Shown in pieces: positions 1-64,000 of a stretch of 64,000 nucleotides of DNA (positions are counted from its first letter, which is position 1; each line of letters begins with the position of its first letter). The translations under genes were made by a program, and so were the position numbers. Source of the stretch: Marsupella aquatica (lineage: Eukaryota > Plantae > Marchantiophyta); the NCBI GenBank assembly GCA_973895155.1, contig OZ316894.1, positions 1,628,457-1,692,456 of the forward strand, written 5' to 3'. Below the pieces are notes generated by a model. It was given only the letters and a program-made list of their open reading frames with translations. It made no database searches and was not told the origin of the DNA.

Positions 1-3000
1 TACTGTATGTTTTATCTTTGTATACAGGAGATAGCAGATGACATGATCAAAAAAACAGCGGGAAATCCATTAGCTTTGGCGTGTTTGGCAACTAACTTTG
101 CTTTTGCAAAGCATGCTAAAGATAAAACAAAGAGGAGGGATTGGCAAGAGGCTTGGAGAGAGTTATCTCAGTTGCTAGGCAATGAAGCGATGGCTATCGT
201 GGCAGGGCAGAATAGTGAGAGTGCCGCTAGAAGCCTGTGGGGTGCCCTGAAGATTTGTATAGAATCTCTTCAAACAGAAGGTGCAAAACGCACACTCTTC
301 TTGATGTATGCATGTAAAGGAGAATCGGTTCCTGAAGAGGTCCTGCGGATTTTGTGTGCTGGTATGAAGATGTCAAATTCTACTTTCAAGAGGTCCATAG
401 ATGAATTGCGCATGCGAGACCTACTGAAACCTACAACGGATACATTAGCATGGAAGATGAATTTGGGCAACGGACCAAATGACGAAGTTTCTCCTGCATG
501 GTCCCTACAGTCTTTAGTGAAGCTCTATATGGAACGGCATGTGGTAGGGAAACAAGAAATGAGGGCAGTGATTGGGGCATTGGTTGGTGATGACCAGTTT
601 CCACCTGAGTCAAGCACCAAATACAAGGTACACGACTATGAAACCGAAATATTGGAGATTGCAAGCGGGACTGAAACAGCAACCGCGGAGAGTGATGAGG
701 TGAGAGTGACAATTGCTCTCTGTGCTCTGTACTTTGACCGCCGCCATACCGATCAAGGCGTGACTCAAGCCGTGGCTAAGGCTTCCAAAACATCCAATAT
801 TGAAGACTCTGAAAACAACATTAATGATCTGAGGAGGAAGGCGATTGAGCCGTTGATATGGCTGCTCGACAAGCCTGAAGAGGACAACAAATGGACGGAA
901 TCGGATAAATGCCGTGTGAGGAAGGTACTGTCCTGTCCCCCTTGACTATGTTCTTGCCTTTGCAACTTATGTGAGTCCTCATTGAAGTTAGAGAATCATT
1001 CGTATAATTCAAATACTTGGGCACACACAGATCTAACGGTTCACATGTTTTCGCATGACCGATTCAGTCAAAGTTTACTAGCCGTACTTTGAGCCATTCT
1101 TCGCAAGTTGGCACTTCTTTTGAAAATCCAAAGGACAGTTCTCTGTTAACTATGCAAATTCAACTTCTCCCGTGAAATACTGTTTGATAGCACGTGGCTG
1201 TATGGTAAACGCAAGTAATGAGTTATCTTGTAAGTCTATTGGACAGAATAACTATTTAGGTTCTGTATGTGATAGTTCTTAAAATCAGAGCTCGAGTCTT
1301 AGAAGCAAGATTTCTTAGAAGAGCCATGTGTCTTGGTGAAATTTGTTTGCGTTGTTTCTATTTTGACATGATTTCTTGGAAATCGTAACAGTTCTGTGTA
1401 TATTAAAGTTATTTGAAGTGATGTTTTGTCACTGAATTGTTTTGGACTTGTGAATTACTTTCTTTGCAGGTTGTTCTTGAGTACATATGCAATCGCCAGC
1501 TGGATAACGAGAACATCACTTACCTGTTGAAGTTGGCCGCTGGTCCTGCTGTACAGCTGGCCACTCTCAAGGCTATCGCTCACATTACATCAATAGAAGA
1601 AACACCCCTGCTTAAAGAAAAAACAGTCGAGTTTTTACAAGCTGTAGTCGACCTTTTGAATTTGAAGGAGGGTTTCGACACTACAGTTCAAGAGGCTGCC
1701 TCTGTAGCACTGCGTGAAAGTTGTTGGAAGGCCGCGTACGACAAATCAGCAACCCTTGTTGCTAACATGTCGCCTGTTCTGGACGTGTTGGTACACTCAC
1801 TTGCTATTCCCGCTTGGAAGTCAGAGGCATTTGCCGAAAACGCAGCACATGCTTTGAAGGGCTTAGCATTCTCGGAGGACGAGGACATTCGACAAATAAT
1901 TGTGAACAAACAGGACCTACTAGCTAGTCTTGTGAATTGCTTGTCTCAGCAATCCAGGCCTAGTTTGCAAATAGCCGCGGCAGGGGCTTTGCGAAATCTA
2001 GCTTTGGGTAAAGATGACGCTGTCAGGCTGAGAATCGCCAATGAGAGGGGGGCTCTGGTTAGCCTCGTACATTGCCTGTCACAATGTAAGAACCCTGATG
2101 TGCAAAGAGAGGCATCAATAGTGATATCATACCTAGCTCTTTCTCCAGATGGAAAGGCGATCGTTAAAGGAGCGGAAGGTCTGTTGCAGGGCCTTACAAG
2201 CTTGGTGGAAGTTGACGTGCGTCGGGATCTTCGAAGTTCAGCAGTACAAGCGCTATTTCGAATATACCCGACACTAGCTGAGGAAGTGGGGTTGCTCTCG
2301 GCACAACTAGATGGCGAAGCTTTAAGGTATGGTCGTGAATTTATAATTGAATTCGAGCACAACCTAGATTGTATAAAGATCGATGGAAAAGCTAAGGGCA
2401 ATATCTGTACATAGGATATCTGTACAGAAGCTAGTTTATCCTGCAGCAAGATACTGCACTACACTAACCATTCCGCCGAGTTAGCTGGCTTGAGAAGCTC
2501 AGGTTGGAAGGAGAATTAACCTGTACTTGATTCGAGGGTTCAACTAGCAGAAGAGTTCAGAATTTCCAGAATTTTGCAGTCGTTTTCCCTCATTTGTCTT
2601 GTGATCTGCCTCGGTTAGCAGGCAAGCGAATTTGTGGCAAGCCTTTTGACGATAAGATTAGAAGTTCTCTTAGCATTGCAGAATCCAGCAGATGAATTAT
2701 TGTACCATACAGTTTGAGACGTCCAAGCCTAGTGGCATTGGATTGAGTAACATAGCTATACTTGAAATATGGTTGTAACCGAAGTTAAGAAGAAAGGGTG
2801 AACATGTTTACATCCAAGTGCACGTGATGTGTTTGCAGCGTATATTAACTAAGTTTCATATTTGTGATGGCAGTTATAGAATTTTTGTAAAAGCAAAATT
2901 TGGAGACTTTGAAGGGGCACTGGATGATGCCAACAAGGCAATCACGATGCCAGATGGCGACACGTTTTTTACCTTCCAAGAGAGGGGTGTCTTGAAACGA

Positions 3001-4420
3001 ATGATGGAAGACCTTGAGGGAGCCCTGGCCGATTTGGACGAAGGATTAAAACGAAAAAGCAATGACTACGAGATGCTGAAGCATCGTGGATATGTCAAGT
3101 TCTTGTTAAAAGACGTGGAAGGCGCTCGAGCAGATGCAGAATGGGCTCTATCGATCCAGTCCTCAAGGAATGACAGCGACTTCTACTTGGGAGCAACCCC
3201 TGTAGAATACTTGGGCTACAAGCTGTAGCAGTGGAGATTATTACTCGATGTCCGACAGTTACCGGGACTTGTAGATCATTGAATTGCGCCACTCGTAGAT
3301 TGTTTGTGTGAATTATGTGAAGCAGATCGAAGCTTGAATGACAGCCATGACATGCATTTCCTCTCTGGGACTGGAAAGCTTGAAAAAAAGACTTCGTAGC
3401 ACCATATGTGCAGCCTGGCCCCGCACAGAGGGTGTCAAAGATGATTCTTTCTATGTAATATTCAATTGCACGTAATTCAATGGACGGATCTGATCATACT
3501 AAGAGCTGATGCAGGCAAGGTTTTGAATACTAAGGACCACGAGCCTGCGACGGAAAGTCATCATTCAGCACCATAAGGCTCACTTATGGAGACTGAAACA
3601 TCAACATGTCTAAAGTTTTGTAGTACCCTGTAACTTTTGTAGTATTATCTCGTTAAGAAAGACAAGAGAATCCCCCTGCTGTTAGGTGACATTGTGGCTG
3701 TTTCCTCCAAAAGCATAGCTTCCGCATTTCCATAGAGAAACAGAGAGATGGAAGAAGGTGAAGGACAATAACATAATCATGATGTTGCTTTGCGACTGAA
3801 ATCTTCTATGTCGTCATTTATTGTGGCGAGATGTAGGAAGAGTTGCAAAATGCGAAGTCATAAACGGTGTCTGCAGGGTGGGTACGAGATTACGAATTCA
3901 AGACAAGCTCGCGATTCGATCACTACATTGCCGTGTGAATTTAGGAGAAGCATCCAGAAACATCATTTCCAAATGCAACCAAAGTAGAATAACACTTGAA
4001 ACGCTGTCGTGAGGTGAAATGACCTTCGGAAGAAGCAAGCTCTGCTACGTTGACCCCTTTATGGATATATTCTTCCAGAAGTAACGGCTGGATCCATAAA
4101 TCTTTTCTGTCCACGAATTTGTGGGTCGTTGTGAATTCCAGTATGTTCAGAAGTTGCAGCTCTTCTCTCTATAATCTAAATCTTTCCACACGCATTTTGA
4201 ATCAAACAGGAACTAAGGTCTTCAGCTGCTCATCTCTAGGTGGCGTCTACGGTTTCAGTAACTAGCTGTATATCGTAACAAGGACGTTTTCCCAAGGGTG
4301 TGGCTATTGTTCTCTGTCCCTGTGATATCAAAAAGGCAGCAAGCGGCTTCACTGTGTGAGCTTCACCGGGCCTAGGGTATTGTGGACCTTTTTCCATGAC
4401 GTTTCTGGTCCTACATTTGG
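1..4420 (+). repeat. Tandem segmental duplicate of about 39925-44335 (NLR-like gene plus 3' flank); homology resumes at about 11037-11390 versus about 44618-44807
   Basis: Near-identical exons, introns and 3' flank; the block agaacaatcccatcacatttgg...tgagattggttaag is shared by both copies. Confidence 0.9.
28..3228 (+). CDS. NLR-like NB-ARC-ARM-TPR gene, copy 1 (exon 1 lies outside the window); predicted exons 28-924, 1470-2326, 2874-3228
   Basis: GxP motif AGNPLAL; ARM repeats (LQIAAAGALRNLA, VQREASIVISYLA); TPR helices (GDFEGALDDANKAI, RGYVKFLLKDVEGARADAEWAL). GT-AG junctions keep the frame and are colinear with copy 2. Confidence 0.85.
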
Positions 4421-4720
4421 TTTACAGTGCGTCCACTTCTGTTCAAAGCAATATTTGGACGGGATAGCCTAGTGCTACGAGAGACTTCCATTTCAAGCTT
4501 TTTCATTAAGGGGGGACTTAAACATAGGATGTGACTTATTTCCTGGCCTGTACAAGTTAGGGCTAGGTTCCATGGGCCAGGGGCAGGGAGTAAGATCACT
4601 CCCTCCGACACCCCTGTGGCCCAAATATACAGTATACCAAGGTGTACATAGTATTTTTAATGTATGAATTTTGACTTTAGAGCCAATGAGCATGCATTGT
4701 AGTGTCCCTATATATGGGGA

Positions 4721-4903
4721 AGGGGTGCCCCTTGAATTTAACAGGGAGTGTGAGGGAAAATCATACTCCCTAGTACCATCTTTGTACACTCCTCACACCC
4801 TGGAACAGGTGTGCAAGGGGTGCCCCTTGAATTTAACAGGGAGTGTGAGGGAAAATCATACTCCCTAGTACCATCTTTGTACACTCCTCACACCCTGGAA
4901 CAG
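4721..4903. repeat. Two-copy tandem repeat, period 95 bp
   Basis: aggggtgccccttgaatttaacagggagtgtgaggg...caccctggaacag starts at 4721 and again at 4816. Confidence 0.9.
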
Positions 4904-7197
4904 CTGTGATCTTATTGATTCAAACATGCTGACACACATGTGCACTCCTCACTTCCAGCAGCATGGAACCTACCCAGACAAGACTGTAACATAGTATGGC
5001 AGCCCCCAGGCCAAGGCCGCACAATGTGGTTGCAGGTTTTAACTATTTCCTAGCAACTGTGTGGGCCCAAATGTTTGGTTCTTTTGGAAAGCAAAGCAGC
5101 TTTCTTGCCCACGCCAGTTGTGGTTTACCCGCACAACTTGTTTCCCAATGCGAACAAAAATTGAAAAGCCAAATTTTTTTGAAGCTTGTTATATCAGCCC
5201 GGGGTCAGCCTTAAACAACCACTGCCAAGAAAAAAAGTGGTTACATAAATTTCACCATTTTTAGTAATTTTCTCACAATTGTGGAACAAAGTCTCACAAT
5301 AGAGGAGAGAAATGTGAAAAAAGTGAGGAGTTTTGGACACTCCTCCTTTTATATGGCCAGTGTTGGTGTAAGGGCACAAGAGTCATTTTGCAATGAAACC
5401 AACTGACCCTAATTTTGAGTCCCCCTATTTCATCTAACTGAGATTTACTGTTTTGCCACCTTTTTTGTGCAAAATTATTACCTTGCCATGGTTTTTAGAT
5501 TATTTACTAGAATGACATCTTTTTGCAGCAGTGGTTAAGTTAACCACCTATGGTTAACTCATACTCATCCAGCGACCGAAATCATGCCACATGTCTGCAT
5601 CCAATGGCGGGGATTTCCCTCAAAAAAATCTCTACCCACCTTGTTCTGCCCCAGTTGAAGGGGTTCATTGCCCGCCCTCTCCCACTGTCGAAAACCTCTC
5701 CCTGATATTTTTGGTTTGTTCCTATCAATCCTGTTGCCGCCTAATCCTTGCTTTTAGGGTAGGAGCAAAACACAAACATTGCACTCACGTTTTTCCCAAA
5801 GAAAATGCGATTTGAATACAGGACTTGCAATTTCGCCAAAGGAAACGGGAGTTGACAGTGACAGTAAACCTTCCACTTCCGTGTCATGTATCTTTGCATT
5901 GGGTAGGTCAAAATGAGTGTGGAGTAGCTTGTTAGAATCATGACTTCCCCCTCCATATTCTCCCCTCCCCTCCACTCCCTCTCCTGCCTCCATAGCCACT
6001 ACATTCAGTTGCAAAAACTAGTTTTTTCAGCAGCATAGTGTGTTCAACTTTGATTTGACATATCTTTGGGTTGGGCAGGAAAAAATGAGCGTGGAGTAGC
6101 TTGTTGGGATCGTGCTTTCCCCCTCCATAACCTCCTCTCCACTCCCATCCCTTTACTACCTCCACATTAGATCATTTTATCCCTAGATTGCTGCCCAAAT
6201 TGAGCTGCAATTTTTGTCGGTTTTCACCAGAATTTCAGAGGCTATTGACTTTGCGTTTCTGATTTGTCTTGGAGATTTTTTGATTGAATAGCATGGCTCC
6301 ATAAGCAGCTGGCTCCTATCTCCATAGGTAACTGTTCAAGCACAAGACAACAATCAATCGCAACTCTATTCAAATGTCATTGATCTGGCAGGAATCGTGA
6401 TCAATTTCTTCAACTATGTGAGCTTTATAAACTCTCCTATTTCTCAGTGGGATTGTGATTGAATTGTTGCATTATTTTGTGGGATTGTGATTCTTTTCTG
6501 TGTGTTAATAAGTCTACAGATTCTTATTGAATTGTTGCACTTAGTTTGTTGCCGCTGTTCAATCTCTATGAACATTTGCAGTTTCACTATGACCTTTAAT
6601 TTCCAGACCCGTTTCCAGATGCTGAATTTGACTACTGTTACTTTCTTGTTGTAAGGCAATGAACCACCATGGTATTTCTGAATGGAAAAGTAGACTAAAA
6701 GTTGGGCAGATCTTTGATTCATTTGAAGAATTGAAGGGTTATATTATTGATCATGGAGTGCAAACAGAAAGGATCATCACAACCTACAAAAAAGACAAGA
6801 CCAGTTATCTTGCTAACTGTAAACTGAGTGATACATCTGTTGATAATGTGAGAAGATGCAATTGGAGATTCAAGCCCTTATAAAAAAGAAAACAAGAATC
6901 ATTACTATCACCAAGGAACACACAGATCACAGTTGTGAGGCAGCAGACCATTGGAAGAAACGCATGCATACAAACTCAGACCATCTTGCACAGAAAATCA
7001 CTGATATCATCATGAGAAATAGGCAGCCACATCATTGCGAGATACAGCTCAAGCTCTTATTCACCCAAACATACAATATCACACTGCATATGCAACAAAG
7101 AAAAGAGCTTTGGACAGATTGGATGGAAAAGAAAAAGACTCATTTTTCTTAATTCCAGGGCACTGTCACCACATTATGCAGCGGGATCCCATGGCTA

Positions 7198-10100
7198 GAG
7201 GTTTTTCCCCGTGACAGGAAACAGTAAACAGGAATTATCATAACAGCAAAAATGGTCAAAGATAACAGGAGTTTTGTGGGCAATGCCGAAAGAAAATTCC
7301 CACTTTAGGGACCAAAATTATACTACAATTTGAACTGAGCAACTGTAATATATGTAACAGATACAATTATTATAGACATAAATCTTTACTAGCGCCAAAG
7401 ATTTTCTACACATGAAGGCATCATTTGATAATAGCTCAAGAATGCTTGCAACAAAAATCATCACAAGAGCAATAGAAGTACATATAAATCCTAACCAAGT
7501 AAGTATTTGCAATTCTTGAGTGTTTGGATGTGGAATGTTATGCTCTCTCGAGTTGATCCCTCATTTAGCGCAAGCCAACTCTAGTGCATCTCCATTGACA
7601 TCTAAAGATAATCAATGAACTTGCTCTTCCCCTATAGATGAGACGGGAGATGAGATTGTCTTGCTGATTGAGTCTTCATTCCTTTGCTAAGCGTAGACAC
7701 TCCATATATGGTGGTCCGCCAAGAGGCAATGGATTGTTGTATATAACATTATGACCAAAGAAACTGTTAGTTCATCTATGTATATACCAATATTCACGCT
7801 CAAACCTATCGTGCACGAAGTCAAAACTATATAAAGATTATAACACAAAAGTTTATTCCCCTTTAGACACCCTAATTGTCATGCTCAAACTAACTTGAAT
7901 TATATTGAATCATACTTTGATTTGGACGTCTAGTAGTCACAAACTATCGATACAGGAGCACATCATATCAAGGGTTCCATGCATCTTCCAAAGTATTACC
8001 TAGAAGATTGTAAATGTGTGGATTGACCAAAGGTTAACATCCTCACGTAGAGTGATATGAGCAAAAAGATATACTCTTGCTATCAAATGCAATACACTCT
8101 GGTCATTTGAATGCTCTAACCAATGATGAGGAGTTTGACATATTGTAAATTTTGATTGAACCGCCTTAGACCATTAGAGGATGCTATGTTCTTTTTTTCT
8201 AGTAACAAGGTCAGCAGCCGTGACATTAGATAATATTAGTGATAATATAACCATTAAAACATTACAAATGATGATATAATATAGTAGCACCACAAACTAA
8301 TATAATAAATTGATAATTAGAGCCATTGCTTTTGACCAAAATTTATAGCAGCGCCTGGCGCTTATCAAAATATATCCTTCAGGCTATAGTCATTTTTGTT
8401 CATATTACCATAGTAGCACTCAACGCCAACAAAGAGTCCTCTTTGGTGAGGTCTCATTTACATAGATATTTCTATATTACTTGCAAAATTGCATGACCTT
8501 CTAAAATATCCTTTGGTGTATTTAACAACAATAGCAAACACAAGAGATAAAACGGTAATACTACTAGTGAAATAGGTGGTATATCAGTAAATAATTAAAG
8601 CTCACAGACTCAAAAAAATGTTTTTCTAGAGGGTTTGGGCCAAAGTCACATTACTAGCTTTTGGCGCTAGTAATGTTCCTTTGTTTTTCTACATTTTTTG
8701 CGTAAAATTTCTCTTGTAAATTTCTCAAAATGGTGCTATTATGGAGGGTCCAACCGAGTGTGACATTACTAGCTCCCGGCGCTAGTAATGTTAATTTATT
8801 TTTATAGCCCAATTTTCTAAAACATTTCTCATAAATACACTCAATATAATGTTATTTTAAAGAGTCCAAGCGAGTGTGATATTACTAGCTCCCGGCGCTA
8901 GTAATGTTAATTTATTTTTATAGCCCAATTTTCTAAAACATTTCTCATAAATACACTCAATATGATGTTATTTTAAAGGGTCCAAGCGAGTGTGACATTA
9001 CTAGCTCCCGGCGCTAGTAATGTTAATTTATTTTTATAGCCCAATTTTCTAAAAAAATTCTCATAAATACATTCAATATGATGTTATTTTAAAGGGTCTA
9101 AGCGAGTGTGACATTACTAGCTCCCGGCGCTAATAATATTTTATCATTTTTGTTACTCTTTGCTTACTTATCTTTTGTAAACATGCACTCATATAGTGTC
9201 ATTTTGGAGTGTCTTGGTGACTTGAATATTACTAGCTCTCGGCGCCAGTAACATTTTTAAATGTTTTATACTAATTTTAGCTCAATTTTTATATAAAAAT
9301 TCTTAAAATAATATCATTCTTAGAGGGGATCAAGCCAAGTAAGATATTACCAACGTCCGACGCTAGTAACATTTTTATCTTTTTTATTAAATTTATTTTA
9401 TGGGTTTATGTTTATTATTTCTTGTAATTAACTCTTGTGCCAAATTTTCTTTAAAAAATGATGGATGTTTCTACACATAAATTTGTCATTTGATGATAGC
9501 ACCTAATACTTTTATCAATCAATACGTCAAATAAATATGATTTATGATAGCGCCTAGGGCTATTATACATTCTGCACAAGATTTTAGGACTATTGAGATA
9601 GCAATTAGGTACTAAATTAGGGATTATATCATATAAATATATTCAATTTGTCTCAATTTCTTTTGCATCTGGAGCTATTATGGGATTTATTCCTAGATTT
9701 AATCCAAGAGTTTAATCTTCATGACCTTTAAACACATCAAATTATGCCAATTTGTATAGTAGAGTATGGCATTACTATCATATTTTCCTTGTTCTATTGT
9801 AGATATTTTGGGGTCACTAGAGAGCGTCAAACTCTAATCCTATTGTAGCCTAAAACTTTTCTCATTTTCTGAAGCACCTCACCTTCTTATGAGAATAATT
9901 TAGAAGTAATTCTAATTTTTTTTATGAAAATAACAACAACCCACATATATAGAATCAACAACTTGAAAAATACAAAAGATGTATTTCTTGAGATTTCCTA
10001 TATTGAATGTTTGATTTAATTAGGAATTAGATAAAAAAATCTTCCAAATGAGGAGTTTTTTGACCAAGAGTGTGTCCCTCACGTAAGCACTCTTTCAATA

Positions 10101-10670
10101 ATCTTGATGATAATGTACACATTAAGTCTCCTTCTTAGAATTTAAAGAGGATCAGATTTGGCCAAATGCAAGAAATACGCACTTGGTTTATAGGAGAAGT
10201 ATATTGCATTTTTGTAAGAGTTCAACAAACATAGGAATTTGTTGTATGTTAATTGTAAATCTTGTGACTATGTAAAAACTATGATGGTATTTTGACTAGT
10301 GTCGGGAGGGGGTGTTAATGATAACCCTTGCCAAAATGCTAAGTATCCACTGACAAAATACAAATTACATACTTTCCAATAAACAATGCACATTTTGTTT
10401 GCCTAACATGTGATGTAATTTGCTAATTATAACCCTTGCAACTAATATGAAAACGTATCATTGTATTTTGGCTAGCGCCCGACGCTAATAAACTTATCTC
10501 ATTATGACAAAAAGCAATAGCCTGGATCATGAATATCATAGAAAATATATTTTTGGCTCTTGAAAATGAATTTTTTTTTTTGTTGTGAGCGCAAAAACTC
10601 CTGTTATCTTCCTTGATTTTTCCTGTTATGATTTTTCCTGTTTACTATTTCCTGTCACGGAGGTCAGGCC
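7198..10670. mobile_element. Non-autonomous Mutator-like element, related to the 17746-28030 element
   Basis: 9-bp TSD CCATGGCTA (7189-7197 and 10671-10679); imperfect TIRs ccgtgacaggaaacagtaaacaggaa / ttcctgtttactatttcctgtcacgg; AT-rich with no intact ORF; carries degenerate TAGCGCCNGGCGCTA motifs. Confidence 0.85.
8640..9370. repeat. Tandem array, about 116-bp unit, about 6 copies, each centred on a near-palindrome ATTACTAGCTCCCGGCGCTAGTAAT
   Basis: cgagtgtgacattactagctcccggcgctagtaatgtt recurs near 8755, 8871, 8987 and 9103, with degenerate copies on both flanks. Confidence 0.9.
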
Positions 10671-11384
10671 CCATGGCTACAGCAAAGTATTCCACACCAG
10701 ATGGTAGGTTTGAAATGTTGTTTGTTAGCCCCGGGGCAGCTCGAGAGGCCTTCAAGCATTGCAGACCCTTAAGTTTGTAGCATTTGATGGGACTCACACA
10801 AGATCTTCTTACCCGCAGATTTTGCTTATAGCCACATTTCTGTGCTCATGCTTGCCTATTGTATGGTGCCCACTGAAAACCCCACACAATGGTTAAGATT
10901 TTTACAATTAATTAGAGATGCTATACCTGAGTTGGCCCTACCAGGAACTGTCTTCATTTCAGACAGAGAAAAGGGTTTGTTGGATGGTGTGGCAGAATTT
11001 TAGAGTATTCCTCACTTAGAGTATTTAGAGAATTTTAGAACAATCCCATCACATTTGGTGGGTTCTTGGCTGTACATTTTCAGCGCTATGTAGCAATTAG
11101 TGGACTCATGTAGTTAGGCATGCATTTGCCCTGCCGGTAATCACATTAATCAGACATCAAAATGTGATAATATACTGTGTACACTCCCCAATTTGAATAA
11201 AATAATGGAATTTATCATGGTATGAAGAGATGTTATACACAGTTAATGTCATATTTTGACCGCAACCCATGATTTGTGTTGACTTCCATGTTGTTTTTTG
11301 TTATCTAGCTATATATGGATAGAATTTTGAATTCTCGAATATCTCAGATGTATGAGATATTGAGATGGGGTGAGATTGGTTAAG

Positions 11385-13810
11385 CATCTTGAGGTAATTG
11401 ATGACAAAGCTTGTGAGCGGGTGGACAGTTCCATCATTAACAGGAGCCTTTTTTGCATCCTTTTCAACTGGTGTATCACTCGCAGTCGTCAACAAATTAA
11501 TCCGTGGACCCCCATGTTATTTTAGAGTCAGTTATCTAGAAGCCTAGATGGACCTCCAAATCTAAAGAAAAAAATTTCCAAAAAATGGACAAGTCAATAT
11601 GATTTCTATTCACGTTAGAGATTATGAAATCACAAGTAATTTTATTTTTCAAATTACTTACTCAATTCTTATCGAATGATGACAATGCTGAGCTCATGAG
11701 GACCGTCTCTTCAAGATCTTTCTAACGCCATATTATACATGAGTTTTCATTATGATTTGACTCAACAATGTCAAATCAAAAGTTGTTACTGGGCAAATTT
11801 TATGTTTTGAATAAAATCAAAATGTAAATAAAAGAGTTATTGGGAGCAGTTTTACCTCAAAATTTTTGTCTTTTGATTTGCATGTCAATTTTTTTTACAT
11901 TCTTTTTTATGGCATGGCATCCCAATTTTTACAACAAACTTGCCACAAACACGAATGCAGAAGTTAATCTTATCCAAAAAAGTCTCTTCCTGTTTGCAAC
12001 ATGCCATGATGATGTGGCGCGTTGTGGAGCCAGGAATTTTGCAAAGGACCCCTAATGGGGGTCCGTAATTACTGGCTGCTTCACATGTGCCTGCGACATA
12101 TTCTGCTGATCAAATTAATTCAATTTGTCAATTGGAATGCAAGGACTTGCAAAGATCCTATCAGCTTCAGAACTGGTTTGATTTTGGTTGGTTGGAAAGG
12201 ATTTCACAATTAACCATAAATTTCCAGGAACTGAGATATAAGAACTGCGGTAGCATGTCTGGTTCCCAGCAAGCTACCCTAGTACCAATTACACCCAAAA
12301 ATGAACTACCAAATTTTCCAGCACATACAAAATATTTACAGTATGTCAGAATTATAAAGTTTCTAGAAACCTCTGGCAAAAGGTTACGCATGGTCTCATA
12401 CATGTCCAGCAGCACCAACAACTTTTCTGGTGAGTTCTTGCTTCTAGCAATGGCATCCCCAAAGCTGATAACCATGGTAGTACTTGATTCCGTGACTTCT
12501 GAAAAGGCCTTCTCTTAATGTGGGTCTAGATGATAGAATATCTGGTCACCTAACTTGCGCTCTCCAGCAAAAAGAAGCTTTATTTGCACGGCACCAATGT
12601 TAGGATTCACATGAGCAGCGGTCAAATTGCATTGCACCCAGATCTTTTCGATTGTTGTTGACATTGGCTTGCGTTAGATGAAAATTGGTCATTGCACTAA
12701 CAGGAATAACTCTCAAAGCCACACAGATGGCAAGTGATGATTTGCTGGTCACAATTAAATGGCTTACAAAGAAGCACAACGCATTTATCACGGACAAAGA
12801 GGTTGGAGAGACTGTTAATCCGAGGATGATTTAATCAAACAGAACAACATAATTTGGAGGAGTCGCAAACTTACAGCGGCCTGTATTGCATCCAGTTACC
12901 CATCTTTCCCTCCAGAGCCTCCTATTGCATCTTTTGAACCTCCTCTTTAGTACATTTCTCAACACATAATTTTGAAAGGCGTTGCTCCAGAGTTGCAGAT
13001 CTCACATCCCTGCAACCAAGTCACTTTTCAACTACAGTAAGTTCCCAAATCTGCTCCACAGTAGAGTACGGTCACATGCAAAACAACCAGGCATGCAATT
13101 TTATGCCTTTGCAATGATTCAGTGTAACAAGCAAGAATCTTGTAGAGTTCCGATAGAAGCAAATATGTTCAAACAAGGTGTTCGAGTCTCATTCTCTGCA
13201 AAAAAAAACTCGACAGAAATAATCACCATCATACTCTTGGTCATTGTTGATGGTGACCAGCACCATCCGCGGAGCCTTTTTTTAGGTCCGGAATAACCCT
13301 GGGTGCTTGGCGGGTTCTGCACCAGGACTTTCAGGGGGGTCCCTAACATTCCCATCCACAACCGCTGGCAAAGTTGCCCCATTTACAGAGATTTGCAAAG
13401 ATCTCGTCAATGCTCCACTCAGAAGCGCAGGATCTATGTCCTTACAAAAGATCCGCACTGTCAATCAGAGTAGAACCCATTTTAACAGAGTTCAAGCCTT
13501 CTTCAAGTTGAAACGTACCAAAGAATACAGCAGGATGACTTTACAGTAGGAAACAACAATCTTAACGGAGCTGCAGTGATAGAAGATCATCGAGGGAGAA
13601 CGAACACTGTGATGAGCAAGGAGTGACTAAAACTCATCTTCAAGCTGCATCATTCCCTTGGAGTGTTCTGCGCAGCTTCATGACTTCGATTCGGGCTTCG
13701 ATTCAACGAGCAGAACTTGAAAGTTCTCTGTATCTCTTCCAGTACTGCTGCTAAGAAACAAGTCAGATCACCCTGAGGACCAGCAAGAATCTTTGCTTCC
13801 ATCTACAGCA
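11385..13810 (-). pseudogene. EXO70: Exocyst subunit Exo70A-like pseudogene, N-terminal to middle exons
   Basis: Fragments AKILAGPQGDL, IKLLFAGERKLGDQIF, SFGDAIARSKNSPEKLLVLLDMYETMRNL and VEKDAKKAPVNDGTVHPLTSFVINYLK match Exo70A signature segments; stops and frameshifts present. Confidence 0.85.
11500..12066. mobile_element. MITE-like insertion inside an Exo70 exon
   Basis: Flanked by a duplicated AATTA (11495-11499 and 12067-12071); short inverted ends ggacccccat/atgggggtcc; removal restores ..EAASNLLTT.. on the minus strand. Confidence 0.55.
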
Positions 13811-14067
13811 TGCAAGCCACCACAGCAAGTAGACCTCATCATAACAGCCTGGGGTTAATTTGGCAATGACAGCTGTGAATTCAACTCTCCAATAATATCC
13901 TTCTGAAGTACGTATGAGCTAACCTTTCCCAGACATTTGTTTTTACACAAGAACTGCTTCAAAACAAGGTATGCATTTGGGATTCTCCTTCCTGAAATTA
14001 TGATGGTGCAAGAGTATAGCAATCGTTTTGAAATCCGTCTGAGAACCAGTCGAGGTGAAACTTTGTA

Positions 14068-14706
14068 CGGCCTCATTCACAATTGGGTGTACCTCACAGG
14101 AACCACTTTTAGGACTCAAAAACATGTTTTTTTAGTAAAAAATGATTTTCATAACATGGAAAAAGGTTCATCATGATTTTATCTCAAGACATTTAAGTCT
14201 AATTTTTTCACAATACTATTTTACATGGTGTAACCTACCTCACCATGTAGATACATCAAGTTTTCAACTGTTTTAAGGGATCCTGTTATTGATGGCCATA
14301 AATAAGCCAAAATTACTGATTATTTTTGTCCTGTACATAAAGGTTTAGTGTGTGTCACTATTTAAGTTTTGAAATATAAGATTATGCTATTAGTATGCAT
14401 GCTTTGGTAAAATATTATTGTCTAAAATGCATTTTTAGAGTCCTTTTGAGTCCTGAAATGATGTGACCCATTGCGTGACAAGTCCTTTTATCAATCTTTG
14501 AAGGACATATAAGGAGAGCTTCAAAGTCTCAAATGCTAGATAGTTTAATGAATGTTACCAACCTATAGGATGTTTATTAAGTATAGTACTTCAAATTTTC
14601 TATATCATCTCATTACACCCTAAAAATGATATCCTAAAGCATAATAAACTATGGTCACTTTTGAGTGTGACGTTCCTTTTGGGTCCTCCAATGGTGAATG
14701 AGGCCG
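14068..14706. mobile_element. MITE with TA TSD (Tc1/mariner-type)
   Basis: TA|cggcctcattcacaattgg ... ccaatggtgaatgaggccg|TA; AT-rich non-coding interior. Confidence 0.75.
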
Positions 14707-16939
14707 TACATTCCCAATAGCAACAAGAGAATGTTCAACAAATTCAACACCAAATTAACTCCTTCCTAATGTGCACTCGCCAATGGTCAACTATATGAAA
14801 CATCTACAGGGATGTCAACGAGCAATGAAAGTGGTCATCGCAACAAGGCAAACGACTTGAAAGTGTGATTCCACATTGGAGACATAATTTATAACCACAA
14901 GTGTTCCATAGTGTTGGGGAAGGGTTGCATGGACTCTACACCCATATCCTCTGGAAATGAGTGGGGAAGGGGTTCCATGACTTTCTACCCATACCCTCTA
15001 GGAATGAGTAACTGGGTCATTGGTTAAACTCTGATTTGACCACATTGGCTGAATTGGATGCAGGGTCCTGCCCCCCAAAACACCCAGACCCTGGCCGAAA
15101 AGGTTTAGCAAAGATTGGGTAGAGCATTTTGTGAAAACACATTTTTGAGCGAGAAAGGGGCTTGAAATACAATGTTGCTCATCGCCCTAGCCTGATCATT
15201 CCCCACAGAACAAGTGAAGACATCAGGGTGATGTCTTCAGTACTAGTACATGGATAAGAGTAGAATTTGTGCCGCTTTGGTTGTCCAACTAAACAACCAT
15301 CTAAGTGAAGGTTTTGCCCCTTCTTCTTCGGTGCTCATTCAAAACTGCATCCCATTTTGCCCAGAGAGGCATGATTTCTGGTAGTTCACTTGAGTAGCGG
15401 CGGATAGGTCTGACTTGGGTTCAACTATTGTGGCTGACTCTTCCCTTTCTGTGGGGTTTCACAGATTTCCCCTCAAAGTTTTTTTTAAAACATTTTAAAA
15501 ATTAAAAAAAAACTGCATCCCATTCCAGGTGTCGGTAATTAGGCAGTGACATAAGTATGGTAAGTTGTACATGTCAGTGCCGCTCTAGTTTTGTCCTGTT
15601 GTCTTTGGATTGCCACAGGACAACGATGAGCAGGCAGAGGCTCATCCCCCATCACATACATACTTGGTTTGGGCCTCCTGCGGGAGCACAATGAGATGTC
15701 TGAGCACTTCAGCCTTTACAAATGGCGTTCACTATTTTGTGTGTTATTTTCTTTTATGTCCATGTTTGTGCATCTAGGGAGTTCACATTCAATCTCTCAC
15801 CGTAGCGGCCACAGTTGAGTAGGGTCATGAGTTCACCTTTTGAGGCAGCAGCTTTTGCCCAAAAGACCCACCCGAAAGTGGAGTTCACCAATATCCCCTT
15901 TGCACAAGAAAGAATTGACACTTGGAAAAATTTTGAGGCTCTTAGGTTCATTACTGAGGGTGTCTAATGAAATGGGCAGGGAAGCACCTTCTAAGAGGTG
16001 GGACCCAAAGACCTCATAAATGAGCTTCCCAGGAACACTCTCATTCCTGACCTGCAAAACCCATAAACTGTAGGACCTTCCCTGTTGTTACAAGAAATTT
16101 GCAGCTCATCTTTGCCCCATCCCTGTACTTTGTCTATACCCTCACTTTTAGTTATACCCTTAGCTAGTGTCATGGTCTAGAGGATTCACTCTAGACAGCA
16201 GGCCCATGGAGTAGCTTTTGATTGAGATTATATATTTACTAGCCTGATTATCCAACCCTGAACATAAACAAAGACCAATTTAAACAATCTTGCAAACAAA
16301 TAATGGCTTATCATTCCCTTTCATCTTTGCTCCCACCCTTGTTTTCTGGATGCATCCATAGCCAGGTTGTTTAATGTGGAGAATAAAATCTTTTTCTGCC
16401 AAGTACTCCACAAAAGGTGTTCCACCTTTTACGGTGAGTAGTGAGACATGGAATGAGGCTTTTATAGTGGCAGGTGTGGTTTAAGTAAGTCCTTCCGTTC
16501 CTCAGTGAAATTTTTTTGTTGCCCACAATGATGGGCGTGAGAGTTTGATGAAGTAGAAATTGTGGTTATTTATTGGTAACCATAACCCCTACACCACTAT
16601 CTCCGCTTTATCAGAATGTCACACCAGTGACTCGTTGCCATTTCGAATTTTTGTCAATGTAACATTCTAAAACTTTTTGTTGGCCCTCTTGTTCTCTTTT
16701 TGAAGTAATCTTTTGAGCCCTATTTTGTTCAGATTGTCCTAAAGCTCCTTCATTAAATTTCTCTTGTTATTTCTTTGTCTCATGCAGCAGATTTGAAGTT
16801 TTCTGTTTGCTACATGCGTTTGCCAAAGGGTGGGTTCATCCAAGCGAGGTTTTGACACCAAGATACCACGGTGCTCAGGATTGCTGAGTCTTGTGGTTTG
16901 CTTTGCAACTACAGTACTGAAGCAACTGTTTGGGTGAAT

Positions 16940-17510
16940 GGACAGTGGAGAAATTCCAAGCTGGCATCTTCTATGAATCTGAGCATGCAAGTGCTCCAAA
17001 GCAACTTAGATGGGAAGTCAAAGCTCTGGATCCTTCTCTCACTCAGCTCTTTCTTCTGAACAATATTCACTACATGATGAGATCTGTCCGAAGGTGGGTT
17101 GGCAAACAAATGCCTCACTAGCAAAGCCTGGATTGTGAACCAGTTTGCCATTTCTTTTTAGTTCAGCATTTTCTACTTGTGACGGAAAGCCAGCAGGTTC
17201 ATTGCACACACAAGAATTTGTTGTCTACAAGATTATCTTTTCAATTTTTATACAAGAATGTGGTTTCCTGCACAATTAACAGTTGATCCTCTGTGAGATT
17301 CCTGATTTGGTATGATTGCTCTCGGTTCTTCTGGTAAACTATTGTCCTCTGATTTTATAGTTCGGCAGTAAATGCCTCAACAATCAGTCACACATGAAAC
17401 TACATTTATATTTGCAGGTCAGAGGTAAAAGAGTTGGGATCACAGGGTCAACACATCGACAACTTGTGCAGCAGCATGCATCTGTATATTAGTTGTCTGC
17501 CTGGGAAAGG
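16940..17510 (+). pseudogene. EXO70: Exo70A-like pseudogene, downstream exons, in the opposite orientation to 11385-13810
   Basis: MQVLQSNLDGKSK / DPSLTQLFLLNNIHYMMRSVRR, then an intron, then SEVKELG..HRQLVQQHASVY*LSAW; these match the Exo70A C-terminal domain. Confidence 0.8.
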
Positions 17511-18373
17511 TTATCATTGTTGTTTAAGTACTGATTGCTTGCCACATTGCTGTAGTTAGACGGACTATTCAAACGTTAGATGCTTTCTTTAATAAGCGAC
17601 GAAAGGAATTCTTTAAATATCATCCAGTCATAGATGTACTTCTACAGTAATGCTCCGAGACAGCGCGACATAATTAAATATGTTGAATGGGGACATTGCC
17701 TCACTGAGTTAGTGTGCGAGCACAAAAAGCATTTGGTCCGTAGGGGGGTATAGCCACCGAGACAGCAAACAGGAAAACAGGAATTCTGGTAGCAGTTTTT
17801 TTTTGCTGTTATCAGGAACATGTTGCTGTTACCAGGAAAAGTTAGTCATTGGAACAGGATAATACTTCATTACTTCAAGCCAGATACATCTGAAAAAAAG
17901 CAATATTCATTGCGCTTCATTTACATTCTAGAGCTTAGAACCAACTAACACGGCAATAATTGTTGTCTGAAGATAAGTGAGTCCGGAATCACCAACATAC
18001 TTCTGGAAAATAGTGTCACGGGAAAAAACATTGACATGGTAGGTCCCACCATAAGTAACATAATATTATACGCCAACAATAAGGCAGAAACCACAAATGA
18101 AACTCCAGACAATTTGAAACACCACCGGCGATGGGCTAGCGCCTGGCGCTAGCTAAAATGGAAACAACCAACACATTTAGAAAATGACATTGGATGAATG
18201 CAGAAATTTGGGAAACAAAAATTTAAAATATCATTTGTAGTGGTAGGATTACAATGAAGTAAATGGTAATAAGGAAGACTTCCATCCCAGCGCCAGGCGC
18301 TAACACAAAACTATACCGTTGTAATACGACAAAATATATAACCGTTTCGAGTATCGGACAAATATATCCTTCT

Positions 18374-21300
18374 CTATAAACCATGAGCATTCTCCCTTTC
18401 CAAGATCAGTCGGACTTCTCCAACTGTGAGAATTGGTTGGCTGGTCAAAGTAGATTCCTCAACGTCTAGTTTGAAAACGTTCTTGAAAACCTAGTACAAA
18501 TGTTTGCAAGGCATATATGGATGTCTGCGAGAATGTCGACGATAGAAATCCTCACAAGAACAAGTCTGGAAAATACAAATCTGCACAAAGTAACTATTCG
18601 GCGTCCTTAGATTCTCATGTGTTTGTACTTTGAATTGCTTCCCCCATGAGTTCCCAATAGAAACATCCCACTGTCCCTGGACGGACATGGTCTCTTTTCT
18701 TGCAGATTCAATCCTCTTCATGTGGCCATGGGTCAAGGTCGATCTAGGAACCGTGTTCTTTCCATTCCGACTCCGGAGACGAACAGTGGGTTCCAGAAGA
18801 TTGACTCTCTCTGGAAATAAGTTTACATTGATTCGAAGCTCGAAAAGTGATGGTGGAGGTAGAGGACCGTCTCTTCCTCGGGCTATAGGTATTCCCTGGT
18901 CAAAAAGATACTTCATCTCAGCTTCCGAAACATTTGTTCCTTTTATAACAGGAAGAACATCGGGAAAGGAGGGCAGGTTCACTACACCACGGCGGGGACG
19001 GCTCCGATAACATGTGTTGTTTGGGCAGAACCAAATCATTTCGGCTATGGGTTCCCCCCTGAACATGCGTTGTCCTTTGACAACAATGCCGATGACACCG
19101 TTTGATGAGGGGAACCCAACTTTCTTCACTCTATTTTGGCACTCATCTCTATCGGAACTACCGCCAAATGACGCGTTGCACTGTGGACCGGCCCCAAATC
19201 TTGATGTCCGACGCAGATGCCATGAACCCTGCATGACTTTTGTTTCAAGAACTGGAGATTGGAGCGATGTCTGCTGAAGTACAGTGGGAGCGCTTTGTGG
19301 GTATTGTGTTGAACGTGATTGATGTCGACCCTGCGGTGTACTGAAATCATCACGTTCTACATCCCTCGAATCATCACTTCCTGAGAGATTGACAACGGAA
19401 ATGTCATCAGGTTTTTCTTCCGATACGGAAGCAAACATTGTGTGGTGCAGATTTTTACGCTTGAGTGATCTGGTATTCGACGATGTGATAAGGACTTTAT
19501 CATGCCGGTGGGAGTCTTGTGGCGAGACAATCCCAGTTGCATGTCCTTTCCTCTTGACAGACTTTGTTAGAACATCTCCGTTGAGAGGAACGCTTCTCTC
19601 CAAGTCAAACTCAGCTGCATTGGAGAGGAGCATGTTCATCGCATCCTCGAACAGCTTTGGGGAACCTGCCTGGTCAGCTAAACGGAAAGCCAGTTCCCAT
19701 ATTGTAGGACCTCTTCCTCTACTCAATCCTTTCCGATATGAAATATAGGCTGCAACCTGAGATATAGCTCAATTCTGATCCATTTCACATGCCTCGAAGA
19801 GCCCCACTTTTTCTTTCATTACCCATGCTTTCATTCCTGCGTGAACAGACTCTGATCCGGTACAGTTAGGAATCCTAGCGCCTTCTTCAGCACTTTTGTC
19901 CTGGAATGGCAAAGCATAAACACTAGTAAGAATCCGCGAAACATACTAGCGCCAGGCGCTAGGCAGAACATTTCGACAAAATCATCAATATTATTGTGTA
20001 ATCACATGTTTATGAAAATAAACAGGTCAATATTTGAGATTCAATGACATTATTTGGATTCTTTGGATGGAATGTAGAGGAATGTCATCTCAAAAATGTA
20101 CTTCCACAAAGGAATCTGACTTGCATATTACTAGCGCCAGGCGCTATTACCTACCAAGCGAATAAAATTTCCCCACTGCCTCCAACGCACGACCCACCAC
20201 GATATCCAACTCTGAAGCATGCGGAGCTTCCCAGGTAAGCAGTTACCCGATTGCCACCATAGGTCAATCTCTCTTGAAAGTCGGTAAGCCTCTACAAATG
20301 TCGGTGCGTTCTGTAATTTATCCCATAGCATTCGATGTTCCGCCTGCTTCTCTTCCAACACTCCTTCAACAGAATGGCGATGAAAAGCTTGGTAAAAATG
20401 AAAAGCGTCCGTCCTCTCCCGTTCAGGGTTTGGGTGCCCTCCAAAAAAAACATTTCGGACTGCTAACCATCCGGCTTGGGCATTGTCTGCCATGAAGCCA
20501 TGAATGATTGGATTATCTAACCCATTCTCTTTGGAAACCTCAATCATCAATCTCCAAGCCTTCTCGAACGACGCCGTGTCCTCAGCTTTTAGCTTGCAAG
20601 TAAATATTGTACACAATGCGCGGTAATTATGATCGTAAACATGTGCGCTGAAAGTGACCCAATCCTTGGTCATTCATTTCATGACATCGAAGCTTACCCA
20701 GGCACCTTCAAGCATCCCTCCAGGTTGCATTTGCCGCAAAAGATCCACCCCAGACCCATGGCCTTTGGAAGTCATCTTGAATATGTGAGGCCTGTCTTCT
20801 TGAGACCCTTGACCTGGAAGGATGTACCTCTGCAGAAAAGGCATGTTGATATTCTTTTGATACCGAACGAGAAAATCCAACTCTCCACGGCCTTTCTGGT
20901 CCTGCCTCACACTCCTGAAAAGAGATGCAAACTTCTGTGGAGTAGAAACTACCATTAGAGACTGGAAAATCTCCGTCTCTTCAATATCTTCAATCTCACC
21001 CAGGCTCTCACACAAAGACTGTACAAAAGATCCTGTAGCTACATTTTTAATCCCGGCAGGCGTCCAAGTAGGATTGCCTTCCAATTTCTTTTTAATGACA
21101 TCTTCAACTACCTTTTTTGCACTTCGGGAAAATACCTTACGACAAGGATGGTTGTGGGTGCCCACATGAATCGCAAGGCGAGACATGTGACTACAGGTAT
21201 CTAAGTCAAGCAGAACTTGAGGATACATATAAAACAGTCTTGCAGAGCATGCCTCTACACAAAAAGGGAGCTGTTGGCAATAATGACAAACAACTCCACC

Positions 21301-22140
21301 CTGGTCAATAAACGATCCAACACGGTGAGAGCCTCCAAGTTTTGGGGTACCAGCCCATGCCTTTGCATTCCTCCTCTTCTTTCGGCGGAAGTAGTCACAA
21401 GTTTTATTCCTGCACTCAATAAATCCAGTACAAGTGACTTTACCGAATTCCCAGTATTTTTTGGGCTGCACGTTTGCAGTGGTAGGAAATATTCTTGTCC
21501 AGATGTAGCAATCCTTGGTTCGGTCCATGTCCCGTAGACGGAATCCTTTTGAAAGAATTCCTGACGACGGAGGCAACTCAAACACAACGTCTCCATTGTA
21601 CTTTGGAGGCAAACAAGGTACTTGTTCATGCCGGAAGTTTCCAGCCGAAATGAACCTCGAAAGTTCGCTGGACCCAGTTGACTTGAGCAGCGCGTCCATT
21701 GCACTTCTCCGGTATACAATATGGGATTGCAACGATGGCATCTCCTCTTTGACCAAGACAACGTCAGGCGCTGAAGGCTCCACAAAGGGGATCCTTGGTG
21801 TCTCCTCATCATCACTATTGGAAAGAGCAACTACATCCACGGGATCCCTCTGAGGGGATTGCCGGTCTCCTTCATTTGGTTCCCGAACGACAATGGAGTA
21901 GCGCAACCCAGCATTAAGGTGCCAAAATCTCACGCCTTCATCGACATCAAAAAGTGCGACAAATTCAAAGTCATTGGCTTCCGTTCCCTCCTGAACGATT
22001 GCCTCTATGTCATTCATGCACAAATCAAACCTTCCACAAAGATAAACCTCACTTATTTGCCTGTACCTTTCGTCCATAGACACTGGAATGGAAACGATGT
22101 CATCGGTGGACATACGTGTAACTATGATTGACTGAGACAT
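18374..22140 (-). pseudogene. MULE-type transposase (GCM/WRKY-like Zn finger, DDE core, C-terminal SWIM); exons about 22140-20155 and 19900-18374; three premature stops
   Basis: CTGFIECRNKTC...CHYC...C.ARL...HVGTHNH; catalytic FDVMK, FMADNAQA, DAFH (DxxH) and TGSESVH; SWIM CSCEDF...CKHLY. In-frame stops at 20674, 19769 and 18491. Confidence 0.8.
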
Positions 22141-23139
22141 CACAGAAGCCTCGGAAGCAAATGAGCGCTGGAAAATTATGAATCGAAATGCCACCGACGA
22201 GGGCTATTATTGATCCTGACTAACAGTTCCCTAAAGCCGTTATAATAAGACAATCCTCTGACACCATAAATGTATTTTGTCGTTATATCAACGTCATTTA
22301 CGATCAACGTCATTAACAATAAACGTCATTTAGGAAGAACCATATTGTTCTAGAAATATCAAATGATGAATAGCGCCAGGCGCTATTAAAAACAATACAA
22401 AAGTAGAGGCTCATGCAGAGTCAATTTATGTGTAGCGCCTGGCGCTATTAATAACAATCCAAAAGTTTAGGGCCCGTCTAACGTAAATTTATGTGTAGCG
22501 CCAGGCGCTAATAAAAGAAAATGACATAAAACTAATTCCTAAAGGAGACACTGGATGATTAGCGCCAGGCGCTAATATTGATATCATTAATATTATGAAC
22601 GTCTAAAATGGTAAAAAGTAGGAGCAGGAGCCTTCAAAAGGCTGAAAAGGATTTGTTTTTTGCTAGCGCCGGGCGCTAGTTTTCTTTTGTATCAGAAATA
22701 TGATAAAATCGGATTTAGGGGAAGTAATGGAGTATTAAAGACTCTTATGGCTCTATATTGAATTCCCAACTGACATTAAAATTGAAGATTTTAGGCCTTG
22801 GAAATTACTAGCGCCGGGCGCTACTATTTGGTGAGTAAAAATGAATTCGATATATTCTCAGGTTTTCCTTTCAACGGTCATATTCAACGGTAACTATAGG
22901 TTGCGTGACCCTCAATACATCGATCCCCTTATGTGTTGTCGAATAAGATAACGACATGTGTCATAGATCCAGGCCACGAGTTCAGTTTCCTTAGCGTATA
23001 TGTCATGCTCTGTGCTCTAGATTCTTCTTATTTCCCATGTTAAGTACAGTACGATCGAAGCTGTGTGATGGGTTTTTGCCGTTCGCGGTACGGAAAGAGC
23101 ACGGTGGTCATCACTACTTCCTTTGCCCTTGTGCGAGCA

Positions 23140-26100
23140 ATGGACCCTGCCTTTTCCTCCTCTCAATGCTTTAGTGGAAACGGGCACAGAGAGGTCGTTC
23201 CCTCGCAAACATCTGAGTGCTCATTTTCAGGATCTGTGTATAGTCGTCGAGTGACTCGATCCGCTGCTTTGCGAGATCCTGCAGCACAACCCGCTGTATC
23301 ATTCCCGAATAGCAAGAGAGGGAAGATGGATGATTCTGATTCGTTTGCTGTGGAGGACTTCGGAGAGACGTCACTGACTGTTTATGATGTGATCTCCAAA
23401 CACATTATGTCGTTTGGAAAAGATTTTCGAGGACATGACAAGGATCCGCCAAGGATTCCAATGTGCCGACTACTCCATATGGAAGTAGTGCGGACCTTAC
23501 AGAAGGGAAGTCCTTCGATAGAGAAGCTGAAAGACTCCTTTTAGAGCACAGGATACAATTCGAAGATCGGCATGTTGTTTTACGTCCAACCAACAGATTC
23601 CAATGGAGAAGTTCAGATCTGCACGCCAGAGATCCGTGCTTCCTGGGATGCAATTTGGGTCGCAGAGAATGAAAAGTTTGAGGCGGAATGTGCTACCAAC
23701 CCTGACTTCTCCGTCCTACAGGATAATATGTTTTCTGTGTTTGATGGAAACCATCGACTCTATGCATGGTCCATCATCACGAAGGAGAATCCGGATGATG
23801 TGAAATACCATCCTCGTGTCCAGTGCACAATATTCAAGGGAGAAAAGGGGTCCTTGATCGAGATTGAGGCGGCGATGCACACTGTTAACCAGTAAGTGTC
23901 TCTTCCAATATATTTCTAATGTAATCTATGATCATAGTGTTTCACTAGCGCCGGGCGCTACTGACTCCCTCTCTCATTTTCAGGCTTGGGCAGGCAGTGG
24001 TCGAACCCTCTTGGATACTTGATGCAGACCGTATCAACCGAATTCTCTCGAATGAACTCGATTACTAAAAGTCTATCATTGACGCTGCAAACTTCAAGAA
24101 GTTTGGGCAGATCATGCAGAAAACACGGAAGGGATCGTGGTATACGAAAAAAATGCCTCAAGAAGCACTTCTGTACATCTTGTGTGAGAATAAGATCAAG
24201 TCTTATTCTCGACAGTTTAAGATGGATCTGGAACATGCTGCCGCTCAGGGTACACCTTGGTCTCCCGGAGAGATTTCAAAAAGACATGCAGTGATGATGA
24301 AGGAGGCAACAAAGGATTGGGCGATAAAGGTGTCAAAAATTACTCCTCTGTTAAGCCCCGCCTTTGAGGATTTCATCCAGACATGTGCTGAGATGTACCC
24401 CCTCACAGAGAAGAATAAGAAAGAGAAGAAGCCGGATGCAGTTGTCTGTACAATGGATCGAGCAAGATTGTTTACCGCTGTCTCTGCCCTCGACCCTAAG
24501 CTGAGGAGTACCCTTCTGGTTGCCCATTGTACACCGGAGTTGAGGAAACAATTCTTCCATCCATAGAGTGTAAATGATGATCCAGTGAAGCAATGGTGCC
24601 ATACCTGGCAAACTTGGAACACTGTGGAGGGAATCGCCGTTGGTTTGCTGCAAACCTCCCTACGCCAGGTCAGTGATATAGTCCCCGCCAATCGGTTGCA
24701 GGAGTGGGAGTGTGAGTCGATCGAATCGCTTATTGAAATAGTCTCAAATGACTTCAAGAAATTTGGGGACGCTGTGAAAGGCAAGTTTTTTAATACAATG
24801 TGGCCTTCCAAGTATCCCGACAAGGCTGACTACACCCTCAAGAATCAGAAGAGGGCCAAACGATACCTGTACCGTTTCTTCATGCCTATGGAGATTGTGA
24901 AGCCAGATTACTTTTGGGCATACCCTGTTGCTTTCCAAAAGTGGATCGTTGTTCCCGAAGGAGACATACTGGCCGACGTGTATTCAATGTATCCCGCTGA
25001 AGGGTGTCTTCCACCAAGGGAACTATCAGAATGGGAGAGAATTCATTGTCCTTGGTATTTGGACACCGATAGATAGGACTCTCCATTCGGAGACACTGAG
25101 AAAGACACATTTCATAAGCTTTCAAAAACTCAGGTCCCTCCCAAGTTTGTGTCCGACATGAAGCAGGGAATCAAAGGTGATGTGAGCAAGTCGGCGTCAG
25201 AATTGCAAGCGGTGTGCGAAACTACAGTTGTTCATGTTGATCAAAGTCGCAAACCCAGAGCCAAAGCAAAAACCGAAGCTACGGCACCGAGTACCTCAAC
25301 GCGGTCCGCCAAAAAACGTAAGTTGTCATTCAGCTTGGAGCCTCACAGTTTGGTTAGCGCCAGGCGCTGCTATATGACTATGACTATTGGTTTGTTCAAT
25401 TGGTTTGGACAGCGCCTGGCGCTATTATTCAGCATTGAATAAACTCTGCTCTTTTTCCTTTAGGTGGGAGAAAGTTTGACGCTGCAACCGATGAAACAAA
25501 AGTAGATGCCACTCCGGAGCCTTCTGAAGCCAATACCGGTGCCCAGTTAGACCCAGTAACTCCAATTGACAAAGCGAAAGAGATTGTCCCTCTTGATGCA
25601 ACTAGTACAAAGAAGAAGAAGAAAAGGGCAATTCAAGCAGGAGAATCTTCCCGAGATGATGCCGCTGGAACTGGCGTTCAGAGAGATGTGGGAACCTTCA
25701 AGAGCAAATCTTCTAGGCATTGCATGGTGGAAACAAGTATCCAAGAATTTATTGATACTGCTTTCAACAAAGCAGCAAAACCAGATTGGGTGACTGATGC
25801 AGAGAAATGGGGAAAGGACTTAATCAAGTCGGGTTCCCGAGAAAAGGGAGTAATCAGAGGAGGAAAAGAAAGATCATTTGGTGTCAATGCAGGATTCATC
25901 TATCTTCCTATTGGACTTAAACCTACGCTCATGGACCGTCGGGTTCCAAAAGTGGAATGTACTAGACCACACAGTTCCCAGTTCTTTCTTCAAAGCGATG
26001 GACCCGTTCCTTTCTGATGATGGCATGCTTGCGATCTTGTATTCTGATGACCATGACCAGGTCTCGCAAGTCATTTCAGCATGCCACCAGTCCAAAAAGT

Positions 26101-27249
26101 TCCATTGTGTCAATTCTCACAATGTCGTCATGTCTATGCCCATGTACAGAGCAAAGACCGATATTCAGGTACAGATCATTGAATCTCTTGTTTATTGTTA
26201 GCGCCTGGCGCTAACTTAGTCTTTGCTGTTGTTCTCAAGTCATTACCCGTCGGTTCATAATTTGAGCCTAACGTGTGCGATGCGTGCAGGTATTTACCCT
26301 TAGGCTAGACATATTTTGTCGGACTTCTTCAAAAGGGAAGGTACCAAAGGATCCAAGGTTTAAGCCTCTTTCAATAAGTGAAGATCCTTCGATCTCTAAC
26401 TTGATTGGGCTTCCAACCTTGAAGACAGATCATTTCTCGGAGTTGGATTTTGCTAGGAACGCTTGTCTTTCGGTTGGTTTTATGCAATCGGTGATAGAGC
26501 TTTTTACTCTTCCTGGAGATATTGTCCTTGACTGGACTGTAGGTTCAGGAAGCACATTCATTGCTGGTGATTTTTCTGGTCGTTTCGTGATTGGGTTGGA
26601 AAATAGGCGTGAGTTTGTTGAGACCGCATCAAGGGTTTTCTTAGAACTTCTTGATCCCAAGCATGTTCCGACATTGCCTCCTCCCGCGACCAATTTAAGT
26701 GGTCGCAAAAAGAAAGATAGGCTCCGATCTGTTCTCAATTTTGATTCCGATGAAGAGGAAGGTACCTCTGGAGACGTCGGAGATGACACAGAGAAAACCC
26801 AGGAGGAAGATTCTTTGGAGAAGAGCGAAGACTCAGACGAGTAATGTTCTTCCAGTAAGCTTCTTTATCCTTTCAAGTGTTGTTGACAATTCTGGGTTCT
26901 TGCTCTCTTATCTCCTAAACTTATTTTTTTTCCGTTTTACTGGATCAGGTCAGAATGGAATCTAAGGAAGCGTTTCCAACTCCGGAGGAGACTAGCTAGG
27001 AATGTAATTGTCACTCCTGAGAAGCCATTTGTTTTTCCCTCATACGCTGAAAATGCCGCTAGGAGGGTTGACAAAATTAGAACGCTTTGTTGGGAAACAA
27101 AAGGTCTATGTCTTCAAAGGGAAGCAGATAGGAAGTTCATGAAGAACCCTTATATAGATGATGTTTCCCGAAGCAAGTACATTGATGACGAAGCTGAGTC
27201 AACGGACAGATCTGAAAGCTCCGCATCAGAAACATCTGGTAGTTTATAG
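23140..27249 (+). pseudogene. Multi-exon gene: N-terminal ParB/Srx-like domain, helical middle region, C-terminal beta-class N4/N6 DNA-methyltransferase-like domain; carries premature stops
   Basis: ParB-like IEKLKDSF.STGY...FYV...VFDGNHRLYAW. MTase-like GFIYLPIG (degenerate motif IV), FFKAMDPFLSDDGMLAIL and FMQSVIELFTLPGDIVLDWTVGSGSTFIAGDFSGRFVIGLE (motif I region). The ORF pieces are in frame across single stops; GT-AG introns at about 23892-23983, 25318-25463 and 26169-26289. Confidence 0.7.
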
Positions 27250-30124
27250 TTAGCAATGGGGTTTTCTTAGAATACGTCGTTTAATGTTTCAATATGTAAG
27301 CATTTCGATGAATTGGCTGATTTTAAGCCCTTTCAACTTTTACTAGCGCCAGGCGCTCCTCAAACATACTGTCTTTATTTTATTTTTATTTCAGATTCTT
27401 CAAGTTTGAGTTATGAGGACGTGTGCTGAGGTGCAATATTGGCTAGCGCCGGGCGCTTCCCAATCTTGTAAAGGTTCTTGGGTGTGGATTCTTTCCTGTT
27501 TGTGGTTGCATAAATGTTTTGCTTTCCGTATGATTTTGTGGTATTAGATGAACTGGCGTGAACAGTCGTGGGTCTTTGCAGCTAGATGTCTTCTGGAAAG
27601 ACCCTGATCGGGAGGAGGCTGGAATAGACGATGGTTGTCAACTGGGATTACTGTAGTAGCTCCAGGCGCAACTGAAAGGTTTTGGTTAATTATAATTGAC
27701 TTGAATAACCTTCTGAGATCGAACATTTCATAACCCCCTTCATTAATTATCCTCCGAGAGTGCAATTGGTACAAATTATAAACTCTTCACAGCGCCCGGC
27801 GCTAGCAAAAATTGTGGAGAGTTCCTACCGCTACGAGTTTCTTATATTTACTCATGTTTGTCTTTTAAAAAAACCTCACCTTTGGCGTTATTTTTACCAG
27901 CGCCGGGTGCTACCAGAAAAAAATTTCAAAACTTTGAGACTAGAATTTTCCTGTTACCAGTATTTTTGCCTGTTACCAGTTTCTGTTATGAATACCTGTT
28001 TCCTGTTTTCCTGCCTTTTGTAAACACCTCCCGTAGGGAAAGTTGTTGTTTCCGAATTCCCTTTACAAAGTCAGATCGATGAGATGCATTGGCCATACAA
28101 AATAATGGAACATTCGTTTTCAATCTTTGAGTCTCTGCGGTCCTATTTTCAAAATCAGCTGCTGTCCAAGGGAGGCTGAGTACAAATTCTTGTTACTTCA
28201 TTATCCCATCCCGTTGCGTAGGATTTGTAGTCAACTACAACCTCTGCTTCTGGATCGTTTACTGTTTGGGCTTGAATGGTTTATATTGGCAAATGTTTTA
28301 ATCTTTTTCTTAGCAAGTACTCTCGATTTCCCTGCGTTACCTCAAGTTTTCAATTACCGCCAGGCCTGGTTTAGTTTGCCATTGCCATCTTGTCTCAGAC
28401 GTGTGTTCATCACTCTGCTGTCCTGAAGGCGCAGGACTGCATTTGTAGGAACAAAATTATCCTAAGCTGCACGAAACCGCTCAAGGGAAAAAGGCCACGG
28501 GCTGTCACTGTACCAAACACCTATAGTGTGGAAGCCATGGCGAGCACAGGATTCTAAGTCAATTACCATCCCAGAAATGTTCCTAGTTTGAGAGCTCACT
28601 TAAATGCCAGGACGCTTCGAATACGTTTACTTAGTTTGTTTCAAACTCAGGCTAATCCCAGAATGTCACTTACCTAGGACTATAGTCCTCAGAACTTTCC
28701 CGTGTACAACCTGATAGGATTATGGATCCCCAACGTTCATCGAGTTTGTCCACTTGCGAAAAGGTGTGGTCAGCTCTGCTTTCCTTGGACTTTTCTCCCT
28801 TTTTCCCAGCAGTTCCCTTATCGGTTAGACGAACTTAAAGCCCATATAGACACAGACTTTTGCAAAAACGCCCGGATGGACAAGGACGACTCGGATGGAC
28901 ACAGGCCGAAGTTGCATTTATGCTTGTATAACACATATTGGCTGCATGTTCCAAGGGTGACCTGTAAAGAGCTGTTTGACCGGGAGCAGGAGGTTTTCAG
29001 TCGGTCCATCCGGTTGTCTATCCATATCCCGGTTTCCCTTCCTCAACAACGGCTTCAGTAGTCCTATCGACGCTTTGGCAGAAGTACATGGTTAACACAA
29101 AGGCCTCGACCACAGCGACACATTTCTCTAGGTTTAGACATAATGTGCATAGAGCACTTAACACATAGCACTATCGTCGCGTGATCAGAATCAATCTTGA
29201 TGGAGAGGAAATTGGAAGCATTCAGCATTTTATGTTCTATGTGTATGGGCCCAAAGCAACGTTCACATCGGCACAGGGGAGGCAAAAACGAGCACGAGAA
29301 GTCTTTCGAGGATAAGAAGCTGCATACTGTGCTGCATGATCGTGACTTGCCCAGCTGACTTGGGACCAGCGCTATCGGGACCAGCTACAATCGCTAGCAG
29401 CGCTATGTAGAGTTGGAGGCTAGATGAGAGCTAAGTGCTCTGTGTAGACAAGCATCAGTTGAAGGTCACATTCATACATAGTGGCCAGATCGAGCAGAGT
29501 AGGGGACACAAAGGAATTCAAGGTCACGAAGGAGGGCGAGAATGTGCGTGACCTAGCGCACTGATTTGCATGTGAATTGTAAGTACCGGAAGGGTCCAGT
29601 CTGCTGACCTTTAGGCGTTGCGTAATGTGCTGTGGTTGAGGTCGCCTAGCTCAATCAGGACGGGAAATCACAACAGCTCAACAGCACCTGCCCTGCTCAA
29701 TTGCAAATCATTGCTGGAATCAAACCAAGCTCAATAGCAGCACGCCCAGCTGAATCAAAAAATCATTGTAGCTCACCAGTGTCATTGAGATTTGTAAGTT
29801 CTTCATGAATGAATCGTTGTTGAATGATTAGTCTGCCTCTATCGCGTCTGCAAATGTCTCGAATTCCTTGGCAGTCAAAACTGAGTGTGGAGCTTTCAAA
29901 TGATATGTCAATGAGCAATTGAAGATTGTGACTCCAGGGAAGCATTGTTAGCCCACATCAGGCTTTGCCAAGCATTGTGAAGGTAATTGTTTCCAACTTA
30001 CATTAGTCTCGTAGATGCATTATGTTTGCTACAATAGGAAATTCATCCTACAAATGAAGTTTGGTCTCCTGTAGTATTAATTGTCAGAGATGCATGTGCT
30101 TGCAGGTTTAATTGGTCACAAGTC

Positions 30125-30742
30125 ATGGACGTTGGCCAGTCTTCTCATGTAGTATGCTTTGATAGCGACTTACAATCCATTTCTGAATTCCTTCAACAAT
30201 GGAAGCCATCATCCATTCCTTTCAACTACATTGAATGGCTGACTGTTAGCACCCTCCAGTCTGACAAGGATTCAAACTGCCTTGTCAATACAAATGGGTT
30301 AGCCATGGCTTGGGAAGCATTGTGTCTTTCCTCCCACGAAAGGCTGCAAAACACTCATATTGAAAGTCTAGCTATTGCCAATAACGTCCTCTCGGGAAAA
30401 TGGATGATTTTTGTTGACAGTCATGCCATAGATACCCAGTGGGCGAAAATTGCTACCGCTATTGTTCAGGATTGCCTGGCAACCAATGCCAAGGTTTCCA
30501 CATCTCATACTAAACATCTGAAGTCTGGGTTTCCCAAAGAGGAAAAGATCCCTCACGGTCAGCATGTCATTTGTGTCTGGTCTGCTAATTTCACTAACAT
30601 TGAGGATGTTTTTGGACTGAGGGATTGCCTACGGAGTGTAGGGTTCACTGATACTCTATTTTATAAGCCTGATGCATACTCTGTCTGTGGGGTGTATGCA
30701 GGTAACAGGCTAGGCCTCTCAGCTGCTAAATACGCAGCTTGA
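30125..30742 (+). CDS. DUF1917 / Bles03 (C11orf68-like, eIF4E-like fold) protein, MULE cargo
   Basis: SGKWMIF...W.KIA.A...AKVST...VICVW..NF...DVF.L...LR...LFYKPDAYS..GVY..N family pattern; intact 205-aa ORF. Confidence 0.75.
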   Translation: MDVGQSSHVVCFDSDLQSISEFLQQWKPSSIPFNYIEWLTVSTLQSDKDSNCLVNTNGLAMAWEALCLSSHERLQNTHIESLAIANNVLSGKWMIFVDSHAIDTQWAKIATAIVQDCLATNAKVSTSHTKHLKSGFPKEEKIPHGQHVICVWSANFTNIEDVFGLRDCLRSVGFTDTLFYKPDAYSVCGVYAGNRLGLSAAKYAA

Positions 30743-30743
30743 C

Positions 30744-31244
30744 ATGGCCTGGATTTTTTCAGCTGTACTACACATGCTCCATAGTGTGAAGTCTTTCATC
30801 ATGGCCTTCATTGTGTTCCTTGTAGGGCCTCGTGACAATCTTGAAGTCCTCAAACCGGTCCATGACCCTAATGACCAGCCTGTTCTGGATTCAAAAATGA
30901 TTTCTGGTGACAAGCTCATTCCAACCTTGGATGATGTTGAGGGGCAGGCTGAAGGGCAGAACATTGAGAGTACTTTGAAGGCATTCCATCTCCTCCCTCC
31001 CCTGCCTAACGATGTAGTCCTTGCCCATATTTGGCCAAGATTGTCAGTTCCGTGCCAATCCCAGGACATCATGTCCATTCGATGCATTAGTAAAGGCTGG
31101 AGAGCAGTGGTTGACGAATCAAATTATTGGAAGGCACTAGGGCCTCTACTGTCAGGGCCTGGCCCACGTCCTAAAGTGGTGGCTAGGAGGATGGGGTTTA
31201 GATGTTATGTTGGAATTAGGGGTTGGGTACCTTACACAGGATGA
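30744..31244 (+). CDS. Small F-box-like protein, MULE cargo
   Basis: LLPPLPNDVVLAHIWPRL...IRCISKGWRAVV matches the F-box pattern LPxD...I..RL...CxSKxW. Confidence 0.6.
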   Translation: MAWIFSAVLHMLHSVKSFIMAFIVFLVGPRDNLEVLKPVHDPNDQPVLDSKMISGDKLIPTLDDVEGQAEGQNIESTLKAFHLLPPLPNDVVLAHIWPRLSVPCQSQDIMSIRCISKGWRAVVDESNYWKALGPLLSGPGPRPKVVARRMGFRCYVGIRGWVPYTG

Positions 31245-31512
31245 CCATGTTATTCAACAAATCCTGTACATTACCAGTGATGAGTTCCGTCTCAATTTTG
31301 GCCCAGTTATGTAGGCAACAAGTTATTGTAATTTTTGTTCTTTTGTCTATAAAAATTGCTTTGTCACAGCATTACAATTGTGTCCATTATTGAAGCATGT
31401 GTATTGGTGAATGCAATGGCATTTTGGTATAAACGCTTTGTCTATATGTTCTTCACGCTCAACTCCCCTCCACTGATCGAGCATGTTGGTTATGTACATC
31501 ATGCACTGTAGG

Positions 31513-32527
31513 ATGCCAGAACCTCGTCCTAATCGCATTCGCATGACTGGAATTCAAAGATTGGAGTCCATACTTGCTCGTGGGGAAGACTTGCCGTATG
31601 GTGCTCAAATACAAGCTCATGTCAGAACTCGACTCACATACATTCTGCCTGTTTTGGGCTCTTTCACCTATTTGGGTTGTGGACAGAAGATCCGAACCTC
31701 AACAAGACTGTGCAAAAGATCCACAGCTCCATCACGTTGTTTGGATCTAGATGGTGGGCAGCACTCCTCAAGCCACAATGGTCCATGTGACAACCGAGAC
31801 GTACAGGGCAACTTGGTTCTGGAGGTTTCGAGCAATCATTACTGATGATGTGCAGGTCGTGGAGTGTGCAGTGTGGGATGTTGGCTCTGAAATTTTGAGG
31901 GTTGGACCTAATCCCTATGAAGCTGCACAATTCAGTGTCCTCCCTTTTGTGCAACAACGTGATCTTCTGCTCTCACGGATGCAGAACATCTGTGGCACAT
32001 ATTTCCTTTTTGATATCATATTTCAGCGGCCTGACGAAGAGTCAAATGATCCTACCTGGTTCATTGTTGGAATGACACGAACCAATGTAGGTCCATTTCA
32101 TGCCAAACCCTCTGTCTCTAGAAAACAGGATGTGGGTCCGACACCAACTTACTCCCCTGAGCATGAAATCCGTTATGTTGCAGACTGTGTACCAGCTTCC
32201 TCACGCCAGGAGTATGGGGCTCCAGCCATTGAAAATATTATCAGCCCAATCACAGTCACGACCCCAAATTTGCACCATGACAGTGATGATGGTGTACATG
32301 GTTTGGGTGATGCTTTGCATCGATTGGACATTGGTGTTGGTAGCAGTCATGAATGTCATGCACATGACTACACTCTTCACAACCTTCGGTCTAGATACTT
32401 GAGTCATCTTAGCAACTTGATTGAAAAGTGTGAGGACGAGCTAGAAGCAAAGGAGTTAGACGTGAGACAGTCAAAAGAGTATTTGGATGACTTACGTTCT
32501 GAGTACAACATGGTTCAGAATTTGTAG
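31513..32527 (+). pseudogene. RPA70 C-terminal-like Zn/OB-fold protein with a coiled-coil tail; one frameshift near 31750
   Basis: FTYLGC...CKRS... followed by WRFRAIITDD...VECAVWDVGSEIL, resembling Rep_fac-A_C (Y.AC..C.KK...YR.....SD.TG...T.F...AE.IL). Confidence 0.45.
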
Positions 32528-32599
32528 ACTCTGATTAAAATTTGATGAAAATAAAGAGAAACCTCACATTCTGCTTTGTCACAACATGTTTTGCTTTGT

Positions 32600-35500
32600 C
32601 ACAGCATGTTCACACTCACTGAATGTCTTGTGAATATCATGTATAGTGTGACCAACCAAAGTTTATGAAGCCATCCCTATATCCTACAGCTCCCTACTTT
32701 GTTGCGATTCCTCATACCATTGAGAGAAAGATATTTTGGGTGCTGGTCAACTATCCCAAATGATCCATTCAGACTCAATCTTGTCCCGCTCCATAGTGTG
32801 AATAGAGCAGACCCTCAAAAAATCAGCAGACCTATTCATGCGGACCTGTGCTCTTTGGTTTGGGATAACACATCCTCGACGGTTATGCCCTGCCTGGCCA
32901 CAAACACCACACTTGTGGTGTTGTTTGGCTGCAATGCGCTCAGATGCAATGACTTGCTCAAATCTATACACAAACATGTGAAAATTAGCCTCCATTTAAG
33001 AGAATATGTATCAAGTCTGAACATGTCACATGTTGCAGTACTATTTCATTCATATGTAAGTCATACCTTGATGCCATTCGCTTCAGTGACCTGGATGCCT
33101 TCTTCTTCGATGAAACAACAAGAGGTTGGAGACACTTTGAATCTTTATGTAATCCATCTAATGAAATTGGGGAAAGACTTATTGTCTAAGCCAATACCTG
33201 CAAGCCAAGCAAGACAACATCATGAATTTTTTACTACAAAAACTGGGAATTTCAAAAATGGTACATTATAAAAGTTTAGATTGTAATGGTGTCCCACTGA
33301 CCTGTGATTTGGCCATCCAAATGTTGTCAATGTACACTTTTTCATTTAAACCACGATTGTGGCAAAATTTAATAGCATGAACACATGGAAACCCCATCTC
33401 AGCCCAGTCCTTGCATTCACATTGTCGTGACTTCACATCTAGAGCCCATTGTCCTTGGGAATCACACATCAAAGCAGTAGTGGCTGATGATGGACGCTCC
33501 TCCACCCCACCTGCTTTAGTATACAATGTATTGAGCATCCATGTTGCATGTTGCGTCAAGCTATTATCACCTGCAGGCCAAGCTACAATGCACAAGTATC
33601 GAGGTTAATATAGATTCATTCATGCATCCGTAAGTAGGAGAATTAAATGTCTTACGATTTTAGTTACATCTTACTTGCTGCATCAACTGCTCTGCTGTAA
33701 TGCTTGGTCATCGTGTAGTCCCAAAGTTCCTTGCATATTAGTAGTGCGGGCAGTTTGCGAATTGGTTTAATCACTCCATTTAAAATCTCCACCACGTTTG
33801 AGGTAGTATGACCCCACCTACATGATGAACACATACAGTAATAAAAAACCCAAGATCGTTTTGGTGAAAACAAATAACAGGAGTACTGTTGTGGAAACTG
33901 TGCATAGGCTATACCTTGGTGCTGGGAAGGCATGACGTGAGTAGAGCTGAGGGTCAATAGCTCGAATATATCGAATCCCAGCCTCTTGACGGTCATTTAG
34001 TGGTTGGTACTTGTTCAACATGCGGTCAAATTCGGATTTGCGGACCTCACGAGCCAACTGAGCACTCAAAACAGAGACATATGAGTGGACATTTGACTAA
34101 ACTTAGTGATATGCAGTGAAGAACTCACAGAAGGGGTTGGAATAGATGAATTGAGTAAAGGGGTTCAATCACATGTACCTTCATAAACCAGTCACCAAGT
34201 GCTTTGTCTGAGTTGGTTATGACATTTGCCCTAATGTGTCATGTACAAAATGAGTGATGAATGTCACCCCAGATGGTTTGTACTGCTGGAATCAAACCTT
34301 TATCATGATCTGAGACAATGACAGTCTCACTCTCCATCCTCATTCTAGGATAGGCTCTATCAACATGAGCCATGAACCAAATCCAATTTTCCTTGTTCTC
34401 CACGCCAACAACAGCCCATGCTAGTAATAGAATATGGTTGTTACAGTCAAAGGTTGTTGCCAGCAATATAATTATGGGAAATTCTCCTCCTGTTATGAAA
34501 ACATGACATCAGTGATGCAGGTGCAGGTGCTAGTGGTGATAAAGTTGAGTAAAAAAAAGTTCAAGTCTTTGTCTTGTTACCTGTGTGCGTGGCATCCATC
34601 CCAACAAAGGGTCGAACATATATGGATGAAGGCATTTTGTGAAGATGATGGTGCCATAAAAATTCTGCGAAATTGATTGTCAGATTCATATGTTTCGCAC
34701 AATACGTGTGAGCCAGGGTCAGTATGTTTGACCTTAGCCACATAGGCTGGAATCATTTGGAAGGATGTGCCATGATCACCACCAAGCATTCAAATGACTG
34801 TCCGCCGTGCTCGCTGTGCAGTCCATACTGTAGTATCAGCAGAATGGATGTCACGAATGTGCCCTCTGAGGTCTTTATTGGATGTGCTTGGGTTAACACG
34901 GATGCTTGACTGGACCTTTTCCTCCACCCATTGCCTCTTATGAGCACCATGTCTCCACTTGTGTTTAGATTGTGAACAGGTGTGGATAAGGTAGCTTTTT
35001 TGAATGCAAACTCTGCCACTTCCTTTCATGTGCCTCACATAAATTTCAGCTTTGCATGAGTCCAAATCATTCACAACAAACCCTCTACACTTACCCATGA
35101 ATCTGGTTTTATTCCTAGCAATTCTAGTGAAACTCCATCCTGCCTTGGCCTCATATTCATCCAATGCTCTATTAAAATCATTCCAAGTAACATATTGTTG
35201 CCCTTTTACCAGTTTCAGTTCCAACTCGGATGGTTGATGATTGTTCACAAATCCTGCGTGCCCCATGCCCCATGATTGCCAATGAAGTTAAATAGTGAAT
35301 GCAGAAAGATTATATGCTGAAAACATGTATGTACGTGGTGGAGGTAGATAGGGTGTACCTGATTCTGCTGGATCCAACTCACAGTGCCACTCATCCTGGA
35401 CAAGCTCACTGATATCAATACAAGGATTCTTCTCAGGGTTATCTCTGAATTCTGGATGGTCTTCACAGTCTGATTCAGAACCCAATGTCCATTCAGTATC

Positions 35501-35662
35501 GTGATTGCCATGAAATGTGGGTTCCGGGGTGGGTTCTGATTCTTTTTCGGAGTTGTCAGTACAATAATCAGAGTCAGAATCATTGGTGTCATAGGATGAA
35601 CATTGCACATGTTCTTCAGTATGTGGCCAAGACCCTGAAGCTGAGAACTCTGGAGGGTCCAT
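32600..35662 (-). pseudogene. MuDR transposase (DNA-binding region, MULE DDE, SWIM, Zn knuckle); degenerate
   Basis: LVKGQQY..., RPFVGMDATH, LAWAVVGVENKENWIWF, IVSDHDKGL, TSNVVEILN, CECKDWAEMGFPCVHA, CGVCGQAGHNRRGC; stops and frameshifts present. Confidence 0.9.
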
Positions 35663-36474
35663 GGTGTATCTGCAACTCGTTCAACCTGTGCATTATAAAG
35701 CACTCACATATTAATAACAATAACTTTGGTCACATCTAGGGTCCTTTGTGTGCAACACAGGTCACATTTTCATGCCAATCTCAAGCACGTTTAGTGTGTT
35801 CGGAGCATACCATAAGTCTATAACTGTGTTACACATACAGTAAACAATTCGACATGTATGTGCTCTGAATTCTTACAAGGAAGGTCGGCAAAATTGATTT
35901 TGATGACCAGTAGTACTTGTCCTCCAGTGAACTGATGTGAAAAAGGTTCAGCCCATGAGCCGGACATCGGCAATCACATAGAGTTGAGCTTCTTCGTTCC
36001 ACCAACATCTGCGATTCGTTACCCCAAGAAGCCAACATCCATTCAGATTGTGCTTGGGATCGAATAAGTACTCCTGCTCTTTCAGTTTCCAATCCGAATC
36101 CAAGTTGATTCAATCCAGGCCCTCATAAGTCCTCAATCGTAACTGCGGGGCATGCGTTTTGCTTCGAAGTACTCCCGGATTGGTGGTTTCAACACAAACT
36201 TATTCCACCTGCGATTTGGCAAGAACTCCTCCCGATGTACAATTCACAGCTCATTTGGCCACTTAAACCTGCAGCGCAGCGATGCAATCGACATTGAAAT
36301 TTTTTGCTGTCAAATGCTTCCTTGACGAGCTTGCATCCTTCATGATTGTTTTGCAAATTCAGCCTGGATTGAATGTGATAAAGCCTGAACACATTCGTTC
36401 GATTCTGCTAAGCTGATCGGGACTAGGGCATATCCCCTGCCATGCCAAGCTTTTCGCAAAACTGCTACTATGGT

Positions 36475-36636
36475 GGCCACATTTCCGTCACGAAGGGAGG
36501 CGATCCGCTAGCATACTTGGCAGCGACCTTCCGCGGGTTGAAGGAAGGACGGAAGGCCACATTTCCGTCACGAAGGGAGGCGATCCGCTAGCATACTTGG
36601 CAGCGACCTTCCGCGGGTTGAAGGAAGGACGGAAGG
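36475..36636. repeat. Perfect 80-bp tandem duplication in the MULE subterminal region
   Basis: ggccacatttccgtcacgaagggaggcg...aaggaaggacggaa occurs at 36475 and 36555. Confidence 0.9.
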
Positions 36637-38730
36637 AAAACGACTAAACGTACTTAACGTATGAACCATGGTTAGGTTCCAGTCATGAGCTCCCGGTAAT
36701 CCATTTTGGGTGTCACTGGGTATTGTTGTGACACTGTCAACCTTATGTGTCCATCCGGGTCGTCATCGCAAAAGTCTGTGTCTATATGGGCTTTAAGTTC
36801 CGGTTAGACAGAAAGTTTTTGAAATAAAAAAGAGACAAAAAAGTCTTTTCACATGTCGACATCCCTGCAGAACGACTGTATGCGTTGCTCAATGTCCCAG
36901 GAGTCGGATCTCGTGGAAGAACATGGCCGTGCCTGTTGGTCAATCGATTGACTGAACGAACCATCTGTCGTATTGTCCAGTAGGAGAATCTTTAGTCTAT
37001 TATTTATTAATACTTTGTGGGTCCGCCTGCGAGCAAAGGCTGCAGAGTGATGCTGAAAGATGAGGGAGGCTGGCGTGGTGTTGACGAAGTGCACTTCCTG
37101 TTGCTCCTGCAGGCTCTAGTACGAGAGATTCTTAGTTGAAAGGAAATCCATCGATCGAACAGAGAGTTCTCGGGACTTTGCACTGCATCTTCCGTAGTTC
37201 CATGAGGAAACTTATCCCCGAATTTATCCTTAATGATTGCAGCACATTCGATGTCCAAACGTTGTAGCGAGATCCTTCTCCAAAGGGATGGCTATTGTAC
37301 GAAGTCGGTGTGGCCTCCAAGACATAGCTCAGAGCACTCTGACATGGTTTGCAGGTCTGCACCCTTTTCGTTTCGACACTCCAATGTCATAGAGTAGAAA
37401 CTTCTCTGGGTATGGCAATGCTTCGATTGGGCCGGGGTGGCTCGATCAGCCCGGGATACAGTAACTACAGTAGCTCGACAGTTAACTGGTCTTTCCTTCC
37501 TTCCCCACAACCGATATCTTAGAACTAGTAGATATACAGTGAAGCTGAAAACTTTCCTCTTGCACGAAGACTAAGTCTAACATTGTACTTGCGGCGGCCT
37601 TGCTACGGGCGCATCTCCTTACGAGTAGTCTTGGGTTGCATCTGTTTGTGCGGGTGTGGGTATTGGGGCCGCAGTTCGCTAGACAGGCGCTTGACCTTCT
37701 CTGCATCCAGATAGATTCTAGCTTTCAAAGTAATAAAATCTACTTAAGTTGAAAACTGTGTCGTGCTTGCAATTGAGAGTGGGTCGATTATAATTGCCGG
37801 TGCATATTGTTTAGAGCACTCTATGTGTGTGAGGGGTTGGGGGACCGGGCTCTTGGTGAAGGGTGATATACACTTTGCAGTCTACAGACAATTTAATGGC
37901 GTCGAAGATCACAGTCATCCAGCATGGGTCCAAATTACCTTTTGCAGGCTCCTGCTGTCTCACGACAATCTAGGCGGATCTTGTGGCGTCCAAACTCTTC
38001 TCCAGGACTGCACAGCTGAAAGTAACCTGCTCCATTTGCTGTCGCTCCACCGATTGGGCTGGAAAGCACGGCTGAACTTGATTAGTGTGCAATTGGGACG
38101 GATGATATCGGACATCGGCTATATCGTTCTATACCTAGATCTAGACGGTCAGCATTTGATGTATGCTCGATCCTACACCACTAGTGCCGCTCCAGTTTTC
38201 AGTCGCTATGATTCGAGGTCTCGCAAATTCATAGCCGTGCTAGGCATCACCTGGCCTTGATGATCCTTGTGACCCTTGTATATGCCAACCATACCCAATT
38301 TCTCCAAGCTCTCTTGGAACCTTTGATCTGATTAAGTGTCACTCTGAATCTGTGGAACAGATGAGCATTTCACTGGCTCTTGGAAGTGGTGAGGACAACT
38401 CTTGTTGGGTTAGTAATGGTTCAACTCAACAGGGGTTCTCCCTGAATCATGAGGATGCAGCATTGCTCAAATATTAAGGACACATAACTCCGGCGACGAA
38501 CTGAGTACGCGGGTAAGGCCACTCCACGAAGAAATACATTTTTTCTGCAAGACATTCATGTCCAATGGTAGTAGCGAATTCGTTTTCCAAACGACATCGC
38601 TATAATTATGCAGTTTCGGTGGCCTCACAGACATAGCAGCGACGTTAATGTGTGAAGGCCTCCGAGCTTAGATACTGTTATCGTAATCGCTGACGGCTTT
38701 CTAATCCGTGTCTGGTCGGACTGCAGATTC

Positions 38731-41700
38731 ATGGCGGTGGTAAGTGAAGTCGTTGCAGTATGCAGTTCAATCCTCGGCATTGTGTCAAAGATCGACAATG
38801 TCAAGGAAGACTGGTTCACTGCATCAGCCGAGTACAAAAGTGAAGCGGAAATCCTCCGCTCAAGGCTTAGCTCCTACGAGGAGCAAGTCCGCATCCATCA
38901 GCAACCAGTGGACAGTACTATGATGAAGACTTTGAAGAGAGCCGAATCAACACTGAAGAGGGCGGAAGCAAGATTGAAGGGCCTGGAGACAAGCGTCAAC
39001 AGCAACCAGTGCTGTTCGCAAATCTGGTGGTTGTATGCAAAGGTGACCATGACCCTTTTCCCAGAGAAATTAGAGTGCACATTGAAGAAGGTGAACCAGG
39101 ACCTTGATGGCATCCCCAAAATACTCAAGGACGAACAGGAACTCTCTGGTCTACTGCGAGAAGCAGGCAAGAATCGAGCCATCTCTACAGTTGTCCACGA
39201 TAACGATAATAAATATGTGCCAATAGAAAAGTCACAGTCTGCGGTCATTCAAGCCATCGAAGATTCTGATGGCCCTCCCATGATACTACTGCATGGTGGA
39301 GTAGGTAAAGGCAAATCTACTCTTGCCAGATACATGTGTGAGCGCTACGGGCCATTTGGAGAAAAAAAAGGCGTCTTTGATCACGTGATTGTGGTGTCGT
39401 GTGCTAATAGTTCCATATCTGATCTCGCCACCAAGCAATATGAAATATTGGAGCAGCTTTCTCCCACGAGTTTAACCGAGGAAAGCAGTTCAAAATCTGG
39501 AACTGGAAAATCTGGGGAGAGTGTGGGCTCAAAATCTAGAATTGCAAGAGCTCTCCAAAATTTCTTCATTGGCAAGAAGATTCTGATGGTCTTAGACGAC
39601 GTTTCAGATAAGGGATTTCTGTACAAAATGTGGGAGGCTGCGAGAGATGGTAAAGATGATAAGATCCTCATCACTTCCCAATGGTCCAACATATGCGACG
39701 ACTTTAAACATGACTCTTTGCTTATTACGATGGAAGATCCTACCAAAGAGGAAGCGAGGCAAATCCTTGCTTCTCTTGTGGGGCTGGAGAGTAATAGAAT
39801 TCCTGAGAATATACAGGTTAGTTCCTCGAGCACATTTCACCCCGGTCGTTTATTGTGGAGGTACTTGTTTTGTTAAGTTGTCTGCTGTACATCTGTCTAA
39901 TGTCTACTAACTAGATTTAGTCCTTACTGTATGTTTTATCTTTGTATACAGGGGATAGCAGATGAGATGATCAAAGCGACAGCGGGAAATCCATTAGCTT
40001 TGGCATGTTTGGCAAGTAACTTTGCTTATGTAAAGGATGCTAAAGATAAAACAAAGAAGCGGGATTGGCAAGCTGCTTGGAGAGAGTTATCTCAGTTGCT
40101 AGGCAATAAAGCGATGGCTATCGTGGCAGGGCAGAATAGTGAGACTGCCGCTAGAAGCCTGTGGGGTGCCATGAAGATTTGTATAGAATCTCTTCAAACA
40201 GAGGGTGCAAAACGCACACTCTTCTTGATGTATGCATGTAAAGGAGAATCGGTTCCTGAAGAGGTCCTGCGGATTTTGTGTGCTGGTATGAAGATGTCAA
40301 ATTCTATTTTCAAGAGGTCCATAGATGAATTGCGCATGCGAGAGCTACTGAAACCTACAACGGATACATTAGCATGGAAGATGAATTTGGGGAACGGACC
40401 AAATGACGAAGTGTCTCCTGCATGGTCCATACAGTCTTTAGTGAAGCTCTATATGGAACGGGATGTGGTAGGGAAACAGGAAATGAGGGCAGTGATTGGG
40501 GCATTGGTTGGTGATGACCAGTTTCCACCTGAGTCAAGCACCAAATACAAGGTACACGACTATGAAACCGAAATATTGGAGATTGCAACCGGGACTGAAA
40601 CAGCAACCGTGGAGAGTGATGAGGTGAGAGTTACAATTGCTCTCTGTGCTCTGTACTTTGACCGCCGCCATACCGATCAAGGCGTGACTCAAGCCGTGGC
40701 TAAGGCTTCCAAAACATCCAATATTGAAGACGCTGAAGACAACATTAATGATCTGAGGAGGAAGGCGATTGAGCCGTTGATATGGCTGCTCGACAAGCCT
40801 GAAGAGGACGACGAATGGACAGAAATGGATAAATGCTGTGTGAGGAAGGTACTGTCCTGTCCCCCTTGAGTATGTTCTTTCCTTTGTAACTTACGTCAGT
40901 CCGAATTGAAGTTAGAGAATCATTCGAGTGACTTTTATACTTGGGTACTCACAGATCATGTTTGCGCATGACCGATTGAGTCAACTTTTAATAGCCATAC
41001 TTCAGCTATTCTTCGCAACTTGGCACTTCTTTTGAAAACCAAAAGGACGGTCCTCTGTAAAATATACAATGTCAACTTTTACAGTGAAAGTAGTGTTTGA
41101 TAGCACGTGGCTGAGTGGTAAATGCAAGTAACATTTATCTTGTAACTCTATTGGACAGAATAACTATTCAAATTCTATATGTGATAGTTTTGAAAGTCTA
41201 AGTGCGAGTCTTGGAAGATTGATTTCTTATTGTAGTTGAACAGCCATGTGTCTTAGTGAGGTTTTCCTTTCTCTTCGACAGGAGTTCTTATCTACATTCA
41301 TCTAATCGAGGTTGTCTGCAATTATATATTGTCACTGAATTGTTTTAGAATTGTAAATCACTTTCTTTGCAGGTTGTTCTTGACTACATATGCAAGCGCC
41401 AGCTAGATAACGAGAACATCACTTACCTCTTGAAGTTGGCCCCTTGTCCTTCTGCACAGTTGGCCACTCTTGAGGCTATCATTCACATAACACGGATAGA
41501 AGAAACGCCCCTGCTCAACGTAAACACAATCAGCTTTTTGCAAGCTGTAGTTGACCTTATGAACTTGAAGGAAGGTTTCCGCACCAGTGTCCAAGAAGCA
41601 GCCTCTTTAGCCCTGTCTCGTCTTTGTGTGAAGGCCGCGTACGACAAATCAGCAACCCTTGTTGCTAACTTGTCGCCTGTTCTGGACGTGGTGGTACGCT

Positions 41701-43189
41701 CCCTTGCCATTCCCGTTTGGAAGTCAGAGGCATTTGCCGAAAACGCAGCATATGCTTTGATGGGCTTAACATTCTCGCAGGAAGAGGACATTGAACAAGT
41801 AATTGTGAACAAACAGGACCTACTAGCTAGTCTTGTGAATTGCTTGTCTCAGCAATCCAGGCCTAGTTTGCAATTAGCTGCAACAGGGGCTTTGCAAAAT
41901 CTAGCTTTGGGTAAAGATGACGCTGTCAAGCTGAGAATCGCCAATGAGAAGGGGGCTCTGGTTAGCCTCGTACATTGCCTGTCACAACATGAGAACCCTG
42001 ATGTGCAAAGAGAGGCATCAATGGTGATATCATACCTAGCTCGCGCTCCAGATGGAAAGGCGATCCTTAAAGGAGCGGAAGGCCTGTTGCAGGGCCTTAC
42101 TTGCTTGGTGGAAGATGACGTGCGTCTGGATATTCGAAGTTCAGCAGCAATAGCGCTGTTTCTTATAGACGTGACACTTGCTAAGGAAATGGGGTTGCTC
42201 TCGGCACAACTAGATGGCGAAGCTTTAAGGTATGGTCGTGAATTTATAATTGATTTCGAGCACAACCTAGATTGTATAAAGATCGATGGAAGGGAACAAG
42301 ATCATCCAACAAAGTGGCCAGTGTAAAACGAAAGAATTCCGTAGTAAGTAACGAAGCTAAGGGCAATATCTGTACATAGACTATCTGTACAGAGGCTAGT
42401 TTATCCTGCAGCAAGATACTGTACTATACTAACCATTCCGCCGAGTTAGCTGGCTTGAGAAGGTCAGTTGGACAGAGAATTAGCCTGTACTTGATTCGAG
42501 GGTTCAACTAGCGGAAGAGTTCAGAATTTCCAGAATTTGGCAGACTTCTTCCCTCATATGTCGCTTGATCTGCCTCGGTGAGCAGGCAAGCGAATTTGTG
42601 GCAAGCCTTTTGACGATAAGATTGGAAGTTTTCTTAGCATTGCAGAATCCAGCAGATGATTTATTGTACGATACATTTTGAGACGTCCAAGCCTAGTGGC
42701 ACTGGATTGAGTAACATAGCTATACTTGAAATATGGTTGTAACCGAAGTTAAGAAGAAAGGGTGAACATGTTGACATCCAAGTGCACGTGATGTGTTTGC
42801 AGCGTATAACTAAGTTTCTTATTTGTGATGGCAGTCATAGAATTATTGTAAAAGTGAAATTTGGAGACTTGGAAGGGGCACTGGACGATGCCAACGAGGC
42901 ATTCACGATGCCGGATGGCGGGAGGGCTTTTGCCTTGCAGGAGAGGGGTGTCTTAAAACGAATGATGGAAGACCTTGAGGGAGCCCTGGCAGATTTGGAC
43001 GAAGGACTAAAACTAGTATCAAATGACTACGAGATGCTGAAACATCGTGGTTATGTCAAATTCTTGTTAAATGACGTGGAAGGAGCTCGCGCAGATGCAG
43101 AATGGGCTCTATCGATCCAATCCTCAAGGACTGACAGCGATGACTACTTGGGAGGAACCCCTGTAGAATACTTGGGCTACAAGCTCTAG
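38731..43189 (+). CDS. NLR-like protein, copy 2: N-terminal helical/CC-like bundle, NB-ARC, ARM repeats, TPR; exons 38731-39816, 39952-40848, 41373-42229, 42835-43189 (about 1064 aa)
   Basis: P-loop GGVGKGKST, Walker B ILMVLDDV, RNBS-B KILITSQ, GxP AGNPLAL; ARM and TPR repeats. The predicted splices give an open 3195-nt CDS. Confidence 0.85.
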
Positions 43190-45442
43190 CAGCGGAGATT
43201 ATTACTCGATGTTCCACAGGTACCGGAACCGTGCTGGATTTGTAGATAATTGAATCGCGCCACTCGTAGATTGTTTGTGTGAAGCAGAGCGTAGCTTGAA
43301 TCACGATGATGATATGCGATTCCCTCTCTGCGACTGGAAAACTTGAAAAAAAGACTTCGTAGCACCATATGTGTAGCCTGGCCCTCCACAAAGGGTGTCA
43401 AAGATAATTCTACTTCTATGTAATATTCAATTGTACGTAATTCAATGGACGGATCTGATCAGATTAAGAGCTTATTCAGGCATGGGTTTCAATATCAAGG
43501 ACCAAGAGCCCGCGGCGGAAAGTAATCATTCAGCACGCTCACTTGGGGAGACTCAGATTTCGTCGTACCTTGTTACTTCTGTAGGATTATGCCGTTAAGA
43601 AAGACATGAGAATCCCCCTGCTGTTAGGAGACATTTTGGCTGTTCTTCCAAAAGGCAGCTGTTCTTCTAAAAGGCATAGCTTTCGCCTTTCATAGAGAAA
43701 CGGAGAGATCCAACAAGGGCCAGGACAATAACATAGTCATGATGTTGCTTTGCGACTGAAATTGTCTATGTCGACATTTTTTGTGGTAGATGTAGGAAGA
43801 GGTGTACAAAATGCGAAGCTATAAACGGTGTCTGCAGGATGAGATTACAAATCCAAGACAAGCTCGCGATTTATTCACGACAGTGCCGTGTGAATTTGAA
43901 AGAAGCATCCAGAAACATTACTTCCGATGCAATCTGTAATGGGATCCATACAAACCGAAGTAGACTAACATTTGAATCGCTGTCGTGAGGGGAAATGTCC
44001 TTGGGAAGAAGCAAGCTCTGCTAGGTTGACCCCTTTATGGAGGAATTTTTCCAGTAGTAACGGCTGGACCTAGAAATCTTTTCTGACCACGATTTTGGAG
44101 GTCCTTGTGAAATCCAGTATGTGCAGAAGTTGCAGCTCTGCGCTCTATAATCTTCATCTTTCCACACTCAATTTGTATCAAACAGGAACTAAGGTCTGCA
44201 CCCGGGTAACTCTAGCTGTCGTGGGGGGTTTCTCAGTATTAACTAGCTGTACATTTTATGTGCAATAGTCGTAACGAGGACGTTTTCCAAAGGGTGTGGC
44301 TATTGTTCTCTGTCCATCACGTTTCTCGTCCTACAGATCCAATTGTGTCACTTTGCATTCCGATCCCTCAGCATTTTGTAATCGATAGAGAATGTCAAAG
44401 AAGAACAGTTGAGTACGTCAGTAAACTACCAAAATGAAGCAAAGAATGATTTGCTCAAGCCTTAGCTTCTATGAAGAACAGGTGCGGATGCAGGTATCCA
44501 TGATCAGGAAGTAAATGACCTCATTGATAAGTGTCTGACGTTCTTGCAGTAGAGCTACTGACAATAGTAAGTGAGTTGCATTAGACTTGGATTCTAATGC
44601 TGAAAGCTAAAGAGGACAGAACAATCCCATCACATTTGGGGGTTCTTGGCTGTACATTTTTCAGTGCTATGTAGCAATCACTGAAATGATGTAGTTAGGC
44701 ATGCATTTGTGCTGATTTTCACGTTATCTTTTGTTATCTAGCTATATGCATAGAATTTTGAATTCTCGAATATCTCAGATGTATGAGAGGGGTTGAGATT
44801 GGTTAAGGGGCAAGAGGGGGTAGCATTTAGAGAGTTTTCAACATATCTTGAGAGCACCAAACTACTCTTCTTAAAGCCAACAACAGGCCACTTCACATTG
44901 TTGTAGTAATAAATCCTTTCACTTCTTGTTTTTGTTTCTCCAAACAAAGGAAGTATTCAATAACCAAACATTGCAATAAAATCTTTATTTTGTGTGGACA
45001 CACAACAGAGAAAGAAAGACCATAGCGTTGAGTCAAACATGCACTTGAAGCATGAGGATATTGAACAACAATAGACCTAAATGTGAGGGCTCCAAGCCTT
45101 ATTTAGTGTTAATAATTCCGCCTGAAACTGAATACTTTCACAGAATAAATACTGTAAATAGTGTAGATAATTAAATAGGAGAATGTGGGGAATAACATTC
45201 TTCAGTCCACGCATCCATAGCCAGGGTGTTCAAGGTCCCTTCATTGTCCAGGAGGCTTCTGCATGAGTGTGTAACAATATGAAAGGACTTTAGAGTGTGA
45301 ACGTTACATCTTAGGTTTAGCTTAAGGAAAATCATTGAGTGTACTATATTTGCTTGTGTAGGCAAGTCTTGTTGGATTCTGAAGGTATTTATGTTCAAGG
45401 GAGATATTGAGTGGACAAATCCACAAGAACTACTAAGGGGTC

Positions 45443-46290
45443 TCACAGTTACCGGGACTTGTAGATCATTGAATTGTGCCACTCATAGATTGTTTGTGTG
45501 AAGCAGAGCGGAGCTTGGATCACAGCCATGACATGGGATTACCTCTCTGAGACTGGAACGCTTGAAAAAAGACTTCTTAGCACCATATGTGCAGCCTGGC
45601 CCCCGCACAGAGGGTGTCAAATATGATTCTTTCTATGTAATATTCAATTGCACGTAATTCAATGGACGGATCTGATCATACTAAGAGCTCATGCAGGCAA
45701 GGGTTTCAATACTAAGGACCAAGAGCCCGCGACGTAAAGTCATCATTCAGCACCATAAGGCTCACTTATGGAGACTGAAACATCAACATGTCTAAAGGTT
45801 TGTAGTACCTTGTAACTTTTGTAGTATTATCCCGGTAAGAAAGACAAGAGAATCCTCCTGCTGTTAGGTGACATTGTGGCTGTTTCCTCCAAAAGTATAG
45901 CTTTCGCGTTCCATAGAGAAACACAGAGTTGGAAGAAGGTGAAGGACAATAACATAATCATGATGTTGCTTTGCGACTGAAATCTTCTATGCCGTCATTT
46001 TTTGTGGCTAGATGTAGGAAGAGTTGCATAATGCAAAGTTATGAACGGTATCTGCAGGAGTGGGGATGAGGTTACGAATTCAAGACAAGCTCGCGATTCG
46101 ATCACTACATAGCCGTGTGAATTTAGGAGAAGCATCCAGAAACATCATTTCCAATGCAACCAAAGTAGAATAACTCTTGAAACGCTGTGGTGAGGTGAAA
46201 TGACCTTTGGAAGAAGCAAGCTCTGCTAGGTTGAATCCATAAATCTTTTCTGTCCACATTTTTGTGGGTCCTTGTGAAATCCTGTATGTG
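45443..46290 (+). repeat. Third copy of the NLR-like gene's 3' flank, with no coding sequence
   Basis: Colinear with about 3255-4147 (acagttaccgggacttgtagatcattgaattg...). Confidence 0.85.
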
Positions 46291-46314
46291 CGCAATCCCA
46301 TGACCGAGTCAGAG

Positions 46315-46422
46315 AGGATAGCTAGGCTAGCTGAAGGTCCACTATGCAACATGACTCCAAGGTGGAGCAGGATAGCTAGGCTAGCTTAAGGTCCACTATG
46401 CAACATGACTCCAAGGTGGAGC
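46315..46422. repeat. 54-bp tandem duplication
   Basis: aggatagctaggctagct.aaggtccactatgcaacatgactccaaggtggagc occurs twice. Confidence 0.85.
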
Positions 46423-49400
46423 CACCTGCGCCCAATTAACTACCAAGAAATGTAAAAGGAGCGGTGGCCATTGCCAAAGACACCCATCCCGCCTCCCGAT
46501 GGGGGTAGTGTTGCCTGCCTAGCCATAAAAGAACCATGCTTTCCATCAAGGGCTCCCGGACCGAAAAGGTGACCAAAGACTCTGATCACCATGGTGTCAA
46601 TTGATGAGGGCACGCAAGAATAGAAACATCATCGTGGGGGGAATTATCTGAAGAAGATAGGAAGGACAGCAAACAGAACACAATATCAAAATCAAGAAGG
46701 AAATCTGAACATTCCCCAAGGGCACCAACTGGGTAAGGTCTCGGTTAAACCACAAGTACTACTACAAGAGACTCCGGGTTACTCGGAGCCCTCATAATTC
46801 CCCTCATGTGTGGCTCGATCCTCTGGAAATGTAGCTGCACCTCTCCTAAGCCATTGGATTTTTCCTTATATCTGTGCCTATCGATCCTATGCCGTCCAAT
46901 CCAATCTATGGCTCAAAACGTAGATCTCAATGAGATCTATGTCTCACAAAAAATTGAGACAAAAACATTCAATATTTCATGAGAAAATATGGAAAAACAA
47001 ATGGTGAAATATGATTGGTCCAATTCAAATTTTGAATTTTGGGGGGAGGAGGAGATCTAAGCTGTTTGCCCTTATCATCTCTGTAATTCTCATCCGTCCA
47101 CTTTAGTAGGCGATATATGGCTCAAATGAAAGATCTCAATGAGATATACGGATTGGTTTTTTCCTTTTTGAAAATGGTTTAATAGTTTGCAAATGAAAAA
47201 TAAAACAAATCCAAGCCTTCCTGACCGTTGATTCGGTCTCTACTAAAATCTATACTTTTCATTGTTTTTTGCTAATAAAAATATTTTCCGTCCACATAAG
47301 AAGACGATCTATGGCGCAAATGAAAGATCTTGAGTAGATCTACCGCCTGGTGTTTTCCATTCCAAAAATGAGGACATAATTTTTGGAATAAAAATAAATG
47401 AATTTTGTTCTTTTCTGCTCTTCCTCCTGCCCGATACTTTCTTTCAGAAACTCCATTATGGCCATACTGTCCTGCAGCTCCTTATATACTAGGAGTTGTG
47501 GTTTAAGGTGTAAAACATCTTGGGACAGAGCAGCCTGCAAAAAATCCCGCTCAAAGACCATTCCCCCAAAATAAGGCACCCCAAGGACCCGAATGTCGTT
47601 AGGTCAAATAGGAATACCAAGAGGCCGGGGAGTGAAAGATTCTGGGAGAGGAAGACGGGGCCATATGTACCCCACATTTCCTGGGCTGAGTTGACTGGGG
47701 AGCTGACAAACCAAGGACGACAAGTTGGGCAACAAAGTGGATGTAAGCATTCAAATGTGAGTATCGTCAACAACAAAAGGGAACAAGCTACCTAGGAAAG
47801 CAGGCGAAGAGGCCGGGATAGCCTTGAGATGAGCCATGGCAAACAACGCCCTTCTAGGAGGATCACCGTGCTGAGTGCCGACATCCAACAAAATGGTCAA
47901 ATAGGACCCAGAACCAAGGACGGCCCCAAGGCCCCCCTCGCGCCTGGGCGGACCGGCCACTCTACCTCCCCTAGTCCCCTCCCCTCCGCGGCACCGCCCG
48001 ACTTGCCTTGCCCGGACGCAGGGGAGCCGCCCTCCATGGGCTCTAGAGGAAGCCGAGTGCATCCAGCCCCGATGATTGGCCTACAGTCCAAGGAGCCGGG
48101 GGATGCGCATTATGCCCCCAGCACGAGCCAGCCTAGGCCGGCAGGCCGGGACTCCCTGGCCGTCGCACGCTTGCGCATACTATCTTGCCCTTCCCTTGGC
48201 CTTGCCCTCGCCCTCACCCTTCCCGTGCCCTTCCGTTAAGGAAAAGTATCTGTCGATTACTCTCTTTGGCCATCCACGAGCTGCCACATAAGGTTATTTT
48301 TTAAGAATTATCTCATAAAATACTCACCATATGTTCATATGGTGAGTGCTTTACGTATACAGTTGTATGAACCTAAGGGTGTTAGAGGACGCAAAACAGC
48401 TGCATTGGGACGCTATCAACTCAACTTGCCCTACGGGCAGCAATTCAAGTTCCCAAACAGGGTGTCCAGTGTGGCTACATGCGGCGATTCAAACAGGGTA
48501 CAGTCTACTTGGCAAATGTAGGAAATATGTCACATGTCAAATACGAGGAAAGCTCCCGCAGTGGAGAGTAAGAACTTCATTATATGAAATGAAAAGATTC
48601 ACATTGAAAGGAGCCTTGTGAAACACCAATAAAGGTCACTGGGTATATCATTGAGGACTTATTCGCAAAATGTCAATTATATGAGTCACAGAGACTCTAA
48701 AAAGTGACGCCATCCTACCAAATAAAGTAAAATTGTTGTTATGGCAGCCCAAAATAAAGCTTGCCTTCTATAATGGCTATGAGAATCTATCCTAACTTGC
48801 CATCTAGATACTAACTAATATAACCTAATCTAATCTAATCTAATCTAGCTTCCACATGCCACAAAGGCCTGCTACAATGACTGGTTTCGACTTCATTCAC
48901 GCCACTTAGTTGAATTGGTCTGCAGTGACTTGATGTTGAAATTGATCGTGCAATATATTGTTCATTCCAAAAATCTTGCCGATTACAGCATTGATTGGGT
49001 TCACAATTGTGTTGAGACCTCCTTCACGGTCCCATGGAGACATGTACTTATCTCAATCATACTCATGCATCCACTCTACTCCCTCAGGGTCATGTTCAGC
49101 AACAGGTCCACCCTTCTCGATTGCACTTGATGGCACTGCATTTGCCTTGTTCTCAAGGTCCAAAACCATCAGATCCACTCCATGAATCTCCACAACTTCA
49201 AGTGCAGAAGCAGCTAGTACACTCATCCCCACACTCGTATTGTCTCATGTACTGTCAAATATGCACACTTTGCTGCTCTGGCTAGTGGAGCTACCTGCAA
49301 AACAAAAAAGTCTATTAGCAGCTAAACTTTGATAAACACATTCTGAAAGTCATGAGTCTACTTGGACATTACTTGAGACCTCTGAATGAGCCTTCTTCAG

Positions 49401-49429
49401 AGCCGCACGCTCCTCAGCACCTTCAATCA

Positions 49430-50200
49430 CATTATTCTTGAACAAATCCGTCTCTTCAACAATGTTAGAGTTATAAGCACTCCCCTAACCTGCAGATCTC
49501 TGATCAGCACGAACTTGTGCTTCAACAGGCGGTTGTATCGGTTGTAAGCACCTTGAGATTTGTGGCTAGTGATCCGCATTCCCACTGCAAGCGGTACACC
49601 TTCGGAAGCCATCCTTGTAACACACATTGTTCTCCTTGACTTATAATTAGAGACAACTTCAACATTTGGACCACATTCCTTGTGGATTTCCTTCAAGCAT
49701 CCAGTCAACCTCTTGGCAGACATACGAAGTGTAGAATACCAAGCATTAGTTTGCGGGTTGTCAATGGCTTGACATAACAAAAACATACCATACACAACAA
49801 GATGGTTGATCAACTCCTTCAATGTCTCGACCATGTCTTGGTTGTGTTTTGTCACAGCAGGCCGGAAGTGTTCTTCTTTGTACCTGTCGAGACTCACACA
49901 ATAGCTCTTTGAAAGGCGTTCATCATAGCAAACATACTCACCAGCATCGTTAGTGTCAAACTGAAACTCAGTTTTCTCAAGCTTATAAAGCTCCTATCCA
50001 CTACGTATCACAAATTTGCAAAGCAAGTAAAACACACACCTTCTCTGCAGGCCTCTTGGATGTGCACGGGTAGTACAAGCATGATCCAGTATTGTGTGTT
50101 CAGCTAAGAGAGAAATGACTGCTGCTTTCTTGCGGGGCAAGTTCGTGCTAGCACGACAAGATCTTTCCATGGCTAAGACTGTGGTAGAGTGGTCAGACTG
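49430..50200 (-). pseudogene. Crypton-like (DUF3504-type) tyrosine recombinase relic
   Basis: HPRGLQRRCVFYLLCKFVIRSG*ELYKL (catalytic R box) and SNYKSRRTMCVTRMASEGVPLAVGMRITSHKSQGAYNRY (HxxR...H...Y box). Confidence 0.65.
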
Positions 50201-51159
50201 TTAAAGAACACTTTAACCTCTAAAGACCTGAATTCATTCCCTGTAAGAGTGAATGAAAAGCGAATTGGTACTAAAAAGAGCAAATAAGATGTTGATTTGG
50301 CATAACCTCACCAAGGAGTTCTCTCTCCTGAGGATTGATAGTAATCAATGCACAAAAACTAATAATTAAAGAAAGGCATTGAAAAGGACTAGTAAGAATG
50401 CCTTATCAATTGACTCATGAGAAAAGATGATGGAAAATGACGATCCCCAGCAAATCAACAGGATTCTGGATTTTTAAGATTCAGAATACAACAGAGCTCA
50501 TAACATGGTCAAATTAGAATAGACATCAAACATTAACTAGAAATTGACATGGAGATCTAGCTATCAAACCAAGAATTCTTTCTGGTCAACAAATGTGACA
50601 GTACTAAAATGCTTGAATTGGTATCTTCTCACACAAAGATTTCTAGATTGTCAAATTGATAACTTCTCAATCAAATTTAGATAATTACTCATGGGAAAGG
50701 AAACATTCCATTTCGACTATTGGAACAGCAAGAGTTCAATGCTACCTAGAATCCATATGAGTAATTCAAATCAAAATCCAACTTCAAAGTATGATGGTAA
50801 AATTTCTAAGTATTAACTTCTCAACAGGAGAAGGAGTCTGCAGTTCTACTCACAACAGGTCAAGGCTCAACAGGAGCACCTGAGGAGGAGCTTCTATGCT
50901 TCCAACAGAAACTAAGAACTAAGGAAAAATGAATCTGTGTTCCTCCAAAGATACACAAAGGATCCCAAAAGTCACAAAGTGTCATTTCCGGTTTTCATGG
51001 AAGAAAAAGTAACTGTCAATCAAAATCCGGAAATGAGAACAAAGGAAAATCCGGAAATGGATATAAGGCAAAATCCGGATTTTGATTTCCGGTTCTACTA
51101 CTAAATCCGGATTAAGATCCTAGTCGGATCCGGAAATGGTAACTAACTAACTAAAACAA

Positions 51160-52900
51160 CTAATCTATTGAGCATCATCAACTACATCTACTCTAACTGA
51201 CTCATGTGTAAGATCAACTGGACTGGCAGGTTTCAGAGGAGGAGATGTAACTAAACTTGTAGTAGCCTCCAAGTCCTTCAAATCAAAAGGTGTTCCACGT
51301 GTTGGACTGATAGTCGAAGGTGGCACTGACGGAAAATGGAACTCAACCTTCTCAAATCCGGGTGGGGTGCCTCATGCTTCATTTTCATCTTGCAACACCG
51401 GAGACGTTCCGGATTCCGGAATCCGGATTCGGGGAGGAGTCAACATGGACTTCGCATCCGAAATCACTTTCTCCATCTGCTCAAACATTCCGGAAATCTT
51501 CTTGGCAAAGCGGTTATTGCACTCAATAACCTTAACAAGGGTGCCTGGGTTGGCTGTCGCTAAATACTTATCTATCAAGTTAGCTTCCAACAAGCTTAGG
51601 ACTGGTACATGAAGTGCTTCCTGAACACTAGTAACTGCAGCATTCAGTAATTTTTGGATCTTCAGGTGCTCCTCCAACTTCTTCTGTGCAGCATCCAACT
51701 GGTCCACCAAAGAGTCAATCTTCTGTCTATCTTGAAGGCCTGATCCTCCAAGTCCCAGATTCGCTTCTTAGCCTGACTCTTGATCACCATGTCCAGAGTG
51801 GAAACGATGACAACCGGGCTGCAGTTGAGCATCTCAGCAACCGTCCCAACAAGGTCCTCAAGTTGTTTTGTCTTTCCGGCCACACTCTCCAAGAAAATCC
51901 GGACATGCTCCAACTCTGCTGATGCCGTCCACTTCGAACTGGGGGTCACACCCGGAAGACTTCCTCTACTTTCCGGTCTCCGGACAGGTTCTAGAACTTC
52001 AACAGGATCCGGTTCCGGACTCTGCACAAATTTCTTCTGTGTCCTGGGAGGTCGCACTTCCACAACCGGTTCTTCTTCGGACTCAGTCCCTTCAGATGGT
52101 TGTCGATCCGGATCTCCAAGTTGGGCCAACATGGCTTGATTCTCATACTCCTCCGCTTCTTCATCTGTAAGAATCCGGTCCATCGCGTAAAGATTAGCTA
52201 GATAGCAAGAAAGGGATGTAGGGGTCTTCAAATGAAGATTCCGGACCTGGTTGGCTATAACTTCCGCCAAAACTTTGGCCCAGGAAATCTTCTTCTCCCC
52301 TATGTAAGAAGCAGCAATAGTATTTCCAATCCGAATTGTAACTTGTCAAGGCTTGGCAGGGGAAAGAAGTGGAAGCAAAAAGGACAGAACGTCGTAAAAC
52401 TCCTCATTACAGCACTGGGACACCTTCCAACCATCCTTCGGATCCACTTCACCATCAAAATAGTTATCCGCAAAGGCATTCTTGGAGGTCAAGAAGCCTT
52501 CTCCCTTCAAAGGCACATCCAAGAGTGAAGAGATAACTGCCGCAGTCCACTTTTCCGGTTTGGCTCGAATAGAATCTGGAAATTCCGAAATAAGGGTCGT
52601 ACGATTCCGAACCTCCTTCACGAATATTGCACTCTGGTATCCCCATGGCAACTCCATCAACTTCGCACAACCCATGGTCTCAAGGTTCCCCTGCAAGCGG
52701 TCCTTCCTTGTTGAATCCGTGGGAATTTCCGGTCGTAGTGGCTTTTCATTCACAACAACTGTCCGCTCCTTGGTCGTCCGCTTTGGTAGCGTCCGGATTC
52801 CGGATTTGTCTGGGGCAAAATCCAGGTCCTTTCACTAGTAGAAACCGGGGCCATTTAGACCATACCTTATAGGACTAAGCCCACTAAGTCCTTTTTCCAT
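51160..52900 (-). pseudogene. Degenerate transposon-associated ORF, probably the accessory ORF of an LTR retrotransposon
   Basis: LPW...IRAKPEKWT...GEG...DPKDGW.V..C...LSFLLPLLSPAKP*QVTIRIGNTI...YLANLY, then an acidic/coiled-coil tail. It recalls a repeated bryophyte retroelement ORF family (from memory). No gag/pol or LTR was identified. Confidence 0.45.
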
Positions 52901-55060
52901 ACTTGAAACGACTCGCTCCCATTGTGCTGGTTTTGTTGAAGACTACAAAAGACTATTAGTGTTATATGGTTCTCTAAAAGACTATGAGAAGGGTCCTTGC
53001 TACTTTGTGAACGGTGAATAGTCTAGCACTACATGGGTAATGTTCACTTATGTTGAAGAGGGTTAATTCTATAAAGATGGTGATAGCAAGGGGCATAACT
53101 CATTAGATGGCCTTATTTGTGACCAAAAAGGTTCATGGTTCCAATTACTCCATTGGCCCGCTTTCTCCATGGTCCCTTAAATACTAAATTTCACAAAGTT
53201 CACATGAGGAGTTACATTATAATAACAGACCATGGAACCCCCAACAACATGCAATGTGGGTGAAATGAAAACATTTAGGCTCTTAATGAACATGGTTGGG
53301 CACAAGTGACTACATTGGGCCTAAGTTGTTAGGAGTTGTTTTGTACTTGGGGTAGGAGAGTGGATGTTATGTGCACCACATCCAAGTTTAGGGATGAGGG
53401 TAAATATGCCAACCCTTCAAAAATGTCTTGTCCCCTGGTGTCTCATATAGTACCCAACTATGTCCATGTGGATTTTGAATGAGTGATGCTTGACTTAATT
53501 ACATTGGCCCCGTCTTCTCCATGGTCCCTTTACTTCTGATTATCTTTCAACTCTCAAAACAGGTCACAATTTACCACAATTCATTTTGCCTAAATGAATT
53601 TTTGGGGTCACACTTAACGCCTCGCCCCACTCAACGGCTCACCCCAACGGTCAATCCTTTTGCCCACATTTTGGCATAGGGTCCCCTCATTCTCTCTCTA
53701 GGGGCACTAACACAACAGCCGGAGGGAGTTTAGGGTCGCACAATTTAGGGAGACGGGGTGGGAGGATCGGGGTTTTGCAAAGGGTTTTGCAAGGGAAACA
53801 GGGGATTCTTACGAACTTGACCCTCGGTTGTCCTCTGCCGAGCTACAATCAGTGTCTACGGATCGCGAGCTGCTGAGGAGATGGCCACACTAAGTCTTGG
53901 TTTAGTGAGTGTTGGTTAGGGTAGAGCATCGAATGCCTGTCAAATGTTGAGGTTTTGCGTGGCTGCGTACTGTTCCAAGGCTTTTATAGTCGCAGGGCTC
54001 TTTGCTTCCGGTCTGAGTTGCCCCATTGTTCATTGTCGAGGGCACTCCTAAGTGCTTAGGTTTTGAGTGAGTTGCAGTTCGGGAGGAGCTGTGATCTGGG
54101 GACTGAGGCGCTGAGGGTTTAGCTGAGGGGAGCAACTGTGATCTGGGAAGGTGTTGCGGTGCCAAGGTCTATCGTAAGGTGAGGCGATTGCTGCGGAAGT
54201 TTAATTGTAGTGTGTCCTTAAGGTTGCCGAGGCATTCAAAGGAGGCGTGAGCAGGGCGGCAATCGTTTGCTGCTGCGGAAGGTGGACATTGGAGTTGTGA
54301 AGGCGCTGTGGAAGGCAACCACTGCGGAAGGTGGACATTGGAGTTGTGAAGGAGGTCGTGGAGCTTAAAGAGCAGTTGCAGAATCGGGAGCCGGTTGTTT
54401 GTTAGGAGGAAGCACTTGACAGTGCTGCCATTGGTTATCAGTGTCATCAGCCAAAGGTTAGTCCCGGCCATGCAGCTGAAAGTGTGCTTCTTTCAGGTGT
54501 CGTAGCATTCTGCCAGCCGGGTGCTTGGACTGCAGAGAAGAGCAGCCACAGTCATGAAGTTCTTCTCCTAGCTCAGCTGCGCATTGTCAACCATCGAGTG
54601 CTGTTGCGCGCTAGCTGTGAACCCCAAGAGGAGCTGCGACAAGGAGGAGATGCAACCAAGAGGAGATGCGACGAAGAGGAGATGCGACCAAGAGAAGCTG
54701 CTGCATCCCACATTGAGTTGGACATTGCGGTAGGGACGTGAGCTGCGCACTTTCAACCATCAAGCAACCACCGAGCTCGGCAGCGCTCTGGGATTTGTTG
54801 GCCACAGTAGACAAAGCGGAAGACAAAGGTGAGTGTTCGTGCACCGTTAGAGTAACCGCAAGTACTCTATTACATGCCTCGTTGTTCTCTATTACATGCC
54901 TTGTTCTCCCGCCCATTGTTTCCTGCGATTTTCTTTCTTCCATAAGAGAATGGTGATTTCTTCTTCTATCAAACAAAACCCCACCCAACCACCACACAAG
55001 AACGTGGGGTGCGCGCTTCTTAATCCTCCTCAAACTGGCCCATTGTTCATTGAAACCCCA

Positions 55061-56048
55061 CATATTACCCACCGGCACCAAGGGTCCAGTCCCAACCCGT
55101 CTTCCGCTCCCCACCATCTTCACTCTCTCGCGCATCTATCTCCTGAACGGCGTCGCTGGCCCTTAGACGCAGAATGCTCCGCTGTGATATTGCCTCCAAC
55201 TTTTCTAGTGCAGTCTAGGCAATTAGACTGCTTTTGCGAAAACTGCCCTTCTTAAAAGTGAGCAATACTAATAAGCCCCGGGGGCGGAGCGTTCGTTACG
55301 ATGGCCGTGGACCTACCGTGGGCTATGGTGGAACACTCTATTGTCTATGATGATTCTGAATCTGCTTGAACTGCGAGTGGATGTGCTTTAAGGCAAACTT
55401 GTCGGAGAAATTAGAATGGGGGGACGGAGCTGTCAATGCTTAGGTTGTGACATTTTTGAGATTGTCAAGAGTAATCTGTGATCTCATTTCTAAATGGTTT
55501 GAGCTCCTCTGATGTGCATAGGAATCGGGCTGAGGAGAGCTTTTGGGAGCTATCATCGGAACTAGCTTTCGATCTATTTCTGCTACTTTTGAATTGGTAC
55601 TTGGGAAGGCTTTGTATCGTTAAGCACTACAAGATTCACAGGCCAGACCTGCTTGCTAGTATGAGGGGCTTTGAAGGAATGTGTGGCCAGGGCTGATTAA
55701 GTATGGATTAATTTTGCATTGCCTGAGATACTGAAACTGCCACCCGCTACCCGCTTTGTTTCAGTGCCTTTGACTTCTTGCTCTTGCAACTTTGGAGCTG
55801 GGAGGGTGAGACGGAGGGTGAGTTGTCTGTGTCGCTTACCTTTGCTGAAATTTCCCCTTTCTTGCCTCTCTGGCTGTGTTGCTACTGCGGTTGTTGATCT
55901 TCGTCCACCCACTTGCCTACTCAATCAAGTGAGTACAGCTTTGTCTCTGCGTATATTACCCCATATATTACTCCCCGGCACCAAGGGTCCAGTCCCAACC
56001 TGTCTTCCGCTTGCCACCCTCTTCACTCTCTCGCGCATCTATCTCCTG
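55061..56048 (+). repeat. About 85-bp direct repeat (near 55061-55146 and 55963-56048)
   Basis: ccggcaccaagggtccagtcccaacc...cttcactctctcgcgcatctatctcctga occurs twice. Confidence 0.8.
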
Positions 56049-58004
56049 ATATTTCACGCGTAGCCGAGCCCACCAAAAGCTCTCTCCCTACAATCCCTCC
56101 CAAATCAACTTTCTCGTTTCCTGCTGCTGCTGATGTATGTTTGTTCTCCCCTATTTTTGTTTACTGTTTGGTCTCTCCACACTTCTTGCTTGACATTACT
56201 GTTGTGCTCCTCCCTAGATCCGAACATGCCTTGTGCCCCGTGCACCGACTTGCATCCTTTTCTTTACTAAGGGGGGGACCACAGCCTCCAGCCATACCTT
56301 GTGGCGGGCCTGGTCAAGACGGTGGTCGGTAGCTCGTTTTTGCTTTTTTCTCTTTTGTTTCCCAAGCTTCTGGGCAAGGGCATTACCATTCTGGATTCTC
56401 CGCGAGGCGCCACTAGCTTTTTTTCTCGGTTGCCCGTGTGCCTGCCTTCTTAGTTTTGTTTTTTCCTCAAGTGACCGGGCCATCGCTGTATGCAGATTTT
56501 TCTTGTTGTATTCATGTACAATATTGTATTGTTCTATCTAGGCTGTGGCAAGCCAACAAATTGTTGACAACCAACATGGAATAACAACTATGCAGTGCAA
56601 TGGCAGAGGACACTGTCCAATACAAGAATGACATGGTTATGTTTTCAATTCCCTGCTTGGATGAGGCGTGGTGTTGCTTGTAATCATGTATTTCTTCACA
56701 CTAGAAAAGCAGTCTGTCAGATGAGGTTGTCGGGATTGTCTGTGGGTCAGTCATCTTACGGACACCTAGCAACGTCAAATGAATGGCGGAAACGGGCCAT
56801 GTTGTCATTTTGAAATTTGTCTTTCCTTTTGCCATGCTACCCAATCATTTTGTTAGTCCATGAGTCATAGATTCATAGATTCTATGTTTTGTGCTTTGTC
56901 TAGAATGCTATGGCGCCCATGCTACAATTTGTGGTTTTTGTCTAAGCACAAATCCTCTCTGTGCCTGGTCTCTGTGTCCCGTCATTTGGATTGATTGTGC
57001 AGACGTTTCCTCTTCTCCCAGTCCTTGTCATCCACCAGCCAAAGCACATTGGATTGTTTTCAAAGGAGGGCTGTGTAGTTCGGAGGGTTTGATCTATGCA
57101 ACGGATTTGAGCAGATTGGCGGTTGTTAGTTTCTTCTTGTAAAACCTGTCTGTCTTTTTTGCTTTTGGCCATGCTCCTTCACTTGTTGCTGCAAGCTCAA
57201 TGTGCTTCAGCTATGGCAATATTCACTTACCCTATCCCAACGGCACTGCCGTGAGCTGTAGGACAGCCAACAGAAGCAGATTGTATCGATTGCATGTAAG
57301 TCAGGGTATTTTATGTATTGCGGAACAACTGTCTAAGTATGCTGCAATGGTCAGTCTTGCGCAGCTGAATGAGCCAATTTCATTTTCCCCGTGCACTTCT
57401 ATTTCTCAAAGAATTCCCTGGTCATGCTCATTTCCCCCAGAGTTAGAAAACAAAGAAGAAGAGCTGACTAATTGTAATTCCAATCCATATCCTGATCGGT
57501 CAAGGATTGTTCACTACATTGGCCTTGTCATTGGCCGAGGTCACCAAATTTTGCTTGGTTTCATTCCTGTGGAGCACTGCTGTGATGGATGAATAGTTGT
57601 CATAGCATTCTGCTAACTCTCACGGTTTGCTTATGGCCATTATTTGCAATTTGCTACTACTAATATGTCTTCTTCTGAGCAACATACACCGGAAGTAAGC
57701 AATAGTGGAGGTTTAACTGCACATCAACACATCTAGTGAACTACCTCTCTGCTGCTCACTGGAGGGTGAGACTTTCACTCTTTCTAGATATTGTAATTTG
57801 TAAGCAAGTTGATTAGGAGTGTTTCATGCTATGTTTACACTATGACCCCTAGCTGGAACCAATGGAATGACGTGCAGTGAGTGGGAACTGATAATTTAAG
57901 GTTGGTTGTTGTTGGTGAGGCAAGTACAGCTCCTGCTCACCTTGCTGATCGAAGGTGCTTATCAGAGGACGTGAACACACGACATCTCCACAAAAGCAAC
58001 ACTT

Positions 58005-58454
58005 ATGGTGAGGACCCGCAATGCTGAACATGTGCGGCTTGCACGCAAGGCAGAGATGTTGCGCCTTGAGTATGTCAGACTTGGGATCCTTCCAGCCCAG
58101 TCTGCATGGTACTTTGAGTACCCAGTTGTTGCCAGGAACAACTACAGCCGCCCTATACCTGCTTCTCCACCCTTCCCAACATCCTTGGTATTTCTGTCTC
58201 TCGTACATGACCCGCCACAAATTAGGGCCCAAGGGTGTGTGCACAGTTGCCAATATGACTGTCCTGCCTGTAGGGCTTCTGGCCTAGAGTTGGATGACCG
58301 TTCTCTTGGATGTCGGTTTTTTCATAGAGCACAATGTATCATCTGGAACCACTCGCCATCCTGCAGTGTGCCTGGTGATGTCACTTGTCCTGCCCTCCCA
58401 GACCCCACCACCGGTCACTTTGGTGTCTACACATGTTTGGATCACACGCTCTAG
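58005..58454 (+). CDS. Cys/His-rich hypothetical protein, possible transposon cargo
   Basis: 149-aa ORF containing CxxxCxxxCxxC...CxxxHxxxC; no family recognised. Confidence 0.3.
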   Translation: MVRTRNAEHVRLARKAEMLRLEYVRLGILPAQSAWYFEYPVVARNNYSRPIPASPPFPTSLVFLSLVHDPPQIRAQGCVHSCQYDCPACRASGLELDDRSLGCRFFHRAQCIIWNHSPSCSVPGDVTCPALPDPTTGHFGVYTCLDHTL

Positions 58455-59121
58455 AGGACCACTTGTCACACCGTATGCACAGACCAGAGACCATTGACCT
58501 ATAACTTAACACTTTGACTTGAACAGAGAGGATATTTACATAAGATTTTGAATTATGAGCAATTTTGGGTCCAGGGTTTAGGGTCAACAGTACATAACTT
58601 ATCCTATTATGGCTGCACTAAGTACAATATCCTAATTTAAGAGGCTAGCAAGCTCACTTAAAAGTCTCCTTTCAAAGACTGGAATTAATGGGCCGTGTGA
58701 TAACCTGGAAAAAGTGATTTATGCCTAACTTATTTGTCTCATTCACTATCATAGCCTATTTAGGATGTATAAATTACAACCCTGATCACACTGCTTGATA
58801 CCAATCCTGTTCAAAAAATGCCTGTTTTACATGTCACGACTGTTATATGTGATTCAAATGCATTAAATCTTGTTGCAGATCTCCTTTGGTGAATCATAGC
58901 CACAAAATTGAGGTGTAGGTGGAGCTATTGTACGAGGGGATCAATTTTTAGTGTGGGCTCAACAAACCAAAAAGTATGTCTACTCTGCACATGTGTGTGA
59001 ACATTTCATTGCAGTAGCAATTGCCACTCTAGTCTATATGCTACACTATACTTTTTGTACACTGCTAAATTGTATTGTCTGTGCACTCTGCTAAATTGTA
59101 CTATCTGTCTCATGCGTAGGC

Positions 59122-59802
59122 ATGGCACGCCCTAAAATCCGAGCCAAGAAGCGGGGGACAGAGGTGAGAAACACAGGTGTAGTTGGGCCAGATGGTAGTA
59201 ACTTCTCCGCAAGTCAGATTTTCCAGAAGGCAGCTCATTGTTGTGCCATTTGTGACGATGGTGGGGGCTTAGCCATATGTGAGGGCCCTTGCATGAGGCA
59301 TTTCCACCTCAACCCGGAGTCTGACCTTGCTGCAGAAAACAACTATCCAGGGGTGGGCCTCCCGTTAGCACACCAAGGAGGCTGGATGTGCACTGATTGT
59401 TTGGAGAAGCAGGCTAAGTGTGCACAGTGTGGGAAGTTGGGGTCTTATGAGGGCTCTGTTGATGCTCCACCACTTGTTAGGAAATGCCCTGACAGATATT
59501 GTGTGAGGTTCTTTTGTTTTTCATGTTTGCCCGATCTTGCCACAGCTTGCCCACTTCATAAGTGCAAGGCATGTGGTCAGCACGATGAAGATTTCTGGGT
59601 GGACATAGTCCACTGTGTTAGGTGTCCCACCATGTGGCACTTTCATTGTTTGAAGGAGCGTCAAGCAGAAGGCTATGCTTGTGACAGACACATCTATCAT
59701 CACTCTGCACATGGTGTTGATCGATGGACCTTCTATTGTCATCGCCATGCCATAGATCCTACTTTGCACACTCCCATGAGAGATCACATTTCTTGGCTTT
59801 GA
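59122..59802 (+). CDS. Stand-alone EDM2-like PHD-finger module
   Basis: CAICDDGG...CEGPCMRHFH...CTDC....CAQCGKLGS...CPLHKC..C...CVRCP..WH..CL...FYCHRHAIDPTLHTPMRDHI mirrors the EDM2 PHD cassette, including its YC..H.ID..L.TP.RDH tail; intact ORF. Confidence 0.75.
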   Translation: MARPKIRAKKRGTEVRNTGVVGPDGSNFSASQIFQKAAHCCAICDDGGGLAICEGPCMRHFHLNPESDLAAENNYPGVGLPLAHQGGWMCTDCLEKQAKCAQCGKLGSYEGSVDAPPLVRKCPDRYCVRFFCFSCLPDLATACPLHKCKACGQHDEDFWVDIVHCVRCPTMWHFHCLKERQAEGYACDRHIYHHSAHGVDRWTFYCHRHAIDPTLHTPMRDHISWL

Positions 59803-60239
59803 ACCTGAATAATGTACATGCATAGTGCACCTGATGTGGATACCTTGGAGATTGCAGACATTCCAATTTTGAGAAGAAGGACCTCTGTAGGAGAGGATGC
59901 TTAGGCAACAAGTACCCTAAGTTCATTACTTGTTCCTGGGTACATGCCTTCAAAAACTCCCCTTAAGCCTTCTAGGAACTTTTTTAACTCTGCAATCATT
60001 TTGATCACGACTTACATGACACTGCTTAAATTAAATCAGTACTTCTCATTATGAGCATATAAGTTACAAGGCTATTTAATTTGCGAGAATTCCCTTAAAG
60101 TGTACCAACATTTTCTATTCTCATTGAATGTCTGCCCATTTACAACATTTGTATGTGGCATCACAAAACAATTGCACTTGTCACCTTCAATATTGTGAAG
60201 GCACATATTCAAACTATGAGGTGCATGCTTGCAGGTGTC

Positions 60240-61249
60240 TAGTACGTTTGTCCCAATATTTCTCCCGTTTGGAATCGGAGCAGAGACTCACCAGACGACT
60301 GGACTGGACCAAGTTATAAACGCAGCATTTTAAGGGCCCTCCGATTATCAGGTGAACGCATTATCTTCCGGTCTGCAGTGATTAGGTGGCCCGTGTGTAC
60401 ATGGCCTCTAGGAAACGTACAAAGGTTGACCACCCGCCTCTGTTGGCTGGAATCAAAGCCATTTTGATTCCTGGCCACTATGGGTTCACCCAAGTGAGTT
60501 GGCCAATCGTACAAAAATGATTCTCAGAGTTCCATGGGACTGAAGTCAAGGACATCACTCCACAGACTACACATGTTGTTGCGGGGACATGGCTGGATGT
60601 GATGAACAAGTGGTCATGGTCCTTCATTGATTCTACCATTACCAACCAAGGTCTAAAAGTAGTTGAAGTCTCTTGGCTGACCGATTCTGTTAAACATAGG
60701 TGTGTACAGAGTACTGAGCAATATGAGTTGTGGGAGAGTGAGGAGGCCACTACAGAGGCTTTGGCTGAAAAGGAAGCCTATGAAGCAGCGGCCGAGAAAC
60801 CCAACTTTGCTTCTGTCCAATATGGACCTGTTGTCAACATAGGACACCATCCTATGCGTGCAGATGCTATATTGAATGAGCATGGCAAGGAGAGAAATAC
60901 CATTATGAAGGGGTTCAGTGTGGTATTTGCAGAAGAAGGAATTGGGGAGACCAAGTGCAGACTGTACAAGTCCATAGTTGTTGAGCTAGGTGGGACAGTG
61001 GAGGAGAGTCTAATAGAAACCTCCACTCATGTTGTAGGTCTGTCATACATGAAAATATGCAGAAAATTCTTTAAGACAATAGTGCATCATTTTGTCATGA
61101 ACAACAATCTTTGGGTGCTTTCCCCTGATTGGCTTCTGGAATCAGCAGCTAGAGGGAAGCGACAGAATGCTTGGGACTTTGATATTTTTGAGGCCTGGCC
61201 CTCCAAGATTCAACGGAGATGTATGCTTAGCAAAGGTGGGAGAGAGTGA
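60240..61249 (+). CDS. Tandem BRCT-domain protein; 5' part uncertain or frameshifted
   Basis: TTHVVA...KVVEVSWLTDSV and MKGFSVVF...IVVELGGTV...STHVV...VLSPDWLLES are BRCT signatures. Confidence 0.65.
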
Positions 61250-61485
61250 GGAGTAGGAGTCCCTCATATTTTTGTATAAATCACAATTTTATAATAAATG
61301 TGATCCTTGAACTAACTCATCTTGTCATGGTTGGTCGCAGTTGAAGTGATTGTTGTTTCCTGCTGCGTGGGGTGTGACTGTGAATCTACTTGCTGGGCTC
61401 TGTTTGGCTGAAGACTTTGGTGGGTATGCTGCCTCTTCCAGACCGTTAGGCCCTATGTAGGGTCCTCCTACGGGTTGCATCGTGC

Positions 61486-61958
61486 ATGGCTACTGCTTGG
61501 GCTTACTTGTGTGGATTGGTAACCAGACAGAGTGTAGCTCCATCCGAGATAATGCCTGCAGACCTTGGATGTGTTGTGAATGCTGTGGTGAATGAGGATG
61601 CACAGTCCGAAGAGGACATTTACTTTTCAGCAGATGAGTTAGACGAGCACGATGCTGTAGGTGGTTCCTTGTTGCCTGATTTGGCAGATGATATAGTTCT
61701 TACACATGTCTGGCCGAGGGTTCTTGTGGTGTCTGGCGCACAAGATATCTGCAAATATAGACTAATTAGTACCCAGTGGAGGACTTGGTAGCAACATGTG
61801 CACCATGGAGGGCACTGTTGCCACTGCTTGTAGGCACGGATCGAAGACCACCATGGCATGAGCAGGGTTTAGACCTTGATGACTTAATGTACATGCCTGA
61901 GTACCTCAGGGCTGAGTGGCATCGACAACAGGATTGGTATCCATATTTGATGTGGTAG
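61486..61958 (+). pseudogene. F-box-like protein, frameshifted near 61785
   Basis: LLPDLADDIVLTHVWPRV...YRLISTQWR then LVATCAPWRAL; homologous to 30744-31244. Confidence 0.55.
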
Positions 61959-62293
61959 TAAGATGAGGACATCTCACACCGGTCTCGCACCTGGCACCTG
62001 TGTCTATGACTATACATGATTGGACTCTGATATATATGGTCATGGATGTACGTGTAGAGGCAGTACATGTGAGGACAGCGGAGGAGTTGACACCCTCAAA
62101 CATTTAGGAATTTTGTCTCATTCACTTGAGAATAGGTACATGACTCAGGCACCTATATTTTTTGTTTTTTTGTTTTTTTGGAACGTTATGCTACGTATTT
62201 TGGCAAGTACAGTCGGGGGTGAAATCCTTAACAGGAAGTGTATTTTTCACTTGCATAATAAAATGACAGGGTGCTGAGTGCGTGTGTATAGTG

Positions 62294-64000
62294 ATGGCTC
62301 CAAGGTTGCCTCTTCACAACCCATTTAGGATTAGGCATCATGATTCTAAATTGTGGATGCGTGAACAAGCCCGGGCCGCCCAAGGTAGGAGTAGGAGGAT
62401 GAGATGCCCATGCACACAGTGCCAAGGATTCAAGTCGTTGAGTTTGAACACTGTGCACCTTCACCTGCTGCGGCATGAAAGGCACCCTCGGTGGAGGGTT
62501 TGGAATGTACCAGCAGAAGACGACTCCTCTGATGAAGAGTGGAGAGCTGACTTTGTGGATTCTAATACAGCTAGGCGTAGAGACTACGTAGAGCAAGACA
62601 TAGACTGTGCAGAGGATGGTCCTGGGGTCCAACATGAGAACGTGGATGACCAAGATGGAGATGCAGAGGCAGTCACTGAGGACGGTGGGATGGATGTCCC
62701 AAGAATGGTTCAAGAGATTTTTGAAGACCTTGATGCTTTTTACGACACAGTGGAATCAGAAGAGGACAATGAACCGCAGCCACACATTGGAGACGGCCAA
62801 GCTGAACCTGACTTTGACATTGGGGAAGGTGCAGCAGAGAGGGAGTGGGTGTTTGGGGGCCCAAAACACATCAAAGAAGCTTGCATTCCTATCTACGAGG
62901 GGTCGAACTGCTCCAAGCTGGGTTTTGTCGTGTTGTTGTTGAACATCTGTGGCAATCACAATGTTCCCAATATATTTGTGACAGAGTTGTTGACCTTCCT
63001 GCGCCAAAATGTGTTACCAGATGGTAATTCAATTCCAAAAAATATGTACGAGGCTAGGAAATTGATGTCTAACCTTGGGCTGAACTATGTGTCTATTGAC
63101 GCATGCCGAGACGCATGCCCTGATGGGTGTGTTCTCTTTCGCAAAGAGCATGCAGATAAATTGACATGCCCTCATTGTGGTAAGCACAGGTACAAGAATG
63201 TAGGGAAATGTACACACCCTACCAAGGTTCTTTGTCATTTTCCTCTCATTCCTAGACTACAACGTCTGTTTAGATGCCCTGCCATTTCCAAGCTGATGAC
63301 ATGGACTCCTGATAACAAGAGCAGTGATGGCCTGCAGCGTCACATTGGAGATTCCAACCATTGGAAATTTGTTGATGAGAGGTGGCCACAGTTTGCTGCA
63401 AAGAAGTGGAACTTTCAATTTGGTCTATCACTGGATGGAGTAAACCCATTTGGAGACAAAAACAACCATTATTCATGTTGGCCGGTTATGCTGCTAAATT
63501 ACAACCTTCCCCCATGGATGACTACAAAGAGGTTTTTTGTCATGATGGTGCTGTTAATCCCTGGACCAGCTTCTGTGACCGAGCAATTCATAGATATCAT
63601 GTTGGCTCCAGCAGTGGAAGAGTGGAAGACTTTGTGGATAGAAGGGGTGTTAACCCATGATGTTCTGAAGGGGCTTCTTCGACCCAGCCCCTTTAGACTG
63701 CATGCAATTTGTTTGCTGGATATAGCAGATTACCCAGGCCATGGCATCATATCTGGACGAGTGACAAAGGGCTATGTGGGGTGCACACCATGTGGGAAAA
63801 ATGTGACAAGTGAGTGGTCGCATGCCCTGCACAATATGAAATTTCAGGGGCATAGAAGGTATCTGCCTGTTGATCATCCTTACAGGCACACACGGTCTCA
63901 AATTGCACACTTCAACAACAAAACAGAGCTTCGTGGCCCACCACAGAGGGTCACCAGAGAGCAAGTCCTGAGGTGGGCAGCCAAGAAGGCTGATTGGGAC
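62294..64000 (+). CDS. CACTA/En-Spm transposase (TnpD/Tnp2), open to the window end
   Basis: My translation (not in the ORF track because it has no stop in the window): CPCTQC associated domain; IDAC..GCVLFR...CPHCG..RY; HFPLIPRLQRLF; FGLSLDGVNPF; SCWPV.LLNYNLPPW; LIPGP; DIADYPG; GHRRYLP.DHPYR. Confidence 0.92.
   Translation, partial: MAPRLPLHNPFRIRHHDSKLWMREQARAAQGRSRRMRCPCTQCQGFKSLSLNTVHLHLLRHERHPRWRVWNVPAEDDSSDEEWRADFVDSNTARRRDYVEQDIDCAEDGPGVQHENVDDQDGDAEAVTEDGGMDVPRMVQEIFEDLDAFYDTVESEEDNEPQPHIGDGQAEPDFDIGEGAAEREWVFGGPKHIKEACIPIYEGSNCSKLGFVVLLLNICGNHNVPNIFVTELLTFLRQNVLPDGNSIPKNMYEARKLMSNLGLNYVSIDACRDACPDGCVLFRKEHADKLTCPHCGKHRYKNVGKCTHPTKVLCHFPLIPRLQRLFRCPAISKLMTWTPDNKSSDGLQRHIGDSNHWKFVDERWPQFAAKKWNFQFGLSLDGVNPFGDKNNHYSCWPVMLLNYNLPPWMTTKRFFVMMVLLIPGPASVTEQFIDIMLAPAVEEWKTLWIEGVLTHDVLKGLLRPSPFRLHAICLLDIADYPGHGIISGRVTKGYVGCTPCGKNVTSEWSHALHNMKFQGHRRYLPVDHPYRHTRSQIAHFNNKTELRGPPQRVTREQVLRWAAKKADWD

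Follow-up and report, generated by a model that had tools for sequence, protein, structure and literature searches.

A 64,000-nucleotide stretch of the genome of the liverwort Marsupella aquatica (the window, to which all coordinates refer) contains a MULE-type element at 17746–28030. An 8-bp target-site duplication (TSD) bounds it, its transposase is decayed, and a second gene (gene 2), of five exons, runs divergently. The predicted gene 2 product combines a ParB/Srx-like domain, a helical middle domain and a methyltransferase (MTase)-like domain, and the non-coding DNA of the element holds 17 exact copies and one near copy of a 13-bp palindrome, AGCGCCNGGCGCT. We propose, with moderate confidence, that a ParB-type dimer loads on this palindrome and keeps copies of the element active through VANC-like anti-silencing, the MTase domain being probably dead as an enzyme.

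Table 1 Features of the element and its non-autonomous partner, in window coordinates
Feature	Position	Strand	Description
Non-autonomous partner	7198..10671	.	AT-rich, related TIRs, TSD CATGGCTA
Left TSD CCGTAGGG	17738..17745	.	8-bp direct repeat
Left degenerate TIR	17746..17860	+	Short ACAG(G/C)-type repeats after 16 variable bases
Two palindromes downstream of transposase	18138..18301	.	18138, 18289
Transposase exon 2 (bounds inferred)	18377..19904	-	TGSESVH segment with putative catalytic Glu, SWIM-type finger
Transposase intron (inferred)	19905..20151	-	Two palindromes (19948, 20133)
Transposase exon 1	20152..22143	-	Cys/His-rich N-terminal part, first two Asp of DDE triad, DxxH motif
Six palindromes, divergent promoter	22372..22822	.	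22372, 22434, 22497, 22561, 22665, 22810
Gene 2 exon 1	23326..23892	+	ParB/Srx-fold domain: IP[LM]CR..VR, DGNHR at 23743-23757, conserved Asn
Four gene 2 intron palindromes	23947..26212	.	Intron 1 (23947), intron 2 (25356, 25411), intron 3 (26200)
Gene 2 exon 2	23985..25317	+	Helical middle domain without assigned fold, then linker
Gene 2 exon 3	25464..26168	+	Linker and N-terminal half of beta-class MTase, degenerate motif IV (YLPI, 25901-25912)
Gene 2 exon 4	26290..26840	+	MTase motif I (GDIVLDWTVGSGST, 26515-26556), acidic tail
Gene 2 probable exon 5	about 26950-27249	+	PEK-F-FPSYA...NPYIDD; splice sites inferred
Five palindromes downstream of gene 2	27345..27911	.	27345, 27445, 27791 exact; 27899, about 27658 degenerate
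Right degenerate TIR	27920..28030	-	ACAGG-type repeats
Right TSD CCGTAGGG	28031..28038	.	8-bp direct repeat

Structure and decay of the element

An earlier note, made from the sequence alone, had described a TSD-bounded MULE-like element at these positions, and the 8-bp TSD, degenerate terminal inverted repeats (TIRs) and MULE-type DDE core confirm it. CCGTAGGG is the sole direct repeat of at least 7 bp between the two element ends, local alignment of the TIRs scores 56 compared with 24.8 ± 4.3 (maximum 43) in 300 shuffles, and the four ends of the element and its partner are in register. The TSDs measure 8 bp for the element and 8–10 bp for the partner (at 7190–7197 and 10672–10679, the match extending to 10 bp); MULE TSDs are about 9–11 bp long. 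The ACAG(G/C)-type repeats of the left TIR differ from the palindrome motif, and the ACAGG-type repeats at the element ends thus offer a separate candidate site for the transposase.

The DDE-core reading frame of the transposase falls among MULE clusters in the ESM Atlas (PF10551 in 24 of 30 matches, score 0.92, 156 of 256 features), and a SWIM-type CxC...CxH pattern is visible, giving moderate support to a MULE-type DDE transposase. Of the GCM/DDE/SWIM architecture suggested earlier, the DDE and SWIM parts stand; ‘GCM’ is a label by pattern only, because a Pfam HMM scan of the transposase pieces named no family (no match at E ≤ 1), and the N-terminal Cys/His arrangement may be GCM-like. Three premature stops interrupt the gene (20674 in exon 1; 19769 and 18491 in exon 2), and in the homologue at locus L028 reading continues beyond the position of the stop at 18491.

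Gene 2 is spliced and lies on the plus strand, divergent from the transposase, as the earlier account had it; the fifth exon, the palindrome array and the partner element were absent from that account. The start may lie further upstream than tabulated because the exon 1 frame is open from 23044, and VFDGNHRL is encoded at 23737–23760. In a 185-protein set, exon 5 matches the tails of Riccia homologues at E 7e-6, and the gene is colinear with the intact Riccia sorocarpa protein P0153; R1sor_027256 is an example of an intact Riccia homologue, and word-based protein searches with exons 2 and 4 gave no matches. That this copy is pseudogenised was also correct: besides the transposase stops, gene 2 has four of its own (23542 in exon 1; 24066, 24567 and 25074 in exon 2) and a frameshift from one extra base near 25948 in exon 3. 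Other copies represented in sequencing runs have neither the stop at 24066 nor the extra base at 25948.

A palindrome array in non-coding DNA

The palindromes occupy the promoter, introns and subtermini of the element. Matches in the 64-kb window number 24 against 0.02 expected; at up to three mismatches the element has 19 and the partner 9, with none in the other 50.2 kb. None of the 19 overlaps coding DNA, though coding sequence makes up 68% of the element, and gene 2 intron 4 holds no copy. The first four promoter palindromes are spaced 62–64 bp apart, the flanks of the window copies vary while the 13-mer is constant, and the core of the motif is CCNGG. The partner, which has no open reading frame of at least 150 aa, carries nine exact or variant palindromes, four of them within a 116-bp tandem repeat.

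The transposase is a conceivable, if unlikely, alternative binder: its N-terminal zinc domain may bind the palindromes for self-activation or synapsis, leaving the ParB/pseudo-MTase protein as a helper with some other target. Sequence-specific activation of cognate copies by MULE transposases is described in 10.64898/2026.08.24.746577, and retention of the motif in the partner is expected for any trans-acting protein of the element. Motifs track the element tree under either binder, and their concordance with it cannot tell the two apart because the transposase and the ParB gene are passed on as a pair. Yet the element ends bear a different repeated motif, the palindromes sit at least 120 bp inside those ends and in the introns of both genes, and a two-fold site suits the dimer predicted for the ParB domain.

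The ParB/Srx-like domain and its predicted dimer

Loading by a ParB-type dimer, the reading that we favour, draws on structure work in which an intact Riccia homologue took the place of the window's decayed copy; a single-sequence fold of the window's own exon 1 reached pLDDT 37. Five ParB/Srx members match residues 4–183 of the Riccia model, in which the ParB-like region has pLDDT of about 90, at Z 5.3–7.8, all below 8 and middling on the tool's own scale: KorB is the best of them (Z 7.8, rmsd 2.6, 95 aligned), followed by PadC (7.2), sulfiredoxin (5.9, aligned across 89 of 89 residues), Pnob8 ParB-N (5.8) and SerK (5.3). The fold comparison that had been called for thus recovers the suggested ParB/Srx fold in the N-terminal part, without sequence-profile confirmation. 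A profile of the domain had no relevant match in the PDB, Pfam returned only DndB for the ParB-like part, with E 0.066 and for 2 of 53 rows, and Pfam, PHROGs and NCBIfam gave no family for the ParB or middle parts. The motif [DE]GNHR was found in 98 of 149 hits, and its G, N and H and a downstream Asn are invariant across 16 close rows; we infer that DGNHR and this Asn correspond to residues of the ParB GxxR-type motif.

Homodimer prediction for the Riccia homologue, with ATP as a stand-in nucleotide, scored 0.67 against 0.00 for the best control. The runs share at least 50% of contacts, pLDDT is at least 56, and the mark used is one that 21 of 30 solved homodimers attain but 0 of 23 monomers (17 of 29 and 0 of 30 among eukaryotes). 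The gene 2 protein is predicted to pair through its ParB domain, which forms the modelled interface, with residue 328 contacting the partner's His274; the pass may stem from resemblance to solved ParB dimers. No helix-turn-helix (HTH) was identified in the helical middle domain, for which a whole-protein structure search gave no informative match. In the ESM Atlas, the ParB and middle regions lie nearest to DUF3723 clusters (score 0.97, 196 of 256 features), and Pfam found DUF3723 in none of the homologues; we regard this likeness as a lead only.

KorB, the closest structural match, is a repressor and not an activator, which counts against an activation reading. It is rather improbable, in our judgement, that a ParB-like clamp on the palindromes works not against host silencing but either by repressing at long range as KorB does or by assisting transposition as a cofactor (end-gathering, copy-number control). 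KorB is described as a clamp capable of silencing over a distance (PMC11790492), and the densest array lies in the divergent promoter, but the intron and element-wide sites recall the layout reported for VANC (PMC5735166), and the non-coding partner itself offers no promoter in need of repression.

A degenerate beta-class methyltransferase domain

The anti-silencing reading treats the C-terminal domain as probably inactive. Its identification as N4/N6 MTase-like was borne out: exon 4 matches PF01555 (E 3.7e-9, above cut-off) and also M1.HpyAVI/CcrM/MboIIA, and the fold in the Riccia homologue is that of a beta-class amino-MTase, with motif IV before motif I (Foldseek E 4e-10; M.BceJIV, Z 18.8, rmsd 2.9, 213 aligned; N4CMT, Z 16.5). 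Motif I, GD[IV]V[IL]D[FW]xxGxG, is exact or nearly so in all 29 rows where it was located. The complete catalytic motif IV, (D/N/S)PP(Y/F/W), occurs in 0 of 32 family rows, a tally that does not represent 32 independent events because Riccia sorocarpa paralogues account for 22 of the rows and pseudogenes for several. Position 4 is aromatic in one row and position 2 is Pro in none; 29 rows have D/N at position 1, 28 have Pro at position 3, and a fern row has the sequence DVPF. The Asp is missing in the window (YLPI), in Calypogeia (FLPN) and in protein P0179 (ALPT). The idea that YLPI arose from D through a private single-base change was dropped, the nearest homologue having F at that position.

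In N4CMT, a change from SPPY to APPA abolishes activity (PMC8885841). The gene 2 domain is likely a dead enzyme, since motif IV is degenerate family-wide and its catalytic Asp position is taken by F or A in the closest relatives. What the earlier note had entered as a caveat, a catalytically dead reader, becomes the likelier case, and its suggestion that the element marks its own DNA with 4mC or 6mA finds no support in the same motif IV residues. We accordingly see only a slim chance that the protein is an active amino-MTase with an unusual motif IV, writing either mark at or near the palindrome. The complete fold, the retained motif I, the frequent D/N and position-3 Pro and the fern DVPF speak for activity, as do CCNGG-type sites, known N4C targets (CCSGG, as given in PMC8885841); the near-absence of the position-4 aromatic, the lack of a position-2 Pro, the three sequences without Asp and the palindromes of other subfamilies, which have no CCNGG core, speak against it.

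Related loci

Relatives of gene 2 were found in liverworts and one fern and are multi-copy in every annotated genome examined. A divergent transposase often accompanies them and the layout recurs across distant subfamilies, which upholds the idea of a multi-copy family linked to a MULE-type transposase. At least five copies of one palindrome, a threshold set after a first look at the arrays, were present upstream of 10 of 30 ParB-like loci and 0 of 37 controls (Fisher p 1e-4, inflated because the loci are kin); the other 20 loci had fewer. These palindromes lie upstream of the ParB-like gene and differ from that of the window, which occurs in 0 of 53 distinct related loci. Many of the arrays fall in tandem repeats, and one (L035), which belongs to a 50-bp tandem repeat lying 3 kb downstream, was left out. 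At locus L006 there are 16 copies, including two in an intron, of GGTGCC-N6-GGCACC, a motif similar to the GGTGGCC-N6-GGCCACC of L060, and the ParB-like proteins of these loci are sisters (99/91 support); AGCT-cored motifs are common to the L030/L041/L045/L059/L080 clade. The near-intact gene at L014 has no recurring palindrome in its introns.

A profile search found no transposase in 11 of 18 loci with at least 5 kb upstream, LTR retrotransposon domains lie upstream in four transposase-negative loci (L030, L039, L063 and L080), and no bounded element emerged from a TIR/TSD search at 13 related loci, the copies being decayed or truncated. Capture of gene 2 as cargo with no role for the element, the palindromes being by-products of tandem duplication, would suit the arrays in tandem repeats and the loci without transposase, but is highly improbable given the constant 13-mer between differing flanks, the recurrent divergent layout, the retrotransposon domains upstream of those four loci and the gene's multiple copies in every annotated genome examined. 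Searches of viral contigs, prokaryotic genomes, phages and plasmids yielded neither relatives of the ParB-like domain or the whole protein nor a donor; from the fold alone, we infer that gene 2 may be of horizontal origin.

Proposed mechanism and comparison with known systems

The VANC-like self-targeting logic raised at the outset is now backed by element-specific motif arrays. In the proposed mechanism, the helical middle domain would read the palindrome as a parS-like site for loading, NTP binding at DGNHR would close the clamp, and the closed clamp would spread over the 10-kb element from promoter, intron and subterminal sites. As with VANC, the net effect would be to counter silencing or to activate the divergent promoter, while the pseudo-MTase, with its SAM pocket kept, might bind DNA, shield CG/CHG sites of the palindrome or recruit partners. 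The protein–motif pair would be a different one in each subfamily, and non-autonomous copies could use the system in trans.

As in the Arabidopsis VANDAL/VANC system described in PMC5735166, a MULE carries an extra gene, and family-specific short motifs lie in non-coding DNA, including introns and tandem repeats, and are present in non-autonomous targets too. The VANC motifs, located in non-coding tandem repeats and introns, are 8–9 bp long, non-palindromic and same-oriented, in contrast to the palindromes of 12–24 bp here; the ParB and MTase folds also set gene 2 apart from VANC, to which anti-silencing links it only by analogy. With ParB–parS, KorB (PMC11790492) and BisD (PMC12409273), as described there, gene 2 shares the ParB/Srx fold, as predicted, a GxxR-type motif and a conserved Asn and, as for those systems on bacterial mobile elements, a predicted N-terminal-domain dimer and clustered palindromes on the same element. 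Unlike them, it is eukaryotic, contains introns, rides a DDE transposon without ParA and is fused to a pseudo-MTase; DGNHR replaces GERR/GARR, the domain has a large insertion and an HTH is not apparent.

The MTase domain resembles CcrM, M.BceJIV, PvuII, N4CMT (PMC8885841) and Marchantia DN4MT1 (10.1101/2021.02.12.428880) in fold, motif order and SAM-binding motif I, but differs from beta-class amino-MTases in its lost catalytic (D/S)PPY, its 12–18% identity in fold searches and its transposon-borne, multi-copy state; bdelloid N4CMT and DN4MT1 belong to the host, have SPPY and act in silencing or marking. In Iyer et al. 2016 (PMC4738411) there are accounts of ParB-linked eukaryotic MTases and an inactive MTase domain kept in a DIRS1 transposon. 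Unlike gene 2, their cases are either retrotransposon domains or, in chlorophytes and chytrids, group-2 MTases fused to a ParB-type HTH, and we found no ParB-N and beta-class fusion on a land-plant MULE among them. DUF3723 (PF12520), described as conserved Starship cargo in fungi, likewise rides eukaryotic mobile elements, although Starships have a tyrosine recombinase (10.1101/2021.12.13.472469). Our literature searches found no description of a ParB-like/pseudo-MTase transposon system, and no report of a ParB-type clamp working with cognate sites on a eukaryotic chromosome.

Only tentatively, and with considerable doubt, do we extend the proposal to non-seed land plants at large, in which a transposon family would run a parS/ParB system with a nucleotide-gated sliding clamp, family-specific palindromes and an MTase-fold module that blocks or reads host methylation, Starship DUF3723 proteins being distant members. 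The finding suggests a testable function for DUF3723 in Starships. Several subfamilies offer natural protein–palindrome pairs with which specificity and co-evolution can be tested directly in Marchantia or Physcomitrium, and which could give orthogonal tools for opening silenced chromatin. If the proposal is true, a ParB-type clamp and its cognate sites would be at work on a eukaryotic chromosome, and these elements would hold a second, independent answer to the VANC problem, one protein recognising and covering a whole element, built from bacterial parts.

Element structure and decay

As the earlier note had described, the element is TSD-bounded and carries a divergent, intron-containing second gene (gene 2). 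CCGTAGGG is the sole such direct repeat spanning both element ends, which are degenerate inverted repeats (score 56 versus 25 ± 4 for shuffles). The transposase, previously labelled GCM/DDE/SWIM, has a SWIM-type finger and a DDE core resembling MULE clusters in 24 of 30 ESM Atlas (language-model similarity) matches; because Pfam gave it no family, 'GCM' is kept as what we take to be a resemblance. Pseudogenisation was confirmed, with seven stops and one frameshift in total across both genes. Across the gene 2 region, contigs from four runs (three organisms) fill 29–30 of 30 bins, and neither the 24066 stop nor the frameshift is present in their copies. The window element thus belongs to a multi-copy family and has decayed lightly. 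In one run (X6), summed contig depth was about 1900–2600 over methyltransferase (MTase) motif I and <150 elsewhere, suggesting a high-copy derivative with only that piece.

Features of the element and of the rest of the window
Feature	Position	Strand	Description
Element	17746–28030		Between two TSD copies, CCGTAGGG
Transposase		minus	Two exons; DDE core, SWIM-type finger
Gene 2		plus	Divergent from transposase; five exons
Palindromes			Divergent promoter, 6 of 19
Palindromes			Three of four gene 2 introns, 4 of 19
Palindromes			Transposase intron, 2 of 19
Palindromes			Behind both genes, 7 of 19
X6 depth peak	26373–26674		MTase motif I
Partner element	7198–10671		3.5 kb, non-coding; own TSD, ends related to those of the element
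Partner insertion site	about 6700–7190, 10680–11000		Presumed decayed MuDR-type transposase relic (motifs)
Mutator fragment	34790–35287		Presumed MuDR N-terminal zinc domain; further Mutator relic
Host gene	38656–42326		P-loop (GGVGKGKST ... LMVLDDV), presumably NB-ARC-like, then ARM-repeat-like exon
Close paralogue of ARM-repeat-like exon	1422–2414		
ORFs	59095–59802, 60521–61249		Presumed PHD-finger-like Cys/His patterns and BRCT-like repeats

The host gene and the paralogue of its ARM-repeat-like exon suggest a tandem immune-receptor-like family, and the two ORFs are possibly cargo of another element.

Family and genomic context

HMMER with gene 2 exon 1 recovered 229 representatives at E ≤ 0.001; ten were looked up, including six from Riccia sorocarpa and two from Adiantum nelumboides. 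The MTase part as query added 30 relatives (25 Riccia, one Calypogeia fissa), with the Calypogeia protein being the closest named MTase relative (35% over 295 aa), which makes a liverwort the probable host of the element. An intact Riccia homologue, P0153 (1207 aa), is colinear with gene 2.

Scanning metagenomes confirmed 165 matches, and the 80 among them that were listed fall into 53 distinct groups. Linkage to a related transposase was supported: one lay upstream in the opposite orientation in 7 of the 18 groups that had at least 5 kb of upstream DNA, profile search found none in the other 11, and two further cases came from groups with less. The transposase start is visible by eye in locus L006, and locus L025 has a single stray fragment downstream. 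LTR-retrotransposon domains occurred upstream in 4 of the 11 transposase-negative groups, in a scan that took in 117 of 157 listed ORFs across 22 loci. Among the 21 groups with sufficient DNA, 13 have an MTase segment after the ParB-like part in the same orientation, and none has one in the opposite orientation. At L056:4060–4440, plant-like DNA encodes a bacterial solute-binding-protein domain (PF13343, E 4e-8) 4.5 kb upstream of the ParB-like gene.

Predicted structure

An AlphaFold model of P0153 residues 147–1175 (94-row alignment; mean pLDDT 75, about 90 in the N- and C-terminal domains) supports the proposed ParB-like plus N4/N6 MTase architecture. The C-terminal domain is predicted to adopt the amino-MTase fold of the beta class (CcrM, E 4e-10; M.BceJIV, Z 18.8, rmsd 2.9, 213 aligned), and the middle domain is modelled as helical, with no informative fold match in the whole-protein structure search. 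The N-terminal domain resembles five ParB/Srx proteins, best the clamp regulator KorB (Z 7.8, rmsd 2.6, 95 aligned) and then PadC (7.2). The Z values, obtained with a 1029-residue query, are middling, but all five matches fall on one domain. Sequence profiles did not confirm the ParB assignment; the DGNHR motif and an Asn downstream of it are the positions best conserved in the family. The ParB plus middle region is predicted to homodimerize through the ParB domain (score 0.67 versus 0.00 for the best control; contact agreement at least 50%, pLDDT at least 56), passing a mark that 21 of 30 solved homodimers and none of 23 monomers reach. Likeness to solved ParB dimers may be the source of this pass.

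Palindrome arrays and a candidate mechanism

The element holds 17 exact copies and one one-mismatch copy of AGCGCCNGGCGCT (0.02 expected per window), with differing flanks. None of 19 exact or near palindromes overlaps coding DNA, which makes up 68% of the element. The partner, a non-autonomous element, has nine exact or variant palindromes, and the other 50.2 kb of the window has none. One partner variant, AGCTCCCGGCGCT, sits in a 116-bp tandem.

AGCGCCNGGCGCT is absent from the 53 related groups. L006 carries GAGGTGCC-N6-GGCACCTC 16 times (two intronic), with a separate palindrome in each of L060, L018, L045 and the L059 group; L014 introns have none. At least five copies of one palindrome occurred in 10 of 30 upstream windows and 0 of 37 controls (distal flanks and the window), a comparison among kin loci with a threshold set after a first look and 20 of the 30 windows below it.

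Like parS/ParB and KorB/OB, in which a ParB-fold dimer and clustered palindromes share one mobile element (PMC11790492), the element pairs a predicted ParB-fold dimer with clustered palindromes. It also shares the hallmark of Arabidopsis VANC anti-silencing (PMC5735166): motifs particular to one family that lie in the introns and non-coding repeats of a MULE. The system most likely works like VANC with KorB-like parts. By this analogy, the ParB-like dimer would load at the clustered palindromes, its clamp would use nucleotide and slide, and the bound protein would keep the element active; we judge the chances of loading and activation together to be about even. That the transposase binds the palindromes instead is a distinctly weaker proposition, for which 10.64898/2026.08.24.746577 is cited in support. 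In a tree of 42 hand-picked rows, similar motifs accompany sister ParB-like proteins; this is consistent with protein–motif co-evolution and does not distinguish the two candidate binders. The same ParB-like binding in a repressive or transposition-helper role is unlikely.

Catalytic motif of the MTase domain

Gene 2 as an active methylation writer is improbable: motif I is retained, motif IV position 1 is D/N in 29 of 32 rows (22 Riccia paralogues; several rows pseudogenes), position 3 is Pro in 28 and one fern row reads DVPF, but position 2 is Pro in none, position 4 is aromatic in one, and the catalytic Asp is absent from the window copy (YLPI), Calypogeia (FLPN) and the family protein P0179 (ALPT). 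Because motif IV is thus degenerate beyond the window, and substitutions at both outer positions of SPPY inactivate the bdelloid 4mC writer N4CMT (PMC8885841), the domain is most likely, with good confidence, a pseudo-enzyme; an unusual active site is the less probable case. Its motif IV places the gene 2 protein outside active beta-class MTases. The suggestion that the transposon marks its own DNA by methylation was therefore not supported, and the accompanying caveat of a catalytically dead protein is the likelier reading. Gene 2 as passive cargo is very improbable.

Relation to known mobile elements

Neither this element nor its ParB–MTase fusion is described in the literature searched, mainly non-subscription main texts; the supplement of PMC4738411 might include such proteins. 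P0153 residues 150–480 (ParB plus middle) are nearest to fungal DUF3723 in the Atlas (0.97, language-model similarity), a likeness that Pfam did not confirm. DUF3723 is described as conserved Starship cargo in fungi (10.1101/2021.12.13.472469), and the Atlas similarity suggests that it may be a ParB-like protein. Were a sliding clamp shown, the element would be categorically new.
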